Shown: positions 1 through 64,000 of the stretch, one piece after another | Position numbering within the stretch: position 1 is the first letter of the stretch | Layout of the letters: the number at the start of each line of letters is the position of its first letter | Source: an uncultured Bacteroidales bacterium | GTDB lineage: Bacteria > Bacteroidota > Bacteroidia > Bacteroidales > UBA10428 | Length of the DNA stretch: 64,000 nucleotides | Direction of reading: 5' to 3' | NCBI GenBank assembly: GCA_964406315.1 | Contig: CAYORG010000013.1 | Location: forward strand, 365-64,364 | Notes under the pieces: model-generated | Database searches by the model: none | What the model was told of the DNA's origin: nothing | Seen by the model: only the letters and a program-made list of their open reading frames with translations | Made by a program: the position numbers and the translations under genes

Positions 1-321
1 ATCAATGAATTCGGGAATACCTTCCTTTGTTTTGGCGGCGGTGTTAGTTTCAAACATTTTCCGGCAGAACATCAAAAGAACAAATTTTATTATGGTATTT
101 CTGTTGATCTCCTTTTTGAAGAATTTTCCCCTGATGAGGATTATGACTACTATACAAACACATTAAGCCTTATCGCTATGCCTAATGCAGGATACAGGTT
201 CAGGTTCGGTTCGGGATTTTACATCAATCTTGGTTTATTTGCTGGACTATATTTCGATATGTATGATCAGATCCCCGGATTTTGGGGTTGTGCAGAATTT
301 GCTTTGGGAGTCGAATTTTAA
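1..321 (+). CDS. 3' part of an outer-membrane beta-barrel protein, paralog of 583..1410 (5' end truncated by the window edge)
   Basis: Frame 1 is open from base 1 to TAA at 319-321: INEFGNTFLCFGGGVSFKHFPAEHQKNKFYYG...GYRFRFGSGFYINLGLFAG...ALGVEF. It aligns by eye with the C-terminus of 583..1410 and ends in Phe (BAM-type signal). Absent from the ORF track. Confidence 0.8.
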   Translation: MNEFGNTFLCFGGGVSFKHFPAEHQKNKFYYGISVDLLFEEFSPDEDYDYYTNTLSLIAMPNAGYRFRFGSGFYINLGLFAGLYFDMYDQIPGFWGCAEFALGVEF

Positions 322-582
322 ATAAAGCAATCTGATTTCCGAATAATGTAAAATTGTACGGAGATATTTGAATAAAGTATATCTCAAATGTAATACTTAT
401 ACATGTTTAGTAATTTCAAATAATTAAGAAATCCATACGCTTATAAAACAAATTCCAACAGATATCAATGTTCTCTTTCAATCAAAAAATAATCTTTGTA
501 ATATTATGGGCATAAAGCTTAGAAGTGAATACAACGAAACGAAACAAAACAGTTCAATTATTAACCTATAAATCCAGTAGCT

Positions 583-1410
583 ATGAAGAATCTAATTACG
601 CTCGTAATTTTGCTGCTTTGTGCTACCATAGCAAATGCTCAGCAGCAAAAAGATGTAGTTTACCTTAAAAACGGAAGCATCATCAAGGGAAACATCACGG
701 AAATGAATCCCGGATCGAACCTGAAGATTGAAACAACAGATGGAAGTTTGTTTATATTCGAAATGAATGAAATAGAAAAAGTGACCAAAGAGACGGTTAC
801 TGCCCCCGGGGAAGAAAAAACTCCAGCTCCTCCTGAACCTACCGAAAAAGATGTCGAGAAAACTCCTGCATCCAAAACAACGAAAACATCATCCTCCCAG
901 CGTTATACTGAACTGGGCAAAGTTCACCTGGGATTTCAACCTGCCGGATTTCTTCAGTTCGGACCTGTAATTGAGCTGGGATTCAGAATTGGTGATAATT
1001 TTGTTTTGAGTCCCCAGTTCAGGTACACTTCTTTGGGACTGGCTTATAATGTAATAAACGATTTTGAAAATACTCTGCTCTGTTTCGGATTAGGTGCCAC
1101 ATTTAAACATTTTCCTGCAAAAAATCAAAAGAATAAATTCTATTACGGTGTTGGATTTGAATATGAGTATTCAGATTTTGATGATTACGACGACTGGTAT
1201 GGTAGCAGTGCAGGTATGGTTATCATAACAAATGTTGGCTACAGATGGAGATTTGGGTCAGGATTTTATATCAACCTTGGTGCATTTGCTGGAGCTTATG
1301 TCAATATCTATGATCAATGGTATGATTATGACGATGATGAACTGCATGATATAAGCGGGTGGACTCAATTCTATGGCTATATAGAATTTGGAATAGGTGT
1401 TGAATTTTAA
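583..1410 (+). CDS. Secreted outer-membrane beta-barrel protein with N-terminal small beta domain and Pro/Thr-rich linker
   Basis: Signal peptide; DVVYLKNGSIIKGNI motif common in Bacteroidota surface proteins; P/T/E/K linker; alternating aromatic beta strands; C-terminal GVEF. Confidence 0.65.
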   Translation: MKNLITLVILLLCATIANAQQQKDVVYLKNGSIIKGNITEMNPGSNLKIETTDGSLFIFEMNEIEKVTKETVTAPGEEKTPAPPEPTEKDVEKTPASKTTKTSSSQRYTELGKVHLGFQPAGFLQFGPVIELGFRIGDNFVLSPQFRYTSLGLAYNVINDFENTLLCFGLGATFKHFPAKNQKNKFYYGVGFEYEYSDFDDYDDWYGSSAGMVIITNVGYRWRFGSGFYINLGAFAGAYVNIYDQWYDYDDDELHDISGWTQFYGYIEFGIGVEF

Positions 1411-1484
1411 GTAAAAAGATCTGATTCCGGGAATGATCCTATATTCATCTTCTGTTACAAAACAGGATCAGATCGTTGACAAAT

Positions 1485-1510
1485 CGGTGCAGGATGAAAT
1501 CCCTGCACCG
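1485..1510. terminator. Hairpin terminator between convergent genes
   Basis: CGGTGCAGG / CCTGCACCG perfect 9-bp stem. Confidence 0.6.
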
Positions 1511-1524
1511 TGTTATTTCACCTT

Positions 1525-2136
1525 CTACTCTTCAATGTTGTAGATAATTCCCTCTAGCTTATTGCTAAGATTAATATTATCAATAATGATCTTTTCCGGT
1601 ACCTTTAATATTACAGGAGCAAAATTCAGTATACCCTTTATTCCTGAAGCAATAAGAAGGTTGCACACTTCCTGTGCAACCTGAAAAGGTACGGCGATTA
1701 TGGCCGTGGTAACATTGTCCTTTTTGATGATCTCTGTGACTTTCTCGGGAGGAAAAATAGGTATGCAATAACTTTTATTTTGTTTTGAAGGATCGATGTC
1801 GAAACCAGCCACAATGTGAAGGTTTTTTTTGATGAACCGTTCGTTGTATTGCGACAGGGCCCTGCCAATATTTCCCATGCCAAATATGATAATGTTCTTC
1901 CGTGATTCTCCAAAAATGTGGTTCAATGATATCAGGAGATTTTCAATGTTGTACCCTCCCCTTTTTTTCCCTTTTATACCATAGGCAGAAAAATCTTTTC
2001 GCACCTGCACTGCAGTTACCCCTGCCACTTCACCCAGATTATGAGAATAGATGGTACTCACACCCAGTTCTTTAAACCGTAAAAGACACAGTTTATATTG
2101 CAATAACCGTTTGATATCACTTCTGACTAAGGCCAT
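1525..2136 (-). CDS. rex: Redox-sensing transcriptional repressor Rex
   Basis: wHTH with S(H)NLGEVAGVTAVQVRKDFSAYG..G.RGGY; Rossmann GMGNIG; GFDIDP; GILNFAP. Confidence 0.95.
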   Translation of the reverse strand: MALVRSDIKRLLQYKLCLLRFKELGVSTIYSHNLGEVAGVTAVQVRKDFSAYGIKGKKRGGYNIENLLISLNHIFGESRKNIIIFGMGNIGRALSQYNERFIKKNLHIVAGFDIDPSKQNKSYCIPIFPPEKVTEIIKKDNVTTAIIAVPFQVAQEVCNLLIASGIKGILNFAPVILKVPEKIIIDNINLSNKLEGIIYNIEE

Positions 2137-2249
2137 TTATTGTTCATTTATAGTACATAATTAATATCCAAATAGAAAGAACCAAATATCATATATTATT
2201 CAATAGTAGGCAATTTAAACTAAATTCTTGATTCAATCTTACAAATTTA

Positions 2250-2267
2250 TTGTACTTTTTTTCACAA
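2250..2267. promoter_or_regulatory. Putative Rex operator
   Basis: TTGTACT-TTTT-TTCACAA versus the consensus TTGTGAA-N4-TTCACAA: right half perfect, left half 4/7. Lies in the rex/hdrA divergent intergenic region. A weaker candidate is at 2310-2327 (TTGTGAT-ATTT-GGTACAT). Confidence 0.55.
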
Positions 2268-2355
2268 AAAATTGATTTACTACGTGAAAAAACGTATTTT
2301 TATTTGTTGTTGTGATATTTGGTACATTATAACTTAATGTCAAACTTATCAAGAC

Positions 2356-4167
2356 ATGAGAAAAACACTTGCTACCGGTGTCTGCTTTTCTCACTCAGAC
2401 AGTAATCATTCTCACTCATTCGATTATCAGGAACTCTATGATTCTGTTGAAATTGTACCTGAAGTAACAAAAATCTGGAATTTCTCAGAAAATCCGGTCC
2501 CGAATCTGGAGTTTTTTATTGAAGAAATTAAAAAGTTCAATATTGACCGTATCATCATCGCAGGGTTCCGGCCAGGATATTTCAAACCATTTTTTGCCAA
2601 AGCACTTCAAAAAGCAGGGAAAGCTCCGGAAAATATTCTTTTAATGAATATTTTTCATGGAATCCCGGAAGGAGTACCTTATAATAAATGGGTGAAAGCA
2701 AAACTTCTATGTACCCTGTATGAGGTTCCCTTCGAGGCATCATTACTCGGCGAGCCCAATCCTGTGAATCCGGAAACCTTGATCATAGGTGGCGGAATTG
2801 CCGGAATTCAGGCCTCACTCGAGATTGCCAACAGTCATAACAAAGTGTATCTTGTCGAGAAAACAGGAACCATAGGGGGACATATGGCCATGTTTGACAA
2901 GACTTTTCCTACCCTCGATTGCGCGGCCTGTATCCTGACCCCTAAAATGGTTGAAGTAAATCAGCATCCGTTTATTGAACTCATTACTTATTCGGAAATA
3001 CGATCTGTTTCAGGGGTGGCAGGCAACTACACGGTTGAAATTCTGAAAAAAGCCCGGAGAGTAAATGTTAAAACCTGTATAGGTTGCGGAACCTGTGCTG
3101 AAAAATGTCCCTCATCAGTCAAAAGTGAATTTGACCAGGGAACAAGTCTGCGTAAAGCTATTTACATGCCCTTTCCCCAGGCTGTTCCAAACAAATACCT
3201 CATCGATGCCGACTCCTGCCGATATGTAAAAGACGGTAAATGCGGAACATGTGTAAAATTTTGTCCAGTAGAGAACTGTATCAATCTCGATGAGAAGGAT
3301 GAAGTAGTTGAGGTGACTGTCGGAAACATCATTGTTGCCACAGGCTTTAAACCTTTCGATGCCGGGCGAATGGAACAGTATGGTTATGGGAAGTATCCTA
3401 ATGTGGTAACCTCTCTCGAGTTGGAACGACTAGTAAATGCTTCCGGGCCAACAGGAGGCAACGTTGTGCTGCGTACACAAGATAAAAAAGGAAACTGGAT
3501 ATTCGATGCCGGCAGTCCCGAACCCAAGAGTATAGCGCTAATCCATTGTGTTGGAAGTCGCGATGAAAACTATAATAAGTATTGCTCTCGTGTATGCTGT
3601 ATGTACTCGCTTAAACTCGCTCACCTTATCGGGGAAAAATTGCCCGAAGCTGAAGTATTCGAATACTATATTGATATGCGTGCCTATGGAAAGGGTTACG
3701 AGGAGTTTTACAAGCGTATCGAAGAAGAAGGTGTGCACATTATCAGGGGGAAAACAGCAAAAATTGAAGAAAAAAACAATCACCTTTTACTGCGGACTGA
3801 AGATATTGAACATGGCCGGTTATTGGAACAATCGGTCGATATGGTTGTCCTGGCTGCAGGCCTTGAACCCGGGAACGACACAAAAAAAATCGCTTCAATG
3901 TTGGGAATATCCTGTTCCGATGATGGCTGGTTTCAAGAATCGGATGCAGTATGCAATACGAATATGACTCTGACCGGTGGAGTTCTGCTTGCCGGAACAT
4001 GTCAGGGACCAAAAGACATACCCGATTCAGTAGTGCAGGGTTCTGCTGCGGCATCGAGTGTGATTCAGAGTATTCATCGAAAAACTGTTCCTCAGAGTCT
4101 TAAGAGTATTCCCCCGGAAGATATCAAACGAAGAGCTGTGATACTATCACCCTTAAACGGAGATTAA
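2356..4167 (+). CDS. hdrA: HdrA/QmoA-B family FAD and Fe-S protein (HdrA'): degenerate N-terminal domain, inserted 2x[4Fe-4S] ferredoxin, no C-terminal ferredoxin
   Basis: IIGGGIAG FAD motif; KTFPTLDCAACIL; CIGCGTCAEKCP and C..GKCGTCVKFCP; TSLELER; HCVGSRD..YCSRVCCMYSLK; GTCQGPKDIPDSV. Confidence 0.9.
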   Translation: MRKTLATGVCFSHSDSNHSHSFDYQELYDSVEIVPEVTKIWNFSENPVPNLEFFIEEIKKFNIDRIIIAGFRPGYFKPFFAKALQKAGKAPENILLMNIFHGIPEGVPYNKWVKAKLLCTLYEVPFEASLLGEPNPVNPETLIIGGGIAGIQASLEIANSHNKVYLVEKTGTIGGHMAMFDKTFPTLDCAACILTPKMVEVNQHPFIELITYSEIRSVSGVAGNYTVEILKKARRVNVKTCIGCGTCAEKCPSSVKSEFDQGTSLRKAIYMPFPQAVPNKYLIDADSCRYVKDGKCGTCVKFCPVENCINLDEKDEVVEVTVGNIIVATGFKPFDAGRMEQYGYGKYPNVVTSLELERLVNASGPTGGNVVLRTQDKKGNWIFDAGSPEPKSIALIHCVGSRDENYNKYCSRVCCMYSLKLAHLIGEKLPEAEVFEYYIDMRAYGKGYEEFYKRIEEEGVHIIRGKTAKIEEKNNHLLLRTEDIEHGRLLEQSVDMVVLAAGLEPGNDTKKIASMLGISCSDDGWFQESDAVCNTNMTLTGGVLLAGTCQGPKDIPDSVVQGSAAASSVIQSIHRKTVPQSLKSIPPEDIKRRAVILSPLNGD

Positions 4168-4170
4168 AAC

Positions 4171-5262
4171 ATGAACCGTATCGACCCTGATTTCAAAGAA
4201 AAGCTTAAACCCTTTGGTATAGGCAACTGGAACGAATGTTACCATTGCGGAAATTGCACAGCAACATGTCCTCATACTGAAGAAGGATTTCTTTTTCCCC
4301 GTAAAGGAATAAGAAGTATTCAACTGGGACTTGCTGATAGTATACATAATAACGTTGATCCATGGCTCTGTTACTATTGTGGCGATTGCAGCGAAACATG
4401 TCCCCGAAATGCCAATCCGGGAGAATTGATGATGACATTGCGGCGATACCTGACCACAGTATACGACTGGACAGGTTTAGCACGTATCTTATATACCTCG
4501 TTTCCTGCACTTATCATAGCCTTTGTGCTGGTTGCTCTTTCAATAATCGGCGTTGGATTTCTTAAAAATTTCGATAGGATTGCCATAATGGAGTTCGGAC
4601 ATAAATTTGAGTTCTTTGCTATTCTTTCAGTTGCCGTTATCATATTGCTGCCTAATATTTTACGTATGCTATGGTTTACCCTGGTAAAAGAAAAAGTCAA
4701 AGCACCTTTTTTCTTTTACATAACCGGCTTTGTGGATTTGATAGTACATATGTTCACCCAGAAAAAAACGTTGAAATGTGAAGAAAACAAACTGCAATGG
4801 TTCGAGCATTTTATCCTTGTACTTGGCTACTTATTGTTACTGTTTACTACTGTCTTTCTCAACTGGTTTGGTACGGAGAACCTTTACATAGTAACCACCG
4901 GATATAGTGTCGGGGCTATTACCTTCGTTATTACCTTTCTTTTTATCATAAGGCGAATCAGAAAAAAAAGTGAGTTAAGCAAGTTTTCACATCCTTCCGA
5001 CTGGCTTTTTATTATATGGTTATTCCTCATGGGATTAACAGCTTTCCTTGTTCGCGTGTTTATTGATTTGAATATAATAGGCAATCATTTATGGCTGTAC
5101 CTGGTGCATCTGATAATACTTGCGCAATGGGCAGTTCTTATAGTACCTTTCGGTAAGTGGACACATTTTTTATATCGATCATTTGCTATTTACATAGCAA
5201 AAATTAAAAAAGAAAATCTGATTAAACATATTGATAAAGAGTTAGTTACTGTTACAACGTAA
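4171..5262 (+). CDS. QmoC-like membrane subunit (2x[4Fe-4S] domain plus cytochrome b-type transmembrane domain)
   Basis: CYHCGNCTATCP and CYYCGDCSETCP, followed by about 6 hydrophobic helices with His in WFEHFIL and PFGKWTHFLYR (QmoC/NarI-like heme b ligand positions). Confidence 0.8.
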   Translation: MNRIDPDFKEKLKPFGIGNWNECYHCGNCTATCPHTEEGFLFPRKGIRSIQLGLADSIHNNVDPWLCYYCGDCSETCPRNANPGELMMTLRRYLTTVYDWTGLARILYTSFPALIIAFVLVALSIIGVGFLKNFDRIAIMEFGHKFEFFAILSVAVIILLPNILRMLWFTLVKEKVKAPFFFYITGFVDLIVHMFTQKKTLKCEENKLQWFEHFILVLGYLLLLFTTVFLNWFGTENLYIVTTGYSVGAITFVITFLFIIRRIRKKSELSKFSHPSDWLFIIWLFLMGLTAFLVRVFIDLNIIGNHLWLYLVHLIILAQWAVLIVPFGKWTHFLYRSFAIYIAKIKKENLIKHIDKELVTVTT

Positions 5263-5275
5263 ATAATTTTTTACT

Positions 5276-7006
5276 ATGGAAGAAATAAGAACAGGTGTCT
5301 ATATCTGTTGGTGCGGTTCGAACATTGCAAAAATGATTGATGTTCAGAGAATCGCTTCAGAAGCGCAAAAATTACCAAATGTTGTAATGGCGCGCGATTA
5401 CAAATATATGTGCTCCGATCCGGGACAGGATAAACTTATCGGCGATATTAAAGAGTTTAAGCTCAACCGTATTGTTATAGCAGCCTGCTCACCTCGCATT
5501 CATGAACCTACATTCCGAAAAGCCCTTGAACAAGCCGGCTTAAATCCCTATTTATTTCAAATGGCCAACATTCGGGAACAGGATTCATGGGTTCATATCG
5601 ACAGGGAATATGCCACACTAAAAGCACTTTCACTAATAAAAGCAGCTGTTAGCCGCGTAGAGCATCACAAATCTCTTGATAAAAAATTTGTAGAAGTTAA
5701 TCCAGCCACTCTTGTCATTGGAGGAGGAATAACAGGCATATCAGCCGCATTGGAAATAGCCGGAGCAGGAAAAAAGGTTTATCTGGTTGAAAAAACGGAT
5801 GCACTTGGAGGAATTGCAGCTAAACTTGACCTTACCTTCCCTTATCTGGAAAGTGCTCGCCAAATGCTTAAACCCAGGATTAAACAGGTTCAGTTGCACA
5901 AGTTAATTGATATCTTTCTTAACGCTTCTATCGAAGAAATAACAGGGTACGTCGGTAATTTTACATCGAAAATTCGACTGAAGGGTTTGGAAAAAGAATT
6001 ACAATTTGGAAATATCATTGTGGCTACCGGACTGCAACCTTTTAATCCGGCTTCGATTCCTGAATATGGGTATGGTAAGCTGCCTGACATAGTAACTTCA
6101 TTACAACTGGAAGAAATGCTGATTCAGGGAAATGTGATTACCAGTAAGGGGAAAGAACCAAAAAATATTGTCATAATTCATTGTGTTGGCAGCCGAAGCG
6201 CAAAGTATCATCCTTACTGTTCCCGGACATGCTGCTCTACAGCGCTGAAATATGCCAATCAACTTCTCTCAGTTTTACCCGACTCGAATATTTATGAATT
6301 GTATGCCGATATGCGAACGTTTGGAAAAGGATGCGAAGAGTTCTATTCCGATTCATCGCACAGGAAAATACTATTTCTGATGTTCGACCAGGAGAATAAT
6401 CTTCCCAAAATCAGTAAAGCACCCGAAAAAGATACATCAGAAATGATTATATCTATGCATGAAAAACTCTCAGGCGAAGATATTGAAATACCTGCCGATT
6501 TGGTTATCCTGATGACGGGGATGAAAGCCCAGCCTGACGCCAAAGATATAGCAAGGCTCACAGGTGTAAGCTTATGTGGTAATGACTTCTATATTGAAAA
6601 ACATCCAAAGCTCGACCCGGTTGCTACAACCACTGATGGAGTTTATATTGTTGGGAATTGTCAGAGCCCAAAAGATATTACTGAGAGTATTGCACAGGCA
6701 AAAGCAGCAACAGCCCGCGTGCTGGCGAGTATTGCTGTTGGCAATATGGAAGTTGAAGTCACCACCGCTCATGTAAATGAGGATGTATGCTGTGGATGCC
6801 AGACCTGTATTATGGTATGTCCCTATACGGCTATTCATTTTGATGAAGAGAAAAAAGTTTCGGTTGTAAATGAGGCTCTTTGCAAAGGTTGCGGTACATG
6901 TGGATCGACCTGTCCGACAGGTGCCATCGAAAGTCGCCATTTTACCGACATACAAATATTATCGCAAATCGAAGGTTTACTTAAAACTGAAAAAGAATCT
7001 ATCTAA
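5276..7006 (+). CDS. hdrA: Second HdrA-family protein (HdrA''): canonical Cys-bearing N-terminus and C-terminal 2x[4Fe-4S], no inserted ferredoxin
   Basis: [31 protein letters not shown]; VIGGGITG; [18 protein letters not shown]; [12 protein letters not shown] and [12 protein letters not shown]. Confidence 0.9.
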
Positions 7007-7011
7007 ATAGC

Positions 7012-7443
7012 ATGAATATGGCATTTGAACCCACAATCGTATCTTTTCTCTGCAACTGGTGTTCCTACACAGGGGCTGACCTGGCTGGAACTTCACGTAT
7101 TCCGTATGCACCCAACCTGCGTACCATTCGCATCATGTGTTCAGGTCGAATTGAACCCACATTTGTCTTAAAGGCATTTCGCGAAGGTGCTGATGGAGTG
7201 CTTATGTGTGGCTGTCATCCGGGAGATTGTCATTACCAGGAAGGCAACTATAAGTGCCTGAGGAGGTATTTCCTCTTACAAAAATACCTTCAGCAGATGG
7301 GTATAAGAAAAGAGCGGTTACGGTTGGAATGGATAAGTGCCAGCGAAGGGAAACAGTTTGCTGCCCTGGCTAATGATTTTACCGAAGCCATAAGGCAGCT
7401 TGGACCCTGCAAGGTAAAAACCGTGATGGATACACTAACCTGA
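7012..7443 (+). CDS. mvhD: Hydrogenase iron-sulfur subunit MvhD ([2Fe-2S])
   Basis: [36 protein letters not shown]. Confidence 0.95.
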
Positions 7444-7536
7444 TTTCGATTTAATGAAGTAAAATAAATAGTAATTCATAGGAGTAAAAATGCATAAGGC
7501 AGATGTAACTGAAATTTAAACCCTGGAGAAAAGATT

Positions 7537-8526
7537 ATGTCAAAAGAAAACAAAGAAAAACCCAAGCTTAAACTGGCAATATACTGGGGCGCTGCATGTG
7601 GTGGTTGCTGTGTATCGGTGCTCGATGTACATGAAAAATTATTTGATGTTGTAGCAGCTGCCGATCTGGTTTTCTGGCCGATAGCTCTCGATACGAAATA
7701 CGCCGATGTGGAGGCTATGGAAGACGGTTTTATAGATGTTACACTATATAATGGAGCAGTAAGAAATAGTGAAAATGAGCATATTGCCAAATTGCTACGT
7801 CAGAAATCCAAGATTTTAGTAGCTTACGGTTCATGTGCTCATATGGGAGGTATTCCCGGTTTGGCCAATTTTCATAACAGGGAACAGATTTTCGATAGAG
7901 TGTATAACACCAGTGAGTCGACTGTCAATAAAGAAAAAACTTTACCTCAAACAAGTTTTAAAGTAAGTGAAGGAATACTTACCCTACCGGAATTTTATAA
8001 TGATGTACGTCCATTGGATCAGGTTGTCGATGTGGACTACTACCTGCCCGGTTGTCCACCGCAAACCGAACGTTTTGTAGATGTGTTCATGGCTATAGCC
8101 AAAGGTACTGAGCTACCCCCGAACGGAGCTGTTGTGGGTGCCCTTGAAAAAACACAATGCGATGAGTGCAAACGAATTAAAACAGACAATAAGCGTATCA
8201 GGGAATTCAAGCGTCCTACAGAAGTAATCGATGATGGCGAAACCTGCTTTCTGGAACAGGGACTGATCTGTATGGGACCGGCAACACGCTGTGGTTGCGG
8301 TTATCGTTGCATTGAAGGAAATAGCCCCTGTCGCGGTTGTTACGGTCCTCCGTCAACATCACTTGATCCCGGAGCAAAAATGATGTCGGCTATTGCTACC
8401 ATGATCGATTCAAACGATCCGGCGGAAGTTGAAAAAATTATCGAGCAAATTGAAGATCCTGCAGGAACATTCTACCGTTTTAGTTTGCCAGGATCAATTC
8501 TTCGAAGAAAACTCATTGAAACATAA
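7537..8526 (+). CDS. mvhG: Group 3c [NiFe]-hydrogenase small subunit MvhG
   Basis: ACGGCCVS, YGSCA..GGIPG, LPGCPP, QCDEC, CFLEQGLICMGPATRCGC...C..GNSPCRGCYG. Confidence 0.9.
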   Translation: MSKENKEKPKLKLAIYWGAACGGCCVSVLDVHEKLFDVVAAADLVFWPIALDTKYADVEAMEDGFIDVTLYNGAVRNSENEHIAKLLRQKSKILVAYGSCAHMGGIPGLANFHNREQIFDRVYNTSESTVNKEKTLPQTSFKVSEGILTLPEFYNDVRPLDQVVDVDYYLPGCPPQTERFVDVFMAIAKGTELPPNGAVVGALEKTQCDECKRIKTDNKRIREFKRPTEVIDDGETCFLEQGLICMGPATRCGCGYRCIEGNSPCRGCYGPPSTSLDPGAKMMSAIATMIDSNDPAEVEKIIEQIEDPAGTFYRFSLPGSILRRKLIET

Positions 8527-8528
8527 AC

Positions 8529-9998
8529 GTGATGCAACAATATACCATCGATCCCATAACACGGCTTGAAGGACACGGCAAAATAGAAATATTCTGCAAT
8601 GACGATGGAGAGGTTGAGAATGTATATTTTCAGGTACCGGAGTTACGTGGTTTTGAAAAATTCTGTGAAGGCCGTCCTGTTGAAGAACTCTCCCAAATCG
8701 TTACAAAAATATGCGGCGTATGTCCGGGGTGTCACCATATGGCTTCTGGGAAAGCCGCCGATGCCGTCTATGGAACAGAGCCGACTCCTACGGCCAAAAA
8801 ATTACGCGAACTGTTCTACATGGCACACTTTATTCATAGTCATACAGCACATTTTTATGCTCTTGCAGCACCCGATTTTATCGTTGGTCCTACCGCGAAA
8901 AAGGAAGAAAGAAATATCCTGGGTGTAATAGCCAGAGTAGGAAAAGAAACAGGTACGGAAGTTATTAAACAACGGCGGCTGGCACAGGAAATTCAGGCAT
9001 TGCTCGGAGGACATCAGACCCATGTTGTAATGAACATACCCGGAGGTGTGAAGAAAGGATTGACGGCAGAACAGCGGGATGACATCGTGGAAAGAGCCAA
9101 AGGATTTATTGAATTTTCAAAATTCTCATTAAAGCTTTTTCATGATTTGGTTCTGGGCAACAAGGATTATGTAGATCTTATTCTTCATGGACCCTATTCT
9201 CTGAAAATCCATTCCATGGGGCTTGTAGATTCTAATAATAAGGTGAATTTCTACGATGGAAAAGTCAGGGTGGTCGATACGGAAGGCAAGGAATTATGCA
9301 AATATTCTCCCAATGAGTATATGAACTATGTGGCTGAAAGGGTTGAACCCTGGAGCTACCTGAAATTCCCATACCTGAAACAAAAAGGATGGAACGGATT
9401 CAATGAAGGTGCTGACTCGGGTGTTTATCATGCCACACCCCTCTCACGTCTTAATGCAGCAAATGGAATGGCCACTCCTCTTGCACAGAAAGAATATGAA
9501 GCAATGTACAATACCCTGGGTGGTAAACCTGTCCATTCAACCCTGGTTATGCACTGGGCTCGATTGATTGAATTGCTGTATGCTTCGGAGCATTGTCTGG
9601 AACTTATAGAAGATCCTGAAATCACTGGAAAAGAGTTACGGAACATGCCTGAAAAGGTAGTGGGTGAAGGTATTGGTATTGTGGAAGCACAGCGAGGTAC
9701 CCTGACACATCATTATTGGACAGACAAAAAAGGGATCGTTACCAGGGTGAATATTATTGTGGGTACCACAAACAACAATGCAGCCATATGCATGTCGCTG
9801 AAGAAAGCAGCTCAGAATATCATTAAAAAAGGAGTGGAAGTGACAGACGGTATTCTAAACATGATCGAAATGGCTTTCAGAGCCTATGATCCCTGCTTCT
9901 CCTGTGCAACTCATTCACTGCCCGGTGAGATGCCCCTGGTCGTAAACTTCAGAAATTCTAAGGGAGAAATCATCAGATCCGTAAAGAGAAAACCTTAA
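8529..9998 (+). CDS. mvhA: Group 3c [NiFe]-hydrogenase large subunit MvhA
   Basis: IDPITRLEGHG; L1 KICGVCPGCH; EAQRGTLTHHY; L2 AFRAYDPCFSCATH followed by a 27-residue cleavable tail. All four Ni ligands are Cys. GTG start at 8529 or ATG at 8532. Confidence 0.93.
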   Translation: MMQQYTIDPITRLEGHGKIEIFCNDDGEVENVYFQVPELRGFEKFCEGRPVEELSQIVTKICGVCPGCHHMASGKAADAVYGTEPTPTAKKLRELFYMAHFIHSHTAHFYALAAPDFIVGPTAKKEERNILGVIARVGKETGTEVIKQRRLAQEIQALLGGHQTHVVMNIPGGVKKGLTAEQRDDIVERAKGFIEFSKFSLKLFHDLVLGNKDYVDLILHGPYSLKIHSMGLVDSNNKVNFYDGKVRVVDTEGKELCKYSPNEYMNYVAERVEPWSYLKFPYLKQKGWNGFNEGADSGVYHATPLSRLNAANGMATPLAQKEYEAMYNTLGGKPVHSTLVMHWARLIELLYASEHCLELIEDPEITGKELRNMPEKVVGEGIGIVEAQRGTLTHHYWTDKKGIVTRVNIIVGTTNNNAAICMSLKKAAQNIIKKGVEVTDGILNMIEMAFRAYDPCFSCATHSLPGEMPLVVNFRNSKGEIIRSVKRKP

Positions 9999-10008
9999 AC
10001 TTTGATAT

Positions 10009-10527
10009 ATGAACCGAAATGGAAAAGCCCTCATTATGGGATTGGGAAACGAAATCCTGACTGATGACGGAATAGGAATTAAGCTGGTTCGCGATCTGGA
10101 GAAACGAGTTCACAAATCCTCTTTCGACTTTAAGAATGCCAGTTGTGGAGGATTGGAAATTATTGAGATGATGGAGGGATATAAATCCATGATCATGATC
10201 GATGCCATTAAAACTTCCGGTGGTATACCGGGAAAGATCTATCATTTCACACCCAGCCACTTCCGGCAATCGATGCATGTTTCCAATTTTCATGATATTT
10301 CCTTTATTACGGCTCTGAAATTCGGCAGGGAGTCCGGTCTTAAACTTCCTGATCAAATAAACATAATAGCCATTGAAATAGTTGAGGCCATGACGTTCAG
10401 CGACCGATTGTCTTCAGCCTTGGAAAAAAAGTATCCTGAACTATTGAAAAAAGTTCAGAAGCTCATGTTAAATATTCTTCTATCAGCAAAAATTGGAATG
10501 TTATCCAATGAATTTGTTTTAACTTGA
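10009..10527 (+). CDS. Hydrogenase maturation endopeptidase (HyaD/HybD family)
   Basis: GLGNEILTDDGIG, MIDAI, HD motif; directly follows mvhA. Confidence 0.9.
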   Translation: MNRNGKALIMGLGNEILTDDGIGIKLVRDLEKRVHKSSFDFKNASCGGLEIIEMMEGYKSMIMIDAIKTSGGIPGKIYHFTPSHFRQSMHVSNFHDISFITALKFGRESGLKLPDQINIIAIEIVEAMTFSDRLSSALEKKYPELLKKVQKLMLNILLSAKIGMLSNEFVLT

Positions 10528-10702
10528 AGATCAGATAATAAATCAACCATCAGAATTCTCTGTTTATAAAAATGGCAAAAAAACAGGAAGAAGTTATGTT
10601 TTAATTAAATGAAAGAGCTTTGATGAAATTGTTAATTTTTATTATCTTTCAAAAAAACTCTGGACAGCTTGTTTAGATAGTATCAATTTAAAATTATAGA
10701 TC

Positions 10703-11143
10703 ATGTATTCAGTTAAAGACATACTAGAAGAAAAAGGCTATAAAGTTTATTCCATAGAACCGGAAGCCACAGTATATGAGGCGCTGAAAAAAATGGCTGG
10801 GAAAAATATCGGGGCATTGCTGGTTATAAAAGACAACCAGGTTGTCGGAGTATTCTCAGAACGTGATTATGCCAGAAAAATTATCCTGAAAGGAAAATCT
10901 TCAAAAGAATCCATTGTCGGAGAGTTATTGTCTGAGAGAATATTCTATGTGAAACCAACAGCCACAACTGACGAATGCATGCAAATCATGACAGACCACA
11001 GAGTCAGACATCTGCCGGTTATGGATGAAAAAAAGGTCGTTGGTATTGTTTCTATTGGTGATATTGTGAATAAGATCATACAAGGCCATACCCATACAAT
11101 AAAGCAACTTGAAGATTACATACTGGGTAAAACTTTACCTTAA
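10703..11143 (+). CDS. CBS-pair domain protein
   Basis: TVYEALKKM..NIGALLV...GVFSERDYARK and M...RVRHLPV...GIVSIGD. Confidence 0.9.
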   Translation: MYSVKDILEEKGYKVYSIEPEATVYEALKKMAGKNIGALLVIKDNQVVGVFSERDYARKIILKGKSSKESIVGELLSERIFYVKPTATTDECMQIMTDHRVRHLPVMDEKKVVGIVSIGDIVNKIIQGHTHTIKQLEDYILGKTLP

Positions 11144-11177
11144 TTTATCTGTGCCTTTGTGAAATAAAAGGTAACTT

Positions 11178-11205
11178 AAAGTCCCTTGTGGGACTTTATT
11201 TTTTG
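11178..11205 (+). terminator. Rho-independent terminator
   Basis: AAAGTCCC-TTGT-GGGACTTT followed by a T-rich tract. Confidence 0.65.
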
Positions 11206-11207
11206 TT

Positions 11208-11810
11208 ATGAATGTATCCATCATACTCGCTCATCCTTCAAAGAACAGCTTCAATCACGCTATAGCCAGCGCTTGCATCAAAATCCTTAAAGAGCGGGGA
11301 CATATAGTGAAGTTGCATGATCTGTACAGGGAAGAATTTGATCCTATACTCAATGCCGAAGAAATACCCATGGATGGCAAAACGGATAAAGTAATTGATA
11401 CATACTGTAATGAAATCAGAAAATGTGAAGGAATCATTGTTATTCATCCGAACTGGTGGGGACAACCTCCTGCAATTCTTAAGGGGTGGATTGACCGTGT
11501 ATTCAGACCTGGAATAGCATATGAATTCAGGGATGGAGATAAAGGAGAAGGAGTCCCGGTTGGATTATTGAATGCAAAAGCAGCAATAGTTTTCAATACA
11601 TCGGATACCAGCAGAGAAAGAGAAGAAAATATTTTTCTCGATCCCCTGGAAACCATCTGGAAAAACTGTATTTTTTACTTATGTGGTATCAAGAATTTCT
11701 ATCGCAAGATGTTCAGAGTTATGGTTACAAGTACAGAAGAAGAAAGGATATTGTGGTTGAAGGAAGTAGAAGATATAATGATACGGTATTTCCCTATTGA
11801 CACTATTTAA
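11208..11810 (+). CDS. NAD(P)H-dependent oxidoreductase, flavodoxin-2 fold (KefF/MdaB-like)
   Basis: ILAHPSKNSFNHAI, HDLYREEFDP, HPNWWGQPPAILKGWIDRV. Confidence 0.88.
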   Translation: MNVSIILAHPSKNSFNHAIASACIKILKERGHIVKLHDLYREEFDPILNAEEIPMDGKTDKVIDTYCNEIRKCEGIIVIHPNWWGQPPAILKGWIDRVFRPGIAYEFRDGDKGEGVPVGLLNAKAAIVFNTSDTSREREENIFLDPLETIWKNCIFYLCGIKNFYRKMFRVMVTSTEEERILWLKEVEDIMIRYFPIDTI

Positions 11811-11821
11811 TTTTATTGCAA

Positions 11822-11848
11822 ACCCTCCGGAAAAGAATTCCGAAGGGT
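11822..11848. terminator. Hairpin between convergent genes
   Basis: ACCCTCCGGAA / TTCCGAAGGGT stem with one mismatch. Confidence 0.5.
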
Positions 11849-11866
11849 AAAATCTCTTCATCCAGT

Positions 11867-13159
11867 CTAAAAGAAATAGTATACACTCAGAAGAGTCCTG
11901 AGATTTGCTACTGTTGTTGTACTTGAAGGTATAGAATTCAAATCATAACTGTTTTCATCACCAAAGCTGGCTGCTGTATATTCAAACTCCAAAGCCAGTC
12001 TTACTTTATTAATATTGTATAGTATTCTCGGGGAAATCCGTATCAGTGATTCAATATCGTAACCGAAACCAAATTTCGTATTATCAGCATCCGACATTTT
12101 CTCTTTTGTTCCAAGGTTCTTCAGGTAGCCTCCAAAAATACCAAACTGGATTTTTTCTCCATGGGTATGTACTTCTGCCCAAAAGGTAATGTTTTTAAAC
12201 GCTGTATAGGTTCTTTCTCCGGTTACATCATCCGTTACTTCCTTTACTGCGAATCCACTGACAGAAAGAACATCGGATATATTTTCACCATAACGCGCCT
12301 GCAATTTAATGGTAACAGGTTTTAATTGTATTTTGGTAAATGCCATTGCAGTTATTCCGCCAAGCTTTTCATTTACTTTATAGGTATATGATAAGGTGTC
12401 ATTTACTTCGATCGTTGAAGACAATCGTGGAACAATCGTTTTGTATGCTACCCCGGCACCAATTAAAAAGCTTGTTCCGGCATCTTCGTTCTTGGTTTTA
12501 TAATGAAGTTGCAAATGCATATCAGGTATGTCAGAATTTCTCAGGTACTCTGATGAAGCAGCATTTTTGTCGTTCCAGGTTGAATAATCTCTTTGCGACA
12601 GGGCTGCAAGTATTATTCTAAAATCGCCGACATTCTGGGTAAGCCTGACTTGTGGATTCCGGGCAAAAGATTGCAGAGGAGTACCTGTATTGAAGGAAAC
12701 GGTACCCGGATAACAATCGGTGACAAACAGAGGATTCCAGTACTGACCGGCCATCAACTCTGTGGTTTTCCAATTGAGTTTAATAAACGCATGCCTCAAT
12801 CGAAAGAGATTGATATTTGCATTTGTCTGGGCAAAGAAATCACCTTCAACAAGTGCCGATGTTTTTGCACCAAAAGCATCAGGTCCGGCAATTTTTCCCG
12901 TCAATCTGGATTGAACGGCAAGAAAATTAAAATTTGGCTTTGCATTGATGTCATCGCCGTATTCATCCTGAACTTCGGCACTTGGCCAGAAAAGAAAGTG
13001 TCCTTCACGTGCCGCAGTTACCTGTCTTGTGTCAAAAAAAAAGTCACTTTTTACATATCCTGAAAAGGAAATGCCGAATTTCTTTTCTTCCTGTGTATCC
13101 TGACTAAAAACAAGTAAGGCAGGAGTTATCAGAAAAAATGCAATAAGTATTTTTTTCAT
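11867..13159 (-). CDS. DcaP-like outer-membrane porin
   Basis: Signal peptide from MKKILIAFF (ATG at 13159, preferred over the TTG at 13204); SGYVKSDFFFDTRQ, SRLTG, VEGDFF, FRLRHAFIKL; C-terminal YFF. Confidence 0.7.
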   Translation of the reverse strand: MKKILIAFFLITPALLVFSQDTQEEKKFGISFSGYVKSDFFFDTRQVTAAREGHFLFWPSAEVQDEYGDDINAKPNFNFLAVQSRLTGKIAGPDAFGAKTSALVEGDFFAQTNANINLFRLRHAFIKLNWKTTELMAGQYWNPLFVTDCYPGTVSFNTGTPLQSFARNPQVRLTQNVGDFRIILAALSQRDYSTWNDKNAASSEYLRNSDIPDMHLQLHYKTKNEDAGTSFLIGAGVAYKTIVPRLSSTIEVNDTLSYTYKVNEKLGGITAMAFTKIQLKPVTIKLQARYGENISDVLSVSGFAVKEVTDDVTGERTYTAFKNITFWAEVHTHGEKIQFGIFGGYLKNLGTKEKMSDADNTKFGFGYDIESLIRISPRILYNINKVRLALEFEYTAASFGDENSYDLNSIPSSTTTVANLRTLLSVYYFF

Positions 13160-13424
13160 ATTTTTTATATTTGAATTTATAGTATGAATTGTTGTTGATC
13201 CCAATTGTTTGTAACAGATTTAGAAAGAATATTTATATGCTGTTTGAGCTGATTTGAATTTTGATCTTAGAGACCACCTTTGGCAATATTGCTTATTGCA
13301 GAAGCAAAGACCGAAAAAAGAGACTAAATATAAAGTTTATATTTTATTTGAAAGAATTCAGGATTTAGTTTTTTAATCTTATTTTTAAACCAGGATTGTG
13401 AATAACACTTAACCATTTTCTACT

Positions 13425-14123
13425 ATGAAAAAACCAGGGATCATCGGTGGTTTGGGACCGGAATCTACCAAACTGTATTACACAGAACTTATCGACAGGT
13501 ACCTGAACAGATCAGGTGGACAATTTCCTGAAATCATCATTTACAGTGTGGACATGTCCGAATTCAAAGCTTACCTGGGTAATAACGATCTGGATTCGGT
13601 AATTGGTTTGTTATCCAGGGCGGTCGATTCGCTGGCAAACGCCGGGGCCGATTTTGTTTCAATCGCTTCCAATACACCCCATATTGTGTTCGATCAGGTA
13701 AATGAAAATGCAAATGTCCCGATGATCAGCATTGTGCGAGAAAGCGCCAGGTACGCTGAAAAAGTAAGCAGGAATAAAAAAATCGGATTGCTTGGCACCG
13801 GATTCACAATGAAGGCAGATTTTTATCCTGCCCATTTTGCGAAATACGGAATGAAAATAATTGTTCCCGGCAACGACGACCAGGACTTTATCCATGAAAA
13901 AATATTTTCCGAACTGGTTGTTGGCATTGTGAAGGACAGCACAAAAAAAAGGTTTATTGATATTACCGAATCAATGATCGCTGAAAAAGCAATCGATTCC
14001 CTTGTACTTGGTTGTACGGAACTGCCATTGATCTTTGATCAAGACTATTTTGACATAAATTATATCAACACAGCAGATATCCATATTAATAGTATTATCG
14101 AATATTGCTTTAGAAAGAATTAG
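13425..14123 (+). CDS. Aspartate/glutamate racemase family protein (YgeA/RacX-like)
   Basis: GIIGGLGPEST..YY, GADF..IASNTPH, GLLGTGFTM, LGCTELP. Confidence 0.9.
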   Translation: MKKPGIIGGLGPESTKLYYTELIDRYLNRSGGQFPEIIIYSVDMSEFKAYLGNNDLDSVIGLLSRAVDSLANAGADFVSIASNTPHIVFDQVNENANVPMISIVRESARYAEKVSRNKKIGLLGTGFTMKADFYPAHFAKYGMKIIVPGNDDQDFIHEKIFSELVVGIVKDSTKKRFIDITESMIAEKAIDSLVLGCTELPLIFDQDYFDINYINTADIHINSIIEYCFRKN

Positions 14124-14248
14124 TATTTTTTCATTCGTTTAAAACTTTATAATTATTTGAAAATAAATTAATTAAAAATTCATGTTCGTTTCATAATAAA
14201 AATCTATTCCGGATATTCTCCTTTTCTCATTGAAAAAGGCCGGAAAGG

Positions 14249-15463
14249 ATGAATAAAAAATACATCATGAGGATAATACCCACTAAACTATTCTTCATCT
14301 GCCTCTTATTGTATTTCGTTAGTATAAACGAAAACCTGAAAGCTTGCACCAGCTTTGCCGTATACAGTAATTCGGGAACTATATATTATGGTATGAACTT
14401 TGATTATCAGCATGTTGAAATGAGATTTTCTATCGCAGAGAACAATGATCTTAAATATTTTCATCTCGAATTTAATAGTAATGGTTATTTTTCTTCCACT
14501 GTCGGTATGAACAGCAAAGGTTTGTTCTCTTCTTGTCAAATGTTATATCCGGAAGTCAATGAATGGCATTATCCCGGTGAAGATACCATACATATCGGTC
14601 AGTTATATTATCTATCCCTCACAAATACGGGTAGTGTTGATACAATTGTTGAATATCTTCAAATAACCGGCATGAAAGTCATTCATACCTACGGACTGAC
14701 TTTACACGATATATTTGCCGACACATCCGGCAATGCAATTGTACTTGAAGTTGGCAATCCTGACCCATTGATAACAGAAATTCAAAACCAGTTTCTGGTG
14801 ATGACAAATTTTCCAAATAGTGATTTTGAAGGACAACCCTATTATGAGGTTACAGGAGTTGGAGCAGACAGATACAAAGCAGCTTATGAATATATTGAGT
14901 CGAATATCGAAGATTTTAATTATGAGGATGCTTTTGAAACATTACAGCGCACAGTGCAATCGTCAGGTAGTTTTGCCACACAATGTTCTTTTGTATTCGA
15001 CCCTTTAAATCTGAATATATTCATAGTAATAGAGCGAAACTTTGACAAAATATGGAAAGTTGATCTGGAAAACAGCACCATTGAAACCTATTCCGGATTT
15101 GATAGCTATCACAACCTGGTAATAGATAGTCAGGGAGTATTAGCTTCAGATCTGGAAACTATCTTCACAAAATTAAATGCAACTTATAATACAGGAAAGA
15201 ATGCTATATCCTTCGCTTATCCAAATCCTTTTAATAACCACCTAAATATAGAATTTGAAATCGATGTTCCAGGTCATGTTATTCTGGATATTTATGATAT
15301 AAATGGACAGAAAATTCAGACCCTTATAGATGAGCATTACAATCATGGTTCCCATAATTGTATATGGCAACCTGAAAAAATAACTCCCGGAGTCTATTTT
15401 TACAATCTTATCACTGGTGTTAAAACAGAAACCGGGAAAATAATTTTCATAGAAAATTTATAA
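14249..15463 (+). CDS. Ntn-hydrolase (choloylglycine hydrolase/penicillin V acylase-like) with T9SS type-A C-terminal domain
   Basis: Signal peptide ending LKA|CTSF; GMNFD, MTNF, DRY catalytic-type residues; C-terminal AYPNPFN...IYDINGQKI...GVYFY...KII. Confidence 0.75.
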   Translation: MNKKYIMRIIPTKLFFICLLLYFVSINENLKACTSFAVYSNSGTIYYGMNFDYQHVEMRFSIAENNDLKYFHLEFNSNGYFSSTVGMNSKGLFSSCQMLYPEVNEWHYPGEDTIHIGQLYYLSLTNTGSVDTIVEYLQITGMKVIHTYGLTLHDIFADTSGNAIVLEVGNPDPLITEIQNQFLVMTNFPNSDFEGQPYYEVTGVGADRYKAAYEYIESNIEDFNYEDAFETLQRTVQSSGSFATQCSFVFDPLNLNIFIVIERNFDKIWKVDLENSTIETYSGFDSYHNLVIDSQGVLASDLETIFTKLNATYNTGKNAISFAYPNPFNNHLNIEFEIDVPGHVILDIYDINGQKIQTLIDEHYNHGSHNCIWQPEKITPGVYFYNLITGVKTETGKIIFIENL

Positions 15464-15573
15464 TTTTTTATACAAATTGTTATTCACGACCATATTTATT
15501 TAATTCATTCCGTAATGAATGAAATAAATACTGTTTTAACGCTTTGAAACCAAATGGAAAAATCCTGTTAACT

Positions 15574-16536
15574 ATGAAAAACATTCCTGTATTCGTTATT
15601 TTATTATTGACCATTAGCTTCGGTTACTCTCAAAATCCAATTATCACACATATGTACACGGCTGATCCGTCAGCGCACGTTTTCGAAGGCAGGATGTACC
15701 TCTATCCGTCCCATGATCGTGATTCAGCCCGCACATTCGATATGACCGACTGGCATGTATTTTCGTCAACCGACCTGGTCAACTGGGCTGATCATGGAGT
15801 GGCTCTTGCATTAAAAGACATAAAATGGGCAAGAAAGGAAGCATGGGCTCCGGATTGTGCTTATTATAACGGAAGATACTATTTCTACTATCCTACCGAC
15901 CAGGATTTTATCGGGGTAGCCGTTGGTGAAAATCCTGAAGGACCTTTTACTGATCCACTGGGAAAACCCCTGATCACAAGACAAACTCCGGGTGTTAAAG
16001 CTACACGCGATTTGATCGATCCATGTATATTTATTGACGATGATGGAACGCCTTACTTGTTCTTTGGTCAGAATGATGTAAATGCCGTGCGATTGAATGA
16101 CGATATGATTTCTTTTAATGATAGCATAAAAATCGTTAAGGGTACCAATGAATTCTTTGAGGCTGTATGGGTTCATAAATACAAGGACAACTATTATATG
16201 TCCTATTCAGGCAGGGCAAATGGCAAAAAAATTTACTACGGTATGGCAGATCACCCTCTTGGACCATACGAATACAAAGGAGTCATTCTGGATGAAGTGA
16301 ATAGTGGTACAAATCATCACTCGATTGTCGAGTACAAAGGACAATGGTACCTGTTCTACCACAATTCAGATCTGTTCCTGGAAAAAGAACCTTCTGATTC
16401 CGAAGAACTCCGGTACAGAGGATTCAGGAGGTCGGTGTGTGTTGATTATTTATATTACAACGAAGATGGCACAATAAAGGAAGTAATACCGACTAAAAAG
16501 GGAATACAGTCAGCTAATGTCGAACTGTTTTATTAG
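15574..16536 (+). CDS. GH43 glycoside hydrolase (beta-xylosidase/arabinofuranosidase)
   Basis: Signal peptide; NPIITHMYTADPSAH, WAPD, IDPCIFIDDDG, EAVW, TNHHSIVEYKGQWY. Confidence 0.9.
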   Translation: MKNIPVFVILLLTISFGYSQNPIITHMYTADPSAHVFEGRMYLYPSHDRDSARTFDMTDWHVFSSTDLVNWADHGVALALKDIKWARKEAWAPDCAYYNGRYYFYYPTDQDFIGVAVGENPEGPFTDPLGKPLITRQTPGVKATRDLIDPCIFIDDDGTPYLFFGQNDVNAVRLNDDMISFNDSIKIVKGTNEFFEAVWVHKYKDNYYMSYSGRANGKKIYYGMADHPLGPYEYKGVILDEVNSGTNHHSIVEYKGQWYLFYHNSDLFLEKEPSDSEELRYRGFRRSVCVDYLYYNEDGTIKEVIPTKKGIQSANVELFY

Positions 16537-16589
16537 CCACAGCTACTTTGGCTGCAAAGGGTCAATAAATAAAGTACTCTTTCTTTTAA

Positions 16590-16655
16590 ATTCCCAAACA
16601 ACAATAACCAAATCCCAATTAAGCTCCAATGATCAAACTCCAAATTTCAAAAATT
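16590..16655. repeat. Degenerate heptamer tract
   Basis: CTCCAAT GATCAAA CTCCAAA TTTCAAA, 7-nt period, G-poor. Confidence 0.45.
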
Positions 16656-16795
16656 GGTTGTTAAATCAATATCTGATCCTCATTTTCTTATTTTTCTCTA
16701 ATTAAGAGGTAAACTGGTGAATTGCGTTTCATAGAAAGTAAAAGCCTCAGAAAAAAGACGGCAGTTGAAACGCATTTTTCATCTTATCTCTTATT

Positions 16796-16841
16796 CCCGG
16801 TGCTTCACCCCGGGCTGAAATAATTTCGCCCCTTCAGGGCT
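16796..16841. repeat. REP-like double-hairpin element
   Basis: CCCGGTGCTTCACCCCGGG plus GCCC-CTTCA-GGGC: a GC-rich palindromic island in AT-rich intergenic DNA. A TGCGTTTCA/TGAAACGCA inverted repeat (16723-16774) lies just upstream. Confidence 0.55.
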
Positions 16842-16950
16842 TTTTATACCAAGGACTCATGGTTGCAACACGATCAAATTTTAATAGTGTATAATCGATT
16901 AACTGAAGTTATATAACAAATATTATGTCAGTTGATTAACTTCATTTCAT

Positions 16951-17060
16951 CGATTCACCGATTCACCGATTCACCGAATAATCATTTCCCAACAACCCAA
17001 CAACCCAGCAACAAGCAACCAACTCCAAACTCCAAACTTCTCCACCAACTCACCCAAAAA
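16951..17060. repeat. Octamer/heptamer microsatellite tract
   Basis: CGATTCAC x3, CCCAACAA x2 then CCCAGCAA, AACTCCA x2; strongly G-depleted on the + strand. Confidence 0.8.
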
Positions 17061-17185
17061 CATTCAACCTACTAATCTTTAACATTTCACGACCAATTTT
17101 TATCTCCTGAGCCGTCATAAAGATTCAGAGATATATAAAACAATTTTTAATTTTAGCATCAATTCAGAAAAAAATACTATGCATT

Positions 17186-18940
17186 ATGAAAAAATCAACC
17201 ACAGCGCTAGTGTTTATAATTGTTTGTCTTCTGCATGCTTTTATACTTTATTCACAACCAACAAATGAAGAAGACAGCGCCATCGCAACGGGTAATTATG
17301 TTATGCCGAATTGTCCGGATTGGGTTCATAATGCAGTGTTTTACCAGATCTATCCGCAAACATTTTATGATACCGATGGGGATGGAATTGGTGATTTAAA
17401 GGGTATTATAGAAAAGCTGGATTATGTGAAAAGTCTGGGTGTTGACGCGATATGGCTCAATCCTTTTTTTGAATCACCGTTTTGCGATGCAGGTTACGAT
17501 ATTTCCGATTATTATAAAGTAGCTCCACGTTACGGAACAAACGAAGATGCTAAAAAACTATTTGAAGAAGCCCATAAGCGGGGATTGCGTGTCATTTTTG
17601 ATTATGTTGTGAGTTACACTTCCATTGAACATCCCTGGTTTATTGAATCTGCCAGGCAGGATACCAACAAATACTCGAACTGGTATATCTGGAATGACAA
17701 TACCTGGAAGAATCCCCCCGATGTCTATAAAGATGCGTTTATAAAAGGGTATAGCCGGCGGAACGGACAGTTTATGAGAAATTTCTACTGGTGTCAGCCG
17801 GCACTCAATTTTGGTTTTGCCAAACCTGAAGAACCATGGATGCTTCCGGTTGACCATCCCGATATTTTAGCCCTGGGTGCTGAGTTAAAAAAGATGTTGC
17901 GCTTCTGGATGGACATGGGTGCAGATGGCTTTCGGGCCGATATGGCAGGAGCTCTGGTGAAAAATGCAAACATCAAAGGGAATGATCAATTCTTCAATGC
18001 CAAGGATGAAGCTACCAAACAATTCTGGCAGGAAATACGGAAGATTTTGGATGCAGAATATCCCGAAGCATTCATGATCGCCGAATGGTCGGGGCCGAAA
18101 GATGCACTCGACAATGCCTTTCATGCCGATTTTTTTCACTGGTTTGCAGGATATAATGATCTCTTTCAGAAGGAAAGCTGGCGAATATTGAATGGTTATT
18201 CTGAAGGACACAGTTTTTTTGATCAGCAGGGACAAGGGAATATCAAGAATTTCCTCGACAGCTATATGGAACAATATTCTGCAACAAAATCAATGGGATA
18301 CATTGTAATTCCTTTTGGCAACCATGACAATGCAAGGATCAATGTTAGAAGAACCCGGAAAGAACTTGAAATGATATATGCTTTTGGTATAACCATGCCG
18401 GGCATTCCTTTTATTTATTATGGAAACGAGATTGGCATGCGTCAGTTGTATGGACTTCCATATGTTGAAGGAGCATACAAACCACGCGCAGGGAATCGCA
18501 CACCCATGCAATGGACTCCGGGTAAAAACCTTGGATTTTCCACCGCCGAACCTGAGGATTTATACCTGCCGGTTGACGATGCTCCTGATGCGCCCAATGT
18601 GGCTGACCAGGAAAATGATCCAAACTCGTTACTGAATATTGTTCGCAAACTTATTGCATTAAAAAAGAGTGAGCCTGCCCTTGCCGGTTATGCAGAATTT
18701 GTTCCTGTGTATGCTAAAGAAAATACCTATCCTTTAGTCTATGTACGATCAAACGGCGATAATACAATACTTTGCATTTTTAATCCGGCCAACAGGACAG
18801 AAAAAGCTGATTTCACGCTGAATATTAAAAGCAAAAAACTCCGGTTGCTGGCAGGTGATACTCTGAAATTTTCAAACAAAGAGTATCATTATACCCTGGA
18901 AGTCCCTCCTGTAAGTTACGCTATTTATAAGTTTGAATAA
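17186..18940 (+). CDS. GH13 alpha-amylase family alpha-glucosidase/trehalose synthase-like enzyme, secreted
   Basis: YQIYPQTFYDTDGDGIGDLKG; catalytic triad contexts GFRADMA, AEW, NHD; RTPMQW; signal peptide. Confidence 0.9.
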   Translation: MKKSTTALVFIIVCLLHAFILYSQPTNEEDSAIATGNYVMPNCPDWVHNAVFYQIYPQTFYDTDGDGIGDLKGIIEKLDYVKSLGVDAIWLNPFFESPFCDAGYDISDYYKVAPRYGTNEDAKKLFEEAHKRGLRVIFDYVVSYTSIEHPWFIESARQDTNKYSNWYIWNDNTWKNPPDVYKDAFIKGYSRRNGQFMRNFYWCQPALNFGFAKPEEPWMLPVDHPDILALGAELKKMLRFWMDMGADGFRADMAGALVKNANIKGNDQFFNAKDEATKQFWQEIRKILDAEYPEAFMIAEWSGPKDALDNAFHADFFHWFAGYNDLFQKESWRILNGYSEGHSFFDQQGQGNIKNFLDSYMEQYSATKSMGYIVIPFGNHDNARINVRRTRKELEMIYAFGITMPGIPFIYYGNEIGMRQLYGLPYVEGAYKPRAGNRTPMQWTPGKNLGFSTAEPEDLYLPVDDAPDAPNVADQENDPNSLLNIVRKLIALKKSEPALAGYAEFVPVYAKENTYPLVYVRSNGDNTILCIFNPANRTEKADFTLNIKSKKLRLLAGDTLKFSNKEYHYTLEVPPVSYAIYKFE

Positions 18941-19114
18941 ACAGAGGATTTAATCACAGTGTAATCACGAATAAAAAGCAGGTTTGATTGCAAGTATTAA
19001 CTTCCAATAAAGTAATTACAATTAGTCACAATTATTATTCATAAGTTCAGCGTTTACAATACTCGTTGCCCCAAACTGTTATATTTCTGATGTATTAAAT
19101 ACAGTAAAATGATT

Positions 19115-20656
19115 TTATCTGACAATTGTAATGTTAACCACATTACCGGTATCGGTTACGATGAAGTAATTGCCCATGGGTAAAAGATTTCCTGCATTGT
19201 TTGTGCCGTCCCAATAGTCAGGTGTTGCCAGTTCTTTTATGAGATTGCCATCACGGTTGTATATCTTAACTGAACCTTCGTGCGGTATAAAATACCTGTC
19301 TTCTATATCATCACCATTAGGAGTAAATACAGGATAATTTTCAAGGCATTTTTGCAGGATTGTAATTCTTTCCGGGAAAGTTGCAATACAATCCCTGGCG
19401 TCGATCACCTCAAGATTATACACACCTTCGGGTACATCAGATAATGAAGCGTGCAATTGTCCGGTAAGTATATTCCGCAGCCTGTACTTGTACTCTCCAA
19501 TGTAATTTCTTACCTCGGAATCAGTGATATCAACAGTGCCTTCATTCCAGCAATCAGCTTCCTCCTTATGAAATTGCATTGCGGAGATCTCCAGTATGTT
19601 GACATCTACCTGAATGGTATCGTAGTCAGCACAGCCATATTCGTTAACGGCTTTGACAATTAATGTGGTATCTTCAAATACTTCAATGGTTTCACCTGTT
19701 ATCTGATCCGACCAATAAACAACAGTATTACTTTCTGATACAACATCTGTCTGAAGCACAACCCTGTCACATTCCTGTTGTTCTATTACATTGATCACCG
19801 GGGTCTCAATCACTTCAATATAAACGGTGTCTGTTGCCTGGCAGCCGTCCTGATCAGTGATCACAATATAATACCCGCTTTCCGATAATTCATTTACCGG
19901 ATTGTAAGTTTCCTGGCCGTCGTAAAATGTAAAATCAACAAGACTTATTTCATTACGTGTATAATCTGAGCCTTCACAAACCGAAAAAGTATCCTCTTCC
20001 AGGTCCAGAAATATAGTCTCAAGTATGGATATTTCCATATGATCCTCTTCCAGACAATAATCGGTTTCAAGAGTAAGTGTATAGTTCCCCGGGGCACTTC
20101 TTTCAGATACGATGGCTCCCATGCTATCTATATATAATCCCGGTGGATCAGACACAAAAGAAACCTGCTCCAGCGGCAGATCCGTAACAGGCAAAACTCT
20201 TTCAGCTCCCATACAAATCCTTGTTTCCGGATAATCAAAACTATACGAAGAGGCTTCAAAAGCGCCAATAGTAAGCACACATGAAGCATCTACAGAGTCA
20301 ATAGCATATTGAACATTGGATGCATTGCAATCTCTTGAAAGTGAGTAGACAGAAAATTCAAGGTTCATATAATCAGGAGACACATCGAGCTGTCCGCCAC
20401 TAAAGATTTCAAGCATATTTAATGAATCCGGATAATACACTATCGATTCGTAATATTGATTATCATCAGTACCTAAAGTATTCACAGAAATCATATCACC
20501 GGCTTGCAAAGGCATGCTATCCAATAAGGGGATGCAGTCGAGATGAATATACAAATTTGTATCACAGACAATGGAATCTCCTGCCTGGCAATAACTATGA
20601 ATCATACACAAATTGCATACTATTAAAAAAACAATATGGAAAATCTTTTTTTTCAC
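19115..20656 (-). CDS. T9SS type-B cargo (gliding motility-associated C-terminal domain) surface protein
   Basis: Signal peptide; Cys-paired Ig-like/SprB-like repeats; VFTPNGDDIEDRY...IYNRDG...WDG...LPMGNY...ITIVR. Confidence 0.85.
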   Translation of the reverse strand: MKKKIFHIVFLIVCNLCMIHSYCQAGDSIVCDTNLYIHLDCIPLLDSMPLQAGDMISVNTLGTDDNQYYESIVYYPDSLNMLEIFSGGQLDVSPDYMNLEFSVYSLSRDCNASNVQYAIDSVDASCVLTIGAFEASSYSFDYPETRICMGAERVLPVTDLPLEQVSFVSDPPGLYIDSMGAIVSERSAPGNYTLTLETDYCLEEDHMEISILETIFLDLEEDTFSVCEGSDYTRNEISLVDFTFYDGQETYNPVNELSESGYYIVITDQDGCQATDTVYIEVIETPVINVIEQQECDRVVLQTDVVSESNTVVYWSDQITGETIEVFEDTTLIVKAVNEYGCADYDTIQVDVNILEISAMQFHKEEADCWNEGTVDITDSEVRNYIGEYKYRLRNILTGQLHASLSDVPEGVYNLEVIDARDCIATFPERITILQKCLENYPVFTPNGDDIEDRYFIPHEGSVKIYNRDGNLIKELATPDYWDGTNNAGNLLPMGNYFIVTDTGNVVNITIVR

Positions 20657-20836
20657 TCCAAAATTTTTCTGCCATATCAGGTATCATTGATCAATAGTCT
20701 TATGTGAATGCTCGTATTCTGTAGTATCTCTGAATTCAATACCTGTACTACAAACAGTATGGCTTGTAAATTTAATGATTCTGGTGTTATATAAAATTAA
20801 ACTTTTCTCCATACTCTCATTCTTTTTTAATTAAAG

Positions 20837-20868
20837 TATCCGGAGAGTTCGTAAAAACCCTCCGGATA
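20837..20868 (-). terminator. Hairpin terminator downstream of the PKD gene
   Basis: TATCCGGAG / CTCCGGATA stem. Confidence 0.5.
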
Positions 20869-20884
20869 TTGGCAGCGATTAATA

Positions 20885-22636
20885 CTACTTAATAACACTA
20901 ACTCTCCCTCTGAGAACTAGTTCAGACGAGGAGATCAGGTATATATAGGATCCGGTCTCAAATTCATTCAGCGGAATTTCCAGCTGATTGTTACCGGCTG
21001 TAGCCAAATAGCTTGTTCTTCTCTTCACTGCTTTCCCCAGCATGTCAATAAACTGGATTGTGATCTGGCGTTCGGTATCACTGAAAAGATCAATAACCAG
21101 ATTGTCAGATGCCGGATTTGGGTATGCATTCAGTATAGACAGTGCTTTATCTGATTGTGGTGGAATGAATCCACTGGGATTGCATTCGGCCCTGAAAATA
21201 CTGTCTCTGTTTTCCCATGATACAAGGATTGTTTTGCATGTTCTTGCTGCACAATTGTTTTCATAAAACACCTCCAGACATACATCATAATAGCCTTCAT
21301 TTGTATAAATATGAGCAGCGATCGGATCATAAGAATAATATCCATCACCAAAATCCCAGGAATAAGACCATGCTTCACGTTCCAGTATGGGAGTAAACAT
21401 ATGAGCTATATCGTAACCCAAACAATCAGGCACCAACAATTCCCAGGTGAAATCTACAGAGCAATAAGCATTACCGACATTTACAGTAGTACAATAGGTA
21501 TCACTACATCCATTTTCCGAATATATATGAAGGCATACATCATATAGCCCCGGTTCATAGTAAATATGCACAGGATTCTTTTCGCTTGAATACGACCCGT
21601 CGCCAAACTCCCATCTTGACTCATAAGGTTCAGGTGTTGATAAGTTCTTAAAGCCCACAGCAAAAACATCATCGCTATAATATACATCATCGGCCATGCT
21701 GCTGTAATTGCAATATTCGAAATAGGCAGCGCAACTATCTGGTATACCAACTGTAACATGAGTGCAATATGTATCTTCACAACCATCCGAACAAGACACT
21801 GTCAGGCATACATTGTATATACCGGACGCGGGAAATTCATGAAACGGATGTTGCTCTTCAGATGTGGTGCTATCATCAAAATCCCAGTACCATTGGGTGA
21901 CATTTCCTTCTGAAAGATCGATAAAATGCAACAGTGTACTGCCAGGAAAATCATAGACCGGAGTATCAACCGGACAGTAATACCAGAACATTGCCTTGCA
22001 ATCTCCAGGAATAGAATCTGTAACATGAATTGTCTCGCAATAACTACTATAACAACTGTCTGATGTTACAATAGTCAGACAAACCTCGTAATTGCCCGGG
22101 GCTGGAAATTCATACACAGGATTTTCCACTCCGTCAATAACCTCATCTTCAAATTGCCAGTGCCATTCAATCACATCACCTGTAGACCGGTCGTAAAACT
22201 GATACACATAAGCCATAGGTGGGATTGTATCAGAAGAAACAGAATCCACGGGAAACACGGGAATACGCTCATAGACAAATGAAGCCTGACATTCAGGTTC
22301 TTCAACCGGCTGACAACAGGTCAGATGTACCAGAAATCCGATACCACACTGATTCGATACGGAATCTATCACTTCGAAGCCAAAAACAATACGCAGGCTG
22401 TCGTGAAAAAAATCCGGAACAGAATTATCAGCAAGCTGAAGACTGGTCCCATTATCCATAATGATCTGATATCCGCAACTGTCAACTGACAAATCGATAA
22501 CTGTTCCATAATACGTACAATCGTCACTATAGTCACCAGACTGTGCACCTGATGCCATAGATGTAAGAAAAAAAATACTGAGCAATAAAAAAATGCCCAA
22601 AGAAGATTTAGTGCTGGGTTTTAATTTGGTATACAT
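20885..22636 (-). CDS. PKD-repeat protein (about 4 PKD domains) with T9SS type-A CTD
   Basis: Repeated C..F...F.D.S.G....W.WDF.D....S...P.H.F...G.Y.VCL...C..TYC; C-terminal AYPNPASD...DMLGK...GSYIY. Confidence 0.88.
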   Translation of the reverse strand: MYTKLKPSTKSSLGIFLLLSIFFLTSMASGAQSGDYSDDCTYYGTVIDLSVDSCGYQIIMDNGTSLQLADNSVPDFFHDSLRIVFGFEVIDSVSNQCGIGFLVHLTCCQPVEEPECQASFVYERIPVFPVDSVSSDTIPPMAYVYQFYDRSTGDVIEWHWQFEDEVIDGVENPVYEFPAPGNYEVCLTIVTSDSCYSSYCETIHVTDSIPGDCKAMFWYYCPVDTPVYDFPGSTLLHFIDLSEGNVTQWYWDFDDSTTSEEQHPFHEFPASGIYNVCLTVSCSDGCEDTYCTHVTVGIPDSCAAYFEYCNYSSMADDVYYSDDVFAVGFKNLSTPEPYESRWEFGDGSYSSEKNPVHIYYEPGLYDVCLHIYSENGCSDTYCTTVNVGNAYCSVDFTWELLVPDCLGYDIAHMFTPILEREAWSYSWDFGDGYYSYDPIAAHIYTNEGYYDVCLEVFYENNCAARTCKTILVSWENRDSIFRAECNPSGFIPPQSDKALSILNAYPNPASDNLVIDLFSDTERQITIQFIDMLGKAVKRRTSYLATAGNNQLEIPLNEFETGSYIYLISSSELVLRGRVSVIK

Positions 22637-22760
22637 AATTCGATATTATTTGATTATTCATATATAATCAAACTACAATCGAACAATGAAAAAGTAACCT
22701 TCAGCAGCAATTCTGATAATTCATAAACAGCAAAGACTTCGCACAGGGTAATTACCAGTA

Positions 22761-23672
22761 CTACAAATGATAAACTAATCCAAGTTCAAGATAATCGGTA
22801 TTGATCTCAACATTACGAACAGGTGAAAATACATAGGTAAGATGGATATTCAATTTGCTTTTGGATGAGAGCACATCATTGATCCCCGCACAAATGTTGA
22901 TCATATCATTATCATGCAACCCGGTTGAAATAAATAACCTCTCATGAATCGTAAGATTGATATTCATATCAAACAACATTTTATGGGTTGCATATTCATC
23001 CTTTTTTGTCAATGGGATACACAAGGCCAGGTTGGGGACAATAAGAAAGTCTTCGGAAAAATACCACTTTCTTTCTGCAGTAATATTTATATAGGGAGCC
23101 AGCACGGTGATTTCCTCCAGAGGTTTGATCTCACTATTAAAAATCTGATTCACGGAAATACCGGCATGAAAAGAAGAGTTATACAATTGAACTCCAACTG
23201 CCGCATCAGGTTTAATATCAGATCCATCGCCTGATAAAGGTGTGCCTTTCACCATGTAATTCATCCCTCCTATTTGAAATCCCCCGGCAAATTTGATCTG
23301 CTTTGTAAGATTTCCATGCCAGACATAGATCGCATAAAACCGGCTGCGATTTAAATATTTACCTTCACGATCGTTGTACAACAACACACCAATTGTACTA
23401 AACGGTTTATTCATTCCATTGCCTGACAGGATCCTCATGTTCGCATTAAAATAATAAGTGGATATTTTGCTGAAATTACCGAGCATTCTTCGGTTACCCA
23501 GTGAAAGCTCAAGCTTTGCGCGGGAACCTGCCGTGGATGGATTCAACAAGGGATAACAATCATAATATTGATTGAACCGTACAGGATATCTGACAACCTG
23601 ATACTGGCCATTCAAAACAAAAACATGACGCAGCAACAAAATAACAATGACTATGTGTTTCCAGATTGCCAA
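22761..23672 (-). CDS. PorP/SprF family T9SS outer-membrane protein
   Basis: FNQYYDCYPLLNPSTAG, IGVLLYNDREG, PDAAVG, GISVNQ pattern; lies upstream of type-B cargo. Confidence 0.8.
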   Translation of the reverse strand: MAIWKHIVIVILLLRHVFVLNGQYQVVRYPVRFNQYYDCYPLLNPSTAGSRAKLELSLGNRRMLGNFSKISTYYFNANMRILSGNGMNKPFSTIGVLLYNDREGKYLNRSRFYAIYVWHGNLTKQIKFAGGFQIGGMNYMVKGTPLSGDGSDIKPDAAVGVQLYNSSFHAGISVNQIFNSEIKPLEEITVLAPYINITAERKWYFSEDFLIVPNLALCIPLTKKDEYATHKMLFDMNINLTIHERLFISTGLHDNDMINICAGINDVLSSKSKLNIHLTYVFSPVRNVEINTDYLELGLVYHL

Positions 23673-23735
23673 AATAGTAGATTACGCGCTGGTTGAACTG
23701 TTTTTCCCAGGAACAATAATTATTCCATACTTTTT

Positions 23736-24443
23736 TTGATCACCAAAAATAATCAACTTGAACTAATATTGGACAAAAGTTATTTCGCTGATAAAAGAAT
23801 TTTGACTATTATACGGGAAATGGTTACTTTCCATTTTCATATTTGTAGTATTAAAAAAGCCAGTAATTCCGGAAAACTGAAAACAACGAACTCAGAAATA
23901 GTAAACTGTCTTAAAAACGGTTATAATGATAAGATCTTGGAGCATCTGTATACCGGAGTATTCCCGAAAGTGAAAGCGTATGTCCTGTCGAATTCCGGTT
24001 CATGTGATGATGCAATAGACATTTTTCAGGATGCTGTTGTCATTCTTTGCAAACACATAAAATCAGGCAGGTATAACACAAACTATGAAATAGATGCTTT
24101 TTTATATAGTGTAAGCAGAAATTTATGGATCAATAAAGCAAAAAGGGATCTCCGGCAAACAGAGCTGCCTGAAAACTATGAAGAAAAGGAACCATATGAT
24201 TTTACTGATGACATCATTACCCATGAAAAAGAAAAAACCATTAAACAATTGATTCGTGAACTGGGGAAAAAATGTTATGAATTGCTTTCATATGCTCTCT
24301 ACCAGAATTTATCCGGAGAGGAAATTTGCAAAAAGATGGGGTTTGCCACGGTAAATGCCGTAAAAACACAAAAATACAAATGCAAACAAAAACTGATCAA
24401 GATGATTGAAACGAATCCTTCGTATAAAGAAGTCCTTGAATAA
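23736..24443 (+). CDS. ECF sigma-70 factor (true start probably later: ATG 23820 or CTG 23877)
   Basis: Region 2 DAIDIFQDAVVIL..., FLYSVSRNLW; region 4 LGKKCYELL...EEICKKMGFATVNAVKTQKYKCKQKL. Confidence 0.9.
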   Translation: MITKNNQLELILDKSYFADKRILTIIREMVTFHFHICSIKKASNSGKLKTTNSEIVNCLKNGYNDKILEHLYTGVFPKVKAYVLSNSGSCDDAIDIFQDAVVILCKHIKSGRYNTNYEIDAFLYSVSRNLWINKAKRDLRQTELPENYEEKEPYDFTDDIITHEKEKTIKQLIRELGKKCYELLSYALYQNLSGEEICKKMGFATVNAVKTQKYKCKQKLIKMIETNPSYKEVLE

Positions 24444-24444
24444 T

Positions 24445-25605
24445 ATGACAAAAGACATAGATAAATATGAACTCATAGAACGGTATCTGACAGGTCAATT
24501 GTCGGCTGAAAAATTAACTGACCTTGAGCGTCGTATAGAACGTGATCCTGATTTTGCGCGTGAAGTAGACAAGCACAGGGCAATTTCTTCGATCATTCGG
24601 GATGGAGTATTGCTGGAGATCAGGGAAAAAGTGAAAACAATACACAAAAGCAAAACATCCTATACCCTGTTCCGGAATTCAGGGAGAAGAATAATAACCC
24701 TGTCAGTTGCAGGTGTATTGATTTTCATGTCCATAATGTTCATAAGGAATATCAGAAAAGATCGTGATGGCAGGCTACCCGGAGAACAAGCACTTCCTGT
24801 AACAGATACTTCAATCAGGCAGAATCAGAGAACAGACAGTGTTCATAATGGATCATTTCAGATAAACAAGAAAAAAGCCGCACCAACTATGCATGAAAAT
24901 CTATATAAGAAACCATCAACGCCTGGTATTGAAAAGATATCCAATAAAGCCGATACAGCACAGGAAGAAAAAACAATCAATATCATACGAGCAAAAAAGA
25001 TGCAGGTTTCCGATTCAACAGTTGTAACTCCGGAACTTATGCCTGTTGCTGATGATAATGAATCGCATGCCGATCATGGAACAGATAGTATGGATTGCAG
25101 CCAGGTTGCGATCTTTGCCAGGGTAGAAACTGAAGAAAGTTGCGAACAAAGACCCACTGGCAGAATACGTATTGTGAAAACATCAATTCAGGGAGGGACA
25201 CCGCCGTATAGTGTGTCGATAGACAATGGCAAAAATTTCTATCCATCATTTGTATTTGAAAAATTATATCCAGGAAGTTATATGTTATGGTTGAAAGACA
25301 AATACAATTGCATGACAAAAACAGGAAATTACCGTATACCGTCTGTCGACTGCGACTTTGATTTTATCTTTGCGCCCGATGAAGGAGAACTATGGAAAGC
25401 ACCAAGTTATGGCGATGCAGGTTTTTTGAAAATCTATACCAAACAGGGTAAACTTGTATTTACAAACCGGATCGATTATGGTGAAATATATTTGTGGGAT
25501 GGCATGTCTTTAACGGATAATCCCCTGCCCATGGGAGTATATCGTTTCATCCTTGAACTTGATAACCACGATCCGGTAGTTGGTAATGTGACTATTGTAA
25601 GATAG
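24445..25605 (+). CDS. Anti-sigma-like single-pass membrane protein ending in a SprB-like repeat and a T9SS type-B CTD
   Basis: ATG 1 nt after the sigma stop. N-terminal ELIERYLTGQLS...DPDFAREV helices; TM ITLSVAGVLIFMSIMFI; charged linker; GGTPPYSVSIDNG repeat; LKIYTKQG...WDG...LPMGVY...NVTIVR. Confidence 0.7.
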   Translation: MTKDIDKYELIERYLTGQLSAEKLTDLERRIERDPDFAREVDKHRAISSIIRDGVLLEIREKVKTIHKSKTSYTLFRNSGRRIITLSVAGVLIFMSIMFIRNIRKDRDGRLPGEQALPVTDTSIRQNQRTDSVHNGSFQINKKKAAPTMHENLYKKPSTPGIEKISNKADTAQEEKTINIIRAKKMQVSDSTVVTPELMPVADDNESHADHGTDSMDCSQVAIFARVETEESCEQRPTGRIRIVKTSIQGGTPPYSVSIDNGKNFYPSFVFEKLYPGSYMLWLKDKYNCMTKTGNYRIPSVDCDFDFIFAPDEGELWKAPSYGDAGFLKIYTKQGKLVFTNRIDYGEIYLWDGMSLTDNPLPMGVYRFILELDNHDPVVGNVTIVR

Positions 25606-25692
25606 CAAACATAGCGAAGCAATCTGGTCATTCCTGTGTATCGAGATTCAGGTTGGATGCTAATCAAAGGCTTCATTTTTCCAGTTAACGGA

Positions 25693-25812
25693 CCAGCACC
25701 CAGCAACAAACAACCAGCATCAAGAAACCATCTCACTCTCTCATCTTCCCACTCTCTCACCCTCTCATTTTCGCAACTTCTTGCTTCCGGCTTCACGCTT
25801 CTGACTGCCTCT
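25693..25812. repeat. Composite 7-mer/8-mer/7-mer degenerate microsatellite tract
   Basis: CCAGCAC CCAGCAA CAAACAA CCAGCAT CAAGAAA; TCTCACTC TCTCATCT TCCCACTC TCTCACCC TCTCATTT; CTTCTTG CTTCCGG CTTCACG CTTCTGA. Confidence 0.8.
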
Positions 25813-26751
25813 TTACTGCCTGATAAAAGCCAGTACTTCCATCAGAAAAGCTATGCCTCCGTGGATAAAAACTCCTCCCCAGATATTCCGGCTATACAAC
25901 GCTATTATACCCAGGATGTATCCACCAAAAACCGAACTTATGGCTTCACCCATAGGTTTACCAAAATGCAAAACTGCATATGCGGCAGTCATAGGAAGTA
26001 CAACATTTTTCCCTAGAAGTCTGGATAAACCGATGACCAAAAACCCTCTGAAAAAGACCTCTGTATTTAAAAAACTTGAGAGGTATACCGTTTCGTACAG
26101 CAACATGCTTATTTTTTTAGAAAATTGATAATAATTCGCAAAATGAACACCTCCCGATCCCTTGTAGGTAGGATAATAATCAATAAAATCAGGTGTAAAT
26201 GATGCTATAAGAACAAGCGGGGAAACTACAAGGAACATCAAAAAATAAATACGATAATTTACTTTCCTGAAACGCAATCCATAGATGCCAAAATCTTCCC
26301 GTCTGTCGAATATACATTTCATGATTGCCAGCATTCCCAGGATGGTGATAAAACCATACACATTGTATACCAATTCACGACAGAACTTGAATATATGAGA
26401 TGGAACAAAGTTTTTCAGAACTTCTGCAATATAAGGAAACACTGAGCGATCAACCGATAGAATAAGGAATCCAAGGATGCTTTTAATCCAAAACTCAGAG
26501 GAAAGCAAGAGCTTCCCCCTGCCAAAAAAATAAATGATCAGTAAAACACCAAAATAAGCCTGTGCATGATAACAGAAATAGAAAAGTATACGGATAGGTT
26601 TGCCATAATACCTGTCAATGTAACTGTTTTCAATATCAAATAAATAGTTTATAGTAATCAGGGTAACAATAAAGAGAGCAATAAAAACATACATTTTTGT
26701 ATGGTAATACTCTTTATGAAAATCTCTGAAATACCTGAATATTATTTTCAT
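25813..26751 (-). CDS. CPBP family (CAAX/Abi) intramembrane metalloprotease
   Basis: Multiple TM helices; TEVFFRGF, LHFGKPMGE, IHGGIA motifs. Confidence 0.85.
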   Translation of the reverse strand: MKIIFRYFRDFHKEYYHTKMYVFIALFIVTLITINYLFDIENSYIDRYYGKPIRILFYFCYHAQAYFGVLLIIYFFGRGKLLLSSEFWIKSILGFLILSVDRSVFPYIAEVLKNFVPSHIFKFCRELVYNVYGFITILGMLAIMKCIFDRREDFGIYGLRFRKVNYRIYFLMFLVVSPLVLIASFTPDFIDYYPTYKGSGGVHFANYYQFSKKISMLLYETVYLSSFLNTEVFFRGFLVIGLSRLLGKNVVLPMTAAYAVLHFGKPMGEAISSVFGGYILGIIALYSRNIWGGVFIHGGIAFLMEVLAFIRQ

Positions 26752-26975
26752 GACAATGTGAATGCAAAATATACTGTAACCAGAAATTCTAATGCATTGG
26801 ATGCAACAAGATAAAAATAAATCCTTTAGTTGAATCAGCCTTTTTCAAATTAATCATTGAAAGGTTGATTCTCTTTATGAATTCAAGGGAGTGAATTGCT
26901 CGTGGAAATCAAAACAAATGAGTCTTTCCGGTACAATTTTTGTTGTACTTCTAACACAACCTCAATTCAAACACT

Positions 26976-27707
26976 ATGAAATACTCATTGTCGTTTTTAT
27001 TGTTCGCAAGCCTCAGCATTCATGTTATATCTCAACCTGTCAGAGTCGTCCCTTACTATGAATGGTCAGATCCAATTGCTTTTCAGTTAAGTCGCAGTCC
27101 GTTAATTACCGGATACGGAGAATGCAGCGATTCACTGTCCCAGGTTTATGATGGAATGATCTTCTATGAATACAATGGCGCGTATTATGGAATTGAAAAC
27201 TGGGCAGATTACTATTACTGGTATACAAAAAAATACTGGTACTATTTCGATGAACCCGAATTGTATGAATTTTTCTATCTTACAGGAAATGATTATGGAA
27301 TGGCATCCTATATTGCAGGCAATTATTACAGATGCCATTACTACCCTTCATTGATCTCTTTACAATTCACAAATCGAAAACCTCAATACAACAGACTCAG
27401 AGATACAAAATACTGTGCTCAGAGTGCCAAAGAAATAAAACGATTGAATAAGGCCCTGGATAATGCGTTTGTAAAAAAGTTGAATTCGTCACAAAAAAAG
27501 GAATCATATTGTCAAAAATACAGGAATTATTCATACTCCTATAGCGGAACGCATACAACATGTGCATACAAAATTGCCGGCAAAACAGGTTATGCAGGGC
27601 AAAGAAACAGACAAGCACCTGTTAATTCCTCTGTAAACAGGATTTCATCCACTGTTCAGTCATCAGGAACAACAGAACTTGCACGAGTTGCAGAAACATT
27701 GAAATAA
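26976..27707 (+). CDS. Secreted Tyr-rich hypothetical protein
   Basis: 243-aa ORF with a signal peptide, a Tyr/Trp-rich central segment and a basic tail; no family recognised. Confidence 0.6.
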   Translation: MKYSLSFLLFASLSIHVISQPVRVVPYYEWSDPIAFQLSRSPLITGYGECSDSLSQVYDGMIFYEYNGAYYGIENWADYYYWYTKKYWYYFDEPELYEFFYLTGNDYGMASYIAGNYYRCHYYPSLISLQFTNRKPQYNRLRDTKYCAQSAKEIKRLNKALDNAFVKKLNSSQKKESYCQKYRNYSYSYSGTHTTCAYKIAGKTGYAGQRNRQAPVNSSVNRISSTVQSSGTTELARVAETLK

Positions 27708-27730
27708 GCAGATAATTAACCTGAAAAAGG

Positions 27731-28396
27731 TTATTCTTTTTTTGTAATTGTTCTGCCAAGCTTGTATGCCTGATCCATAAGCTCCCGGTTTTTATTAAGA
27801 TCTTCACTGGCAAGATAAGGCGGTAAATTCATTTTATCATAAAGTTCAATAAGTTCCTCTTTTGTTTTAATCAAGTGGTTTATAACAGCCAGCCTGGTTG
27901 CCGTAATAATATGCAATCTGTTTTCCTGACCCAGAACTGTTTTAAAGAAATTGAACAGGTCAATTATCGGAGCAGCTTCAAGTGCATTGGAAGAACCCAT
28001 GGTCAGAATTAAAACAAAATCTTTCTTCCACTTGTGCCAGGGTATATATTCGAGTTCAGATTCTGTGATCAAGACCTTTACAAAAGAACGGAACCGATCC
28101 AGCAGTCTTTTCATTGGAGCCGTAACATGATGAAAATAAATCGGGGTGGCAAATACCAGCACATCAGCATCAAGAATTTTTTCACTGAGCTGATTCCATT
28201 CATCATTATGTATAGTGCAGCGTCCGACAAGGTTGCAACGCAGACAACCACGACAATACTCAAGGTTTAATTCGTGAGCATATACGGATTCGATACGTCT
28301 TGTATTTGCTTTGGCACCATCCAAAAATCTCTTAAGCAAAAGTGCCGTATTCCCGCTTTTTCTGATGCTTCCGTTGAATGCCAGAACGTTTTTCAT
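27731..28396 (-). CDS. Flavodoxin family / iron-sulfur flavoprotein (Isf-like)
   Basis: NGSIRKSGNT FMN loop; CRGCLRCNLVGRC (Cx2Cx2Cx5C); ATPIYF...KRLLDR. Confidence 0.85.
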   Translation of the reverse strand: MKNVLAFNGSIRKSGNTALLLKRFLDGAKANTRRIESVYAHELNLEYCRGCLRCNLVGRCTIHNDEWNQLSEKILDADVLVFATPIYFHHVTAPMKRLLDRFRSFVKVLITESELEYIPWHKWKKDFVLILTMGSSNALEAAPIIDLFNFFKTVLGQENRLHIITATRLAVINHLIKTKEELIELYDKMNLPPYLASEDLNKNRELMDQAYKLGRTITKKE

Positions 28397-28416
28397 GAGT
28401 TTATCCTTGTTAAAAG

Positions 28417-28794
28417 TCAGGCAGTTTCTACAAAAGAAGTATCTTTAAAGTAATCGCTGATAAAGCAAATTTTTTCACCGGAAAAGTGCAGAAGGGTAAT
28501 CCCACTGTTACTATAAAGTTTGCCGCTGACATGTTCCCCATCATTTGTCCAGACAGCACATGTCTTTTGTTTCCCTTCAATTACATCTGAAACATGAAAT
28601 GTCAACTGATTGTATTTTCTCAACAGGGCTTTCAGAAAAACAATCACCCTTTTGCTTCCTTCAATGCGCCCTGCTCCAGGAAAATCGAATGAAATATCAT
28701 CAGTGATATTTTGTTCCAGATCTGAGAAATCACGGGTATTCATGGCATTGAAAACAGTCAGTGTCAATTGCCTGAGAGAAACTGCATTTGTCAT
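28417..28794 (-). CDS. SnoaL/NTF2-like protein
   Basis: DISFDFPGAGRIEG, AVWTNDG...YSNSG.TLLHF..EKI..ISDYF. Confidence 0.75.
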   Translation of the reverse strand: MTNAVSLRQLTLTVFNAMNTRDFSDLEQNITDDISFDFPGAGRIEGSKRVIVFLKALLRKYNQLTFHVSDVIEGKQKTCAVWTNDGEHVSGKLYSNSGITLLHFSGEKICFISDYFKDTSFVETA

Positions 28795-29093
28795 ACATCT
28801 GCTTTTTTGATAAAATATTGCGAAAAATAGTAATTTTTGTTGGTTATAAAAGATATTATTCCTTTCCCAAACTATTTTGCATGACTCAATTTATTTAAAA
28901 TACCCTTGACTGAATTAGCACCACTTTTCTATGACAGAATATAAATTGCATTATATGCACGTACTTCTTTAATCTGTTTAAGTACAATAGAATATTTTAT
29001 GTATTTTAGAAATTATTTGGAAAAGGAGTAATCCCAGTATATTAATTCTACCCACTTTATTGATCTTAATTTCGAACTCAATACTATAATATT

Positions 29094-29639
29094 ATGATAG
29101 ATTTTGAAGCACTTTTTAAAGTTTCCTACGGATTGTACATAGTATGTTCCGGTGATAAAATCAAAGGGAATGGGTTTATTTCAAATTCAATCTTTCAGGT
29201 TACTGCTGAACCGCCACAATTTGCTGCATGCTGTAATAAAAATAATTATACAGCAGAATTCATTAAAAAACACCAGGCATTTTCAATTTCAGTATTAAGC
29301 CAGGAAACGCCTTCCGATATTATTGGAAGATTCGGATATAAAAGTGGCAGAGATACAAACAAGCTTAAAGGATTGGATATAAATTACGGAGAAACAGGTG
29401 TGCCTATCGTAATGAACGAATCTGTTGCCACAATGGAATGTAAGCTGGTCCAGACTTCTGACGTGGGAACCCACTTGATCTTTATTGGAGAGTTGATTCA
29501 GGCTGAAATCATTGATGAGAATAGGGACCCTCTGACTTATGCGTATTACAGGCAAATCAGAAAAGGCATAGCTCCCAAAAATGCTCCAACTTATGTTGAT
29601 AAATCCAAGCTATTAAAGAAGAAGGATTTCCTGAAATAG
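29094..29639 (+). CDS. Flavin reductase domain protein (N-terminal part of the high-molecular-weight rubredoxin type; no rubredoxin domain)
   Basis: ALFKVSYGLYIV, FQVTAEPP, CNKNNYT, FGYKSGRD..K, VGTHLIFIGE, LTYAYY...KG.APKNAPTY; no CxxC downstream. Confidence 0.85.
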   Translation: MIDFEALFKVSYGLYIVCSGDKIKGNGFISNSIFQVTAEPPQFAACCNKNNYTAEFIKKHQAFSISVLSQETPSDIIGRFGYKSGRDTNKLKGLDINYGETGVPIVMNESVATMECKLVQTSDVGTHLIFIGELIQAEIIDENRDPLTYAYYRQIRKGIAPKNAPTYVDKSKLLKKKDFLK

Positions 29640-29728
29640 CAATTGCTTTTAAAATGATTGCAAAGGTTGAAGCAAAGCATGAAAGACGATATTTTAAATT
29701 GTTGCAGAACATTTCGGAAAATCATGTA
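29618..29728 (+). pseudogene. Internal rubrerythrin fragment
   Basis: A different frame from the reductase reads EEGFPEIAIAFKMIAKVEAKHERRYFKLLQNISENHV, matching the rubrerythrin EEGF.EIA..F..IAKVE..HE.RY helix with ExxH. No 5' part and no C-terminal rubredoxin-like domain. Confidence 0.75.
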
Positions 29729-29829
29729 CCATTAGTCAAGGGAAACAGGGCACATGATTTATTAAAATACCCATAATGTACCTCAATATTAAGCATACAT
29801 TATGGATATCTTCTATTGCATTTTAAAAT

Positions 29830-30163
29830 CACTTATCTGTTCATCTTATGGGTATTAACAGAATAGACAAAACGAATTTTCTTCGTATTCCGGGAGCAAG
29901 ATCAACCTTCCAGAGCAATCGTCCATAATCTTCACTGAATGTGGCGCCGCCCTGTTCTTCCAATTTCACTTCAAGCTCTTTGTTCTCGGATATTGGCAAT
30001 TGATCAAGTACTTTGAGAGAAACGGGGTGATTCTTATTATTCCTGAGTATGATTTCATAACCCTTCAGTTCTGTTTTGTTCGATCTTACAACTTTTTTGG
30101 ATGTATAATCTGTCAGCATATTTCTTTTTACACTAATCCTGTGATCCCTGCCAAGAGATACAA
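29830..30163 (-). pseudogene. Decayed duplicate of the 3' end of the DUF4139 gene
   Basis: 67/77 aa identical to the C-terminus of 31021..32634 over the in-frame stretch. Also has 1-bp deletions near 29889 and 29855 and a Lys-to-stop change. Confidence 0.9.
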
Positions 30164-30193
30164 CCTGTCAGTTATGCTCTTTATAAATTTCAG

Positions 30194-30904
30194 TTATAAG
30201 AAAGCAGAACGCTCTGTTTGGGATTCGCGCTTAATAATGGTACACTGCAGGTTATCAATCAGCTGATGCCGGCAGTTCAATCCTGCAGACAAATGTTTAT
30301 TACAAAATACCTGCCAGCTCTCAGGACTCCAAAAATTTATATGCCTGGTGGAAATATCGTTCCTCCCCTCAGGAACAGTAATTATGGCTCCCCCAGAGGG
30401 TGCTATAGTATTTACAATATTTATAAATGCTACATCGGGCTGAAGAATATGTTCTAATACCTCAGTGCAAAATATAAAGTCGAATTTATGATTGATTTCA
30501 TTTAGCAAATTATGATATGAATACTTTGCCAGCGGGAAAATATCTGCAGCCAGTTTAAGTGCTTCCTTGGAATATTCATAACCATAGTATTCTTTTGCCG
30601 AATAATGTCTGCTAATATATAAGAGTAGATTCCCGTTTCCACATCCCAGATCGGCAACGGATTTACCATTCAGATCAATTTTATTTTCCTTCAGTATTAT
30701 CACTACCTTCCTATAAAATTCATGCGCCGCGGGTGCATCCCAAAAATCTTTACTGGCTGTGTCGGACCAATACCTGTCAATACCTTCTTCCGTATTATGC
30801 TGCAGGGTATCAACCGGAGGTATAATAATCCTGTTTTTACTGACAACATCAAGTCCAAACCAACCAAAAAACCCTTTTACAATATATTTTATAAATTCTC
30901 TCAT
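30194..30904 (-). CDS. Class I SAM-dependent methyltransferase
   Basis: ADLGCGNG SAM motif, FDFIFCTEVLEHI, IITVPE. Confidence 0.9.
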   Translation of the reverse strand: MREFIKYIVKGFFGWFGLDVVSKNRIIIPPVDTLQHNTEEGIDRYWSDTASKDFWDAPAAHEFYRKVVIILKENKIDLNGKSVADLGCGNGNLLLYISRHYSAKEYYGYEYSKEALKLAADIFPLAKYSYHNLLNEINHKFDFIFCTEVLEHILQPDVAFINIVNTIAPSGGAIITVPEGRNDISTRHINFWSPESWQVFCNKHLSAGLNCRHQLIDNLQCTIIKRESQTERSAFL

Positions 30905-31020
30905 TTTCCTGATTCTTCATCCCATGATCCATCGCAAAACTTTGTTTTTTCGATCCAACATCAATACGTTGAAGAAACTAATCTTCAGCCCAGATGAAGC
31001 GCCTCCGGTGACTGCAACTT

Positions 31021-32634
31021 TCAGATACCGGAAACTTGCCTGTCTTTAGGATACTTGACAGAATATACAAAACGTATTTTCTTCGTATCTCCGGGAGCAA
31101 GGTCAACCTTCCAGAGCAAGCGTCCGTAATCTGCATTGAATGTTGCACCATCCTGTTCTTCCAGTTTTACTTCAATTTCTTTGTTCTTGGATATTGGCAA
31201 TTGATCAAGGATTTCGAGAGACACAAGTTGATTTTTGTTGTTCCGGAGTATGATTTCATATCCTTTTAATTCTGTTTTGTTTGATCCCACAACTTTTTTC
31301 GATGTATAATCAGTCAGCATATTTCTTTTTACACTAATCCTGTCATCCCTGCCAAGAGAAACGATAAGCGAATCACTTGTAACCTCAGGATTCAGATAAG
31401 TCTGTCCGATATACATTCCTTCGAAAAAAATATTTGTTCTGCCTGGAAGAAGATTGTACTGATTGTATTCTCCAATCTTAGCCAGAAGAAATACATGCTG
31501 ATCAAGTTTTGGAACAGTATGGTAATTGTATTTTGCAGGAAGCTCGTATTTGCTGATAGGTACAATATGTTCCTTCCCGTCTGAAGGTATATTCTGTTTC
31601 ACCCTGATCTCATATTCTATCGCCATCTGATTTGAAGTTTGTGTTACCTGGTATGGTATTGGTGCTGCCTCACTTTCCATTTCAAATGCAATTTCCTCGT
31701 CGGCTTCCAGGTAAATATTTGAAGAAACAGGAGCAGCTGCACGGGCCTTCTTTTCATATCCTCCGTAACCCGTAACAACCGGTTCAAAAAAGTTGATGTA
31801 CCATGGATTTAAAACAGGTCTCTCGTTATTGACAGTCGGATTTCCTGTTGATATGACAAGGTCAATGTCATTCCATTCATAGCTTGTTGTCTGGTACACA
31901 TTGGCCTTATAAAGCAAATCAATAGGATTGTTTGTTCCCTGGCAGCGGATATCATACAAAGGTGACCATCCTGCATTTCTCGAAATGTATGAGAAATTTA
32001 CTGATATTTTGGTAGCCTGTTCGGCTGAGATATTCAGTACTACCTCTCCCATTTTCTGTCCTCTTTGATATTGAAGATCCTGAAGTTGTTGTTCAATACG
32101 TTTTTTCTTCTCTTTCAGATCGCGTAATTCAATATTGTTCTGGTAGCTTTTCTTTTTTATGGAAGTAAGACGGTTTCGGTAGAAATCAGCAAGCTGGGCT
32201 ATATCAGTTGCCGTAATTTTTTCCTCCTCATTCACTATTTTCTGATTTTCCACAATGAGTTTTTCCTCTCCCAGGTATATTGCCTGTTCGGTATTCAACC
32301 AGTCAATTTTATCAGATACTAAAACTAATGAATCTTCCAGTTGTTTAATTCGTTGAGGAAGTTTCCTGTATCCGAGAAAATTAGTACGCACACTGGCCGA
32401 TAGCAGAATGGCAGAACCCCTGACATTCACAAGAAGACTATTTGGGTCTATTGTGGAAGTCAATTCATCAAGGATGATCTCCTGGTTACCCGGTGAAAGT
32501 GTTACAGATGCTGTTCTGCTTATCTTGGCCCCTTGCCGGTAAACTACTACCTGTTTAATCTTAGATTCCACTGCACTTGCTATTGCAACAAAAGATGCAA
32601 ACAGAATTATAAAAAGGATTTTTAAAGCATTCAT
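31021..32634 (-). CDS. DUF4139/DUF4140 (MuiA-like) secreted protein
   Basis: IKQVVVYRQGAKISR, AGWSPLYDIR, LVISTGNP, YHTVPKLD, LLPG..NIFFEGMYIG, SLGRD.RISVKR. Confidence 0.88.
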   Translation of the reverse strand: MNALKILFIILFASFVAIASAVESKIKQVVVYRQGAKISRTASVTLSPGNQEIILDELTSTIDPNSLLVNVRGSAILLSASVRTNFLGYRKLPQRIKQLEDSLVLVSDKIDWLNTEQAIYLGEEKLIVENQKIVNEEEKITATDIAQLADFYRNRLTSIKKKSYQNNIELRDLKEKKKRIEQQLQDLQYQRGQKMGEVVLNISAEQATKISVNFSYISRNAGWSPLYDIRCQGTNNPIDLLYKANVYQTTSYEWNDIDLVISTGNPTVNNERPVLNPWYINFFEPVVTGYGGYEKKARAAAPVSSNIYLEADEEIAFEMESEAAPIPYQVTQTSNQMAIEYEIRVKQNIPSDGKEHIVPISKYELPAKYNYHTVPKLDQHVFLLAKIGEYNQYNLLPGRTNIFFEGMYIGQTYLNPEVTSDSLIVSLGRDDRISVKRNMLTDYTSKKVVGSNKTELKGYEIILRNNKNQLVSLEILDQLPISKNKEIEVKLEEQDGATFNADYGRLLWKVDLAPGDTKKIRFVYSVKYPKDRQVSGI

Positions 32635-32933
32635 GATTGAAAGTTTTTGTTAAAATGAAGTTACAGAGTAAATTTCAACAATTAATTGATAAAAATAAAG
32701 CTTTACTTAGTGTATGTTCATTCCCAATTAGTTTTCACGCTTATTTTAAAAGAAACAAAGACATTTGGATCGCTTAAAATGGAAAACATGTCCTGAAGAT
32801 TCAATTTGTATGTTCAAAAATTTCCGATATCCTTTCCGGTAGCTTTATAATAGCAATTATGACAATTTGCACCAACTTTTTTTTCATGAATATTTTTTGT
32901 AACTTGTTAATAGTCTGCCTAAATCGTTTTACC

Positions 32934-33155
32934 ATGATTCCCTCCATCAAACGCAAAGAATGGCGTGAATTGTTATTGAGACCGGATACTCCAAATTTGA
33001 CCAGTCATTCACTTAGGTTAAAGCTGAATGGAATAAAAAGAAAAATCCAATCAGGATCAATTTCACAGGAACAAGGCATCAGAGAATTGTATAACGAATG
33101 CAGGAAAAATTATGAACTATATAGAAGTGACCTTCACCGGATTTTTGATATCTAG
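32934..33155 (+). CDS. Small helical hypothetical protein
   Basis: Likely start MIPSIKRKEW at 32934; the upstream extension in the track is AT-rich promoter-like sequence. Confidence 0.55.
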   Translation: MIPSIKRKEWRELLLRPDTPNLTSHSLRLKLNGIKRKIQSGSISQEQGIRELYNECRKNYELYRSDLHRIFDI

Positions 33156-33161
33156 CTAAAA

Positions 33162-33416
33162 TCATCCTGCCTCTCTCCGATGAGAAGTTGACCTGAATAA
33201 AGAAAACACCCCAATACCAAGCCAGACAAAGTTTAATGTTGCAGGAGGGATTGCCTGATGATAGATGGTATTTACGATCAGAAACAGACTCCCGAAAATG
33301 TTTAACATTTGATAAAGACGGGAGTTGCCTGAAATTTTACGGGCAGATAACAATCCATATGCCAGCAATATGACAAATGATCCGGCCCATCCTGCAATTT
33401 CGACCAATACATTCAT
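33162..33416 (-). CDS. Small 3-TM membrane protein (CBU_0592-like)
   Basis: GWAGSFVILLAYGL...YQMLNIFGS...PATLNFVW. Confidence 0.7.
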   Translation of the reverse strand: MNVLVEIAGWAGSFVILLAYGLLSARKISGNSRLYQMLNIFGSLFLIVNTIYHQAIPPATLNFVWLGIGVFSLFRSTSHRREAG

Positions 33417-33521
33417 AGTTGTTCTAACTTGTTGTTTTACATTTAGTGATTTATGCTTTTACAATTAAAAAAAAACACTCTGCCAGAGTGCTTATATTTT
33501 TAATTTACTTCATTACGCGAA

Positions 33522-34193
33522 CTACAATTCGTATTCAATACCTGTGCTGATTATATGAGATGTCAGCGGATTGTTTTCGTAATATTCCTGCTGGTATTTG
33601 TATTGCAGGTTGATATTGATATCCTTCGTTAACCGATATTGAAGACCTGTAGTAATTCTCAACTTCTGCTGGTAGTTGTTCCACTTCGGTCTGATGGTAT
33701 AAAACATTTCCGCCGATACCATGGGAGCTATATCCCAGCCTTTTCTCCTGTATTTAAAACTGATCTTATGCCTGTGTACAGACTCAGGTATCTTTCCTTC
33801 TTCATCCCTGTAAATATTCGTGTATTCATTATGGTACATAGCCCTGTAAGCCACTCTCAATCGCTCAATGCGGTAATCCAGTTCTGCATAAATGCCAAAT
33901 CGATTCAAGTTTCTTGTCAGATCCTCTCTTTTATAGTTTATCTCATGCCTGTATTCAAGGCCAAAACGCAAAAACTTAGTAACGGGAACTGATAAATCCG
34001 CAGTTGCAAGAAAACTTTCCAGTCGGGTGCTGTTATCCCAAAGTCTGATTTCAGGAGCTAAAGAAAAATCTACCAGGTTAAACAGTTCGCCTTCAAGTTC
34101 AAAATCCCACCAGGTTCGAAAATCTTCTTCCTGGCCCATGGCAAAAACCGGAAGCAACAAAAAAATGAAAAACGAAAAACTTCTTCTAAACAT
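33522..34193 (-). CDS. DUF2490 family outer-membrane beta-barrel
   Basis: Signal peptide; DFRTW, PMVSAEMFY, KLRITTGLQY, LQYKYQ. Confidence 0.75.
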   Translation of the reverse strand: MFRRSFSFFIFLLLPVFAMGQEEDFRTWWDFELEGELFNLVDFSLAPEIRLWDNSTRLESFLATADLSVPVTKFLRFGLEYRHEINYKREDLTRNLNRFGIYAELDYRIERLRVAYRAMYHNEYTNIYRDEEGKIPESVHRHKISFKYRRKGWDIAPMVSAEMFYTIRPKWNNYQQKLRITTGLQYRLTKDININLQYKYQQEYYENNPLTSHIISTGIEYEL

Positions 34194-34207
34194 CGCAGAA
34201 TCTGTTA

Positions 34208-34618
34208 CTATTTAAGGACAATGATATCCGGAACCTCAACGGTTTGATTTTTCGCAGTAATTTCAACCTGTCGCATCACAGGAATTTTTTCTGATGTATA
34301 AACATAATTTTTTGTTGAATCTTTTGAATATGCAAAAACAGTATAACTTCCTTCTCTCAAATAATTAAATTCGTATACTCCATCATAATTGGTTTCAAAC
34401 TTATCCCCATACACCGCATCATCGCCATAAATAATAAAAACATCTTCTTTTGCTCCGGGATAATCAGGAGTTTTCTGAATTGTAAAATCATAGTTGTATT
34501 CCCTGATTATTACTTTACCCCGTATTGTTGAAGTTCCCCCTTTGCCCGGATCTTTTTCACAAGCAGTAAATCCTATACCAAGAGTAAGGATAAGAAAAAA
34601 AGTAGTAATAGTTTTCAT
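34208..34618 (-). CDS. Lipoprotein with a prealbumin/carboxypeptidase-regulatory-like fold
   Basis: Lipobox FTAC; GGTSTIRGKV, T.YDG.YEFNYLREGSYTVFAYS. Confidence 0.7.
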   Translation of the reverse strand: MKTITTFFLILTLGIGFTACEKDPGKGGTSTIRGKVIIREYNYDFTIQKTPDYPGAKEDVFIIYGDDAVYGDKFETNYDGVYEFNYLREGSYTVFAYSKDSTKNYVYTSEKIPVMRQVEITAKNQTVEVPDIIVLK

Positions 34619-34628
34619 CGATTCTTAT

Positions 34629-37600
34629 TTATTTAAGCATTATTAATTTAATTGTCTCAACATTGTTCTTATCGGAAAGACGAACAGTATATATTCCATT
34701 TCCGGAATGTTCATTGTATTGATCGTTCCCGTACCAATCAATATAATAAGTCCCGCCGGTAAGATATTCATCCACAAGAACGTCAACAAGTCTTCCGCTG
34801 ATATCAAATATTTCCAGACGATAATTCCCATCCAAATATACATTAAACTGAATTGTTGTGAAATCCCTGAACGGATTTGGGAAACATTCAAATGATGAAG
34901 TTAAGGGATCTGGTATTTTTTGTTCTTCATGATATAATACTCCTGTATTTGGTTCACAGGGGGTTCCTCCTATTCCAACCGCCTGCCAGTTTTCACCTTT
35001 TGTATTGTCATACGAAGGATGTATTAACTCAATGGTTGCTCCGGTTCCATTGGCATTTTCAGGCCACGGAGAATAAATATAATAATCAACAGCATCCATA
35101 AGGTAACCTTCATCGTCATACAACCGAATCATATCCCCATTGCTGCTCAGACCAAAAGGCATATCTCCCACAGAATTTTGCCGGTTGGGATAAAATGTAC
35201 GAAAAGCTTCCAGATCCCGACAAATCAAAAGATAATCATTAGGTACCATTGTAATGGATGGAAAGTAATACCCGTCATCCGGCCCTGTATCACTTAACAG
35301 CCAACCGTTCAAATTCACTGTTGTTTGTCCGTTGTTCACTATTTCTATCCAATCCTTAGTGTCAAGATTCGGAGCAGAATTGTAATTGATTTCGTTGATA
35401 ACAACAGAAATGTCTGAACTTCCTGCTTCTTCAAAAACAGCAGTAAAACTACCACCGGCAGCCATGTCATAGTTGATGCTGATATTCGTTGAGTTCAATG
35501 TTCCTTCCCATCTGACAAATTTATACCCTGCCTTTGGGATAGCTGTCATTTTGATGGGAACATCTTTAAAATATATTCCTGAGAATGGATAATCTTTCGG
35601 ATAGATAGAATTTAACTTGACCTTCCCGGCTTCGGTATCTGATACATCAATAGTAATTTGTTGTTCATTTCCCAGATTGAATACACTTTGCATATGTGCA
35701 CGTGAGTAATTAGGTCTTCTCAGGGCAAAGGTTTTTTTATCTTCAATTTTCGAACTCCAGTTGTTATACGAACCCCACCAGCGGTTGATATGATACACAA
35801 TCTCACTGCCAAATAAATCTTTTAATGAATCCAACTGGGCAATAGCTACAGATGGTAAAAAGTCTTGGTTAAGCCTGTCGCAATATTGATTGATAAAATT
35901 GTACCTGAATCCTATATTGGTAACCATCCTCCGTAAAAATAAGGTAGACCACGAAGGATTTGGCCAACCGGATTCGTTTGGTTCCAGGGCAAATTCCAGG
36001 GTATTCAAAGTGTAATCGGTTACCTCCCAGATCCCATAACCAAAATCGGTATCAAATAATATCCATCTCCATTTGCTCTCAACAGAATTGGTATTCCAGA
36101 ATTTGATATTATTTCCCGGCCAGTCACGATTGTTAATGTAGATCTGTGTCAATTGATACTGGATGAAATTATCAATATCGATTTTATCTGCCACCCATGT
36201 ATAAACACTGTTGTCGTAAAGTGAGGAATGTGAATTCAGATAGTTGATAATTTCAAGGTATTCCGTGTTGTCTCCGAAAATTATATTTCCTGCATTTTCA
36301 AGCAGATTAACAGATTCAGGATCAACGAGATGATTCTCTGCAACAAAATGCTCATTCACTTTTTCCCTGATGTTCAGTATTCCCCAATACTCTCCGTTCA
36401 AATAAAATGCAGATGGCTGAAAAGCTTGTCTGTCGGTATTCATTTTACTGGTCAAGCCGGCCATAAATCCGTCATGAAACTGGAGTCCCATGTTATCATT
36501 GCCTGAGTTTCTCAGCACAAGAGCTTCAAATTTCTCAATAGGTTTGTCTGCAAAAAATTTGTATTCAAAGGAACCTTTGCCGTACTGACTGCGTGCAAAA
36601 AGGGACATGGATTTCTGGTCGCTTCCGCGCGACCAGCCACCAAATATTTTTGTACCTGCACCCTGATCAACTTTTTTCTCTCCTGAAACATCATACAGTT
36701 CAAAATGAACCGGTTTTTCCCAATCCTGCCAAAAATTAGCTCCAAAATAAGGATAATCGGGTTCGGCATTCGGCCCAAGTACATAGATCCCCGTAAGCTC
36801 ATCCCACAAATTATCAGGCTCAGTGGATATACAAACAATTGGGAAATCGTGGTCAAGTTCTGTTGCATAGGTATTTGTAACCACCGGACCGGGCAAACTT
36901 AAAGGATCAATTACTCTTGCCCGCAAAACTGTACTGGTATTTATTTGTATAGGTCCTGTATAAAGGTTGTCATCCGTTCCCGGTATTGAACCGTCAAAAG
37001 TATAATAAATAGGATCTGAGGGATTGCTTGAGGAAAGTGATACTGTTGTACCTCCCAAATGCTTTCCTCCAATAACAGAAAATACAACTGTATCTCCGGT
37101 TTGCTGATCGACTCCCTGTGTATTGTTCGGTCCCTTCGGAGTTGGTTCTCCGAAATAAAACCAGTTTTCCGTTCCATCCGGTTTTCTTCCGTATGAAACA
37201 TCGCTAAGCAGCAGGGTAGCACTTACAGAATCAACCAGTACACCCAAAGGATCAAACAAATAAAAACTCTCACCATCGGCTTTCAATTTGAAATTGGTAT
37301 GCAAACCTTCGCCCGGAAATGACAAATACGGAGATACCTGTTCGGTATGCCCTGAACCGGACCTTCCGATAGACAGGAACGGAATAAGAGACATATCTGA
37401 AGAAGTAAGACTAACATTATGCCCCTGGATGGCTATCACATTGACACCTTCAACTAAAATCGTCTGGGGATCAGTAATTTCATGATATTCAGGAGAGCCT
37501 CCCTGATACATCTCCGCTTCATGCAACAAGCCATTTGTTCCCTGATCAAAAGGAATTTCTTCTCCCGGATTACCAAGATTCATCCGTGCTATTTCGTGAC

Positions 37601-38168
37601 CATTCACATAGGCAACGAATCCATCGTCATAATCAATGTGTAATACCAGTTTTTGAATGCTTGACAGATCAGTAATAACAAACTCCTTCCTGATAAAAAC
37701 ACTCATTGTAGTTGGAATCACCGTATTGTCGTCCCCATCCTCATACCCAAAACCGCTGCTCCCTGTATTCCATGATGATGCATCATATCCTGCATAGCGC
37801 CAGCTTGTCCCTATTTCCGAATCAGGAACTATATATTCCCATGTATCACCCCAGTCTATTAAGGTTTGGTAGGTCAACCCTATTTCTTTCCTGTCTTTTC
37901 CCGAAGCAAACACTAACATATATTCACCTGCATTGAAGGAATATTCCGGAAATGTCCATTTATCAGTAATCAGAATCTCATCTGAAAGCGCATATCCTCC
38001 AATGTCGATCGGGACCGAACCTGAATTGTATATTTCTATCCAGTCAAAGTATTCATTATCTTCATCAACAATTCCGTTCACATTTGATGAAAGAAACTCA
38101 TTAATGAATATTTGTGCGTTGAGACAATAAGAATACCAAATCATTAAAATGAGAAACAGTACACGCAT
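34629..38168 (-). CDS. CotH kinase family protein with lamin-tail domains, FN3-associated domain and T9SS type-A CTD
   Basis: LTD motifs INEFLSSN..DWIEIYN and INEINY..DWIEI; LRNSGND, LNGEYWGILNIRE, NRDWPGNN, WRWILFDTDFG; C-terminal FPNPF...GIYTVRL. Confidence 0.88.
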   Translation of the reverse strand: MRVLFLILMIWYSYCLNAQIFINEFLSSNVNGIVDEDNEYFDWIEIYNSGSVPIDIGGYALSDEILITDKWTFPEYSFNAGEYMLVFASGKDRKEIGLTYQTLIDWGDTWEYIVPDSEIGTSWRYAGYDASSWNTGSSGFGYEDGDDNTVIPTTMSVFIRKEFVITDLSSIQKLVLHIDYDDGFVAYVNGHEIARMNLGNPGEEIPFDQGTNGLLHEAEMYQGGSPEYHEITDPQTILVEGVNVIAIQGHNVSLTSSDMSLIPFLSIGRSGSGHTEQVSPYLSFPGEGLHTNFKLKADGESFYLFDPLGVLVDSVSATLLLSDVSYGRKPDGTENWFYFGEPTPKGPNNTQGVDQQTGDTVVFSVIGGKHLGGTTVSLSSSNPSDPIYYTFDGSIPGTDDNLYTGPIQINTSTVLRARVIDPLSLPGPVVTNTYATELDHDFPIVCISTEPDNLWDELTGIYVLGPNAEPDYPYFGANFWQDWEKPVHFELYDVSGEKKVDQGAGTKIFGGWSRGSDQKSMSLFARSQYGKGSFEYKFFADKPIEKFEALVLRNSGNDNMGLQFHDGFMAGLTSKMNTDRQAFQPSAFYLNGEYWGILNIREKVNEHFVAENHLVDPESVNLLENAGNIIFGDNTEYLEIINYLNSHSSLYDNSVYTWVADKIDIDNFIQYQLTQIYINNRDWPGNNIKFWNTNSVESKWRWILFDTDFGYGIWEVTDYTLNTLEFALEPNESGWPNPSWSTLFLRRMVTNIGFRYNFINQYCDRLNQDFLPSVAIAQLDSLKDLFGSEIVYHINRWWGSYNNWSSKIEDKKTFALRRPNYSRAHMQSVFNLGNEQQITIDVSDTEAGKVKLNSIYPKDYPFSGIYFKDVPIKMTAIPKAGYKFVRWEGTLNSTNISINYDMAAGGSFTAVFEEAGSSDISVVINEINYNSAPNLDTKDWIEIVNNGQTTVNLNGWLLSDTGPDDGYYFPSITMVPNDYLLICRDLEAFRTFYPNRQNSVGDMPFGLSSNGDMIRLYDDEGYLMDAVDYYIYSPWPENANGTGATIELIHPSYDNTKGENWQAVGIGGTPCEPNTGVLYHEEQKIPDPLTSSFECFPNPFRDFTTIQFNVYLDGNYRLEIFDISGRLVDVLVDEYLTGGTYYIDWYGNDQYNEHSGNGIYTVRLSDKNNVETIKLIMLK

Positions 38169-38364
38169 GGTCAAATATAAGGAATATTAAGAAATCATTA
38201 ATTTTTATTAATAATCTACGTAAAGTATTCCATTTTGTTATTTAATTTAGGTATGATTTTTGTTTCTCAATAAAAAAACAATTAGTTTTGGTAACTTTTA
38301 ACGAAATCAACCGTATTTACTGAACAAATAACATAATTAAGAATTGATATTGCAATAAAGGAAG

Positions 38365-38853
38365 ATGAAGAAGAAGATCAAAGGTTGGACAGAGCGCAAG
38401 TTTGTATCCCCTATCAGAACAGCAATCAAAGAAGGAATATCCATAGAACGTTTATCTGTTTCATTGGCATTGGGCATAACTGTTGGCTTAATTCCTTTGT
38501 ACGGAACTACTACGGTTATTGTGGGATTAATTGCTCTCTCACTCAGGTTAAATTTCGTTGCCATGCAGATTGCTCATTACATTGTTCATCCTATTCAGAT
38601 AGCCCTTCTTATACCTTTCCTGAAAATGGGTGACACTTTATTAAAAGGAAACGAAGTTAGTTTTACTGTTCATCAATATATCCAACTTTTTAAAACCGAT
38701 TTCTGGGCTACTCTTAAAGATCTTTGGCTGGTTAATTTATCCGCTGTTGGAATCTGGTTGATTCTTTCTGTTCCTCTGTTTCTGGCTTTGTACTATCTGT
38801 TGGTATACACCATCCGGAAATACAAGCCTATATTGAATTTCTCCCGTGTCTAA
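38365..38853 (+). CDS. DUF2062 family membrane protein
   Basis: GISIERLSVSLALG..VGLIPLYG, LRLN..AMQ..HY..P.Q. Confidence 0.75.
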   Translation: MKKKIKGWTERKFVSPIRTAIKEGISIERLSVSLALGITVGLIPLYGTTTVIVGLIALSLRLNFVAMQIAHYIVHPIQIALLIPFLKMGDTLLKGNEVSFTVHQYIQLFKTDFWATLKDLWLVNLSAVGIWLILSVPLFLALYYLLVYTIRKYKPILNFSRV

Positions 38854-39940
38854 ACAGATTCAGTAACTTTTCTTCCTCACGTTCCCAGCACAACTCACGT
38901 GCTGCCAGTTCCAAATTCGTATTGTAATAACCGTTTGCCAGCTCATTGTCAATCATATCATTTAGTATACCAGCCAATTTTTCCGGACTTCTGTCATATA
39001 AAACTTTTCCAACATCGTATTTTTTAACAATTTCTTTCATCTCAACCAAATCAGAAATTACTACCGGAATTCTTGCCTGCAGGTAATCAAATAGTTTATT
39101 AGGCAAAGCATACTGATAATTTAATCCAAGATTTTCTTCAAGGGAAATTCCAATGTCTGCCTGAGATGTATACTCCCATAAATTCTCCAAAGACACGCGT
39201 CCCAGAAAATCTATTCTATCTGTCAGTTTTAATGTATTGGTAAGTTGTATCAGCTCATTTTCAATGTCTCCTTTTCCTATAAGCCAGAGTCTCACATTGG
39301 TTAAATACTGCATGCTTTGTATCAGCAATTCAAGACCTCGCCCGAGATTCAGCACTCCCTGGTAAATGATCACTGTCTCGGCCGAAGAATTGTCTTCTTT
39401 TTCGAATTCATGATCATACCTAAACCGGGCCAAATTTCTGATCACATAGAATGTGATGCCGTACTTTTGCTGGTAATGATTCGCAATGGACTGACATACT
39501 GTAAAACCAAACTTGATTCTTTTCATGAGGAAGCTTTCAAGCATTAACCATATTTTTTTTATTAATGGTCTGTGAACCAATTCAGGAACTTCAGAAAATA
39601 ATTCATGGCTATCAAATACAAGTTTTTTTCTTTTCAAAACAGAAACCAGATAACAAGCAAGCAATGTATCCAAATCATTGGACAGTATAATCTGCCCGTT
39701 GAAACCCAAAAGATAAAAAAATAGTCTGAGGTTCAGGTTGACATAAAAAAGAGGCCCCTTGTTTATTAAAAAGCGAAGTCGCTTCGTACGATATGATCGT
39801 TCATTTAAGAAAAGTGAATCTCTCAGTTGTCTGCCGACAATTGTAACATCATAACCATTCTCGCTGAGAGATGTGGCAATTTTGTGGATCCTGTTATCGG
39901 TCACAATATCATTTGAAACAACTGAAACTACACGAATCAA
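38828..39940 (-). CDS. Glycosyltransferase family 4
   Basis: SNDLDTL, VFDSHELF, IYQG..N.GRGLE, ALPNKLFDYLQA.IPVV. Confidence 0.9.
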   Translation of the reverse strand: MIRVVSVVSNDIVTDNRIHKIATSLSENGYDVTIVGRQLRDSLFLNERSYRTKRLRFLINKGPLFYVNLNLRLFFYLLGFNGQIILSNDLDTLLACYLVSVLKRKKLVFDSHELFSEVPELVHRPLIKKIWLMLESFLMKRIKFGFTVCQSIANHYQQKYGITFYVIRNLARFRYDHEFEKEDNSSAETVIIYQGVLNLGRGLELLIQSMQYLTNVRLWLIGKGDIENELIQLTNTLKLTDRIDFLGRVSLENLWEYTSQADIGISLEENLGLNYQYALPNKLFDYLQARIPVVISDLVEMKEIVKKYDVGKVLYDRSPEKLAGILNDMIDNELANGYYNTNLELAARELCWEREEEKLLNLFRHGRNSI

Positions 39941-39994
39941 ACTGGTAGTATTTTTAATGATAAATCTTTAAAATTAAAGACCATAAAACTATTG

Positions 39995-40002
39995 TATATT
40001 TG
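39995..40002 (+). promoter_or_regulatory. Bacteroidota -7 promoter element for murB
   Basis: TATATTTG matches TAnnTTTG, 16 nt before the ATG at 40019. Confidence 0.6.
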
Positions 40003-40018
40003 CGACAATTTGAAAAAC

Positions 40019-41035
40019 ATGATTGAATTTACACCAAACTTTCCACTCAAACAATATAATACATTCGGGATAGACGTAAAAGCTAAGTATTTTGCCGGAT
40101 TTTCATCCCTGGCGGAATTGCATGAGTTGGTTGATGATAAACTATTCACAAAACATCCCAGGTTGATTCTTGGAGGCGGAAGCAATGTATTATTCACAAA
40201 AGACTTTGACGGTTTGATAATCCATCCGAAACTGGAAGAAATCAACATTGTTGAAGAGACTAATAAAGAGATTATCCTTAACGTCGGAAGTGGCATAATT
40301 TGGGACAATCTGGTTGAATACGCTGTATTGCATGGATGGGGTGGTTTGGAAAACTTGTCTGCAATACCCGGAAATGTTGGAGCAGCTCCCTTACAAAATA
40401 TTGGAGCATATGGAGCAGAGATAAAGGACGTCATTGATAAAGTTATTGGCATTGATCTTTCCAATAAGAGGACTTGTACTTTTAAGAATACTGAATGTGA
40501 ATTTGGCTACCGTAGCAGCATATTTAAAACCAAGTTGAAATCCAACTTTCTTATAACACATGTTGTATTCAGGCTGAAAAAATTCCCTCATTCCCTGATA
40601 ACCGGTTACGGTGAAATCGAGCGGATATTAGAGCATGAAAAAGAAAGAACCATATCGGTGATACGAACTGTGATCTGCAATATAAGAAGCTCTAAATTGC
40701 CAGATGTGAAAACAAATGGCAATGCAGGTAGTTTTTTTAAAAATCCAGTTGTCGATACCGAAACAATGGGACAACTTAAAAAAAGGATGAAGGATATTCC
40801 TGTATACGAAACACCCGAAGGAGGTTACAAATTATCTGCTGCCTGGTTAATTGAAAAATCCGGTTGCAAAGGGATCCGTTCCGGAAATGCCGGGACTCAT
40901 GATCACCAGCCACTGGTGTTGATTAACCATGGAAATGCAACCGGGAAAGAAATTCTGGGACTTGCAGATTTTATTAAAGAAAAGGTTTATCAACTGTTTG
41001 GTGTTGCTCTTGAGACAGAAGTAAATGTAATCTGA
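40019..41035 (+). CDS. murB: UDP-N-acetylenolpyruvoylglucosamine reductase
   Basis: YNTFGI, LGGGSN, GLENLSAIPG.VGAAP.QNIGAYG, GNAGSFFKNP, LE.EV. Confidence 0.96.
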   Translation: MIEFTPNFPLKQYNTFGIDVKAKYFAGFSSLAELHELVDDKLFTKHPRLILGGGSNVLFTKDFDGLIIHPKLEEINIVEETNKEIILNVGSGIIWDNLVEYAVLHGWGGLENLSAIPGNVGAAPLQNIGAYGAEIKDVIDKVIGIDLSNKRTCTFKNTECEFGYRSSIFKTKLKSNFLITHVVFRLKKFPHSLITGYGEIERILEHEKERTISVIRTVICNIRSSKLPDVKTNGNAGSFFKNPVVDTETMGQLKKRMKDIPVYETPEGGYKLSAAWLIEKSGCKGIRSGNAGTHDHQPLVLINHGNATGKEILGLADFIKEKVYQLFGVALETEVNVI

Positions 41036-41040
41036 ACGAA

Positions 41041-42450
41041 TCATGCAATTTGAATTGTATTCACAACAGCATTAATGATAGAAGAAACAATCTCTCTGTT
41101 TTCTGCTTCTGCATAAATCCTGATTACAGGCTCTGTGCCTGAAGCTCTGATCATAACCCACCGTTCTTTATCAAGGTAATATTTGTATCCGTCAAGATCT
41201 TCTGTTTTTGAAACAGCAAACTCACCAAATTTAGTATATTTCTGTTGCCTGCATTCCTCAATAACTTTGTTCCGGATATTTTTATTCAACTCCAGATCCA
41301 TCCTTTCATAAGCAAACGTTCCCGTTATTTCATGCACTTCATGCATCAATTCACTGAGCTTTTTCCCCGATTCAGCAAGCCAGTTCCAAATTGTAATTCC
41401 AATCCATACACCATCTCTCTCCGGTAGATATGACCCGGTTGTAATTCCTCCAGATTCTTCCCCGGCAGCCAAAACTTTTTCATCCATGATAAAATGAGAA
41501 AACTCTTTAAACCCGATTGGAGTGCGAATAACTTTCAAATGATAATGTGTACATAATTTCTCGAGTTTATGTGTAAGTGAAAAACCTGCAATCACTTTCC
41601 CTTCCAGTTTTTTATAGCCTGCCAGATAATGTATTACAAGGAGAAAAACATTATGACTGTCGATGTAAGTTGCATTTTCATCAAACAAAGCTATGCGATC
41701 TCCATCTCCATCTACTGCAAGTGCACAGTCAATATCCTTTTTTTTCAGGATATATTCTTCAAGCAGATGAAGGTTTTTCGGCAAAGGTTCAGGAGGAATT
41801 CCCAGAAATGATGGATTGTATTCGCATCGTAACATCCTGATATCCGGCATCAGTCTTTTAAAAGTATTTTGAGCACTCCCATACATCGCATCAAATGCAA
41901 AACAAAGTTTTGATTTGATTATTTTATCAATATCAAAATGGTCATAAATATTTTTCAGGTAAATCGATTCCAGGTTGATATACTGAATCAGGCCTCTCTC
42001 AATGAAATAATTCCAGTTCAGCATTTCAAGATCAAATTCATATTCGCTGGAAATCAGGTTTTCAATATCCCTTACGTCCGTGTCTGGCATGGGACCTCCA
42101 AAATCTGATTTAAGCTTTATTCCATTGTATTCAGCCGAATTATGACTGGCAGTAATCATAACTCCGCAATTGGATTTCAGTTTGACAACTCCTAACGACA
42201 CCATGGGCGTTGACACAAAATTCTCAGAGATATATACTCTGATATTTTTCGATGCCAATATTTTTGCAATGGCTTCCATGAACATTTCACCACCGAAACG
42301 ACTATCATAGCCAATAACTGCCGAAGGATTAGGAAATTTGCCAATAAGCCATCGCGCAAGTCCATACGCAAATTTCGCTACATTAGCCAGAGTGAAATCT
42401 TTCGCTATTACCCCTCTCCAACCATCCGTGCCGAATCTGATTCTATCCAT
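41041..42450 (-). CDS. Phosphoglucomutase/phosphomannomutase
   Basis: FGTDGWRG, ITASHN phosphoserine loop, DGDGDR, GEESGG, IRASGTEP. Confidence 0.95.
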   Translation of the reverse strand: MDRIRFGTDGWRGVIAKDFTLANVAKFAYGLARWLIGKFPNPSAVIGYDSRFGGEMFMEAIAKILASKNIRVYISENFVSTPMVSLGVVKLKSNCGVMITASHNSAEYNGIKLKSDFGGPMPDTDVRDIENLISSEYEFDLEMLNWNYFIERGLIQYINLESIYLKNIYDHFDIDKIIKSKLCFAFDAMYGSAQNTFKRLMPDIRMLRCEYNPSFLGIPPEPLPKNLHLLEEYILKKKDIDCALAVDGDGDRIALFDENATYIDSHNVFLLVIHYLAGYKKLEGKVIAGFSLTHKLEKLCTHYHLKVIRTPIGFKEFSHFIMDEKVLAAGEESGGITTGSYLPERDGVWIGITIWNWLAESGKKLSELMHEVHEITGTFAYERMDLELNKNIRNKVIEECRQQKYTKFGEFAVSKTEDLDGYKYYLDKERWVMIRASGTEPVIRIYAEAENREIVSSIINAVVNTIQIA

Positions 42451-42520
42451 TTATTTTTTCAATAAAAATAAAAAGCGACGAAACATTATGCCATCGAATA
42501 TGCTAATATTTATTGACAAT

Positions 42521-43567
42521 CTAACGGTATATTCTTCGTTTATTCAGCTCCCGGCGATACAATTCCGCATTTCGGTTATGTTCTTTCAACGTTTTTGCAA
42601 AATTGTGGTATCCTGAAAAATCCGGTTTTGCACAAAAATATAAGTAGTTATGTTTCTCATAATTTAACACTGCATCAATAGAAGAAACTTCAGGAAAACA
42701 AATTGGACCGGGAGGCAAACCTCCAAACTTATAAGTATTGTAAGGAGAATCTATTTTATAATGTTTTCTTAAGACACGCTGCATTGAGAAGTTCCCAATT
42801 GCATAAATAACTGTAGGATCGGCATGAAGACGTATCCCTTTGTGCAAGCGATTCATATAAACTCCGGCAATTCTGCTTTTTTCATTGTCTTTTCGTGTTT
42901 CCTCATTGACTATTGATGCCAGGGTTATCACTTCTTCTTTGGTCAATCCTATCTGTTCTGCCTTGTTTTTTCTCTTCCATGTCCAGAAACTGTCATATTC
43001 AGAGAGCATTCTCTGAAATAATGATTCAGTAGAAATATTCCAGTATACCTCGTAAGTGTTGGGAATAAAAATGCATCTGAAAGTGTATTTGTCAAATCCG
43101 TATGACCTGGCTATCGAATCAGAGTTAAAAAAGCTCATGATTGACGGTGAATCAATTTCCAACTGATCGGAAAGTCGTTTTGCTAATTGCTTCTCGGTAC
43201 GAAGATTATTGAATGTTAACATGACAGGATCTTGTCTTCCAGAACGTAGCATATTAATAAATTCATTATTGCTCATCCTGTTTTTCACTTTGTAGCGTCC
43301 CGGATTAACATGATTCGGATAGTTCTTTTTTCTGGAAGCCCAGGCAAAACTCTGTGAGTTTTTAATGAGTTTCTTTTCGTTGATCAGTTTAAGAACATCC
43401 TCATAAGTCGATCCGGTCGGAATATACAAGTATGTATTCTTTTTGTCTTTTGTGTAAATGTTCGGCGCAAAGGCTCTGCGATATAAACTAAATCCCTTGA
43501 TGCCGCCTATTAACAATATGATAAGGAGAAAATAACTGACGCGTTTCAACCAAACGTGTTCACTCAT
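42521..43567 (-). CDS. mltG: Endolytic transglycosylase MltG
   Basis: N-terminal TM; LASIVNEET, GVYMNRL, SPYNTY..GLPPGPI, YLYF. Confidence 0.95.
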   Translation of the reverse strand: MSEHVWLKRVSYFLLIILLIGGIKGFSLYRRAFAPNIYTKDKKNTYLYIPTGSTYEDVLKLINEKKLIKNSQSFAWASRKKNYPNHVNPGRYKVKNRMSNNEFINMLRSGRQDPVMLTFNNLRTEKQLAKRLSDQLEIDSPSIMSFFNSDSIARSYGFDKYTFRCIFIPNTYEVYWNISTESLFQRMLSEYDSFWTWKRKNKAEQIGLTKEEVITLASIVNEETRKDNEKSRIAGVYMNRLHKGIRLHADPTVIYAIGNFSMQRVLRKHYKIDSPYNTYKFGGLPPGPICFPEVSSIDAVLNYEKHNYLYFCAKPDFSGYHNFAKTLKEHNRNAELYRRELNKRRIYR

Positions 43568-43600
43568 AGGAATACATCTTATGATTAAATAACCTTAATA

Positions 43601-45064
43601 TCAGATTTTTATTACATATAGCTGACCAGCTTCATCACGAACTACTTTTACCTGATCATTTTTATCAATGAAACCGATTTCTGCCTTTGCATCAAATATT
43701 TCTCCTTCGATCTTAACTCTTCCTGATGGTCGCAAAACAGTATAAGCAATACCTGTTTTGCCTATCATTTCCTTCTGATGCGTGTCAATCCCGATATATC
43801 CCTGAGATTTATCCTGTTCTGCCGCCAGAGATATCCCTTTGAAGAAATTTGATGTTCCCACCTTGCGGCTCAGCCAAATAGAAAGAAAGAAGGATACAAG
43901 AACTGTTATTAAAATCCGGGCAAATACTTTAGCAACTTTTATCAGAGCATCTATTCCTTCAAATTCAAAAACCACATTATCAATAACACTCATTGTAAGA
44001 CTCACAAGTATTAGCATAATACCTGAAATACCAGCTACTCCAAAGCCCGGAATAACAAAGATTTCCAGGGCGAGCAAAGCAATTCCTAAAACAAATGTCA
44101 GTATTTCCCAATTCTGAGCCAGGCCTTCGAGGTAAAGAGGTGCAAAATACAAGAGAGCTGCCGCAATAGCAATTCCCAAAGGAAAACCTACTCCCGGGGT
44201 TTGCAGTTCAAAATAGATCCCTCCGATAATTAAAAGAATCAGCAAACTCTGGGCCACCGGACTTAATAATAACAATATGATCCTGTCGAGACTTTTTAAC
44301 TCATATCGTTTTATTTCATAATCTGCCAAACCCGATATTTCCAATACTTCTTTAATGGTATTGGCTTTGCCTTCGCAATACCCAACCTGTATAGCTTCCT
44401 CCGTGGTGAGTGTGAGTACTTTCCCTGAATCAACAATTCCATCTACCACCAGCAAAGGATCTACCATTGCTTCGGCAATGTGAGGATCTCTATGCCATAC
44501 ATATAAAGTATCATTGCCTTGAATGATCGTATCTTTCCCGTGGGCTTCCGCGGTAGCACGCATTGTAGATCTCATAAAAGATTGGTACTTGTCCGGTACA
44601 ACTTCGCCCGATTGACTTACAACCGTAGCAGCACCTATACTCCCTCCTGATCTCATATAAATGCTATCGGCCGCTATTGAAATAAGTGCTCCTGCCGAAA
44701 TAGCCTGGTTATCGATGAAGATCAAAACCGGAATGGAAGAATTCAGAATTTTTGTGCGGATGGAATCGGCGATGTTTACCATTCCACCATAAGTATTCAT
44801 ATGAATTAAAATGTAATCGGCTTTCAGAGTCTGAGCTTCTTTAAAAGCTTCCTGTGTAATGCGCCAGACGGGCTTTGCAATTTCCTTTCTTATTTCAAAA
44901 ATATATATTAATCCTTTTTTTGTCAGGACCGTTTTTTGAAGTAATTTTTCAGAAGCAGTATCAGCAAATGTGCTGTCATCGGCAACATTTGAGGAAAAAA
45001 GAATCTGAAAACCCAGTAACAGAACTAAGATCCTCCAGTTAGAATTAAACTTCGAATTTTTCAT
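43601..45064 (-). CDS. nfeD: NfeD family membrane-bound serine protease
   Basis: MNTYGG, AISAGA (Ser), DKYQS (Lys), VLTLTTEEA, TM block, LRPSG OB-fold. Confidence 0.9.
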   Translation of the reverse strand: MKNSKFNSNWRILVLLLGFQILFSSNVADDSTFADTASEKLLQKTVLTKKGLIYIFEIRKEIAKPVWRITQEAFKEAQTLKADYILIHMNTYGGMVNIADSIRTKILNSSIPVLIFIDNQAISAGALISIAADSIYMRSGGSIGAATVVSQSGEVVPDKYQSFMRSTMRATAEAHGKDTIIQGNDTLYVWHRDPHIAEAMVDPLLVVDGIVDSGKVLTLTTEEAIQVGYCEGKANTIKEVLEISGLADYEIKRYELKSLDRIILLLLSPVAQSLLILLIIGGIYFELQTPGVGFPLGIAIAAALLYFAPLYLEGLAQNWEILTFVLGIALLALEIFVIPGFGVAGISGIMLILVSLTMSVIDNVVFEFEGIDALIKVAKVFARILITVLVSFFLSIWLSRKVGTSNFFKGISLAAEQDKSQGYIGIDTHQKEMIGKTGIAYTVLRPSGRVKIEGEIFDAKAEIGFIDKNDQVKVVRDEAGQLYVIKI

Positions 45065-45198
45065 TTTTATTCAATTGTATTGCAACGAAATTAAATAATG
45101 CAGATGAATTAGCAAATAAAACCACTGATATCCATAAGTTTTATTGTTCTATTCAGAATGCTGTTGATAGACATAGCTTGGTCTCGTTTATTTTTTTC

Positions 45199-45206
45199 TA
45201 ACTTTG
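45199..45206 (+). promoter_or_regulatory. Bacteroidota -7 promoter element for purB
   Basis: TAACTTTG upstream of ATG 45225. Confidence 0.55.
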
Positions 45207-45224
45207 GAGCTCAAAATTGTTATT

Positions 45225-46568
45225 ATGGATTTGAATGCCTTAACCGCTATATCACCAATTGATGGAAGATATCGATCAAAAATAGATGAATTAGTGCCCT
45301 ATTTTTCTGAATATGGATTGTTTCGTTACAGAATACGAGTTGAGGTAGAATATTTCATTTCACTATGTCGCTATAAAATTCCGCAGGTAAGTGATTTTCC
45401 TAAAGAAAAATTCGAATCCCTTCGTAAACTTTATACTGAATTCAGCCTTGATGACGCCGCTCAAATAAAAGAAATTGAAAAAACAACAAATCATGATGTG
45501 AAAGCTGTGGAATATTTTCTTAAGAAGCAATTTGATAAACTAAATCTTGAAAAATACAAAGAATACATACATTTTGCCCTTACCTCTCAGGATATTAATA
45601 ATACTGCTGTTCCACTGTCATTCAGCGCAGCGCTTAAAGAATCGTATTTGCCTCTTTTACAAAAAATTGTCGATAAACTGCTGAACCACAGTCTTGAATG
45701 GGAAAATATTCCTATGCTTGCACACACACACGGTCAGCCAGCCTCTCCTACCCGACTTGGAAAAGAAATAAGAGTTTTTATTGATCGATTGCAGGCCCAG
45801 ATTGGACAATTAAAGCAAATTCCTGTTTCAGCAAAATTTGGCGGAGCCACAGGAAATTTTAATGCCCATAACGCTGCATATCCGGAAATAGACTGGGTTG
45901 AATTTGGAAATGCCTTCATCAATCATGTATTAGGACTTGAAAGGCAACAGACAACTACACAGATAGAACATTACGATAACCTGGCTGCTTCTTTTCAAGC
46001 CATGAGCAGAATAAATACCATTCTAATTGATATGTGCCGCGATATCTGGACATACATTTCAATGGATTATTTTAAGCAGAAAATAAAAGAGGGAGAGATT
46101 GGTTCATCCACTATGCCTCATAAAGTAAATCCTATTGATTTTGAAAATGCTGAAGGAAATCTGGGTGTTGCCAACGCAGTGTATTCACATCTTGCAGAAA
46201 AATTACCGATTTCAAGATTGCAGAGAGATCTGACGGATTCCACAGTACTCAGAAATATTGGCGTACCTATGGCTCACAGTATAATAGCCTTTAAATCAAT
46301 TCTTAAAGGCTTGGGTAAGCTCCTGTTAAACAAGGAAAAAATTGACGCTGATCTGGGAGATAACTGGAGTGTTGTTGCAGAAGGAATTCAAACCATTTTG
46401 CGACGACAAGGATTTCCAAAACCTTATGAAGCTCTTCTGAAGCTTACACGAACAAATAAGAAAATTGATCGTGAAGCACTATCTTCATTTATTGATTCCT
46501 TAGATATAAGTGATGCTCTCAAAAAGGAGCTTAAAAACCTAACCCCTTTTAATTACACAGGCAAGTAG
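45225..46568 (+). CDS. purB: Adenylosuccinate lyase
   Basis: LTAISPIDGRY, TNHDVKAVEY, HTHGQPA, GSSTMPHKVNPIDFENAEGN. Confidence 0.97.
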   Translation: MDLNALTAISPIDGRYRSKIDELVPYFSEYGLFRYRIRVEVEYFISLCRYKIPQVSDFPKEKFESLRKLYTEFSLDDAAQIKEIEKTTNHDVKAVEYFLKKQFDKLNLEKYKEYIHFALTSQDINNTAVPLSFSAALKESYLPLLQKIVDKLLNHSLEWENIPMLAHTHGQPASPTRLGKEIRVFIDRLQAQIGQLKQIPVSAKFGGATGNFNAHNAAYPEIDWVEFGNAFINHVLGLERQQTTTQIEHYDNLAASFQAMSRINTILIDMCRDIWTYISMDYFKQKIKEGEIGSSTMPHKVNPIDFENAEGNLGVANAVYSHLAEKLPISRLQRDLTDSTVLRNIGVPMAHSIIAFKSILKGLGKLLLNKEKIDADLGDNWSVVAEGIQTILRRQGFPKPYEALLKLTRTNKKIDREALSSFIDSLDISDALKKELKNLTPFNYTGK

Positions 46569-46570
46569 CG

Positions 46571-48418
46571 ATGAGAGATGCTTTTAAACTCTTCAAAAGG
46601 TTTCTGCCTCCTTACAAAACATATGTAAGCCTTGGTATTCTTTTCAATATTTTTGCAGCAATATTCAGCATATTTTCATACATAGCTTTGATCCCTTTAC
46701 TCAAAATTCTTTTTAAGCTCAATACCCAGTCTTATGAGTATGTCGATGCCGACATCTCCCTGATTCCTTTTCACATTCCACGCGATGCCATCATGAACAA
46801 TTTGTATGCCTGGCTGGGTAAAAGTATCGAAACAAACGGGCCAATACGCGTGCTATTGATCGTTGCGCTGTTAGGTGTAGCTATGATATTTTTTAAATCA
46901 GTATTTACTTACATGGCAAGTTTCTTTATGGTAAAGATCCGGAACCATGTTGTGAAGGATATCAGAAACAATATTGTCAAAAAAATAATCTCTCTTCCGA
47001 TTGGTTTCTTTACCGAAGAAAAAAAAGGAGACATTATTGCGAGAACTACGGGTGATGTTACCGAAATAGAAGTATCCATTGTGAGCTCTTTTGATGCCCT
47101 CATTAAAAATCCCATTATCATTCTGATTACATTATTCTCTATGATATTCGTAAGCTGGCAGTTGACTATTTTTATTTTTATTATGCTTCCTTTTGCAGGT
47201 GCTATCATAGGTTTTATAGGTAAAACACTAAGAAAAAGATCATTCCAGGGACAGAATAAAATGGGCGAAATTCTCTCAACTGTGGAAGAAACACTGGGAG
47301 GGTTAAGAATTATTAAAGGTTTTAATGCAGAAAAAAAGATACAAAGGAAGCAAAAACAACAAAATGAAGAATACCGTTCTATTATGGACAAGTTGATGTT
47401 ACGTTATTTTCTTGCCAGTCCTATGAGTGAATTTCTTGGTGTATTGGTTGTTATGAGTGTCATGTGGTATGGCGGTAGACTTATACTTACAGAGACAGGT
47501 AAAAATCTTTTGCAACCCGAAGAATTTTTGGTTTACCTTGGTTTGTTTTATAATATCATCAATCCGACCAAGGCATTTTCAACTGGTTTTTACAATGTTC
47601 AGAAAGGTTTGGCAGCAGTAGACAGAATTGACAGGATCCTAAATACCAAGTCAAATATCATAATCAAAGAAAATTCCTTACCAATCAATAAATTCGAGGA
47701 TAAAATTGAATACAAAAACGTATGGTTTAAATACAATGAAGAATACGTTTTAAGAGATATTTCCATCACAATTCAGAAAGGACAAACTGTTGCAATTGTT
47801 GGTCCTTCCGGCTCCGGAAAATCAACATTGTCTGATCTGCTTCCCCGCTTTTATGATGTGACCAAAGGAAATCTGCTTGTTGATGGCAATGAAGTAAGTG
47901 ATTTGGATATCAAAGCACTTAGAAACTTAATGGGAATTGTAAACCAGGAACCCATATTGTTTAATGATACCATTTTCAATAATATTATTTTTGGTGTTGA
48001 TGAGGCCAGAGCAGAAGAAGTTGAAATGGCTGCTAAAATAGCCAATGCTCATGAATTTATCATGGAAACCGAAAATGGTTATCAAACCAATATAGGCGAC
48101 AGAGGTACAAGATTGTCAGGAGGTCAGAAACAACGAATTTCAATAGCGCGGGCAGTATTGAAAAATCCCCCCATCATGATTCTGGATGAAGCGACATCTG
48201 CCCTCGATACAGAATCGGAAAGACTGGTTCAACAGGCAATAAATAACCTGATGAAAAAAAGAACAAGTATTGTCATTGCTCACCGTTTGTCAACAATTAG
48301 AAATGCAAATAACATTTATGTGCTGAAACAGGGAAAAATTGTGGAGCAGGGAAATTACAAGGAGTTACTGGCAAAAAACGGGGAATTTAAAACATTGCAT
48401 AACAACCAGTTTCAGTAA
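46571..48418 (+). CDS. ABC transporter, fused permease/ATPase (MsbA-like)
   Basis: TM domain; GPSGSGKST, LSGGQKQR, ILDEATSALD, IAHRLST. Confidence 0.92.
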   Translation: MRDAFKLFKRFLPPYKTYVSLGILFNIFAAIFSIFSYIALIPLLKILFKLNTQSYEYVDADISLIPFHIPRDAIMNNLYAWLGKSIETNGPIRVLLIVALLGVAMIFFKSVFTYMASFFMVKIRNHVVKDIRNNIVKKIISLPIGFFTEEKKGDIIARTTGDVTEIEVSIVSSFDALIKNPIIILITLFSMIFVSWQLTIFIFIMLPFAGAIIGFIGKTLRKRSFQGQNKMGEILSTVEETLGGLRIIKGFNAEKKIQRKQKQQNEEYRSIMDKLMLRYFLASPMSEFLGVLVVMSVMWYGGRLILTETGKNLLQPEEFLVYLGLFYNIINPTKAFSTGFYNVQKGLAAVDRIDRILNTKSNIIIKENSLPINKFEDKIEYKNVWFKYNEEYVLRDISITIQKGQTVAIVGPSGSGKSTLSDLLPRFYDVTKGNLLVDGNEVSDLDIKALRNLMGIVNQEPILFNDTIFNNIIFGVDEARAEEVEMAAKIANAHEFIMETENGYQTNIGDRGTRLSGGQKQRISIARAVLKNPPIMILDEATSALDTESERLVQQAINNLMKKRTSIVIAHRLSTIRNANNIYVLKQGKIVEQGNYKELLAKNGEFKTLHNNQFQ

Positions 48419-48615
48419 ATAATAAAAAAAGTTAAAAATTCTAACAAATCATACTTAGAGACTGATTAATAAAAAAATACTATTATTTTTGCATCCTTAA
48501 CCTAAAAAATTATAATTATGGACGAAGGCCCATATCATAGACAGTTGAATATATTAACTAATCTGTAAAGGGCATTCATTGTTTCCTTTCAGATTCTATT
48601 GGGAGGAAACAAAAA

Positions 48616-49545
48616 ATGATTAAGATTTTTAAGACATTTGGCGGATACATCGAAATCTCCAAACTTCAAAAAGGTTGCTGGATAAATGTGATACAGCCAA
48701 CACCAACCGAAATTCAGCGATTGTCCGAAGACTTTCAATTACCTGGCGATACAATTAATGACATCCTAGACGTGGATGAAAGACCACGAATAGAATTTGA
48801 TGAAGAATGGTCTTTGATCATCATGCGAATTCCTATTGCCAGCACTAATAATAGTGTTCCATTCCACACTATTCCGCTCGGAATATATCTGGCAGAAAAT
48901 TTCACCCTCACGCTTTGTCTGCAAAATAACGATATATTACCCCTGGAACAGTCATCACCTTTTAGAGAACAATACAGTCAAATTACCGATGTAATCAATT
49001 TTATTTTGAGGTTATTTCTTCGTACGGGTAATATGTATCTCAAATACCTGAAGCAAATAAATCAAATGACCGGATTGATTGAGCAGGACCTTGAAAGGTC
49101 TATTAAAAATAAAGAACTCAATAAATTGTTGAAAATGGAAAAATGCCTTGTTTATTTCATTACATCCATAAAGGCAAATGATATTGTCCTGGCCAGATTA
49201 AAAAATTCAAAAAAGATCATTACCGAGATAAACGAAGATTTATTGGAAGATGCTTTCATTGAAAACAAGCAAGCATTAGAAATGGCACAGATATACTCTG
49301 ATATTCAGAGTGGAATGATGGATGCATTTGCATCCGTTATATCAAACAACCTCAATGTTGTTATGAAACAGTTAACTTTAATTTCTATAATACTTATGAT
49401 ACCCACCCTGATAGCCAGTATTTTTGGAATGAACGTTCCCAATTTTATGGAGAATTCAATGTGGGCATTACCTTCAATCATTGTTTTTTCATTGTTATTC
49501 TCTTTTCTGGGTGTAATTATTTTCAGGAGAAGACAATGGTTTTAG
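48616..49545 (+). CDS. corA: CorA family Mg2+ transporter
   Basis: LDVDERPR, FGMN signature, two C-terminal TM helices. Confidence 0.92.
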   Translation: MIKIFKTFGGYIEISKLQKGCWINVIQPTPTEIQRLSEDFQLPGDTINDILDVDERPRIEFDEEWSLIIMRIPIASTNNSVPFHTIPLGIYLAENFTLTLCLQNNDILPLEQSSPFREQYSQITDVINFILRLFLRTGNMYLKYLKQINQMTGLIEQDLERSIKNKELNKLLKMEKCLVYFITSIKANDIVLARLKNSKKIITEINEDLLEDAFIENKQALEMAQIYSDIQSGMMDAFASVISNNLNVVMKQLTLISIILMIPTLIASIFGMNVPNFMENSMWALPSIIVFSLLFSFLGVIIFRRRQWF

Positions 49546-49614
49546 GTTAAAATTTTTCACTTAGTCTGTTTTCAGAATGTTTATAAGATTTTTAGAAGTA
49601 TAAGGGAAAGATTC

Positions 49615-49776
49615 AAACCAAAACAATTGCCGGGCTTCCGCCCGGTGCATTTTTTCTTCCATCAAATTGTTCAAACAGGGGATTATTTCATGATCCCTCG
49701 AAGGGAGATGCTTAAACCAAAACAATTGCCGGGCTTCCGCCCGGTGCATTTTTTCTTCCATCAAATTGTTCAAACA
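49615..49776 (+). repeat. Perfect 63-bp direct repeat x2 with a 36-bp spacer
   Basis: 49615-49677 is identical to 49714-49776; each holds CCGGGC-TTCC-GCCCGG plus a T-tract. Confidence 0.95.
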
Positions 49777-49833
49777 AGTTTGTCAATTTTCTGTAATAAA
49801 AAATGCCCCTATCGGGGCAATTGTTTTGGTTTG

Positions 49834-49918
49834 CGGAGGAAGAGGGATTCGAACCCCCGGTACCTTGCGGTACAACGGTTTTCAAGACCGCCGCATTCGA
49901 CCACTCTGCCATTCCTCC
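49834..49918 (-). tRNA. tRNA-Ser(TGA)
   Basis: GGAGGAATGGCAGAGTGGTCGAATGCGGCGGTCTTGAAAACCGTTGTACCGCAAGGTACCGGGGGTTCGAATCCCTCTTCCTCCG: cloverleaf with long variable arm; CCA not encoded. Confidence 0.97.
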
Positions 49919-50244
49919 GGGCGCGAAAATATAACTTTTTTTAATACGAAGACCAGATCAAATGAAAAAATCAGTTTTCACTCCTGAAATCTTTAAAAAG
50001 AGCAAGAAAATAGAACAAAAAGTAATTTTTTTTATCAACATTATGCTAACTATAAAGCATTCAATATTTTACATTTTTTACTGATTTGAGGTAATCTGTA
50101 AGTTGTTGAATGACTGTTATTTGTTATCTTATCTGTTGCCAAAGTTCCAAAGATTCTATGATTTGATACTGAATAATATTAACATCAAAAAATTGAAAAA
50201 AAGCCTGAAAGGTTGATTTGTAGCGGTAAATTTTGATCTCTAAA

Positions 50245-50275
50245 TTTGCTAAACTTGACAAATAGTCTATATTTG
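50245..50275 (+). promoter_or_regulatory. Bacteroidota -33/-7 promoter for hup
   Basis: TTTG (50245-48), 19 nt, TATATTTG (50268-75). Confidence 0.7.
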
Positions 50276-50326
50276 TATATACATTTACTACTGTGAAAAT
50301 ATTTACTAACCCTAAATTATTTTATC

Positions 50327-50599
50327 ATGAACAAAGCACAATTAATTGATGCAATCGCTAGTAGCGCTGGTCTAACTAAAGCTGATGCCAAGAAAGCTCT
50401 TGATGCATTTATAGGTTCTACTTCAAAGGCACTTAAAAAAGGTGATCGTGTAGCTCTGGTAGGATTTGGTTCTTTTTCTGTAGCAAAAAGAAGTGCACGT
50501 ACAGGAAGAAATCCACAGACTGGTAAAGAAATCACTATTCCTGCTAAAAAGGTGGTTAAATTCAAAGCTGGTAGCGAATTAGCTGATGCTGTTCAATAA
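50327..50599 (+). CDS. hup: DNA-binding protein HU
   Basis: [11 protein letters not shown]...[29 protein letters not shown]. Confidence 0.98.
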
Positions 50600-50620
50600 T
50601 AATGGAAAAAATTACCATGT

Positions 50621-50649
50621 AAGGGAGCAATATGTGCTCCCTTTTTTTA
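50621..50649 (+). terminator. Rho-independent terminator of hup
   Basis: AAGGGAGCA-ATATG-TGCTCCCTT plus T-tract. Confidence 0.8.
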
Positions 50650-50675
50650 TGTCTTAAATAATTATTCCTGACATC

Positions 50676-51344
50676 ATGATAACTGATATAATAAAACTCC
50701 TGGAGAGTTTTATAACAGAAGAGAAAAAAAAATTGTTCTCATCAGTTCTCAAGGAAAGAACCAGATATATCACGGTAGTTCTGGAAGATATATTTCAACC
50801 TCATAACGCCAGTGCAGTGCTTAGAACATGCGATTGTTTCGGTATTCAGGATATTCATATTATTGAAAACAAAAACAAATACAACATCAATCCTGATGTT
50901 ACCATGGGATCAGACAAATGGTTGAATATTAAAAAATACAATGCTTTGTCTGACAATTCATCAGCCGCAATCAATTCATTGAAGGACGCCGGATACAGAA
51001 TTGTTGCCACAACACCCTCCGGAAAACATACTTCTCTTGAAGAATTTGACCTGACAAAAGGTAAAGTAGCGCTTTTCTTTGGTACAGAGCCCAATGGATT
51101 GTCCGATTTTGTATTAAAAGAAGCGGATGAACGTCTTTTCATTCCTATGCATGGATTTACTGAAAGTTTTAATATTTCTGTCTCAGCTGCAATAATTTTA
51201 TACTGCCTTACACTCCAGTTGCGGAATTCATCCATGCCTTGGAAACTAACCCGGAATGAAAGCCTGGAAGTGAAATTCAATTGGTTAAAAAGATCTGTGC
51301 GAAATTCCGAAAACATTGTAAAGAAATATTATTCTGAGCAATAA
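50676..51344 (+). CDS. trmH: SpoU/TrmH family tRNA methyltransferase
   Basis: VLEDIFQPHNASAVLRTCDCFG, FGTEPNG, IPMHGFTESFNISV. Confidence 0.9.
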   Translation: MITDIIKLLESFITEEKKKLFSSVLKERTRYITVVLEDIFQPHNASAVLRTCDCFGIQDIHIIENKNKYNINPDVTMGSDKWLNIKKYNALSDNSSAAINSLKDAGYRIVATTPSGKHTSLEEFDLTKGKVALFFGTEPNGLSDFVLKEADERLFIPMHGFTESFNISVSAAIILYCLTLQLRNSSMPWKLTRNESLEVKFNWLKRSVRNSENIVKKYYSEQ

Positions 51345-51446
51345 CTCAATTATTCTGTTTTTCTTCTCTATAACAAAAGAATTGAAACAAATGGTATCTA
51401 TTTTTTTTTATATATTTGACTACGTTATTGATGAAAACTATTAACT

Positions 51447-52148
51447 ATGAATTGTATAATTATAGATGATGATCAGATGTCCCGCAGAGTAATTGAAGAG
51501 TTTGTAGAACGAACGGATCAATTGCACCTGTTAAGCTCATACGAAAATGCTGTTGACGCAATAAATGCATTTGGTAGCGATGAAGATATTGATTTGATAT
51601 TCCTCGACATTGAAATGCCTGAAATGAGTGGTATCGATTTTCTGGAAACACTTCAAAATCCTCCCCAAATTATCATAGTCTCCTCCAAAGAAAAATACGC
51701 TCTCGATGCCTTCAACTATGATGTCACCGATTATCTTCTGAAGCCTGTGAACTATAGCAGGTTCTTTAAAGCAGTTAATAAAGCAGGCGAGCGATTCAAA
51801 AACAAAGTAGATCCAAGGGAAGATGAAATTTTCATCAAGAAAAACTCAGCACTTGTTCGATTAAAATACAAAGATATTCTATGGGTTGAAGCACTGGAAA
51901 ACTATGTGATTTTTAACACCTTTGAAGATAAATATACCATTCACTTTACAATGAAAGCTATTGAACAAAAGCTTCCTTCAGGTATTTTTACACGTGTTCA
52001 TCGTTCATATATTGTTAACATCAGCTCAATAAATTTTATTGAAGACAATGCCATTGTTATCAAAACAAAAGATGGCGGGAAAACTATTCCCATTGGTAAA
52101 TCCTACAAAGATAAATTGATGGGAGACATTAACCTGATGGTAAAATAA
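51447..52148 (+). CDS. LytTR family response regulator
   Basis: Receiver IIDDD, FLDIEMP, DYLLKP; LytTR F.RVHRSYIVN, IPIGKSY; TATATTTG at 51411. Confidence 0.93.
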   Translation: MNCIIIDDDQMSRRVIEEFVERTDQLHLLSSYENAVDAINAFGSDEDIDLIFLDIEMPEMSGIDFLETLQNPPQIIIVSSKEKYALDAFNYDVTDYLLKPVNYSRFFKAVNKAGERFKNKVDPREDEIFIKKNSALVRLKYKDILWVEALENYVIFNTFEDKYTIHFTMKAIEQKLPSGIFTRVHRSYIVNISSINFIEDNAIVIKTKDGGKTIPIGKSYKDKLMGDINLMVK

Positions 52149-52198
52149 TTCTTTCCATTTTCTGTTTTATCTATAAAAATCTTGTCAATTTCTAACTT

Positions 52199-53014
52199 AT
52201 GTCCCATGCATTCATTGTGATGACATTGTTTATTATTCTGCAACCCGTTACACTTTTCGGCCAGGATAGTCTCTCTTTAAATCAATGTGAAGAAAAACTT
52301 ACAGTTTTATACAATTCAATTCTCAATGAAAATCCTTATAACAGAGAAAATATAAGCAGAGCCTTTTACGATGAATTTTATACGATGCTCGAAGAAGAAG
52401 AAGGCTCTTTTACTCATCCGTTCAGTAAACTTGAAAACATTGGTAAAATCTATTCAGCGGATAAAAGGATCAGGATCTATACCTGGAACATTCCATATGC
52501 CATGGATAAGAATCTTTACTATGGAATTGTGCAGTATTATTCAAATGTCCATGAAAAATACATTGCAGTAAAACTTAACGATTCATTGACTTATTCTCAA
52601 AATTCCCGGCCCGTTGATTGGCCGGGTGCTTTATACTATGAAATTATCGTCACCAGGCATACCGGACAAAAATACTATACATTGCTGGGATTTGACTTAC
52701 ACAATGTATTGTCTAATAAAAAACGTATCGATGTATTATCGATCAATGAGTTTGATGAATTGTATGTATGTCAGAAACTATTTCAGTATGACGGCAAACT
52801 TCTGGATAACCTCGAATTTGAATACAATGAGAAAGTCGTTATGAGTCTTAGATACAACCACGAAACAAAAATGATTGTATTCGATCATTTATCACCTGGT
52901 AAACCTTCTTTAGAACATCAATACGAATTCTACGGACCTGACTTTACCTATGACGGACTTAAGTTTGAGAGAGGAATGTGGGTGCTTTATAAAGATATTG
53001 ACATCACAAACTGA
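52199..53014 (+). CDS. Conserved Bacteroidota periplasmic hypothetical protein
   Basis: Signal peptide; RIYTWN, GALYY, VFDHLSP...YGPDF.YDG pattern. Confidence 0.7.
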   Translation: MSHAFIVMTLFIILQPVTLFGQDSLSLNQCEEKLTVLYNSILNENPYNRENISRAFYDEFYTMLEEEEGSFTHPFSKLENIGKIYSADKRIRIYTWNIPYAMDKNLYYGIVQYYSNVHEKYIAVKLNDSLTYSQNSRPVDWPGALYYEIIVTRHTGQKYYTLLGFDLHNVLSNKKRIDVLSINEFDELYVCQKLFQYDGKLLDNLEFEYNEKVVMSLRYNHETKMIVFDHLSPGKPSLEHQYEFYGPDFTYDGLKFERGMWVLYKDIDITN

Positions 53015-53078
53015 TATTTTTTCAGTATTGTTTTTGTTTTTCTTACCATAGTATGACTATATGACAGCTAATACAGAC

Positions 53079-53093
53079 TGGCATATTCTTTGA
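53079..53093 (+). promoter_or_regulatory. Sigma54-like -24/-12 element upstream of htpG
   Basis: TGGCAT-ATTCT-TTGA versus TGGCAC-N5-TTGC, exact spacing. Confidence 0.45.
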
Positions 53094-53138
53094 AAAACCA
53101 TCATGCTGATAACATGTGAAATTTAAATTGGAGATATT

Positions 53139-55184
53139 ATGCAAACTGGTAAAATTGGAGTAACAACGGAAAATATATTCCCTATCATTAAAAAATATCT
53201 ATATTCCGATCATGAAATATTTCTGAGAGAGGTCATGTCCAACGCTGTTGACGCCACCCAAAAGCTGAAAACCCTTGCCAACATGGGTGATTTTAAAGGT
53301 GAACTTGGCGATCTGACCATCAGGGTAGCAATAGACAAAAAGAAAGGAACTCTTACTGTCTCCGATCAGGGAATAGGAATGACCCAGGAAGAAATTGAAA
53401 AATACATCAATCAGATTGCTTTGTCAAGTGCTGAGGATTTCCTTGAAAAATACAAAAACCAGGAGAATGCAATCATCGGGCATTTTGGATTAGGGTTTTT
53501 TAGCACTTTCATGGTTTCTGACAAGGTTGAAATTATCACAAAATCATACAAAGCCAAGGCAAAAGCCATTAAGTGGTCATGTGAAGGAACACCGGAATAC
53601 AATATCGATAATGCCGATAAATCTGCAAGGGGAACGGATGTGATCCTCCATCTTGACAAAGATTCAAAAGAATTCCTTGAAGAAACTAAAGTAAATCAGT
53701 TGTTGAATAAGTATTGCAGATTTCTTCCTGTTGAAATAGCTTTTGGAAAAGAAAAAGAATGGAAAGACGGAAAGGAAGTTGAACTTGAAAAAGATAAAAT
53801 CATTAATGATACAAATCCTCTATGGACAAGAAAACCTGCAGATCTTAAAGAAGAGGATTATACTAAATTTTACCGCGATTTGTATCCGATCAGCGAAACT
53901 CCTTTGTTTAATATTCATTTAAATGTAGATTATCCTTTCAATCTGACAGGTATATTGTATTTCCCGAGAATTAAAAACAACATAGAAATTCAGAAGAATA
54001 AAATACAATTGTATTGTAACCAGGTCTTTGTTACCGATTCTGTTGAAGGTATAGTACCTGAATTTCTTACCCTGTTGCATGGGGTTCTGGATTCACCGGA
54101 TATACCTCTGAATGTATCACGATCTTATCTTCAGAGTGATTCAAATGTTAAAAAGATCTCAAATCATATTACAAAAAAAGTGGCCGACCGACTGACGGAG
54201 ATCTTCAAAAACGACAGAAAACAATTTGAAAAGAAATGGGATGATCTGAAATTATTCATTGAATACGGAATGATTTCCGAAGAAAAGTTCTATGAAAAAG
54301 CTGAGAAATTTGCTCTTCTTAAAAACACTGATAATAAATATTTTACTCTTGAAGAATACCAAAAACTAATTAAAGAAAATCAAACCGATAAAAACAAAAC
54401 TCTGATATACCTTTACGCGACGAATGTTGATGAGCAGCATAGTTTCGTAGAAGCTGCAAAAGAAAAAGGTTACGATGTGCTGGTAATGGATGGTCAGCTT
54501 GACACTCATTTTCTCAATCACCTTGAACAAAAGTTAAAAAACTCCAGGTTTACGAGAGTGGATTCAGATGCAATTGATAAATTGGTTGAAAAAGGAGAAA
54601 CCAAAGAACTAAAACTAAGCTCAGAGCAACAAAACAGTCTTACACCGGTATTTCAGGGATTACTTCCCGATAAGGCAAATTACGTTGTAAGCTACGAAGC
54701 AATGGGTGAAAATGAGAGTCCTCTTCTGATAACTCAATCCGAATTTATGCGCCGAATGAAAGACATGTCTGCCCTTGGTGGTGGAATGAATTTTTATGGT
54801 GAAATGCCTGACAGCTATAACCTTGTTGTAAATGGAAATCATACACTGATCTTAAGATTGAATGATGAACTGGAGAAAAAACTTTCTGGTGAATTGAAAA
54901 AAATAGATGAGAAAATTAAACCTCTTAATGACAATAAAGCCAAACTTGACAAGACTGCAAAAGATAAAAAGGAAGAAGAAATAAAACAGGAAGACAAGGA
55001 TCGTATTGAAGAACTCACAAAGAAAATCTCTGAGCTGCAGGAAAAGAAAAACAAACTGCTTAAAAAATTCGGAAATGACAATAAACTTGTTAAACAATTG
55101 ATAGATCTGGCTTTACTGGCAAATGGCATGCTGAAAGGAGAAGAACTTACAAAGTTTGTAAAAAGAAGTATTGAACTTATGTAA
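53139..55184 (+). CDS. htpG: Chaperone HtpG (Hsp90)
   Basis: IFLREVMSNAVDA, DQGIGMT, IGHFGLGF, LNVSRSYLQ. Confidence 0.97.
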   Translation: MQTGKIGVTTENIFPIIKKYLYSDHEIFLREVMSNAVDATQKLKTLANMGDFKGELGDLTIRVAIDKKKGTLTVSDQGIGMTQEEIEKYINQIALSSAEDFLEKYKNQENAIIGHFGLGFFSTFMVSDKVEIITKSYKAKAKAIKWSCEGTPEYNIDNADKSARGTDVILHLDKDSKEFLEETKVNQLLNKYCRFLPVEIAFGKEKEWKDGKEVELEKDKIINDTNPLWTRKPADLKEEDYTKFYRDLYPISETPLFNIHLNVDYPFNLTGILYFPRIKNNIEIQKNKIQLYCNQVFVTDSVEGIVPEFLTLLHGVLDSPDIPLNVSRSYLQSDSNVKKISNHITKKVADRLTEIFKNDRKQFEKKWDDLKLFIEYGMISEEKFYEKAEKFALLKNTDNKYFTLEEYQKLIKENQTDKNKTLIYLYATNVDEQHSFVEAAKEKGYDVLVMDGQLDTHFLNHLEQKLKNSRFTRVDSDAIDKLVEKGETKELKLSSEQQNSLTPVFQGLLPDKANYVVSYEAMGENESPLLITQSEFMRRMKDMSALGGGMNFYGEMPDSYNLVVNGNHTLILRLNDELEKKLSGELKKIDEKIKPLNDNKAKLDKTAKDKKEEEIKQEDKDRIEELTKKISELQEKKNKLLKKFGNDNKLVKQLIDLALLANGMLKGEELTKFVKRSIELM

Positions 55185-55206
55185 TCATAAACAATCAATA
55201 GATTTT

Positions 55207-55238
55207 AAAGCTGTGTGGTATTTCATACAGCTTTTTTT
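55207..55238 (+). terminator. Rho-independent terminator of htpG
   Basis: AAAGCTGTGTG / CATACAGCTTT plus T-tract. Confidence 0.75.
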
Positions 55239-55330
55239 ATTAACAGATTTTCCACAATTCTTCCTGTCATATAAGGAAACAATCAAATTGTTATATTTTT
55301 ACAGAAATTAACCATTTTAAAAAATGCATA

Positions 55331-56524
55331 ATGGACCCAGTTTCTACAAGATTAGCAAGTCTTTCTCCTTCTGCAACTATGGCCATGAATCAGGCTGGCA
55401 GGGATCTTAAGGCAAAAGGAATTGATGTGATTAATTTGAGCGTAGGGGAACCCGATTTCAATACTCCCGATCATATAAAGAATGCAGGTAAAAAAGCGAT
55501 TGATGATAACTATTCATTTTATCCGCCGGCTCCCGGTTTTCCCGAATTGCGAGAAGCTGTTACCATAAAATTCAAAAGAGAGAACAACCTCGATTATACA
55601 CCTGAACAAATTGTTGTATCAGCCGGAGCTAAGAATTCATTGGCAAATGTTATTCTTAGCCTGATTGATAAAGATGATGAAGTAATTGTACCTTCTCCTT
55701 ACTGGGTAACTTATGTAGAACTTGTTAAACTCGCAGAAGGTAAAAATGTTGTTGTAAGAGGTGTTATTGAAAATGATTTTAAAGTAACTCCGGAACAGAT
55801 CGAAAAAGCAATCACCCCAAAAACCAAAGCCTTGCTTCTATGTTCCCCGTCGAATCCGACAGGAAGCGTATACAGTAAATCTGAACTGGAGGGCATTGCT
55901 AAAGTAATTGAAAAACATCCCCGGATATTTGTCATAACAGATGAGATCTATGAACACATTAATTTTGTTGGTAAGCATGAATCCATTGGTCAGTTTGACT
56001 CCATTAAAGATCGCGTGGTAATTGTTAACGGGGTCTCAAAAGCTTATGCAATGACCGGTTGGCGAATCGGATACATTGCTGCCCCTCTTTGGCTGGCAAA
56101 AGCTTGCACAAAACTTCAGGGCCAGATTCTTACCGGTCCGACAACAAATGCTCAAAAAGCTGCTGTTACTGCGCTTACAAGTGACCAGAGCTGCGTAAAG
56201 GAAATGCTTGTGGCATTTAAAAGAAGAAAAGAACTGATTATGAATTTATTGAAAGAGGTTCCCAACATACAAGTTTCAGAACCGGAAGGAGCTTTCTATG
56301 TTTTTCCCAAGATTGATGCCTATTTCGGAAAGTCTTTTAAAGGTCAGAAAATAAGATCATCAACAGATCTTTGTCTTTATCTCTTAAATGAAGGCCATAT
56401 TGCCACAGTACCCGGAGAAGCATTTGGTGAACCCACCGGTTTAAGGATTTCCTTCGCTACCTCTGACGATAAAATTATAGAAGCCATTAAACGATTGAAA
56501 GCATCATTAGCGAATCTAACCTAA
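55331..56524 (+). CDS. aspC: Aspartate aminotransferase (class I/II PLP)
   Basis: VGEPDF, SPSNPTG, DEIY, SKAYAMTGWRIG. Confidence 0.92.
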   Translation: MDPVSTRLASLSPSATMAMNQAGRDLKAKGIDVINLSVGEPDFNTPDHIKNAGKKAIDDNYSFYPPAPGFPELREAVTIKFKRENNLDYTPEQIVVSAGAKNSLANVILSLIDKDDEVIVPSPYWVTYVELVKLAEGKNVVVRGVIENDFKVTPEQIEKAITPKTKALLLCSPSNPTGSVYSKSELEGIAKVIEKHPRIFVITDEIYEHINFVGKHESIGQFDSIKDRVVIVNGVSKAYAMTGWRIGYIAAPLWLAKACTKLQGQILTGPTTNAQKAAVTALTSDQSCVKEMLVAFKRRKELIMNLLKEVPNIQVSEPEGAFYVFPKIDAYFGKSFKGQKIRSSTDLCLYLLNEGHIATVPGEAFGEPTGLRISFATSDDKIIEAIKRLKASLANLT

Positions 56525-56544
56525 AACAAATAGTATATATTAAC

Positions 56545-56575
56545 ATCCCGGATCAGATGATCCGGGATTTTTTTC
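56545..56575 (+). terminator. Rho-independent terminator of aspC
   Basis: ATCCCGGATC-AGAT-GATCCGGGAT plus T-tract. Confidence 0.85.
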
Positions 56576-56578
56576 TTT

Positions 56579-56698
56579 GAATCTGAATTTCATATCACAC
56601 TTGATGTCAAACCTGGGAAAGCAGGTATAGATCCCCTATACAAACTTGTGGATAAGGACATATACGACAACGATAAAAAACTGAAGGTCAGAAATTAG
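56579..56698 (+). pseudogene. 3' remnant of an M1 aminopeptidase-type gene
   Basis: Reads ESEFHITLDVKPGKAGIDPLYKLVDKDIYDNDKKLKVRN*, resembling the KP..AGIDP..KL.D...DN C-terminus of Bacteroidota M1 aminopeptidase/ABC-permease fusions. No start codon. Confidence 0.55.
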
Positions 56699-57165
56699 AT
56701 TTCTCTTTTAATATAGGTTGAATAATCCTTAATAATCGGATGATATTCCTGTTGCATTAAATCGGATGAGATTATAAAATCGGCTGTAGACTTGTTATTG
56801 GCGGTAGGAATATTGTATAAAACTGTTATACGAAGCAAAGCTTTCACATCAACATCATGAGGCTGAGGCTGCATTGGATCCCATAAAAATATCACTATAT
56901 CTATTTTCCCTTCTGCAATCATCGCTCCGAGTTGCTGATCGCCTCCCAATGGTCCTGACTTAAGCTTTACGATTTCCAGTTTTTCATTCCCCTGAGAATT
57001 TTCTGTTATCTTTTTCAGCAAGGCCTCTTCAATCAAACGACCAGTTGTTCCTGTGCACACAAGTTTATGCTTCAACAATTCCTGCCAATTCCATTCTGCC
57101 CATTCAACAAGATCTTTTTTCCTGTTATCGTGCGCAACCAGACCTATTCTCTTTTGTATTTTCAT
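56695..57165 (-). CDS. mgsA: Methylglyoxal synthase
   Basis: LVAHDNRK, TGTTG, SGPLGGDQQ, DPMQPQPHDVDVKALLR. Confidence 0.96.
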   Translation of the reverse strand: MKIQKRIGLVAHDNRKKDLVEWAEWNWQELLKHKLVCTGTTGRLIEEALLKKITENSQGNEKLEIVKLKSGPLGGDQQLGAMIAEGKIDIVIFLWDPMQPQPHDVDVKALLRITVLYNIPTANNKSTADFIISSDLMQQEYHPIIKDYSTYIKREI

Positions 57166-57168
57166 ATT

Positions 57169-58308
57169 CTAATTCAGTTTAATATTTCTTAATTCTGTTA
57201 AGTATCTCTGGTAATACTCATCCAATATTTTTTCTTCCAGTTCTTTTTCTTTCATCATACGTTTTTCATAATCATACTTACTCTCACCTTTTTTCTTCGG
57301 ATCAAAAATGTCTGCTGTATTTTTGTCGGCATGAAATTCATCATAAAATGCATATTCCACGAATATCTTTTTTGAAAGGTGCCACAACATCACTTTTTTA
57401 TCGACACCTCCACTCGCCAACAGGTCTCCGTTAGCATTCACTGCAATACAATTGACAATACCTTCATGGTCTGAGAATGTGTAGATCATTTTGCCTGTCT
57501 TTGTCTGCCACAAGCGAATAGAACCATCAAAAGAAGCACTGATTATATGATTGCCATCAGGAGTAAATTCAATATCCAGAATTCCTTTATCATGTCCGCT
57601 GTATGTCATAACTACTTCGCCTGTTTCAAAATTCCAGAGACGAATCGTCTGATCTCTCGAGCAGGTTGCAAAGTATTGACCTCCCGGATGAAACTCAATG
57701 TCATAAATATTGTCTGTGTGTTTTTCAAGCGATTTCATAAGTTCACCTGTTTTGGCATTCCATACTTTTACTGTCCGGTCCAGAGATCCGCTGACAAGGT
57801 ATTTTTCATCGGGACTGAAAGTAACAGGAAGTGTACTTTTTTCATGCCCTTCGAGGATAAACTCAATTTCCTGAGTTTGAACATCCCACACTTTCAAAGT
57901 ATAATCATAAGAACCTGCAGCAATTTTATTTCTTTCGGGCGCATAATCAAGCGACCAGATATGTGTTGAATTTCCCTTAAAAACAGCCAGGTTATTGTTA
58001 TTCATATCAATTAGTTTGATATCATTCCCCGAACCAAAAAACAGATTGTTTACCTGTGTAATTTCTATAGCGCGGGGAGGAAAATAATTATCAGATAGTT
58101 TTGAATCAACCTTGAGGGTTTGCAGATTGTAAAAGCATAATAACTTATCCTCACCTCCACTTGCCAGAAATTTATTATCAGGACTGAAAGCAACACTTAA
58201 AACAGATCCTTTATGTTCTTTAAAGACTTTCAACAGATATTCATCATCCTGCGCAGAGAGTATGTTAATAATGAACAAATTCAACAGAAGAAAAGCTAAT
58301 GATTTCAT
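57169..58308 (-). CDS. Secreted WD40-repeat protein
   Basis: Signal peptide; about 7 GH...FSPD...SGS.D.T..VW repeats. Confidence 0.92.
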   Translation of the reverse strand: MKSLAFLLLNLFIINILSAQDDEYLLKVFKEHKGSVLSVAFSPDNKFLASGGEDKLLCFYNLQTLKVDSKLSDNYFPPRAIEITQVNNLFFGSGNDIKLIDMNNNNLAVFKGNSTHIWSLDYAPERNKIAAGSYDYTLKVWDVQTQEIEFILEGHEKSTLPVTFSPDEKYLVSGSLDRTVKVWNAKTGELMKSLEKHTDNIYDIEFHPGGQYFATCSRDQTIRLWNFETGEVVMTYSGHDKGILDIEFTPDGNHIISASFDGSIRLWQTKTGKMIYTFSDHEGIVNCIAVNANGDLLASGGVDKKVMLWHLSKKIFVEYAFYDEFHADKNTADIFDPKKKGESKYDYEKRMMKEKELEEKILDEYYQRYLTELRNIKLN

Positions 58309-58332
58309 ACAAGATATTGGTTTATTTATGAA

Positions 58333-59154
58333 TTATTCAATACGTGATGTCAAAGGATTTTTTAATCCTTCGACACTTTCAAGATATGCCTTTACCGATC
58401 CAATCAATATTTTTGCCTCAACAAGAACCGGAATACGATTGTCATCATCCGTTACCCAAACAATCATATCTTCTCCTCCTTTAAAAATGGTACCTTCTAT
58501 TAATAATGCAGAAAACTTAATGCAACGATAGGGAATGCCTTCTCTGGTTTCAATGTTTTCTTTGCCGAGGTAACGAATGTACAATGTAAATACCTCATTA
58601 TCGAGCAATGAAGTTGCGGGAATTGTATCACCTATATGAAGTTTTGTAAAATCCAGATTACGACAACGATATACAAAAGATAAAACATCAAATGTACAGG
58701 GCGGAATCTGAATGGTATCTCTGGCAAAAGGCTGATCAGAATTTTCCGTACTGGAATATACGAGGTTCTCTTTGTAATCAAAAAAGTACTCATTATTGAC
58801 TTCAAAACCTCCTTCATAATTTTCACGATGAAACCATAAAGGACGGAGAGTTTCCTTGTCAAGGAATGCCTGATACCTGTCTCTAACCTTAAAAATCCAA
58901 TCATAGGATTTATGACTTGCACCATATGAATCAAAATGGTATACCTGTTTACCAAGGTATGTTGCAGGTTTTACCTTAAATTCAACAAAACCGGCATTTA
59001 ACCATATAAAACCCCAATTGTAATAGGCCTGATATCGTATGATTTCGCCCTCCTGAAATGCAAAGTTGTTATTAAAACACTGTGAACTGGCAAGTGAATA
59101 AATAAATAGTACTAGAATAGAAAAAAACAGAATTCTCACTTCAATCTCTTTCAA
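58333..59154 (-). CDS. DUF3108 domain protein
   Basis: FQEGE...Y...YNWGFIW, FKVRDRY, FDVLS, VWVTDD.NRIPV...AKILIGSVKA. Confidence 0.8.
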   Translation of the reverse strand: MKEIEVRILFFSILVLFIYSLASSQCFNNNFAFQEGEIIRYQAYYNWGFIWLNAGFVEFKVKPATYLGKQVYHFDSYGASHKSYDWIFKVRDRYQAFLDKETLRPLWFHRENYEGGFEVNNEYFFDYKENLVYSSTENSDQPFARDTIQIPPCTFDVLSFVYRCRNLDFTKLHIGDTIPATSLLDNEVFTLYIRYLGKENIETREGIPYRCIKFSALLIEGTIFKGGEDMIVWVTDDDNRIPVLVEAKILIGSVKAYLESVEGLKNPLTSRIE

Positions 59155-59203
59155 ATAAAGATAAGAAACTCTCGCGATGATTTTCTTAAAACTTATTCCT
59201 CAG

Positions 59204-59710
59204 TTATAAACCCAGCAATTCGGAATAAATTACGTAATTCTCATCATCAAAAACTACAAAGATAATTTCTTTAATAAACTCGGCATTTTCTCTAAACTGA
59301 TACGCTTGTGCCAGAGCAATCTTTGCCGCTTCTCTCTTAGGAAAACAATATACCCCTGTACTAATATTTGGAAATGCAATAGTTTTCAACTTTAGATTCT
59401 CAGCAATCTGCAAACTATTGCGATAGCAGCTGGCAAGCATTTTTTCTTCATTGTCACTTCCACCGTGCCAAACAGGACCGACTGTATGAATTATAAATTT
59501 TGCCAGCAAATTGTACCCACTGGTTATTTTTGCTTCTCCAACCGGACACCCGCCCAGTGTTTTACACTCGGCCAGTAAACCGGGTCCTGCTGCTCTATGA
59601 ATTGCACCATCAACTCCACCTCCACCTAATAAGGAAGAATTTGCCGCATTGACTATTACGTCAACTTTAAGTTTTGTAATATCTCCTTTTTTAAGAGTGA
59701 GTTTGGTCAT
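59204..59710 (-). CDS. Macro domain O-acetyl-ADP-ribose deacetylase (YmdB-like)
   Basis: GDIT...[38 protein letters not shown]. Confidence 0.93.
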
Positions 59711-59721
59711 AATATTGTTTT

Positions 59722-62169
59722 TTATCTTAATTCAGCATGTAGATCTTTTTTCAGATTATCGGTTATCTTCTCCATTATTTTTTCAATTTCCTTATCAGTT
59801 AAAGTTTTCTTCTGATCCTGAAGAACAAAGCTCACTGCATATGATTTTTTCCCTTCCGGAATATTTTCCCCTTTATAATAATCAAAAAGATTCACACTTT
59901 TCAATAAATTCTTCTCAGTCTGAAAGGCAATTTTTTCAATGGAAGAATAACTAATGTCCTCATCGATTAACAGGGCAAGATCACGCCTTACTTCAGGGTA
60001 TCTGGACATCTCATTAAATCTCTTTTTCTTATCAACCAGTGTGATAAGATATTCCCAGTTTATTTCTGAAAAAAAGACCTCTTTCTCAATATTAAACTGT
60101 TGGAGTATGTCAGTATGAATATTTCCTGCTCTTATTACAATGATGTTATTATGAAAATAATGCAACCCACCTGAAAAAATATCCTTCTGGTCATCTATAA
60201 GTTTTACATCAAATACTTCCGGATCAACTCCGATATATTGAATCAAATTCTGATAAAATGCTTTTAGTTGAAAAAAAGTGGATGAAGAATCCTGTATAGC
60301 CCATGATTGCTCGTCATGGTTCCCTGTAATAAACAATCCAAATGACGGAACTTCATGAAAATTTTTAAATTGTGCGGTATTCTTTGATTTTAGCGAATAA
60401 ACCCTCCCATATTCATACAACCGGAGATTCTGGTTTTTATGGTTCATATTGTAAGCAATGGCTTCCAGGCCATGAAACAACAATGTCTGGCGCATAACAT
60501 TCAATTCATTGCTCAACGGATTTAAAATATTCACCAGCTTATCTTCCGGATAAGTAGTCAAACCCGAATAATAGTCTTTTTTAGTCAACGAATTGGACAT
60601 GATCTCATGAAAACCATTTGCTGAAAGAAAGTTACTTGCTTTATCAACCATTATTTCATTCTCAGGTTGATCAACATAAGAAAGACTTGCATTCAGCTTA
60701 TCGGAGATTTCTATTTTATTATACCCGTATATTCTTAAAATTTCCTCTATCACATCAGCTTCCCTCGTTACATCAACCCTGTATGGAGGAACCCTGAGAG
60801 TAAGTTGCTCTTTGCCCTCTTTCTTAATCTCAAAATCGAGAGACTGTAAAATGTTTCTGAGTATTTTCTTATCGAGGGATTTCCCAATTAATCTATCTAT
60901 GTGTTCAAATGAAATATCTAACATAACAGCCTTAACCGCCGCAGGGTGCACATCCAATGCTTCAGAACTGATTTTCCCTCCAGCAAATTCCTTTATTAAA
61001 ATTGCTGCTCTTTTCAAAGCATAAAGTGTATTTTCAGGATCTACGCCCCGTTCAAATCGAAAAGAAGAATCGGTGTTCAAATCATGACGACGAGTTGTTT
61101 TTCTCACCAAAACAGGATCAAAATAAGCTGATTCAAGAAAAATTGCTTTTGTATTTTCTGTAATTCCTGAATCCAAACCACCAAAAACTCCAGCTATACA
61201 AACAGGTTCTTTTGCATCACATACCATGATATCCTCATCGGAAAGTTCTCTCTCTTCTTCATCCAAAGTAGTGAACCTGGTTCCTGAAGGAAGTCTCTGA
61301 ACGATAATCTTCTTTCCGTTTAATTTGTTTGCGTCATATGCGTGCAAGGGCTGACCAAGTTCGTGAAGAACAAAATTCGTCACATCAACAACATTGTTAA
61401 TGGGTGATAATCCTATTGACTTCAGTTTTCTTTGTAACCACTTTGGTGAAGGTTTTACATCCAAATCAGATATTGTCAGACCGGTAAATCTTCTGCAACC
61501 TTCGCTATCTTTTATTTCAATGGGGATATGAAATGAGTTGTTATCGGAAGCAAAAGAGCTGATGTCAGGCTTCCTAAGATTAACTTTGCCCAAAAGTGAA
61601 AAAAAAGCAGCCAGATCACGCGCTGTGCCAAAATGTGAGGCAGCATCAATCCTGTTAGGTGTCAGCCCGATTTCAAAAACTGTATCACTGGCAATTTGAA
61701 AATAATCTGCTGCGGAAGTTCCTGGAACTGCTTTCTCATCCAGAACAAGAATTCCTTCATGACTGGTACCAAGTCCAATCTCATCTTCTGCGCATATCAT
61801 GCCTTCAGACTCCGCTCCTCTGATTTTGGTTTTTTGAATTGTAAATTCTTTGTCTCCAATAAATAAGATTGTACCAGGTATTGCAACGACTACTTTTTGT
61901 TTTGGAGCTACATTAGGCGCTCCGCATACAATTTTCAGAGGATTACCATTCCCTGTATTTACTGTGGCAATACTTAATTTATCTGCATTGGGATGCTTTT
62001 CACAGGTTAGAACTTCACCAATTATAAGACCCTTCATGCCTCCCTGCACTTCTTCAAAGTGCTCAATTCCTTCAACTTCAAGCCCGATATTAGTCAATAT
62101 GTCGGCTAATTTATTTGGATCAACATCTATATCAATATAGTCTTTCAGCCAACTATAGGAAATCTTCAT
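59722..62169 (-). CDS. pheT: Phenylalanine--tRNA ligase beta subunit
   Basis: [41 protein letters not shown] tail RRDLALL. Confidence 0.98.
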
Positions 62170-62253
62170 TTGGCAAATCGTTTACGGGATTCTTTATACT
62201 TCTTCATCTACGCAAACAAAAATAAACAAAATTTTATTGCTATGATTAAAACA

Positions 62254-62264
62254 CCCTGACAGGG
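62254..62264. repeat. CCCTGACAGGG palindrome (REP-like)
   Basis: Same core as the stem at 63596-63630. Confidence 0.35.
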
Positions 62265-62444
62265 CGCAAAAGTTTTGAATTAAGAATAAAGAACACCGCT
62301 TAATGAACTTCATTGGTCTTTTAAAGTCGTTAACCGGCATTCATTATTCAATTGTTTTATTTATTTTCTGAAAGGAAAACTTAATAGTTATCAGAACGTA
62401 AATACCATAACAGGGAGACAAACAAAACATACATAGATCTCCAT

Positions 62445-63581
62445 CTATCTTATATATATCATTTCCTGGTTCTTTTGCTCTGTTGCAGATTTATAATCTT
62501 CTTTGAAAATGTAGTTTTTTCTCACCCATTGTTTCCTCTGGGTTATTTCAACCGTTTCAAACATCACTCCCTGATCTCCTTCAAACATGCGTTCCATGGT
62601 ATGTTCATTGATTTTTGTTTCCCTTACATTTGCAGAGAGCATACGCTGAATTAATACATACAAATCTTCTCTATTTACAGGAACAAAAGAGATGTCTTTT
62701 TCATATTCTGAGATGGCCTCTGCAATAACAGCATCGAATAATTTGGCTTGCAGCTTCGCAAAAAGTTCTCTGCTATGGTAAATATCCATGCCATAGAACT
62801 GTCCATTGATAGCATAAGCAAATCCTATTGAATTCTCAGAAAAATCATTGAGGTTATTCAGGTTGTTTTTAAATTCTTTCGTAACATCCTCCAGTTCTTT
62901 GTTTTCAAGAGTGAGTTGCAGGCTTGTTTCCGACTGGGGCGATCGCACGTCTACATTTTCTCCTTTCATTTCCGCCAGGTTTTTATTCAGCTTATATTGC
63001 TTCTCAGAAACTTTTTGCCAGACAGCAGACTGATCTTTTGAATAGCGCGATGCAAGCTTAAGATCCCTGGAAGAAAGCACCTTGGTATTGTCTGAAAATT
63101 CATGTACTTCTTCCTGGCCTCTTTTTTGCCACCTTCCCGATTCAACACAGTAGCTCTCAAGAGGAACTTTCTTCGTATAGGGGGGAATAATGATATCATT
63201 CTCTATGGTCCTGTCTTGTCTTCCTCCTTTCACTATATCTCCCGCGAGAATAAAAATATAATCCTTCGTATTATTGGAAATACTCAACAAATTTACATTG
63301 CCGGTTTCTTCCAGTACAACATCCTGACCTTTAATAACCTCAGACAAGATTCTGTATTTTTGACTTTCAGTTTTCCCGCTGCGTACTATCGGAAAAATCT
63401 CAAGATTCTTATAAGCAATGGATTCTCCGATCAAAAATGAATCATTTTCCACTAGTGTGTCCGATTGTGATGCATGTTGCTCCGGAACATCCATATGCAA
63501 ATTGCATGAAATGGAGGATGAAAAGATGATACAAACCAGTATCAATATATGTTTTATGGTATTGAAAGAATTTTTTTTCAT
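62445..63581 (-). CDS. DUF6569/ARPP-1 family lipoprotein
   Basis: Lipobox-like SISC; NLEIFP, GDIVKGGRQDR, CVESGRW. Confidence 0.7.
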   Translation of the reverse strand: MKKNSFNTIKHILILVCIIFSSSISCNLHMDVPEQHASQSDTLVENDSFLIGESIAYKNLEIFPIVRSGKTESQKYRILSEVIKGQDVVLEETGNVNLLSISNNTKDYIFILAGDIVKGGRQDRTIENDIIIPPYTKKVPLESYCVESGRWQKRGQEEVHEFSDNTKVLSSRDLKLASRYSKDQSAVWQKVSEKQYKLNKNLAEMKGENVDVRSPQSETSLQLTLENKELEDVTKEFKNNLNNLNDFSENSIGFAYAINGQFYGMDIYHSRELFAKLQAKLFDAVIAEAISEYEKDISFVPVNREDLYVLIQRMLSANVRETKINEHTMERMFEGDQGVMFETVEITQRKQWVRKNYIFKEDYKSATEQKNQEMIYIR

Positions 63582-63595
63582 GACTTTATGATTTT

Positions 63596-63630
63596 ATACC
63601 CTGACAGGATCGCCTTCCCTGTCAGGGTAT
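63596..63630. repeat. 13-bp perfect hairpin (REP-like or terminator)
   Basis: ATACCCTGACAGG-9nt-CCTGTCAGGGTAT. Confidence 0.7.
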
Positions 63631-63638
63631 ATTATGAA

Positions 63639-64000
63639 TTAATCAATAACAAAATTTCTGGTTTTAGCCTGATCTCTCAAAGATGTAAGTATTGCTTTGT
63701 CAAGCATCTCATTGTCATCATCCTCTATCGTCTGCTCTGCTACATACTCAGCACGCTTTGCATTCAATTCCTGAATTTCCAGGCTGATTTTATCTCTTTC
63801 TATTGCTTTTTGTTCAATATATTTTACCCTCTCATCTTTATCCATTTTTTGCATTTCTTCAGGCAATTCTGATTCTTTAAGTTCTTCTATGCTAAAGTCT
63901 TCAGCGTCTGAAGCATCCACAAGATCCCATGATCTGTTTTTGTATACATGCGAACTCTTTGATACAGCCCTTTTTACTGTATTGGCTGATCCATACTGTT
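63639..64000 (-). CDS. C-terminal part of a probable VWA-domain protein (5' end outside the window)
   Basis: Frame open to the edge: QYGSANTVKRAVSKSSHVYKNRSWDLVDA...ELPEEMQKM...ER..I..EIQEL. This helical tail is recalled from VWA proteins; the VWA domain itself is not visible. Confidence 0.55.
   Translation of the reverse strand, partial: QYGSANTVKRAVSKSSHVYKNRSWDLVDASDAEDFSIEELKESELPEEMQKMDKDERVKYIEQKAIERDKISLEIQELNAKRAEYVAEQTIEDDDNEMLDKAILTSLRDQAKTRNFVID

Follow-up and report, generated by a model that had tools for sequence, protein, structure and literature searches.

A Rex-linked operon joining an Mvh-type [NiFe] hydrogenase to a Qmo-type membrane module in an uncultured Bacteroidales bacterium

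Gene content and layout of the locus

The stretch of DNA analysed here (the window) comprises 64 kb (64,000 nt) of contig CAYORG010000013.1 from assembly GCA_964406315.1, and the presence of type IX secretion genes, together with the naming of its relatives, backs an origin in Bacteroidota. At positions 1525..10527, a rex gene on the minus strand faces away from a compact operon of hdrA', a qmoC-like gene, hdrA'', mvhD, mvhG, mvhA and a protease gene, in which the intergenic gaps measure 2-13 nt with the exception of the 93 nt preceding mvhG. The features are as follows:

1525..2136, minus strand: rex, redox-sensing repressor (NF003996, PF06971, PF02629)
2250..2267, plus strand: Rex-box-like palindrome TTGTACTTTTTTTCACAA, ~95 nt upstream of hdrA'
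2310..2327, plus strand: second candidate operator TTGTGATATTTGGTACAT, ~46 nt upstream of hdrA'
2356..4167, plus strand: HdrA' (HdrA paralog 1, QmoA-type flavoprotein), 603 aa (HdrA models, 5odc_A)
4171..5262, plus strand: QmoC-like FeS/6-TM subunit, 363 aa (NF038018, HdrC match in PDB)
5276..7006, plus strand: HdrA'' (HdrA paralog 2, QmoB-type flavoprotein), 576 aa (HdrA models, 8rvu_a)
7012..7443, plus strand: MvhD, [2Fe-2S] adaptor (PF02662)
7537..8526, plus strand: MvhG, [NiFe]-hydrogenase small subunit (VhuG)
8529..9998, plus strand: MvhA, group-3c-like [NiFe] large subunit, GTG start (VhuA, 5odc_F)
10009..10527, plus strand: hydrogenase maturation endopeptidase (TIGR00072, PF01750)
10703..11143, plus strand: CBS-pair protein (PF00571, two repeats)
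11177..11198, plus strand: terminator-like hairpin followed by a T run, the first plus-strand terminator-like site past the operon

Coordinates and family scans bore out the gene set, the positions and the rex divergence given in the initial annotation. The CBS-pair protein is possibly encoded by the last gene of the transcription unit, but its membership is uncertain: the gene is kept 3' of the operon in L001, L002 and L085 only, and terminator-like sites do not exceed the shuffled expectation in total number. No HdrB/CCG, apr, dsr, hyp or men gene was found by Pfam scans of 50 ORFs of the 64-kb window. The absence of a CCG-domain HdrB, already claimed for this DNA along with that of aprAB and dsr, also agrees with a tripeptide search, in which the sole CCG among window ORFs of at least 80 aa falls in the C-terminal ferredoxin domain of HdrA''.

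Cofactor anatomy and conservation of the subunits

Both flavoproteins match HdrA models (544 and 578 bits), under the equivalog cut-offs. In HdrA', the N-terminal domain lacks Cys, the FAD/TrxR domain carries both a 4-Cys cluster and a CxxC (Cys189/192), and a 2x[4Fe-4S] ferredoxin domain is inserted, but there is no such domain at the C-terminus; the protein matches 5odc_A residues 49-561 with E 3.7e-135 and is 37.6% identical over 450 aa to the apr-linked QmoA of L095. HdrA'' has one 4-Cys cluster in its N-terminal domain and another in its FAD/TrxR domain, carries a 2x[4Fe-4S] ferredoxin domain at the C-terminus, and matches 8rvu_a residues 9-245 and 324-654 (E 4.5e-147). The two paralogs are complementary, since the CxxC and the inserted ferredoxin domain are present in HdrA' and both missing from HdrA'', and their cysteines are kept in 10/10 loci. 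Alignment reveals the same complementary domain and cysteine pattern in canonical QmoA and QmoB of the sat-aprBA-qmo cluster, where the MvhD domain is a fused C-terminal domain of QmoB. As judged from these residues, HdrA' has the QmoA cofactor pattern, and HdrA'' plus the separate MvhD that of QmoB. A complementary pattern of this kind has been read as a heterodimer, and, by the same account of the M. wolfeii structure, the C-terminal domain receives electrons from MvhD, the inserted domain passes them to ferredoxin and the TrxR cluster serves the HdrC branch (Chadwick et al. 2022). In public annotation these flavoproteins appear as 'CoB--CoM heterodisulfide reductase subunit A family'.

At the membrane level, residues 1-95 of the QmoC-like subunit form an HdrC-like 2x[4Fe-4S] domain, to which a 6-TM domain is fused. 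The QmoC affinity under consideration for 4171..5262 holds: the NF038018 qmoC model is matched end to end (3-358 of 360) with 143 bits, below its cut-off of 300, and identity to the apr-linked QmoC of a sat-aprBA-qmoAB-hdrBC-like-qmoC cluster reaches 38% over the full length, while the N-terminal 95 aa match HdrC in the PDB (E 3.8e-17). On sequence criteria, the membrane subunit is genuinely homologous to QmoC, and the replacement of the heterodisulfide site by a QmoC-type FeS/cytochrome-b-like membrane subunit, as initially claimed, is anatomically right by homology. Six TM helices are indicated by hydropathy and by an AF2 model of medium confidence (pLDDT 74). Eight Cys and four His are kept in the subunit, and H144, H213, H313 and H332 are candidate heme-b ligands. 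H213, H313 and H332 are kept in 39-41 of 41 divergent relatives, with a Phe at the H313 position of the L088 QmoC in the alignment; the fourth, H144, is not positionally conserved beyond the Bacteroidota clade and is consistent with a topology that places the His in pairs, two per membrane side. PF02665 (NarI) is matched by 25/41 of the divergent relatives and, even at E<=1, not by the window protein, and a Foldseek comparison with NarI gave probabilities of 0.8-0.95, yet E 0.2-0.3 and TM 0.2-0.4, which is not significant.

The remaining subunits are those of a hydrogenase and its adaptor. MvhD matches PF02662 with 182 bits and keeps its seven Cys in 11/11 loci; the gene calls of other assemblies place its start 6 nt later, giving 141 aa. 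MvhG has VhuG as its best match (227 bits), with thirteen Cys kept in 10/10; its N-terminus, MSKENKEKPKLKLAIYWGAACGGC, has no twin-arginine motif and the protein is thus predicted to be cytoplasmic, without a Tat signal. MvhA, whose best family match is VhuA (366 bits) and whose closest solved relative is MvhA 5odc_F (E 1.6e-122), displays the metal-site motifs KICGVCPGCH and DPCFSCATH and, after them, a C-terminal extension of 26 aa, and C62, C65, C456, C459 and H462 are kept in 8/8. The protease matches PF01750 and TIGR00072 (91.2 bits, cut-off 47.45), and its position is identical in the class-1 loci, L088, L089 and L098.

Taken over 8-11 related loci, the cofactor cysteines and ligands and the [NiFe] site are all kept. 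Among the best 80 species genomes, 12 carry the same operon, each of them a Bacteroidota MAG, and it is common in uncultured members of this phylum. The linkage of Mvh to QmoC recurs with other gene orders and in other lineages (L088, L093, L089/L090 and the Methylomirabilota MAG L098). While the other subunits are 62-81% identical between loci, the QmoC gene has been swapped, which argues for a generic, replaceable membrane-coupling module. The lack of hyp genes, which the initial annotation had linked to an inactive hydrogenase, applies to the window, yet hypF/C/D lie <=10 kb from the operon in four related loci (L003, L008, L012 and L025).

Possible Rex control, proposed electron flow and alternative readings

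Rex matches NF003996 with 193.7 bits (cut-off 138), and its divergent position is common to L001, L002, L003, L004, L005, L012 and L085-L087. The TTGTACTTTTTTTCACAA palindrome, with 3 mismatches to TTGTGAAnnnnTTCACAA, is kept at -95 in L001, L002 and L085 and has equivalents in L003, L004 and L005. In the case of TTGTGATATTTGGTACAT, TTGTGA or ATGTGA followed by A/T occurs upstream of hdrA' in 8/8 rex-adjacent loci, against a chance expectation of 0.18 per 300 nt; the same -46-type motif was not found within 300 nt in loci without an adjacent rex (L008, L025, L088, L093), and L007 has one GTGTGAA upstream. This motif could be a promoter element instead of a Rex operator. The candidate Rex boxes carry 2-3 mismatches and the pattern is not enriched window-wide (13 found versus 9.3 expected); the palindromes are confined to rex-adjacent loci. 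An operon under the Rex repressor is expected to be on when NADH/NAD+ is high, so that the boxes suggest induction under NADH excess, in turn a hint of H2 evolution.

Because of the QmoA and QmoB cofactor patterns and the 38% QmoC identity, the operon is read from its sequence as a Qmo-type complex with its own hydrogenase attached. We infer one membrane-attached complex in which a cytoplasmic Mvh-type [NiFe] hydrogenase is plugged into a Qmo-type module, a quinone-linked membrane system known from sulfate reducers. In the direction of H2 oxidation, MvhA would split H2 and electrons would pass through the three MvhG clusters and the MvhD [2Fe-2S] cluster to enter HdrA'' (QmoB-type) at its C-terminal ferredoxin domain and reach a bifurcating FAD. 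HdrA'' and HdrA' would form an obligate heterodimer, with HdrA' Cys192 (the Cys197 equivalent) completing the N-terminal cluster of HdrA'' and HdrA' supplying the only inserted ferredoxin domain. This domain would carry the low-potential branch to free ferredoxin or flavodoxin, whereas the high-potential branch would run from a TrxR-domain cluster to the HdrC-like di-cluster domain of QmoC and on to menaquinone across two putative b hemes, held by H213/H332 on the cytoplasmic side and H144/H313 on the outer side. The net reaction would be 2 H2 + MK + Fd(ox) <-> MKH2 + Fd(red) + 2 H+, with flavins bifurcating or confurcating the electrons. Given that it lies near equilibrium at sediment H2 levels, it is probably reversible. 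Transfer from H2 to ferredoxin plus menaquinone, in either direction, had been put forward for this operon and fits the anatomy; this reading, in which flavins reversibly couple H2/H+ to menaquinone and ferredoxin, is the most likely one, and we assign it a probability of about 0.58. As for the physiological direction here, we lean slightly towards H2 evolution from quinol and reduced ferredoxin. The 64-kb window holds no menaquinone-biosynthesis, ferredoxin, fumarate-reductase or Rnf gene, and the partners of the complex are therefore assumed. If this coupling is true, the cell would be able to shuttle electrons among H2, ferredoxin and the quinones of its membrane.

The transfer of electrons from H2 to menaquinone is strongly exergonic by itself, as follows from the redox potentials. 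This would suit a plain, non-bifurcating H2:menaquinone oxidoreductase, a cytoplasmic uptake hydrogenase feeding the quinone pool (e.g. for fumarate respiration) with the flavoproteins as mere wires and ferredoxin uninvolved; the operon includes the hydrogenase, MvhD and a membrane subunit of the quinone type and has no ferredoxin gene. However, both FAD/TrxR modules are complete and, like the 8-Cys inserted ferredoxin domain, strictly kept, a costly and unexplained outlay for a simple wire, and the inserted domain in HdrA is an exit to ferredoxin (Chadwick et al. 2022). Moreover, with an H2 site in the cytoplasm, quinone reduction saves energy only if the surplus is stored in ferredoxin, and derepression by Rex at high NADH poorly fits an uptake-only enzyme, although an H2-uptake enzyme might conceivably be under Rex; we consider such an oxidoreductase quite improbable. 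It is rather unlikely too that the partner is an unlinked protein or sulfur carrier docking on the QmoA-type subunit in the manner of AprAB, instead of free ferredoxin, with H2 and menaquinol confurcating onto it; candidates are a DsrC/TusE-like protein, a DsrE-bound persulfide or another reductase. Canonical Qmo feeds a protein partner, AprAB, with QmoA as the contact, which makes an unlinked protein acceptor possible. QmoA has been shown to contact AprAB, and a hydrogenase was proposed as the missing partner of QmoB/QmoABC, with H2 as low-potential co-donor, exactly such a role (Ramos et al. 2012). In addition, the closest QmoC relatives (class 2) belong to operons starting with two DsrE-like sulfur-carrier genes, and one MAG (AUK143) has both systems (L003 and L009). 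Against this, sulfur-carrier, apr and dsr genes are missing from the window and from the parts of class-1 loci checked with the window operon proteins and three hyp queries, and HdrA' retains the full ferredoxin-exit domain and resembles methanogen HdrA far more than it does QmoA.

A methanogen-style MvhADG-HdrABC heterodisulfide (or DsrC-trisulfide) reductase, with HdrB encoded elsewhere and the QmoC-like protein as a membrane-anchored HdrC, would agree with the HdrA family annotation of the flavoproteins and with the HdrC match of the N-terminal 95 aa. We regard it as very improbable: the CCG domain is found nowhere in the 64 kb and is not among the Pfam matches of the six related loci whose genes were called, and the last 270 aa make up a conserved 6-TM domain, with His that do not vary, which is a homolog of apr-linked QmoC and, among the relatives, of NarI. 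Synthesis of CoM/CoB is not known from Bacteroidota. Finally, the contig is metagenomic and its GC content rises slightly in the operon (0.41-0.44) relative to the flanks (0.35-0.38), as might be expected of an assembly artefact or of a decaying operon. This is hardly credible, since an identical QmoC-like protein is indexed in 30 assembly-collection blocks, the gene order is the same in the four independent contigs shown, including JGI and SRA contigs, all ORFs are intact, the ligands are all kept across 8-11 species, and the rex, CBS and flavodoxin-like gene flanks are common to the window, L001 and L002. The presence of the operon in independent assemblies disposes of the chimeric contig that had been contemplated.

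Relation to known systems

The closest solved relatives of the window MvhA, MvhG and MvhD belong to MvhADG-HdrABC of hydrogenotrophic methanogens (PDB 5ODC, 8RVU). The HdrA fold and clusters of this complex match the window flavoproteins (E 1e-135 to 1e-147), both of which resemble methanogen HdrA more closely than they do QmoA or QmoB, and an HdrC-like domain is common to both systems. In the window, however, the catalytic CCG subunit HdrB is absent, HdrC is fused to a membrane domain and two complementary, half-equipped HdrA paralogs replace the single homodimeric HdrA. With apr-linked Qmo of the sat-aprBA-qmo cluster, the operon shares a QmoC made of an HdrC-like di-cluster and 6-TM domain, together with the QmoA/QmoB patterns; it differs in lacking sat and aprBA, in encoding MvhD as a separate gene followed by MvhG and MvhA, in the order A-C-B and in the additional Cys-less N-terminal domain of HdrA' relative to QmoA.

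The nearest relatives of the window QmoC (53-61% identity) are found in the class 2 operons of Bacteroidota (e.g. Ancylomarina longa, L048), arranged as crp | dsrE-like x2 - mvhD - qmoA - qmoB - 96-aa protein - qmoC. These have the same A-/B-type flavoprotein pair and a separate MvhD, but neither hydrogenase nor protease, and a Crp-type regulator instead of Rex; their DsrE-like genes and small winged-helix-like protein have no counterpart in the window. The Methylomirabilota/Acidobacteriota-type cluster (L098/L099; related form L089/L090) reads QmoB-like - MvhD - MvhG - MvhA - QmoA-like - 97-aa protein - QmoC - HycI, with hypFCDE nearby. All six functional parts recur there and HdrB is likewise missing (MvhA 59-60% and QmoC 36-38% identical to the window), but the gene order differs, there is an additional small protein and no adjacent rex, and the B-type flavoprotein retains a partly Cys-depleted inserted domain; in L089, a polyferredoxin takes the place of this flavoprotein.

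The same component list as in the window, as matched by published description, characterizes the Mvh-Qmo-Hdr cluster of Ca. Methanoglobus nevadensis/Ca. M. hypatiae (Archaeoglobi): its Mvh [NiFe] hydrogenase is accompanied by a pair of HdrA homologs, of which one is typed as QmoB, and by a membrane cytochrome-b HdrC-QmoC fusion, and HdrB is missing. Electron flow or bifurcation among H2, ferredoxin and menaquinone has been proposed for this cluster (Buessecker, Chadwick et al. 2022/2023, bioRxiv 10.1101/2022.12.01.518715; bioRxiv 10.1101/2023.09.08.556235), which is highly expressed at 995-2,431 RPKM (same sources). The novelty initially claimed for the architecture thus holds in part: in the literature searched, no paper was found that describes it in Bacteroidota, where its occurrence is apparently undescribed, but architecture and hypothesis were already published for Ca. 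Methanoglobus (2022-24). In both groups, the function is a prediction from the genes. The archaeal cluster belongs to thermophilic, methanogenic hot-spring organisms, whereas the window operon is found under Rex in mesophilic-type Bacteroidota. A design previously proposed for hot-spring archaea proves to be common in uncultured Bacteroidota.

Layout and likely regulation of the operon

The initial annotation described a tightly packed row of HdrA, QmoC-like and hydrogenase genes divergent from rex. This layout coincides exactly with the ORF map, and the gene names were upheld by Pfam and NCBIfam. Intergenic gaps within the operon measure 2-13 nt, with the sole exception of the 93 nt that precede mvhG.

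Features of the operon and its surroundings
1525..2136, minus strand: rex, facing a plus-strand row of seven genes; Rex above the NCBIfam equivalog cut-off
-95 from hdrA', between rex and hdrA': candidate operator TTGTACTTTTTTTCACAA
-46 from hdrA', between rex and hdrA': candidate operator TTGTGATATTTGGTACAT
2356..4167, plus strand: hdrA', matched by HdrA models of Pfam and NCBIfam
4171..5262, plus strand: qmoC-like gene (363 aa), aligned end to end with the NCBIfam qmoC model, below its cut-off
5276..7006, plus strand: hdrA'', matched by HdrA models of Pfam and NCBIfam
7012..7443, plus strand: mvhD (PF02662, 182 bits)
7537..8526, plus strand: mvhG (best model VhuG, 227 bits)
8529..9998, plus strand: mvhA (best model VhuA, 366 bits)
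10009..10527, plus strand: endopeptidase gene, last of the seven
10703..11143, plus strand: CBS-pair protein gene, downstream of the protease gene
11177..11198, plus strand: terminator-like hairpin, the first such plus-strand site past the operon
11208-11810: Flavodoxin_2/NAD(P)H oxidoreductase gene, adjoining the operon in the related locus L001 too
27731-28396, minus strand: FMN_red gene
29094-29639: Flavin_Reduct gene

The CBS-pair gene, whose position is kept only in the nearest relatives (L001, L002 and L085), may be co-transcribed with the operon, and adenine-nucleotide sensing is conceivable. No more than 20 kb separates the operon from the three small flavin-dependent reductase genes; in the more distant locus L098 a Flavin_Reduct gene also follows the protease gene hycI. 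The remaining window is ordinary Bacteroidota chromosome, with type IX secretion cargo, PorP, GH43, alpha-amylase, pheT, purB and htpG. Pfam scans found no hyp or men genes in the 64 kb, and tRNA and Rfam scans returned one tRNA-Ser only. Further minus-strand genes encode a bacterial WD40 beta-propeller protein (57169-58308), a 1181-aa CotH-kinase/lamin-tail protein with a T9SS sorting domain (34629-38174) and an ARPP-1 family protein (62445-63581). Five ORFs of 243-445 aa have no Pfam match at E<=1e-5 (583-1410, 11867-13204 on the minus strand, 24406-25605, 26976-27707 and 52199-53014), the first of which is kept upstream of rex in this organism's other assemblies.

At the regulation level, the two candidate operators differ by 2-3 mismatches from a TTGTGAAnnnnTTCACAA-type Rex operator. 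Such motifs occur at similar positions in 8/8 rex-adjacent loci, the one in L005 being a near-perfect GTGTGAAAAAGTTCACAT, and loci without adjacent rex have no motif within 300 nt, save one half-site each in L007 and L025. Since the Rex consensus is not enriched over the whole window (13 found versus 9.3 expected), the case for Rex rests on this positional conservation across loci. Control of the operon by Rex is thus considered likely only, the operator matches being imperfect and window-wide enrichment absent. Rex repressors leave DNA as the NADH/NAD+ ratio rises, and consequently the operon should be induced in reductive stress. A sigma-70 promoter scan, with a model not fitted to Bacteroidota promoters, was uninformative (36 found versus 28 expected).

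Subunits and cofactors of the predicted complex

The catalytic subunit MvhA contains the metal-site motifs KICGVCPGCH (N-terminal) and DPCFSCATH (C-terminal), the latter followed by a 26-residue tail that is the predicted substrate of the operon protease. Its [NiFe] ligands are kept in 8/8 loci compared. Its highest-scoring NCBIfam model is VhuA (366 bits; equivalog cut-off 800). Among solved structures, the MvhA chains 5odc_F (from a methanogen, E 1.6e-122) and 9sw2_F come closest, with group 3d and group 1 enzymes scoring lower. Group 3c features are present, namely an MvhG with three FeS clusters and an MvhD with a [2Fe-2S] cluster, both with conserved cysteines; MvhG has no Tat motif, which points to a cytoplasmic location.

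The two HdrA paralogs have lost different parts of the methanogen protein. [quoted passage not shown] HdrA'' aligns to residues 9-245 and 324-654, the inserted domain being precisely deleted and the CxxC gone. Both have the GGGIxG and C...C..CC motifs (conserved 10/10), and the relevant cysteines of the operon subunits, together with the [NiFe] ligands, are kept in 8-11 related loci. In the M. wolfeii structure discussed by Chadwick et al. 2022 (PMC9012536), MvhD delivers electrons to the HdrA C-terminal domain, HdrC is reached from the TrxR cluster, and ferredoxin is reached by way of the inserted domain and the N-terminal cluster, which Cys197 of the other protomer completes; complementary tandem HdrAs are regarded by the same authors as obligate heterodimers. 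The bifurcation branches (C-terminal input, low- and high-potential outputs) are complete only in HdrA' and HdrA'' taken together and, on the heterodimer reading, the pair would furnish just one complete path from input through bifurcation to output.

When 13 HdrA-like proteins were aligned, the canonical QmoA and QmoB encoded in a sat-aprBA-qmo cluster divided into A-type and B-type in the same way. The cofactor patterns match the proteins of that cluster (L095) and of Ancylomarina longa (L048), and PDB alignments agree. Because the split is common to QmoA and QmoB, HdrA' is assigned as QmoA-type and HdrA'' plus the free-standing MvhD as QmoB-type. Three HdrA' homologs with 61-63% identity, P0427 (751 aa), P0449 (738 aa) and P0519 (1009 aa), have a recorded response-regulator receiver domain, accompanied in P0519 by a glycine-cleavage-H domain, a hint that in some lineages the flavoprotein is controlled directly by phosphorelay.

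Sequence comparison shows that the QmoC-like protein is a QmoC homolog. Along its full length it shares 38% identity with QmoC of Desulfofundulus thermobenzoicus, encoded in a sat-aprBA-qmoA-qmoB-hdrBC-like-qmoC context, and it scores 143 bits on the qmoC model NF038018 versus a cut-off of 300. Eight invariant cysteines lie in an HdrC-like domain (PDB HdrC match, E 3.8e-17), and six TM helices are predicted. Among 41 divergent relatives, H213 is kept in all, H313 in 39 and H332 in 40; conservation of H144 is confined to the Bacteroidota clade, and in many of the remaining relatives a His stands a few positions off. If the FeS domain faces the cytoplasm, the pair H213/H332 would be placed at the inner membrane face and H144/H313 at the outer one, the layout expected of two stacked b hemes. 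The protein is therefore described here as a probable di-heme, quinone-reactive cytochrome b. PF02665 (NarI family) matches 25/41 of the relatives and does not match the window protein even at E<=1. Foldseek placed NarI first among membrane-protein matches, not significantly (E 0.2-0.3; AF2 model pLDDT 74), and this fold evidence for a NarI-like cytochrome b was set aside as proof. The PDB search returned no solved QmoC structure, only HdrC matches to the N-terminus.

Several QmoC-like proteins are about twice the normal length (P0276, 764 aa; P0130; P0144, 771 aa), P0276 and P0130 coming from Desulfoplanes MAGs. The annotation of P0276, [quoted passage not shown], suggests a QmoC-HdrB-like fusion. 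In L091:1355-11340 a lone QmoC-like gene stands beside one for a CxxCxxCC-family protein, opposite five tandem TauE (sulfite-exporter family) genes, a setting for the family that differs from those of the other loci.

Related loci and the membrane gene

Relatives of the membrane subunit were sought in one genome per species and were found in at least 579 genomes; the best 80 are all from Bacteroidota but one, a MAG labelled Chlorobiota. Twelve of these best 80 loci repeat the window's operon (class 1), among them L001 (genome CAWGCR01), L002 (JAFGIP01) and L003 (JAGGXD01). In the other 68 (class 2), QmoC lies downstream of QmoA/QmoB-type genes where the locus is long enough, and there is no hydrogenase. 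Divergent rex genes are found in L001-L005, L012 and L085-L087. In L003, L008, L012 and L025 the class-1 operon has hypF, hypC and hypD no more than 10 kb away. One MAG has both systems (L003, class 1; L009, class 2). The class-1 QmoCs group together, beside class 2, in neighbour-joining trees without bootstrap, which were relied on only where pairwise identities differ grossly. No cultured class-1 carrier appeared: the named relatives among the top 120 matches of QmoC and of HdrA', like all class-1 genome loci, are MAGs or unclassified "Bacteroidota bacterium" entries. Many Bacteroidota, a cultured species among them, have a qmoABC-type operon without sat/apr or hydrogenase (about 68 of L009-L080). 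In the class-2 locus of Ancylomarina longa (L048:4781-11056), crp adjoins a row made up, in this order, of two dsrE-like genes, mvhD, qmoA, qmoB, a gene for a 96-aa protein and qmoC.

Among more distant QmoC clusters, the hydrogenase is joined to a QmoC-type subunit in other arrangements as well. L089/L090 (L089:2416-9639) have the order polyferredoxin-MvhDGA-HdrA-small protein-QmoC-HycI, with the polyferredoxin in the place of the B-type flavoprotein. L098/L099 (L098:1253-9877) have QmoB-like-MvhDGA-QmoA-like-97-aa protein-QmoC-HycI, with hypFCDE downstream in L098 (13264-17164); their QmoC is named by NCBI as from a Candidatus Methylomirabilota MAG, and relatives are named Methylomirabilis and Acidoferrum. 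Hydrogenase and QmoC-type subunit recur together under varied gene orders, which is good evidence for a joint function. Directly upstream of qmoC, class-2 and Methylomirabilota-type loci encode a small protein of 93-99 aa, of which no window counterpart was found; the proteins of L048, L089 and L098 share 31-53% mutual identity and have no Pfam match.

Small protein gene upstream of qmoC
L048:9724-10014
L089:7702-8001
L098:7711-8004
L097:1690-1971

Two further Mvh-linked loci stand apart by their membrane gene. L093 has the window's gene order, and L088 has crp followed by HdrA'-QmoC-HdrA''(split)-MvhDGA-HycI. Their Mvh and HdrA subunits fall inside the Bacteroidota clade, MvhA, MvhD, HdrA'' and HdrA' being 62-81% identical to those of the window. 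Their QmoCs (L088:3371-4444 and L093:4480-5640) are only 38-40% identical to that of the window (4171-5262) and fall outside the whole Bacteroidota QmoC clade in the neighbour-joining trees without bootstrap. One lineage thus appears to have swapped its membrane gene and kept the remainder of the operon. The L088 QmoC has Phe at the otherwise near-invariant H313 position in the alignment, which would reflect either an alignment error or a variant lacking one heme.

Identity of subunits to those of the window
L093: MvhA 81%, MvhD 74%, HdrA'' 65%, HdrA' 62%, QmoC 38%
L025 (class 1): MvhA 81%, MvhD 72%, HdrA'' 64%, HdrA' 60%, QmoC 57%

Proposed function and relation to known systems

Most likely, the complex would couple H2/H+ to menaquinone and ferredoxin via flavin-based bifurcation or confurcation. 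The H+/H2 couple stands at -414 mV at 1 bar and at about -296 mV at 10 Pa, and ferredoxin at about -450 to -500 mV. Menaquinone stands at about -75 mV, a standard value given also by Ramos et al. 2012. From these standard values, the mean acceptor potential of approximately -270 to -290 mV equals that of the H2 couple at roughly 1-10 Pa, so that the reaction should be reversible in sediments. The function first proposed, bifurcation of H2 or its reversal to evolve H2, is plausible and its anatomy is supported, with H2 uptake nearly as likely as H2 evolution; Rex control lends a slight lean to evolution from quinol and reduced ferredoxin. To the stronger statement that the complex runs mainly in reverse, as a Rex-derepressed hydrogenase confurcating menaquinol and reduced ferredoxin to vent quinone-pool electrons as H2, we give roughly one chance in five. 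If this reverse reading were true, fermenters would gain a path by which quinone-pool electrons reach H2, and NADH oxidised by ion-pumping Nqr or Nuo could finally become H2. The result would be a fermentation-respiration hybrid with protons as terminal acceptor of a quinone-dependent chain, for which we know of no description. A further corollary would be that the orphan MvhD domain found in every canonical QmoB is a vestige of a docking site for a hydrogenase.

Other readings were weighed against coupling of H2 to both menaquinone and ferredoxin. An unlinked protein or a sulfur carrier might dock on the QmoA-type subunit, and for the class-2 operon the DsrE genes hint at a sulfur-carrier partner; this reading is judged unlikely. 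A non-bifurcating H2:quinone enzyme would account for the membrane subunit and leave the jointly complete bifurcation path of the two flavoproteins without a role, and is likewise judged unlikely. The known partner of group 3c Mvh is HdrABC with a catalytic HdrB, whereas the window and the related loci with called genes are without a CCG-domain protein. The initial claim that the window has no CCG-domain HdrB, aprAB or dsr gene held in Pfam scans and in a CCG search of its ORFs, where the sole CCG tripeptide lies in the C-terminal ferredoxin of HdrA''; no CCG-domain protein was found in related loci with called genes. An HdrB encoded elsewhere in the genome is accordingly given little credence. 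Thirty indexed blocks of the assembly collection contain the identical QmoC-like protein, and samples of salt-marsh or sediment type (JGI 3300031365, 3300031554 and 3300031358) contain the contig. Since the independent JGI and SRA contigs compared have the window's gene order, the operon is not an assembly chimera, which had been named as a possible refutation; the probability of an artefact is negligible.

In routine annotation, bacterial group 3c hydrogenases are read as [quoted passage not shown]; to our knowledge, there is no CoM-S-S-CoB in bacteria. Group 3c clusters of the FCB superphylum are usually labelled MvhADG/HdrABC or "function unknown", and the public label of the window's relatives is "CoB--CoM heterodisulfide reductase subunit A family". 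A Qmo-type quinone module as the group 3c partner in a large Bacteroidota set, and apparently in Methylomirabilota and Acidobacteriota too, alters the reading of H2 metabolism in sediment, digester and soil metagenomes. The docking partner of the QmoB MvhD domain and bifurcation by Qmo also become assayable, because a hydrogenase-attached Qmo needs only H2, quinone and ferredoxin, and no APS reductase. The importance is limited by the prior publication of the idea for Archaeoglobi and by the lack of a cultured window-type carrier among those found.

Canonical Qmo is linked to APS reductase (sat-aprBA-qmoABC, as in L095), whereas neither apr nor sat was found in the window or in class-1 loci. 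In canonical QmoB an MvhD-like domain is fused at the C-terminus, whereas in the window MvhD is a separate gene (7012..7443). It was proposed by Ramos et al. 2012 that a hydrogenase or ferredoxin is the third partner of QmoB via its MvhD domain. The closest precedent of the operon is the cluster of Ca. Methanoglobus nevadensis, which by published description comprises MvhAGD, two HdrA homologs and an HdrC-QmoC membrane fusion without HdrB, the same set as in the window. The authors speculate that it shuttles electrons among H2, ferredoxin and menaquinone, and in Ca. M. hypatiae the cluster, named Mvh-Qmo-Hdr, is transcribed at 995-2,431 RPKM (for the two species, bioRxiv 10.1101/2022.12.01.518715 and 10.1101/2023.09.08.556235). 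The novelty first claimed for this architecture is hence reduced, the idea being in print for Archaeoglobi, and it stands for Bacteroidota insofar as the literature searched, with incomplete coverage, held no paper linking Qmo and Mvh there. The present analysis adds the assignment of the flavoproteins to QmoA and QmoB types, the heterodimer reading, the spread across Bacteroidota and further phyla, the likely tie to Rex and the apparent exchange of QmoC.

Follow-up and report, generated by a model that had tools for sequence, protein, structure and literature searches.

An ECF sigma factor, an anti-sigma-like membrane protein with a divergent T9SS type-B sorting domain and a PorP/SprF-family shuttle form a Bacteroidota cassette suggestive of secretion-coupled cargo transcription

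In overall plan, the closest described systems are FecI/FecR/FecA and the ECF sigma/anti-sigma/SusC-like trios of Bacteroidota PULs, which combine an autoregulated ECF sigma factor driving neighbouring envelope genes, a single-pass anti-sigma factor with its N-domain in the cytoplasm and its C-domain in the periplasm, and an outer-membrane β-barrel encoded by an adjoining gene. TonB-dependent transducers set the precedent for an outer-membrane partner that controls the proteolysis of an anti-sigma factor and also protects it (PMC11637429). The class I anti-sigma factors RskA, RslA and RsiW have a single transmembrane helix after a helical N-domain of about 60-70 aa, and their genes lie directly after that of the ECF sigma factor. 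FlgM, the soluble anti-sigma factor of the sigma-28 checkpoint, is exported whole by flagellar type III export; its export signal is that of the machine, whose late substrates the sigma factor controls, and the status of that machine gates transcription.

Little is known of how Bacteroidota keep T9SS cargo synthesis in step with what the machine can handle. A single circuit has been studied, PorA-PorXY-SigP, in which a CTD-bearing T9SS protein feeds a path that ends in an ECF sigma factor over T9SS-related genes. In Porphyromonas gingivalis, PorA is secreted as an ordinary CTD protein and acts via the PorY/PorX two-component system, and SigP is without a membrane anti-sigma factor (PMC7712824, PMC12152298). 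Type-B cargo is found in pairs with a shuttle, as in SprB/SprF, Fjoh_3952/3951 and PG1035/PorP, where a SprB repeat and a CHU_C-type C-terminus of about 150-170 aa occur beside a PorP/SprF-family neighbour (PMC9143113, PMC12618676). The functional type-B CTD signal is reported as 150-235 aa, and stoichiometric amounts of cargo and shuttle have been proposed as needed, with no recycling of the shuttle (PMC12618676). Since type-B cargo requires a stoichiometric, dedicated and non-recycled shuttle, the need for feedback is obvious.

The window analysed here, a 64-kb stretch of contig CAYORG010000013.1 from an uncultured Bacteroidales bacterium, contains a group of genes (19115..25605) that can be compared with each of these systems. 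We lean slightly towards reading it as a self-contained cassette for regulation and secretion, built on the cell-surface-signalling plan, in which T9SS parts stand in for the TonB-dependent transducer. Like the FecR-type systems and the PUL trios it has an adjoining gene for an outer-membrane β-barrel, a predicted single-pass anti-sigma-like protein with a cytoplasmic N-domain and periplasmic C-domain, and an ECF sigma factor with a predicted role in its own expression and that of neighbouring envelope genes. Unlike them, its outer-membrane partner is a PorP/SprF T9SS shuttle, its predicted sensor is a type-B CTD, and what it senses is likely to be the state of secretion or of the shuttle, not a ligand being transported. 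A domain-model search found no FecR or DUF4974 match in the partner family (0/35 proteins), and comparison of flanks among loci revealed no TonB-dependent receptor conserved inside the cassette. The arrangement of an ECF sigma factor, an anti-sigma-like protein with a copy of the type-B sorting signal and PorP/SprF is suggestive of a coupling between cargo transcription and the state of secretion or of the shuttle. Our literature search found no description of such a system.

Three genes and one hairpin lie to the left of the sigma gene, all on the - strand. The type-B CTD cargo (19115..20656, 513 aa) has an N-terminal signal peptide, a SprB-like repeat and a CHU_C CTD that ends in NITIVR (CHU_C 34.2 bits, gathering score 27; TIGR04131 30.6 bits); an orthologue is present in most loci and is part of the sigma operon in Cytophaga. 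A terminator-like hairpin with a 14-bp stem (20837..20868) separates it from a second cargo of 583 aa (20885..22636), which has four PKD domains (PKD_4, 151.7 bits) and a type-A CTD (Por_Secre_tail 40.9 bits and TIGR04183 31.8 bits, both exceeding their cut-offs). This PKD gene lies downstream of porP and is kept in most Bacteroidales loci. The PorP/SprF-family outer-membrane shuttle itself (22761..23672, 303 aa; PF11751, 96.2 bits) is divergent from the sigma gene, next door as the initial annotation had placed it.

The same arrangement recurs well outside the window. A count of loci in which ECF sigma factor, membrane helix, type-B CTD and porP occur in synteny, which had been proposed as a check, gave 23/23 among the loci that retain upstream DNA, with porP divergent beside the sigma gene each time and the partner gene directly after the sigma gene and co-directional in all loci. 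These loci come from Bacteroidales MAGs and from Cytophaga, including the cultured C. aurantiaca, whose locus (L023) occupies about 238.6-243 kb of NZ_KB903662.1, and the genes flanking the loci differ from one to the next. The architecture of the partner protein (N-domain, transmembrane helix, linker, SprB repeat, type-B CTD) is kept in 35 proteins at identities down to about 22%. In one locus (L015) an assembly gap falls in the porP region, and the apparent absence of cargo genes there was left out of the interpretation. A gene for a CPBP/Rce1-like intramembrane protease (25813..26751) was considered as a possible site-2 protease of the module and rejected, as the two closest loci (L005, L006) are the only ones to have it.

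The ECF sigma factor is encoded at 23877..24443 (+ strand). It matches TIGR02937 with 50.0 bits (cut-off 42.9) over aa 68-223 of the long open reading frame and Sigma70_r2 (PF04542) with 28.8 bits (threshold 24), and it has sigma-2 and sigma-4 regions only, placing it above a curated threshold in the ECF family (group 4). The TTG at 23736, previously taken as its start, was rejected: CTG 23877 aligns with the ATG or GTG of other loci, and in-frame stops lie slightly upstream of the aligned start in four of them (L004, L006, L008 and L025). Translation thus most probably starts at CTG 23877, giving a protein of 188 aa. The sigma stop codon (TAA, 24441-24443) and the partner ATG (24445) are separated by the 1 nt first reported, and in one locus (L023) the two genes overlap by 4 nt.

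Read from this conserved ATG, the partner (24445..25605, + strand) has 386 aa; the earlier placement of its CTD at aa 320-399 followed the numbering of a 399-aa TTG reading frame and does not hold. Its first 69 residues (24445..24651) form an anti-sigma-like domain of three helices (AlphaFold2 pLDDT 85), predicted to be cytoplasmic. In the window protein the domain matches NF052375 weakly (aa 10-49, E 0.022), while across the family PRK13920 is matched by 10/35 proteins (best 4.5e-6) and NF052375 by 8/35; these matches cover about aa 9-49, in register with the N-termini of the models and far under their full-length cut-offs. RskA ranks second-best both in a profile search of the PDB (E 0.57) and in a Foldseek search with the fold, in which RslA and RsiW also appear in the top 10, all at E >1. 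A word-indexed search with the N-domain and transmembrane helix alone as query returned no matches. In a further locus (L026) an N-domain and transmembrane helix of the same kind are fused to a TPR-like domain, beside a related sigma factor. The co-directional gene order with a 1-nt gap or an overlap, the in-register anti-sigma matches, the ranks of RskA, RslA and RsiW and the L026 fusion together point to an anti-sigma-like protein that probably serves the adjacent ECF sigma factor. Set against anti-sigma factors of class I, whose size of N-domain, single membrane helix and gene position it shares, the partner is without the zinc-binding HxxxCxxC and has only three predicted helices before the membrane, and the similarity is statistically weak.

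The sole hydrophobic peak of the protein, at aa 83-101 (24691..24747, + strand; Kyte-Doolittle 19-mer mean 2.24), holds in 18/18 homologues tested and coincides with a helix at aa 80-104 in the AlphaFold2 model. No N-terminal signal peptide was found, the first 30 residues being hydrophilic in 18/18 homologues. The flank on the N-side of the helix is rich in K/R and the conserved cysteines are confined to its C-side. By hydropathy and the positive-inside rule, the partner is a single-pass protein of predicted N-in/C-out orientation. The type-B-like CTD and the adjacent shuttle gene would also fit a plain secreted T9SS cargo, its hydrophobic segment being an export signal, cleaved or not, and its N-domain being unrelated to the sigma factor. 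We regard this as very improbable, as a helical domain of 70 aa, strongly conserved and in register with anti-sigma models, comes before the segment, which begins only at residue 83, as neither an upstream hydrophobic stretch nor an alternative Met precedes it, and as the gene is always directly downstream of the sigma gene. Following the helix, residues 105-215 (24757..25089, + strand) form a predicted periplasmic linker of about 116 aa, disordered in the AlphaFold2 model (pLDDT <30). Its length is kept within 104-141 aa (median 119, 35 proteins) and its sequence is unconserved; a small D-[ST] island is seen at aa 121-122. The four features that the initial annotation had read from the window protein alone (a helical N-domain, which it likened to those of Bacteroidota ECF partners, no cleavable signal peptide, one transmembrane helix and a linker of about 110 aa) are all found where it had placed them.

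The remainder of the protein consists of a SprB-like Ig repeat (aa 216-300; 25090..25344, + strand; PF13573), modelled by AlphaFold2 as a β-sandwich at aa 222-298, and a divergent type-B (CHU_C) CTD (aa 305-386 and the stop codon; 25357..25605, + strand), assigned from CHU_C matches in the family and from co-terminality. The repeat claimed for the window protein is found at family level (18/35 members, best 6.6e-9), although the window protein by itself reaches only E 0.09. The proposed HMM check of the CTD came out similarly divided. CHU_C is found in 34/35 family members at E<=0.01 (best 1.7e-9) and TIGR04131 matches 20/35 with alignments that reach the end of the profile, at 16-20 bits against a cut-off of 35, whereas the window protein scores 22.4 bits with CHU_C (PF13585), under the gathering score of 27, and gives no match to TIGR04131. 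Three cysteines (C233, C289 and C303) are invariant in the partner family. Since cysteines are conserved at aligned positions in the partner C-module and the cargo module alike, the C-module is predicted to be extracytoplasmic. The folded periplasmic part, about 170 aa and near the reported size of a type-B CTD signal (150-235 aa; PMC12618676), consists of the SprB repeat and CTD module alone; since it holds nothing beyond the CTD module, that module must be the predicted sensor. Compared with the type-B cargo whose repeat, C-terminus and shuttle neighbour it shares, the partner is membrane-anchored with its N-terminus inside, has an anti-sigma-like domain, is without a passenger domain or a Sec signal peptide, and has a CTD under curated thresholds.

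Homology of this C-terminus to the CTD of the cassette's own type-B cargo is clear from sequence comparison. The resemblance first noticed by eye amounts to 33% identity over 80 aa in BLASTP (E 9e-6), and hhalign aligns the last 145 residues with the cargo C-terminus over 145 columns, co-terminally, at 99.5% (E 8.5e-23). The C-module likewise aligns with 33 giant SprB-repeat proteins at their very C-terminal end, and the SprB-like repeat gives hundreds of SprB-repeat matches in giant adhesins. A whole-protein profile search (1.84 G representatives) was discarded as a census of the family, the SprB-repeat columns having drawn in thousands of giant adhesins. A Foldseek search with the full-length AlphaFold2 model returned generic tandem Ig matches only. 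The canonical FTPNGDG block is degenerate in the partner CTD (VFAPDKGE), so that the domain may be capable of binding PorP but not of being secreted, or of neither. Co-variation of the anti-sigma and cargo CTDs gives a signal overall (p 0.005) that arises wholly from the split between Bacteroidales and Cytophaga, and no within-locus co-variation was detectable inside Bacteroidales (p 0.53). A change from PMG to [DS]AG is common to both CTDs in Cytophaga and represents a single event.

These observations bear on whether the module is in use as a sorting signal at all. The locus could hold an ordinary ECF sigma/anti-sigma pair over a local adhesin-like T9SS cassette, its Ig-like module being a CTD relic reused as a generic ligand or stress sensor that contacts neither PorP/SprF nor the T9SS. 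The sub-threshold TIGR04131 scores in every member and CHU_C score of the window protein would be expected of a relic, as would the degenerate FTPNGDG block, the generic Ig folds and the lack of fine-scale co-evolution with the cargo CTD; anti-sigma factors are also modular, and that of L026 bears a TPR domain instead. We nevertheless consider this explanation doubtful. All blocks common to the cargo CTD are kept to the last residue over a range of about 22-95% identity, the module lines up in register where genuine giant SprB-type proteins end, and the partner has no other sensor domain. In addition, relocation of the cargo gene to the sigma operon in Cytophaga has not separated porP from the sigma gene, and the PMG change there, single event though it is, affects both CTDs.

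A bipartite ECF-type promoter motif, G[GT]TTAC-N16-[TC]GTAG, is confined to the cassette in the window and in the loci searched. The window contains two exact matches, both in the cassette, each reading GGTTAC-N16-TGTAG: one at 23822..23848 (+ strand) ends 28 nt before the sigma start codon, a distance fixed in 20 loci, and the other at 22673..22699 (- strand) lies 36 nt upstream of the ATG of the PKD gene, a position kept in 11 loci. Across 415 kb of loci there are 33 matches, all in the cassette, 20 of them before sigma and 11 before the PKD gene, and none upstream of porP in any locus; the variant in Cytophaga is GTTTAC-N16-CGTAG. A candidate site before the type-B cargo gene was rejected, its TGTAG in the window having the wrong -35 spacing and being unconserved even in the closest relative. 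A sigma-70 consensus scan, with sites no more frequent than in shuffled sequence, was uninformative for Bacteroidota promoters. Because a cassette-specific ECF-type motif precedes both the sigma operon and the cargo operon, the sigma factor is tied to the T9SS cargo genes: we infer that the motif is its own promoter, through which it would autoregulate and drive those genes, and that PorP/SprF is made independently. Two features of the type-B cargo gene in the window count against this favoured reading of the regulon: the strong hairpin that parts it from the PKD gene, past which transcription from the ECF promoter upstream may or may not continue, and the lack of a conserved motif before the gene itself. 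The cassette-confined motif and the probable CTG start of sigma are new in this analysis.

The linker of about 116 aa (contour about 40 nm) would be long enough to span the periplasm and to bring the CTD module to the outer membrane. There the translocon or the cognate PorP/SprF shuttle would recognise the module as it does a cargo CTD, and engagement of the module would trigger regulated proteolysis that removes the anti-sigma factor and frees sigma; the partner itself cannot be released, because it is tethered to the inner membrane. Physical engagement and proteolysis are inferred, as is the way in which the signal runs, which is pure conjecture. The likeliest logic is that cargo synthesis would be turned on by empty shuttles or by an active T9SS and turned off by cargo occupying a non-recycled shuttle, which would hold type-B cargo and shuttle at the stoichiometry proposed for such pairs (PMC12618676).

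A stronger form of this proposal, which we hold as a tentative possibility, makes the anti-sigma factor a genuine T9SS type-B substrate whose CTD would be seized by the translocon and PorP/SprF shuttle, pulling or cleavage then destroying it, in an FlgM-like checkpoint that would match cargo synthesis to free, non-recyclable shuttles. The proposed likeness to FlgM is that of an anti-sigma factor bearing the export signal of the machine whose substrates sigma controls; unlike FlgM, the cassette protein is tethered to the membrane and could be released only through proteolysis, and the export machine would be the T9SS. With PorA-PorXY-SigP it would share the CTD-bearing input and the ECF sigma output, the CTD here belonging to the anti-sigma factor itself. 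The logic might also be the opposite, PorP/SprF protecting the anti-sigma CTD until it is displaced by cargo CTDs or some other signal and the protein becomes open to proteolysis, in a switch-like positive feedback on cargo. A transducer that shields its anti-sigma factor from proteolysis is a known precedent (PMC11637429), homologous CTDs could compete for a single partner, and porP lies outside the predicted regulon. Positive feedback with a limiting, non-recycled shuttle (PMC12618676) would, however, overproduce unsecretable cargo, and we judge this logic unlikely.

The cassette is a compact and testable candidate for feedback on T9SS cargo, with a predicted sensor that copies the sorting signal, a shuttle as outer-membrane partner and an output promoter legible in the sequence, and experiments are feasible given the cultured carrier Cytophaga aurantiaca DSM 3654. 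If the proposal is true, PorP/SprF would represent a third class of outer-membrane partner for ECF cell-surface signalling, the type-B CTD would be capable of acting as a signalling module, and the anti-sigma factor would be an exception to the rule that CTD proteins are cargo with a Sec signal peptide. The sigma/promoter pair could then be used to report on the state of the T9SS or of the shuttle, and, should the anti-sigma factor be a true substrate, it would be the first envelope-spanning T9SS client without a signal peptide.

The partner open reading frame (386 aa, ATG 24445 to 25605, + strand) begins one base after the TAA stop (24441-24443, + strand) of the ECF sigma gene, which is listed as a 235-aa ORF, and a PorP/SprF-family gene (22761..23672, - strand; PF11751, 96 bits) lies upstream of sigma in divergent orientation, the arrangement that the initial annotation had described. 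Further along the porP strand follow a gene whose product carries four PKD domains plus a type-A T9SS C-terminal sorting domain (CTD) (20885..22636, - strand) and the gene for a 513-aa type-B CTD cargo protein (cargo-B; 19115..20656, - strand), whose CTD scores 34 bits with CHU_C, exceeding the gathering score, and 30.6 with TIGR04131. The divergent porP/sprF and the partner gene directly after sigma are kept in 23/23 loci with upstream DNA retained, which answers the proposed count of ECF sigma, a TM partner with a type-B CTD, and porP in synteny. The closest public locus (L005, a Bacteroidales MAG) encodes proteins 79-97% identical to those of the window. Flanking genes vary from locus to locus, so the cassette is at least autonomous and may be mobile. 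In most Bacteroidales loci porP is followed by the PKD/type-A gene and the type-B cargo gene; in Cytophaga the latter has relocated to the sigma operon (sigma, partner, cargo; L023 7417..10740) and porP is still divergent, so that the invariant core is porP, sigma and the CTD-bearing partner. A porP with a SusC-like C-terminus (L015, MAG chromosome CP070654.1, 5661..7262) was rejected as a real fusion because a run of N interrupts porP, indicating an assembly join. A CPBP/Rce1-like intramembrane protease gene (25813..26751, - strand), convergent with the anti-sigma gene and considered as a site-2 protease, was rejected as part of the module because, apart from the window and its two closest loci (L005, L006), the cassettes lack it.

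Searching 5.8 G proteins yielded 19 relatives of the partner, all sharing its length and layout, and a scan of 185,579 species genomes yielded 22 loci, from Bacteroidales MAGs and Cytophaga, among them that of the cultured C. aurantiaca DSM 3654. The family alignment comprises 35 members, 21-83% identical to the window protein. A hydrophilic N-terminus and a single hydrophobic helix (~82-101) with a K/R-rich N-side flank are present in 18/18 members examined, in agreement with the earlier proposal of one TM helix and no cleavable signal peptide; the window partner has no Met between residue 1 and this helix. AlphaFold2 (18-row alignment) predicts three N-terminal helices (2-15, 21-33, 35-69) followed by a TM helix spanning 80-104, disorder from 107 to 215 (pLDDT <30) and two beta-sandwiches (222-298, 326-384); modelled by itself, the N-domain has a pLDDT of 85. 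The proposed N-terminal domain is thus predicted to be helical, and its likeness to anti-sigma domains, weak in the window protein alone ('antisigma' model NF052375, aa 10-49, E 0.022), emerges in a subset of the family, where the 'putative anti-sigmaE' model PRK13920 matches 10/35 members (best 4.5e-6) and NF052375 8/35, at residues 9-49 and in register with the model N-termini. None of the fold matches of the N-domain reaches significance (E >1); among the first ten, five are the RskA, RslA and RsiW anti-sigma domains that were crystallised with their ECF sigma, and RskA is the second-best PDB match of the sequence profile (E 0.57). In a Saprospiraceae locus (L026, 340..1698) a related sigma is followed by a protein that joins this N-domain and TM helix to a TPR-like periplasmic domain, so the N-domain appears to behave as a portable, modular anti-sigma unit. 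A 1005-aa TPR-rich protein adjoins this fusion. The partner is probably a class I anti-sigma factor paired with the ECF sigma.

Taken alone, the window partner scores 22.4 bits with CHU_C against a gathering score of 27, has no match to TIGR04131, and reaches E 0.09 for the SprB repeat. The type-B CTD and SprB-like repeat initially assigned to it are thus sub-threshold in the single protein and come into view across the family, in which an HMM scan finds CHU_C in 34/35 members, TIGR04131 in 20/35 (every score below the cut-off, with alignments reaching the last profile position and the last residue) and the SprB repeat in 18/35 (best E 6.6e-9). The reported resemblance to the C-terminus of type-B cargo is upheld by profile-profile comparison, in which the last 171 residues of 16 partners match the last 180 of 16 cognate cargo proteins with 99.5% probability (E 8.5e-23) over 145 columns, both ending at the same last residue (…TIVR). 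Common blocks include three cysteines, VF(A/T)P…, G.(I/V)KIY(N/D)..G.L, W.G…G..LPMG.Y and (N/G).(V/I)TI(V/I)R; where the cargo has the canonical FTPNGDG block, the partner has VFAPDKGE. An HMM built on the final 82 residues of the partner matches 40/144 giant SprB-repeat proteins, and in 33 of these 40 the match stops <=3 residues from the C-terminus. On sequence grounds, the C-terminal module is a copy of a type-B CTD.

The main rival to a working CTD is that the module is a relic no longer touching the T9SS, consistent with its sub-threshold HMM scores, the degeneration of its NGDG block and a lack of fine-scale co-variation between partner and cargo CTDs, the sole parallel change being PMG to [DS]AG in both CTDs of Cytophaga, a single event. 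For the preferred reading of a working CTD, functional type-B secretion signals are reported as 150-235 aa (PMC12618676), a range that includes the ~170-aa folded periplasmic part of the partner. Because this part holds nothing besides the CTD module, the partner would sense with its CTD, whatever the signal. The linker is constrained in length (104-141 aa, median 119) and unconserved in sequence; in the window it has 116 residues and a contour length of ~40 nm. The typical Gram-negative periplasm is narrower than this, so the CTD could reach the outer membrane. A D-[ST] island ~20 residues past the TM helix (aa 121-122, 24805..24810; D in 23/35, S/T in 27/35) is a candidate processing or docking site in the otherwise unconserved linker.

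The 64-kb window holds exactly two perfect copies of GGTTAC-N16-TGTAG, one before sigma and within the listed 235-aa ORF (23822..23848, + strand) and one 36 nt ahead of the ATG of the PKD gene, in the interval that separates this gene from porP (22699..22673, - strand); chance expectation in the window is 0.47 matches at <=1 mismatch. A lone one-mismatch copy (GGTTAT…TGTAG, 45955..45981, - strand), antisense within the adenylosuccinate lyase coding region, is probably a chance match since no gene start is near. A wider pattern, adding the Cytophaga variant GTTTAC-N16-CGTAG, has 33 occurrences across non-redundant loci totalling 415 kb, 20 at a fixed distance before sigma, 11 before the PKD gene and two elsewhere inside the cassette, with no copy in these 415 kb outside the cassette or before porP. 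In classical ECF promoters a -35 that ends with AC is separated by 16 nt from a (C/T)GTA -10 (e.g. TGAAAC-N16-CGTA for B. subtilis sigma-W), and we read GGTTAC-N16-TGTAG as the putative promoter of the sigma itself. If so, sigma would regulate its own gene and the cargo operon, leaving the shuttle gene outside the regulon.

The sigma gene most probably starts at CTG 23877, giving 188 aa. This start is indicated by in-frame stops a short way upstream, between the motif and the conserved sigma N-terminus, in four loci (L004, L006, L008, L025), by the absence from these four of any intervening ATG, GTG or TTG, and by the aligned codon, which is CTG in ten loci (window, L001, L003, L004, L005, L006, L008, L012, L016, L025), about half of the family, and ATG or GTG elsewhere. 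Owing to this apparent CTG start, gene callers have truncated or extended public sigma genes (135, 152, 208 aa).

Regulon membership of cargo-B is affected by a strong terminator-like hairpin (20868..20837, - strand; 14-bp stem, 6 GC pairs) between the PKD gene and cargo-B, which may act in termination, attenuation or mRNA stabilisation. Since the hairpin precedes cargo-B and no conserved motif is found upstream of this gene in the window, its dependence on sigma in Bacteroidales would rest on read-through. Control is read as direct in Cytophaga, probably direct in locus L011, and possibly exerted in locus L009 from a motif copy ~400 nt upstream of the cargo gene.

The window otherwise has the gene content of an ordinary anaerobic Bacteroidales chromosome (PheT, MurB, HtpG, adenylosuccinate lyase, NiFe hydrogenase). 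Genes at 2356..9998 (+ strand) for two HdrA-like FAD/4Fe-4S oxidoreductases, a 4Fe-4S protein and both the small and the large subunit of a NiFe hydrogenase form a cluster that, in this Bacteroidales genome, resembles an electron-bifurcating hydrogenase module of the Mvh/Hdr type. At 26976..27707 (+ strand) is encoded a 243-aa secreted Tyr/Trp-rich protein (e.g. YYYWYTKKYWYYFDEPELYEFFY) with an 84% identical counterpart in L005 and no Pfam or NCBIfam matches. Two further type-A CTD cargo genes, for a choloylglycine-hydrolase-family protein (14249..15463, + strand) and for a protein of 1181 aa that combines CotH kinase-like, lamin-tail and CHB_HEX_C domains (34629..38174, - strand), both without the ECF motif, indicate that the host organism uses the T9SS.

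From the parts, their topology, homology and synteny, and the motif, we infer a regulatory chain in which the partner N-domain would sequester the ECF sigma, the PorP/SprF shuttle or translocon would recognise the CTD module in the manner of a cargo CTD, this engagement would, because the partner is anchored in the inner membrane, be converted into anti-sigma removal, and the freed sigma would drive its own gene and the cargo genes. In the wiring we favour, a free shuttle or active T9SS would turn the regulon on and a cargo-occupied shuttle would turn it off, since type-B cargo and its shuttle seem to be required in stoichiometric proportion with the shuttle not recycled (PMC12618676), and since the one component excluded from the predicted regulon is the shuttle gene, as would be expected of a set-point. 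The reverse wiring, with the anti-sigma protected by the shuttle until cargo displaces it, is possible and would parallel TonB-dependent transducers that are reported to protect their anti-sigma (PMC11637429).

In logic the cassette resembles FecIRA-type or PUL-type cell-surface signalling (outer-membrane barrel, single-pass anti-sigma, ECF sigma) but is not FecR-type, having neither a FecR domain nor a transducer; it is likewise akin to the FlgM/sigma-28 secretion checkpoint and to the PorA-PorXY-SigP circuit of P. gingivalis (PMC7712824, PMC12152298). The sigma classifies as an ECF factor, and the partner departs from T9SS cargo in two defining features, the lack of a signal peptide and a CTD below curated thresholds. 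Full-text literature searches turned up neither a description of an anti-sigma factor with a T9SS CTD nor an ECF group associated with PorP/SprF; in the ECF re-classification paper, the main text brings up the T9SS for SigP only. The cassette renders the matching of type-B cargo synthesis to shuttle a directly testable question.
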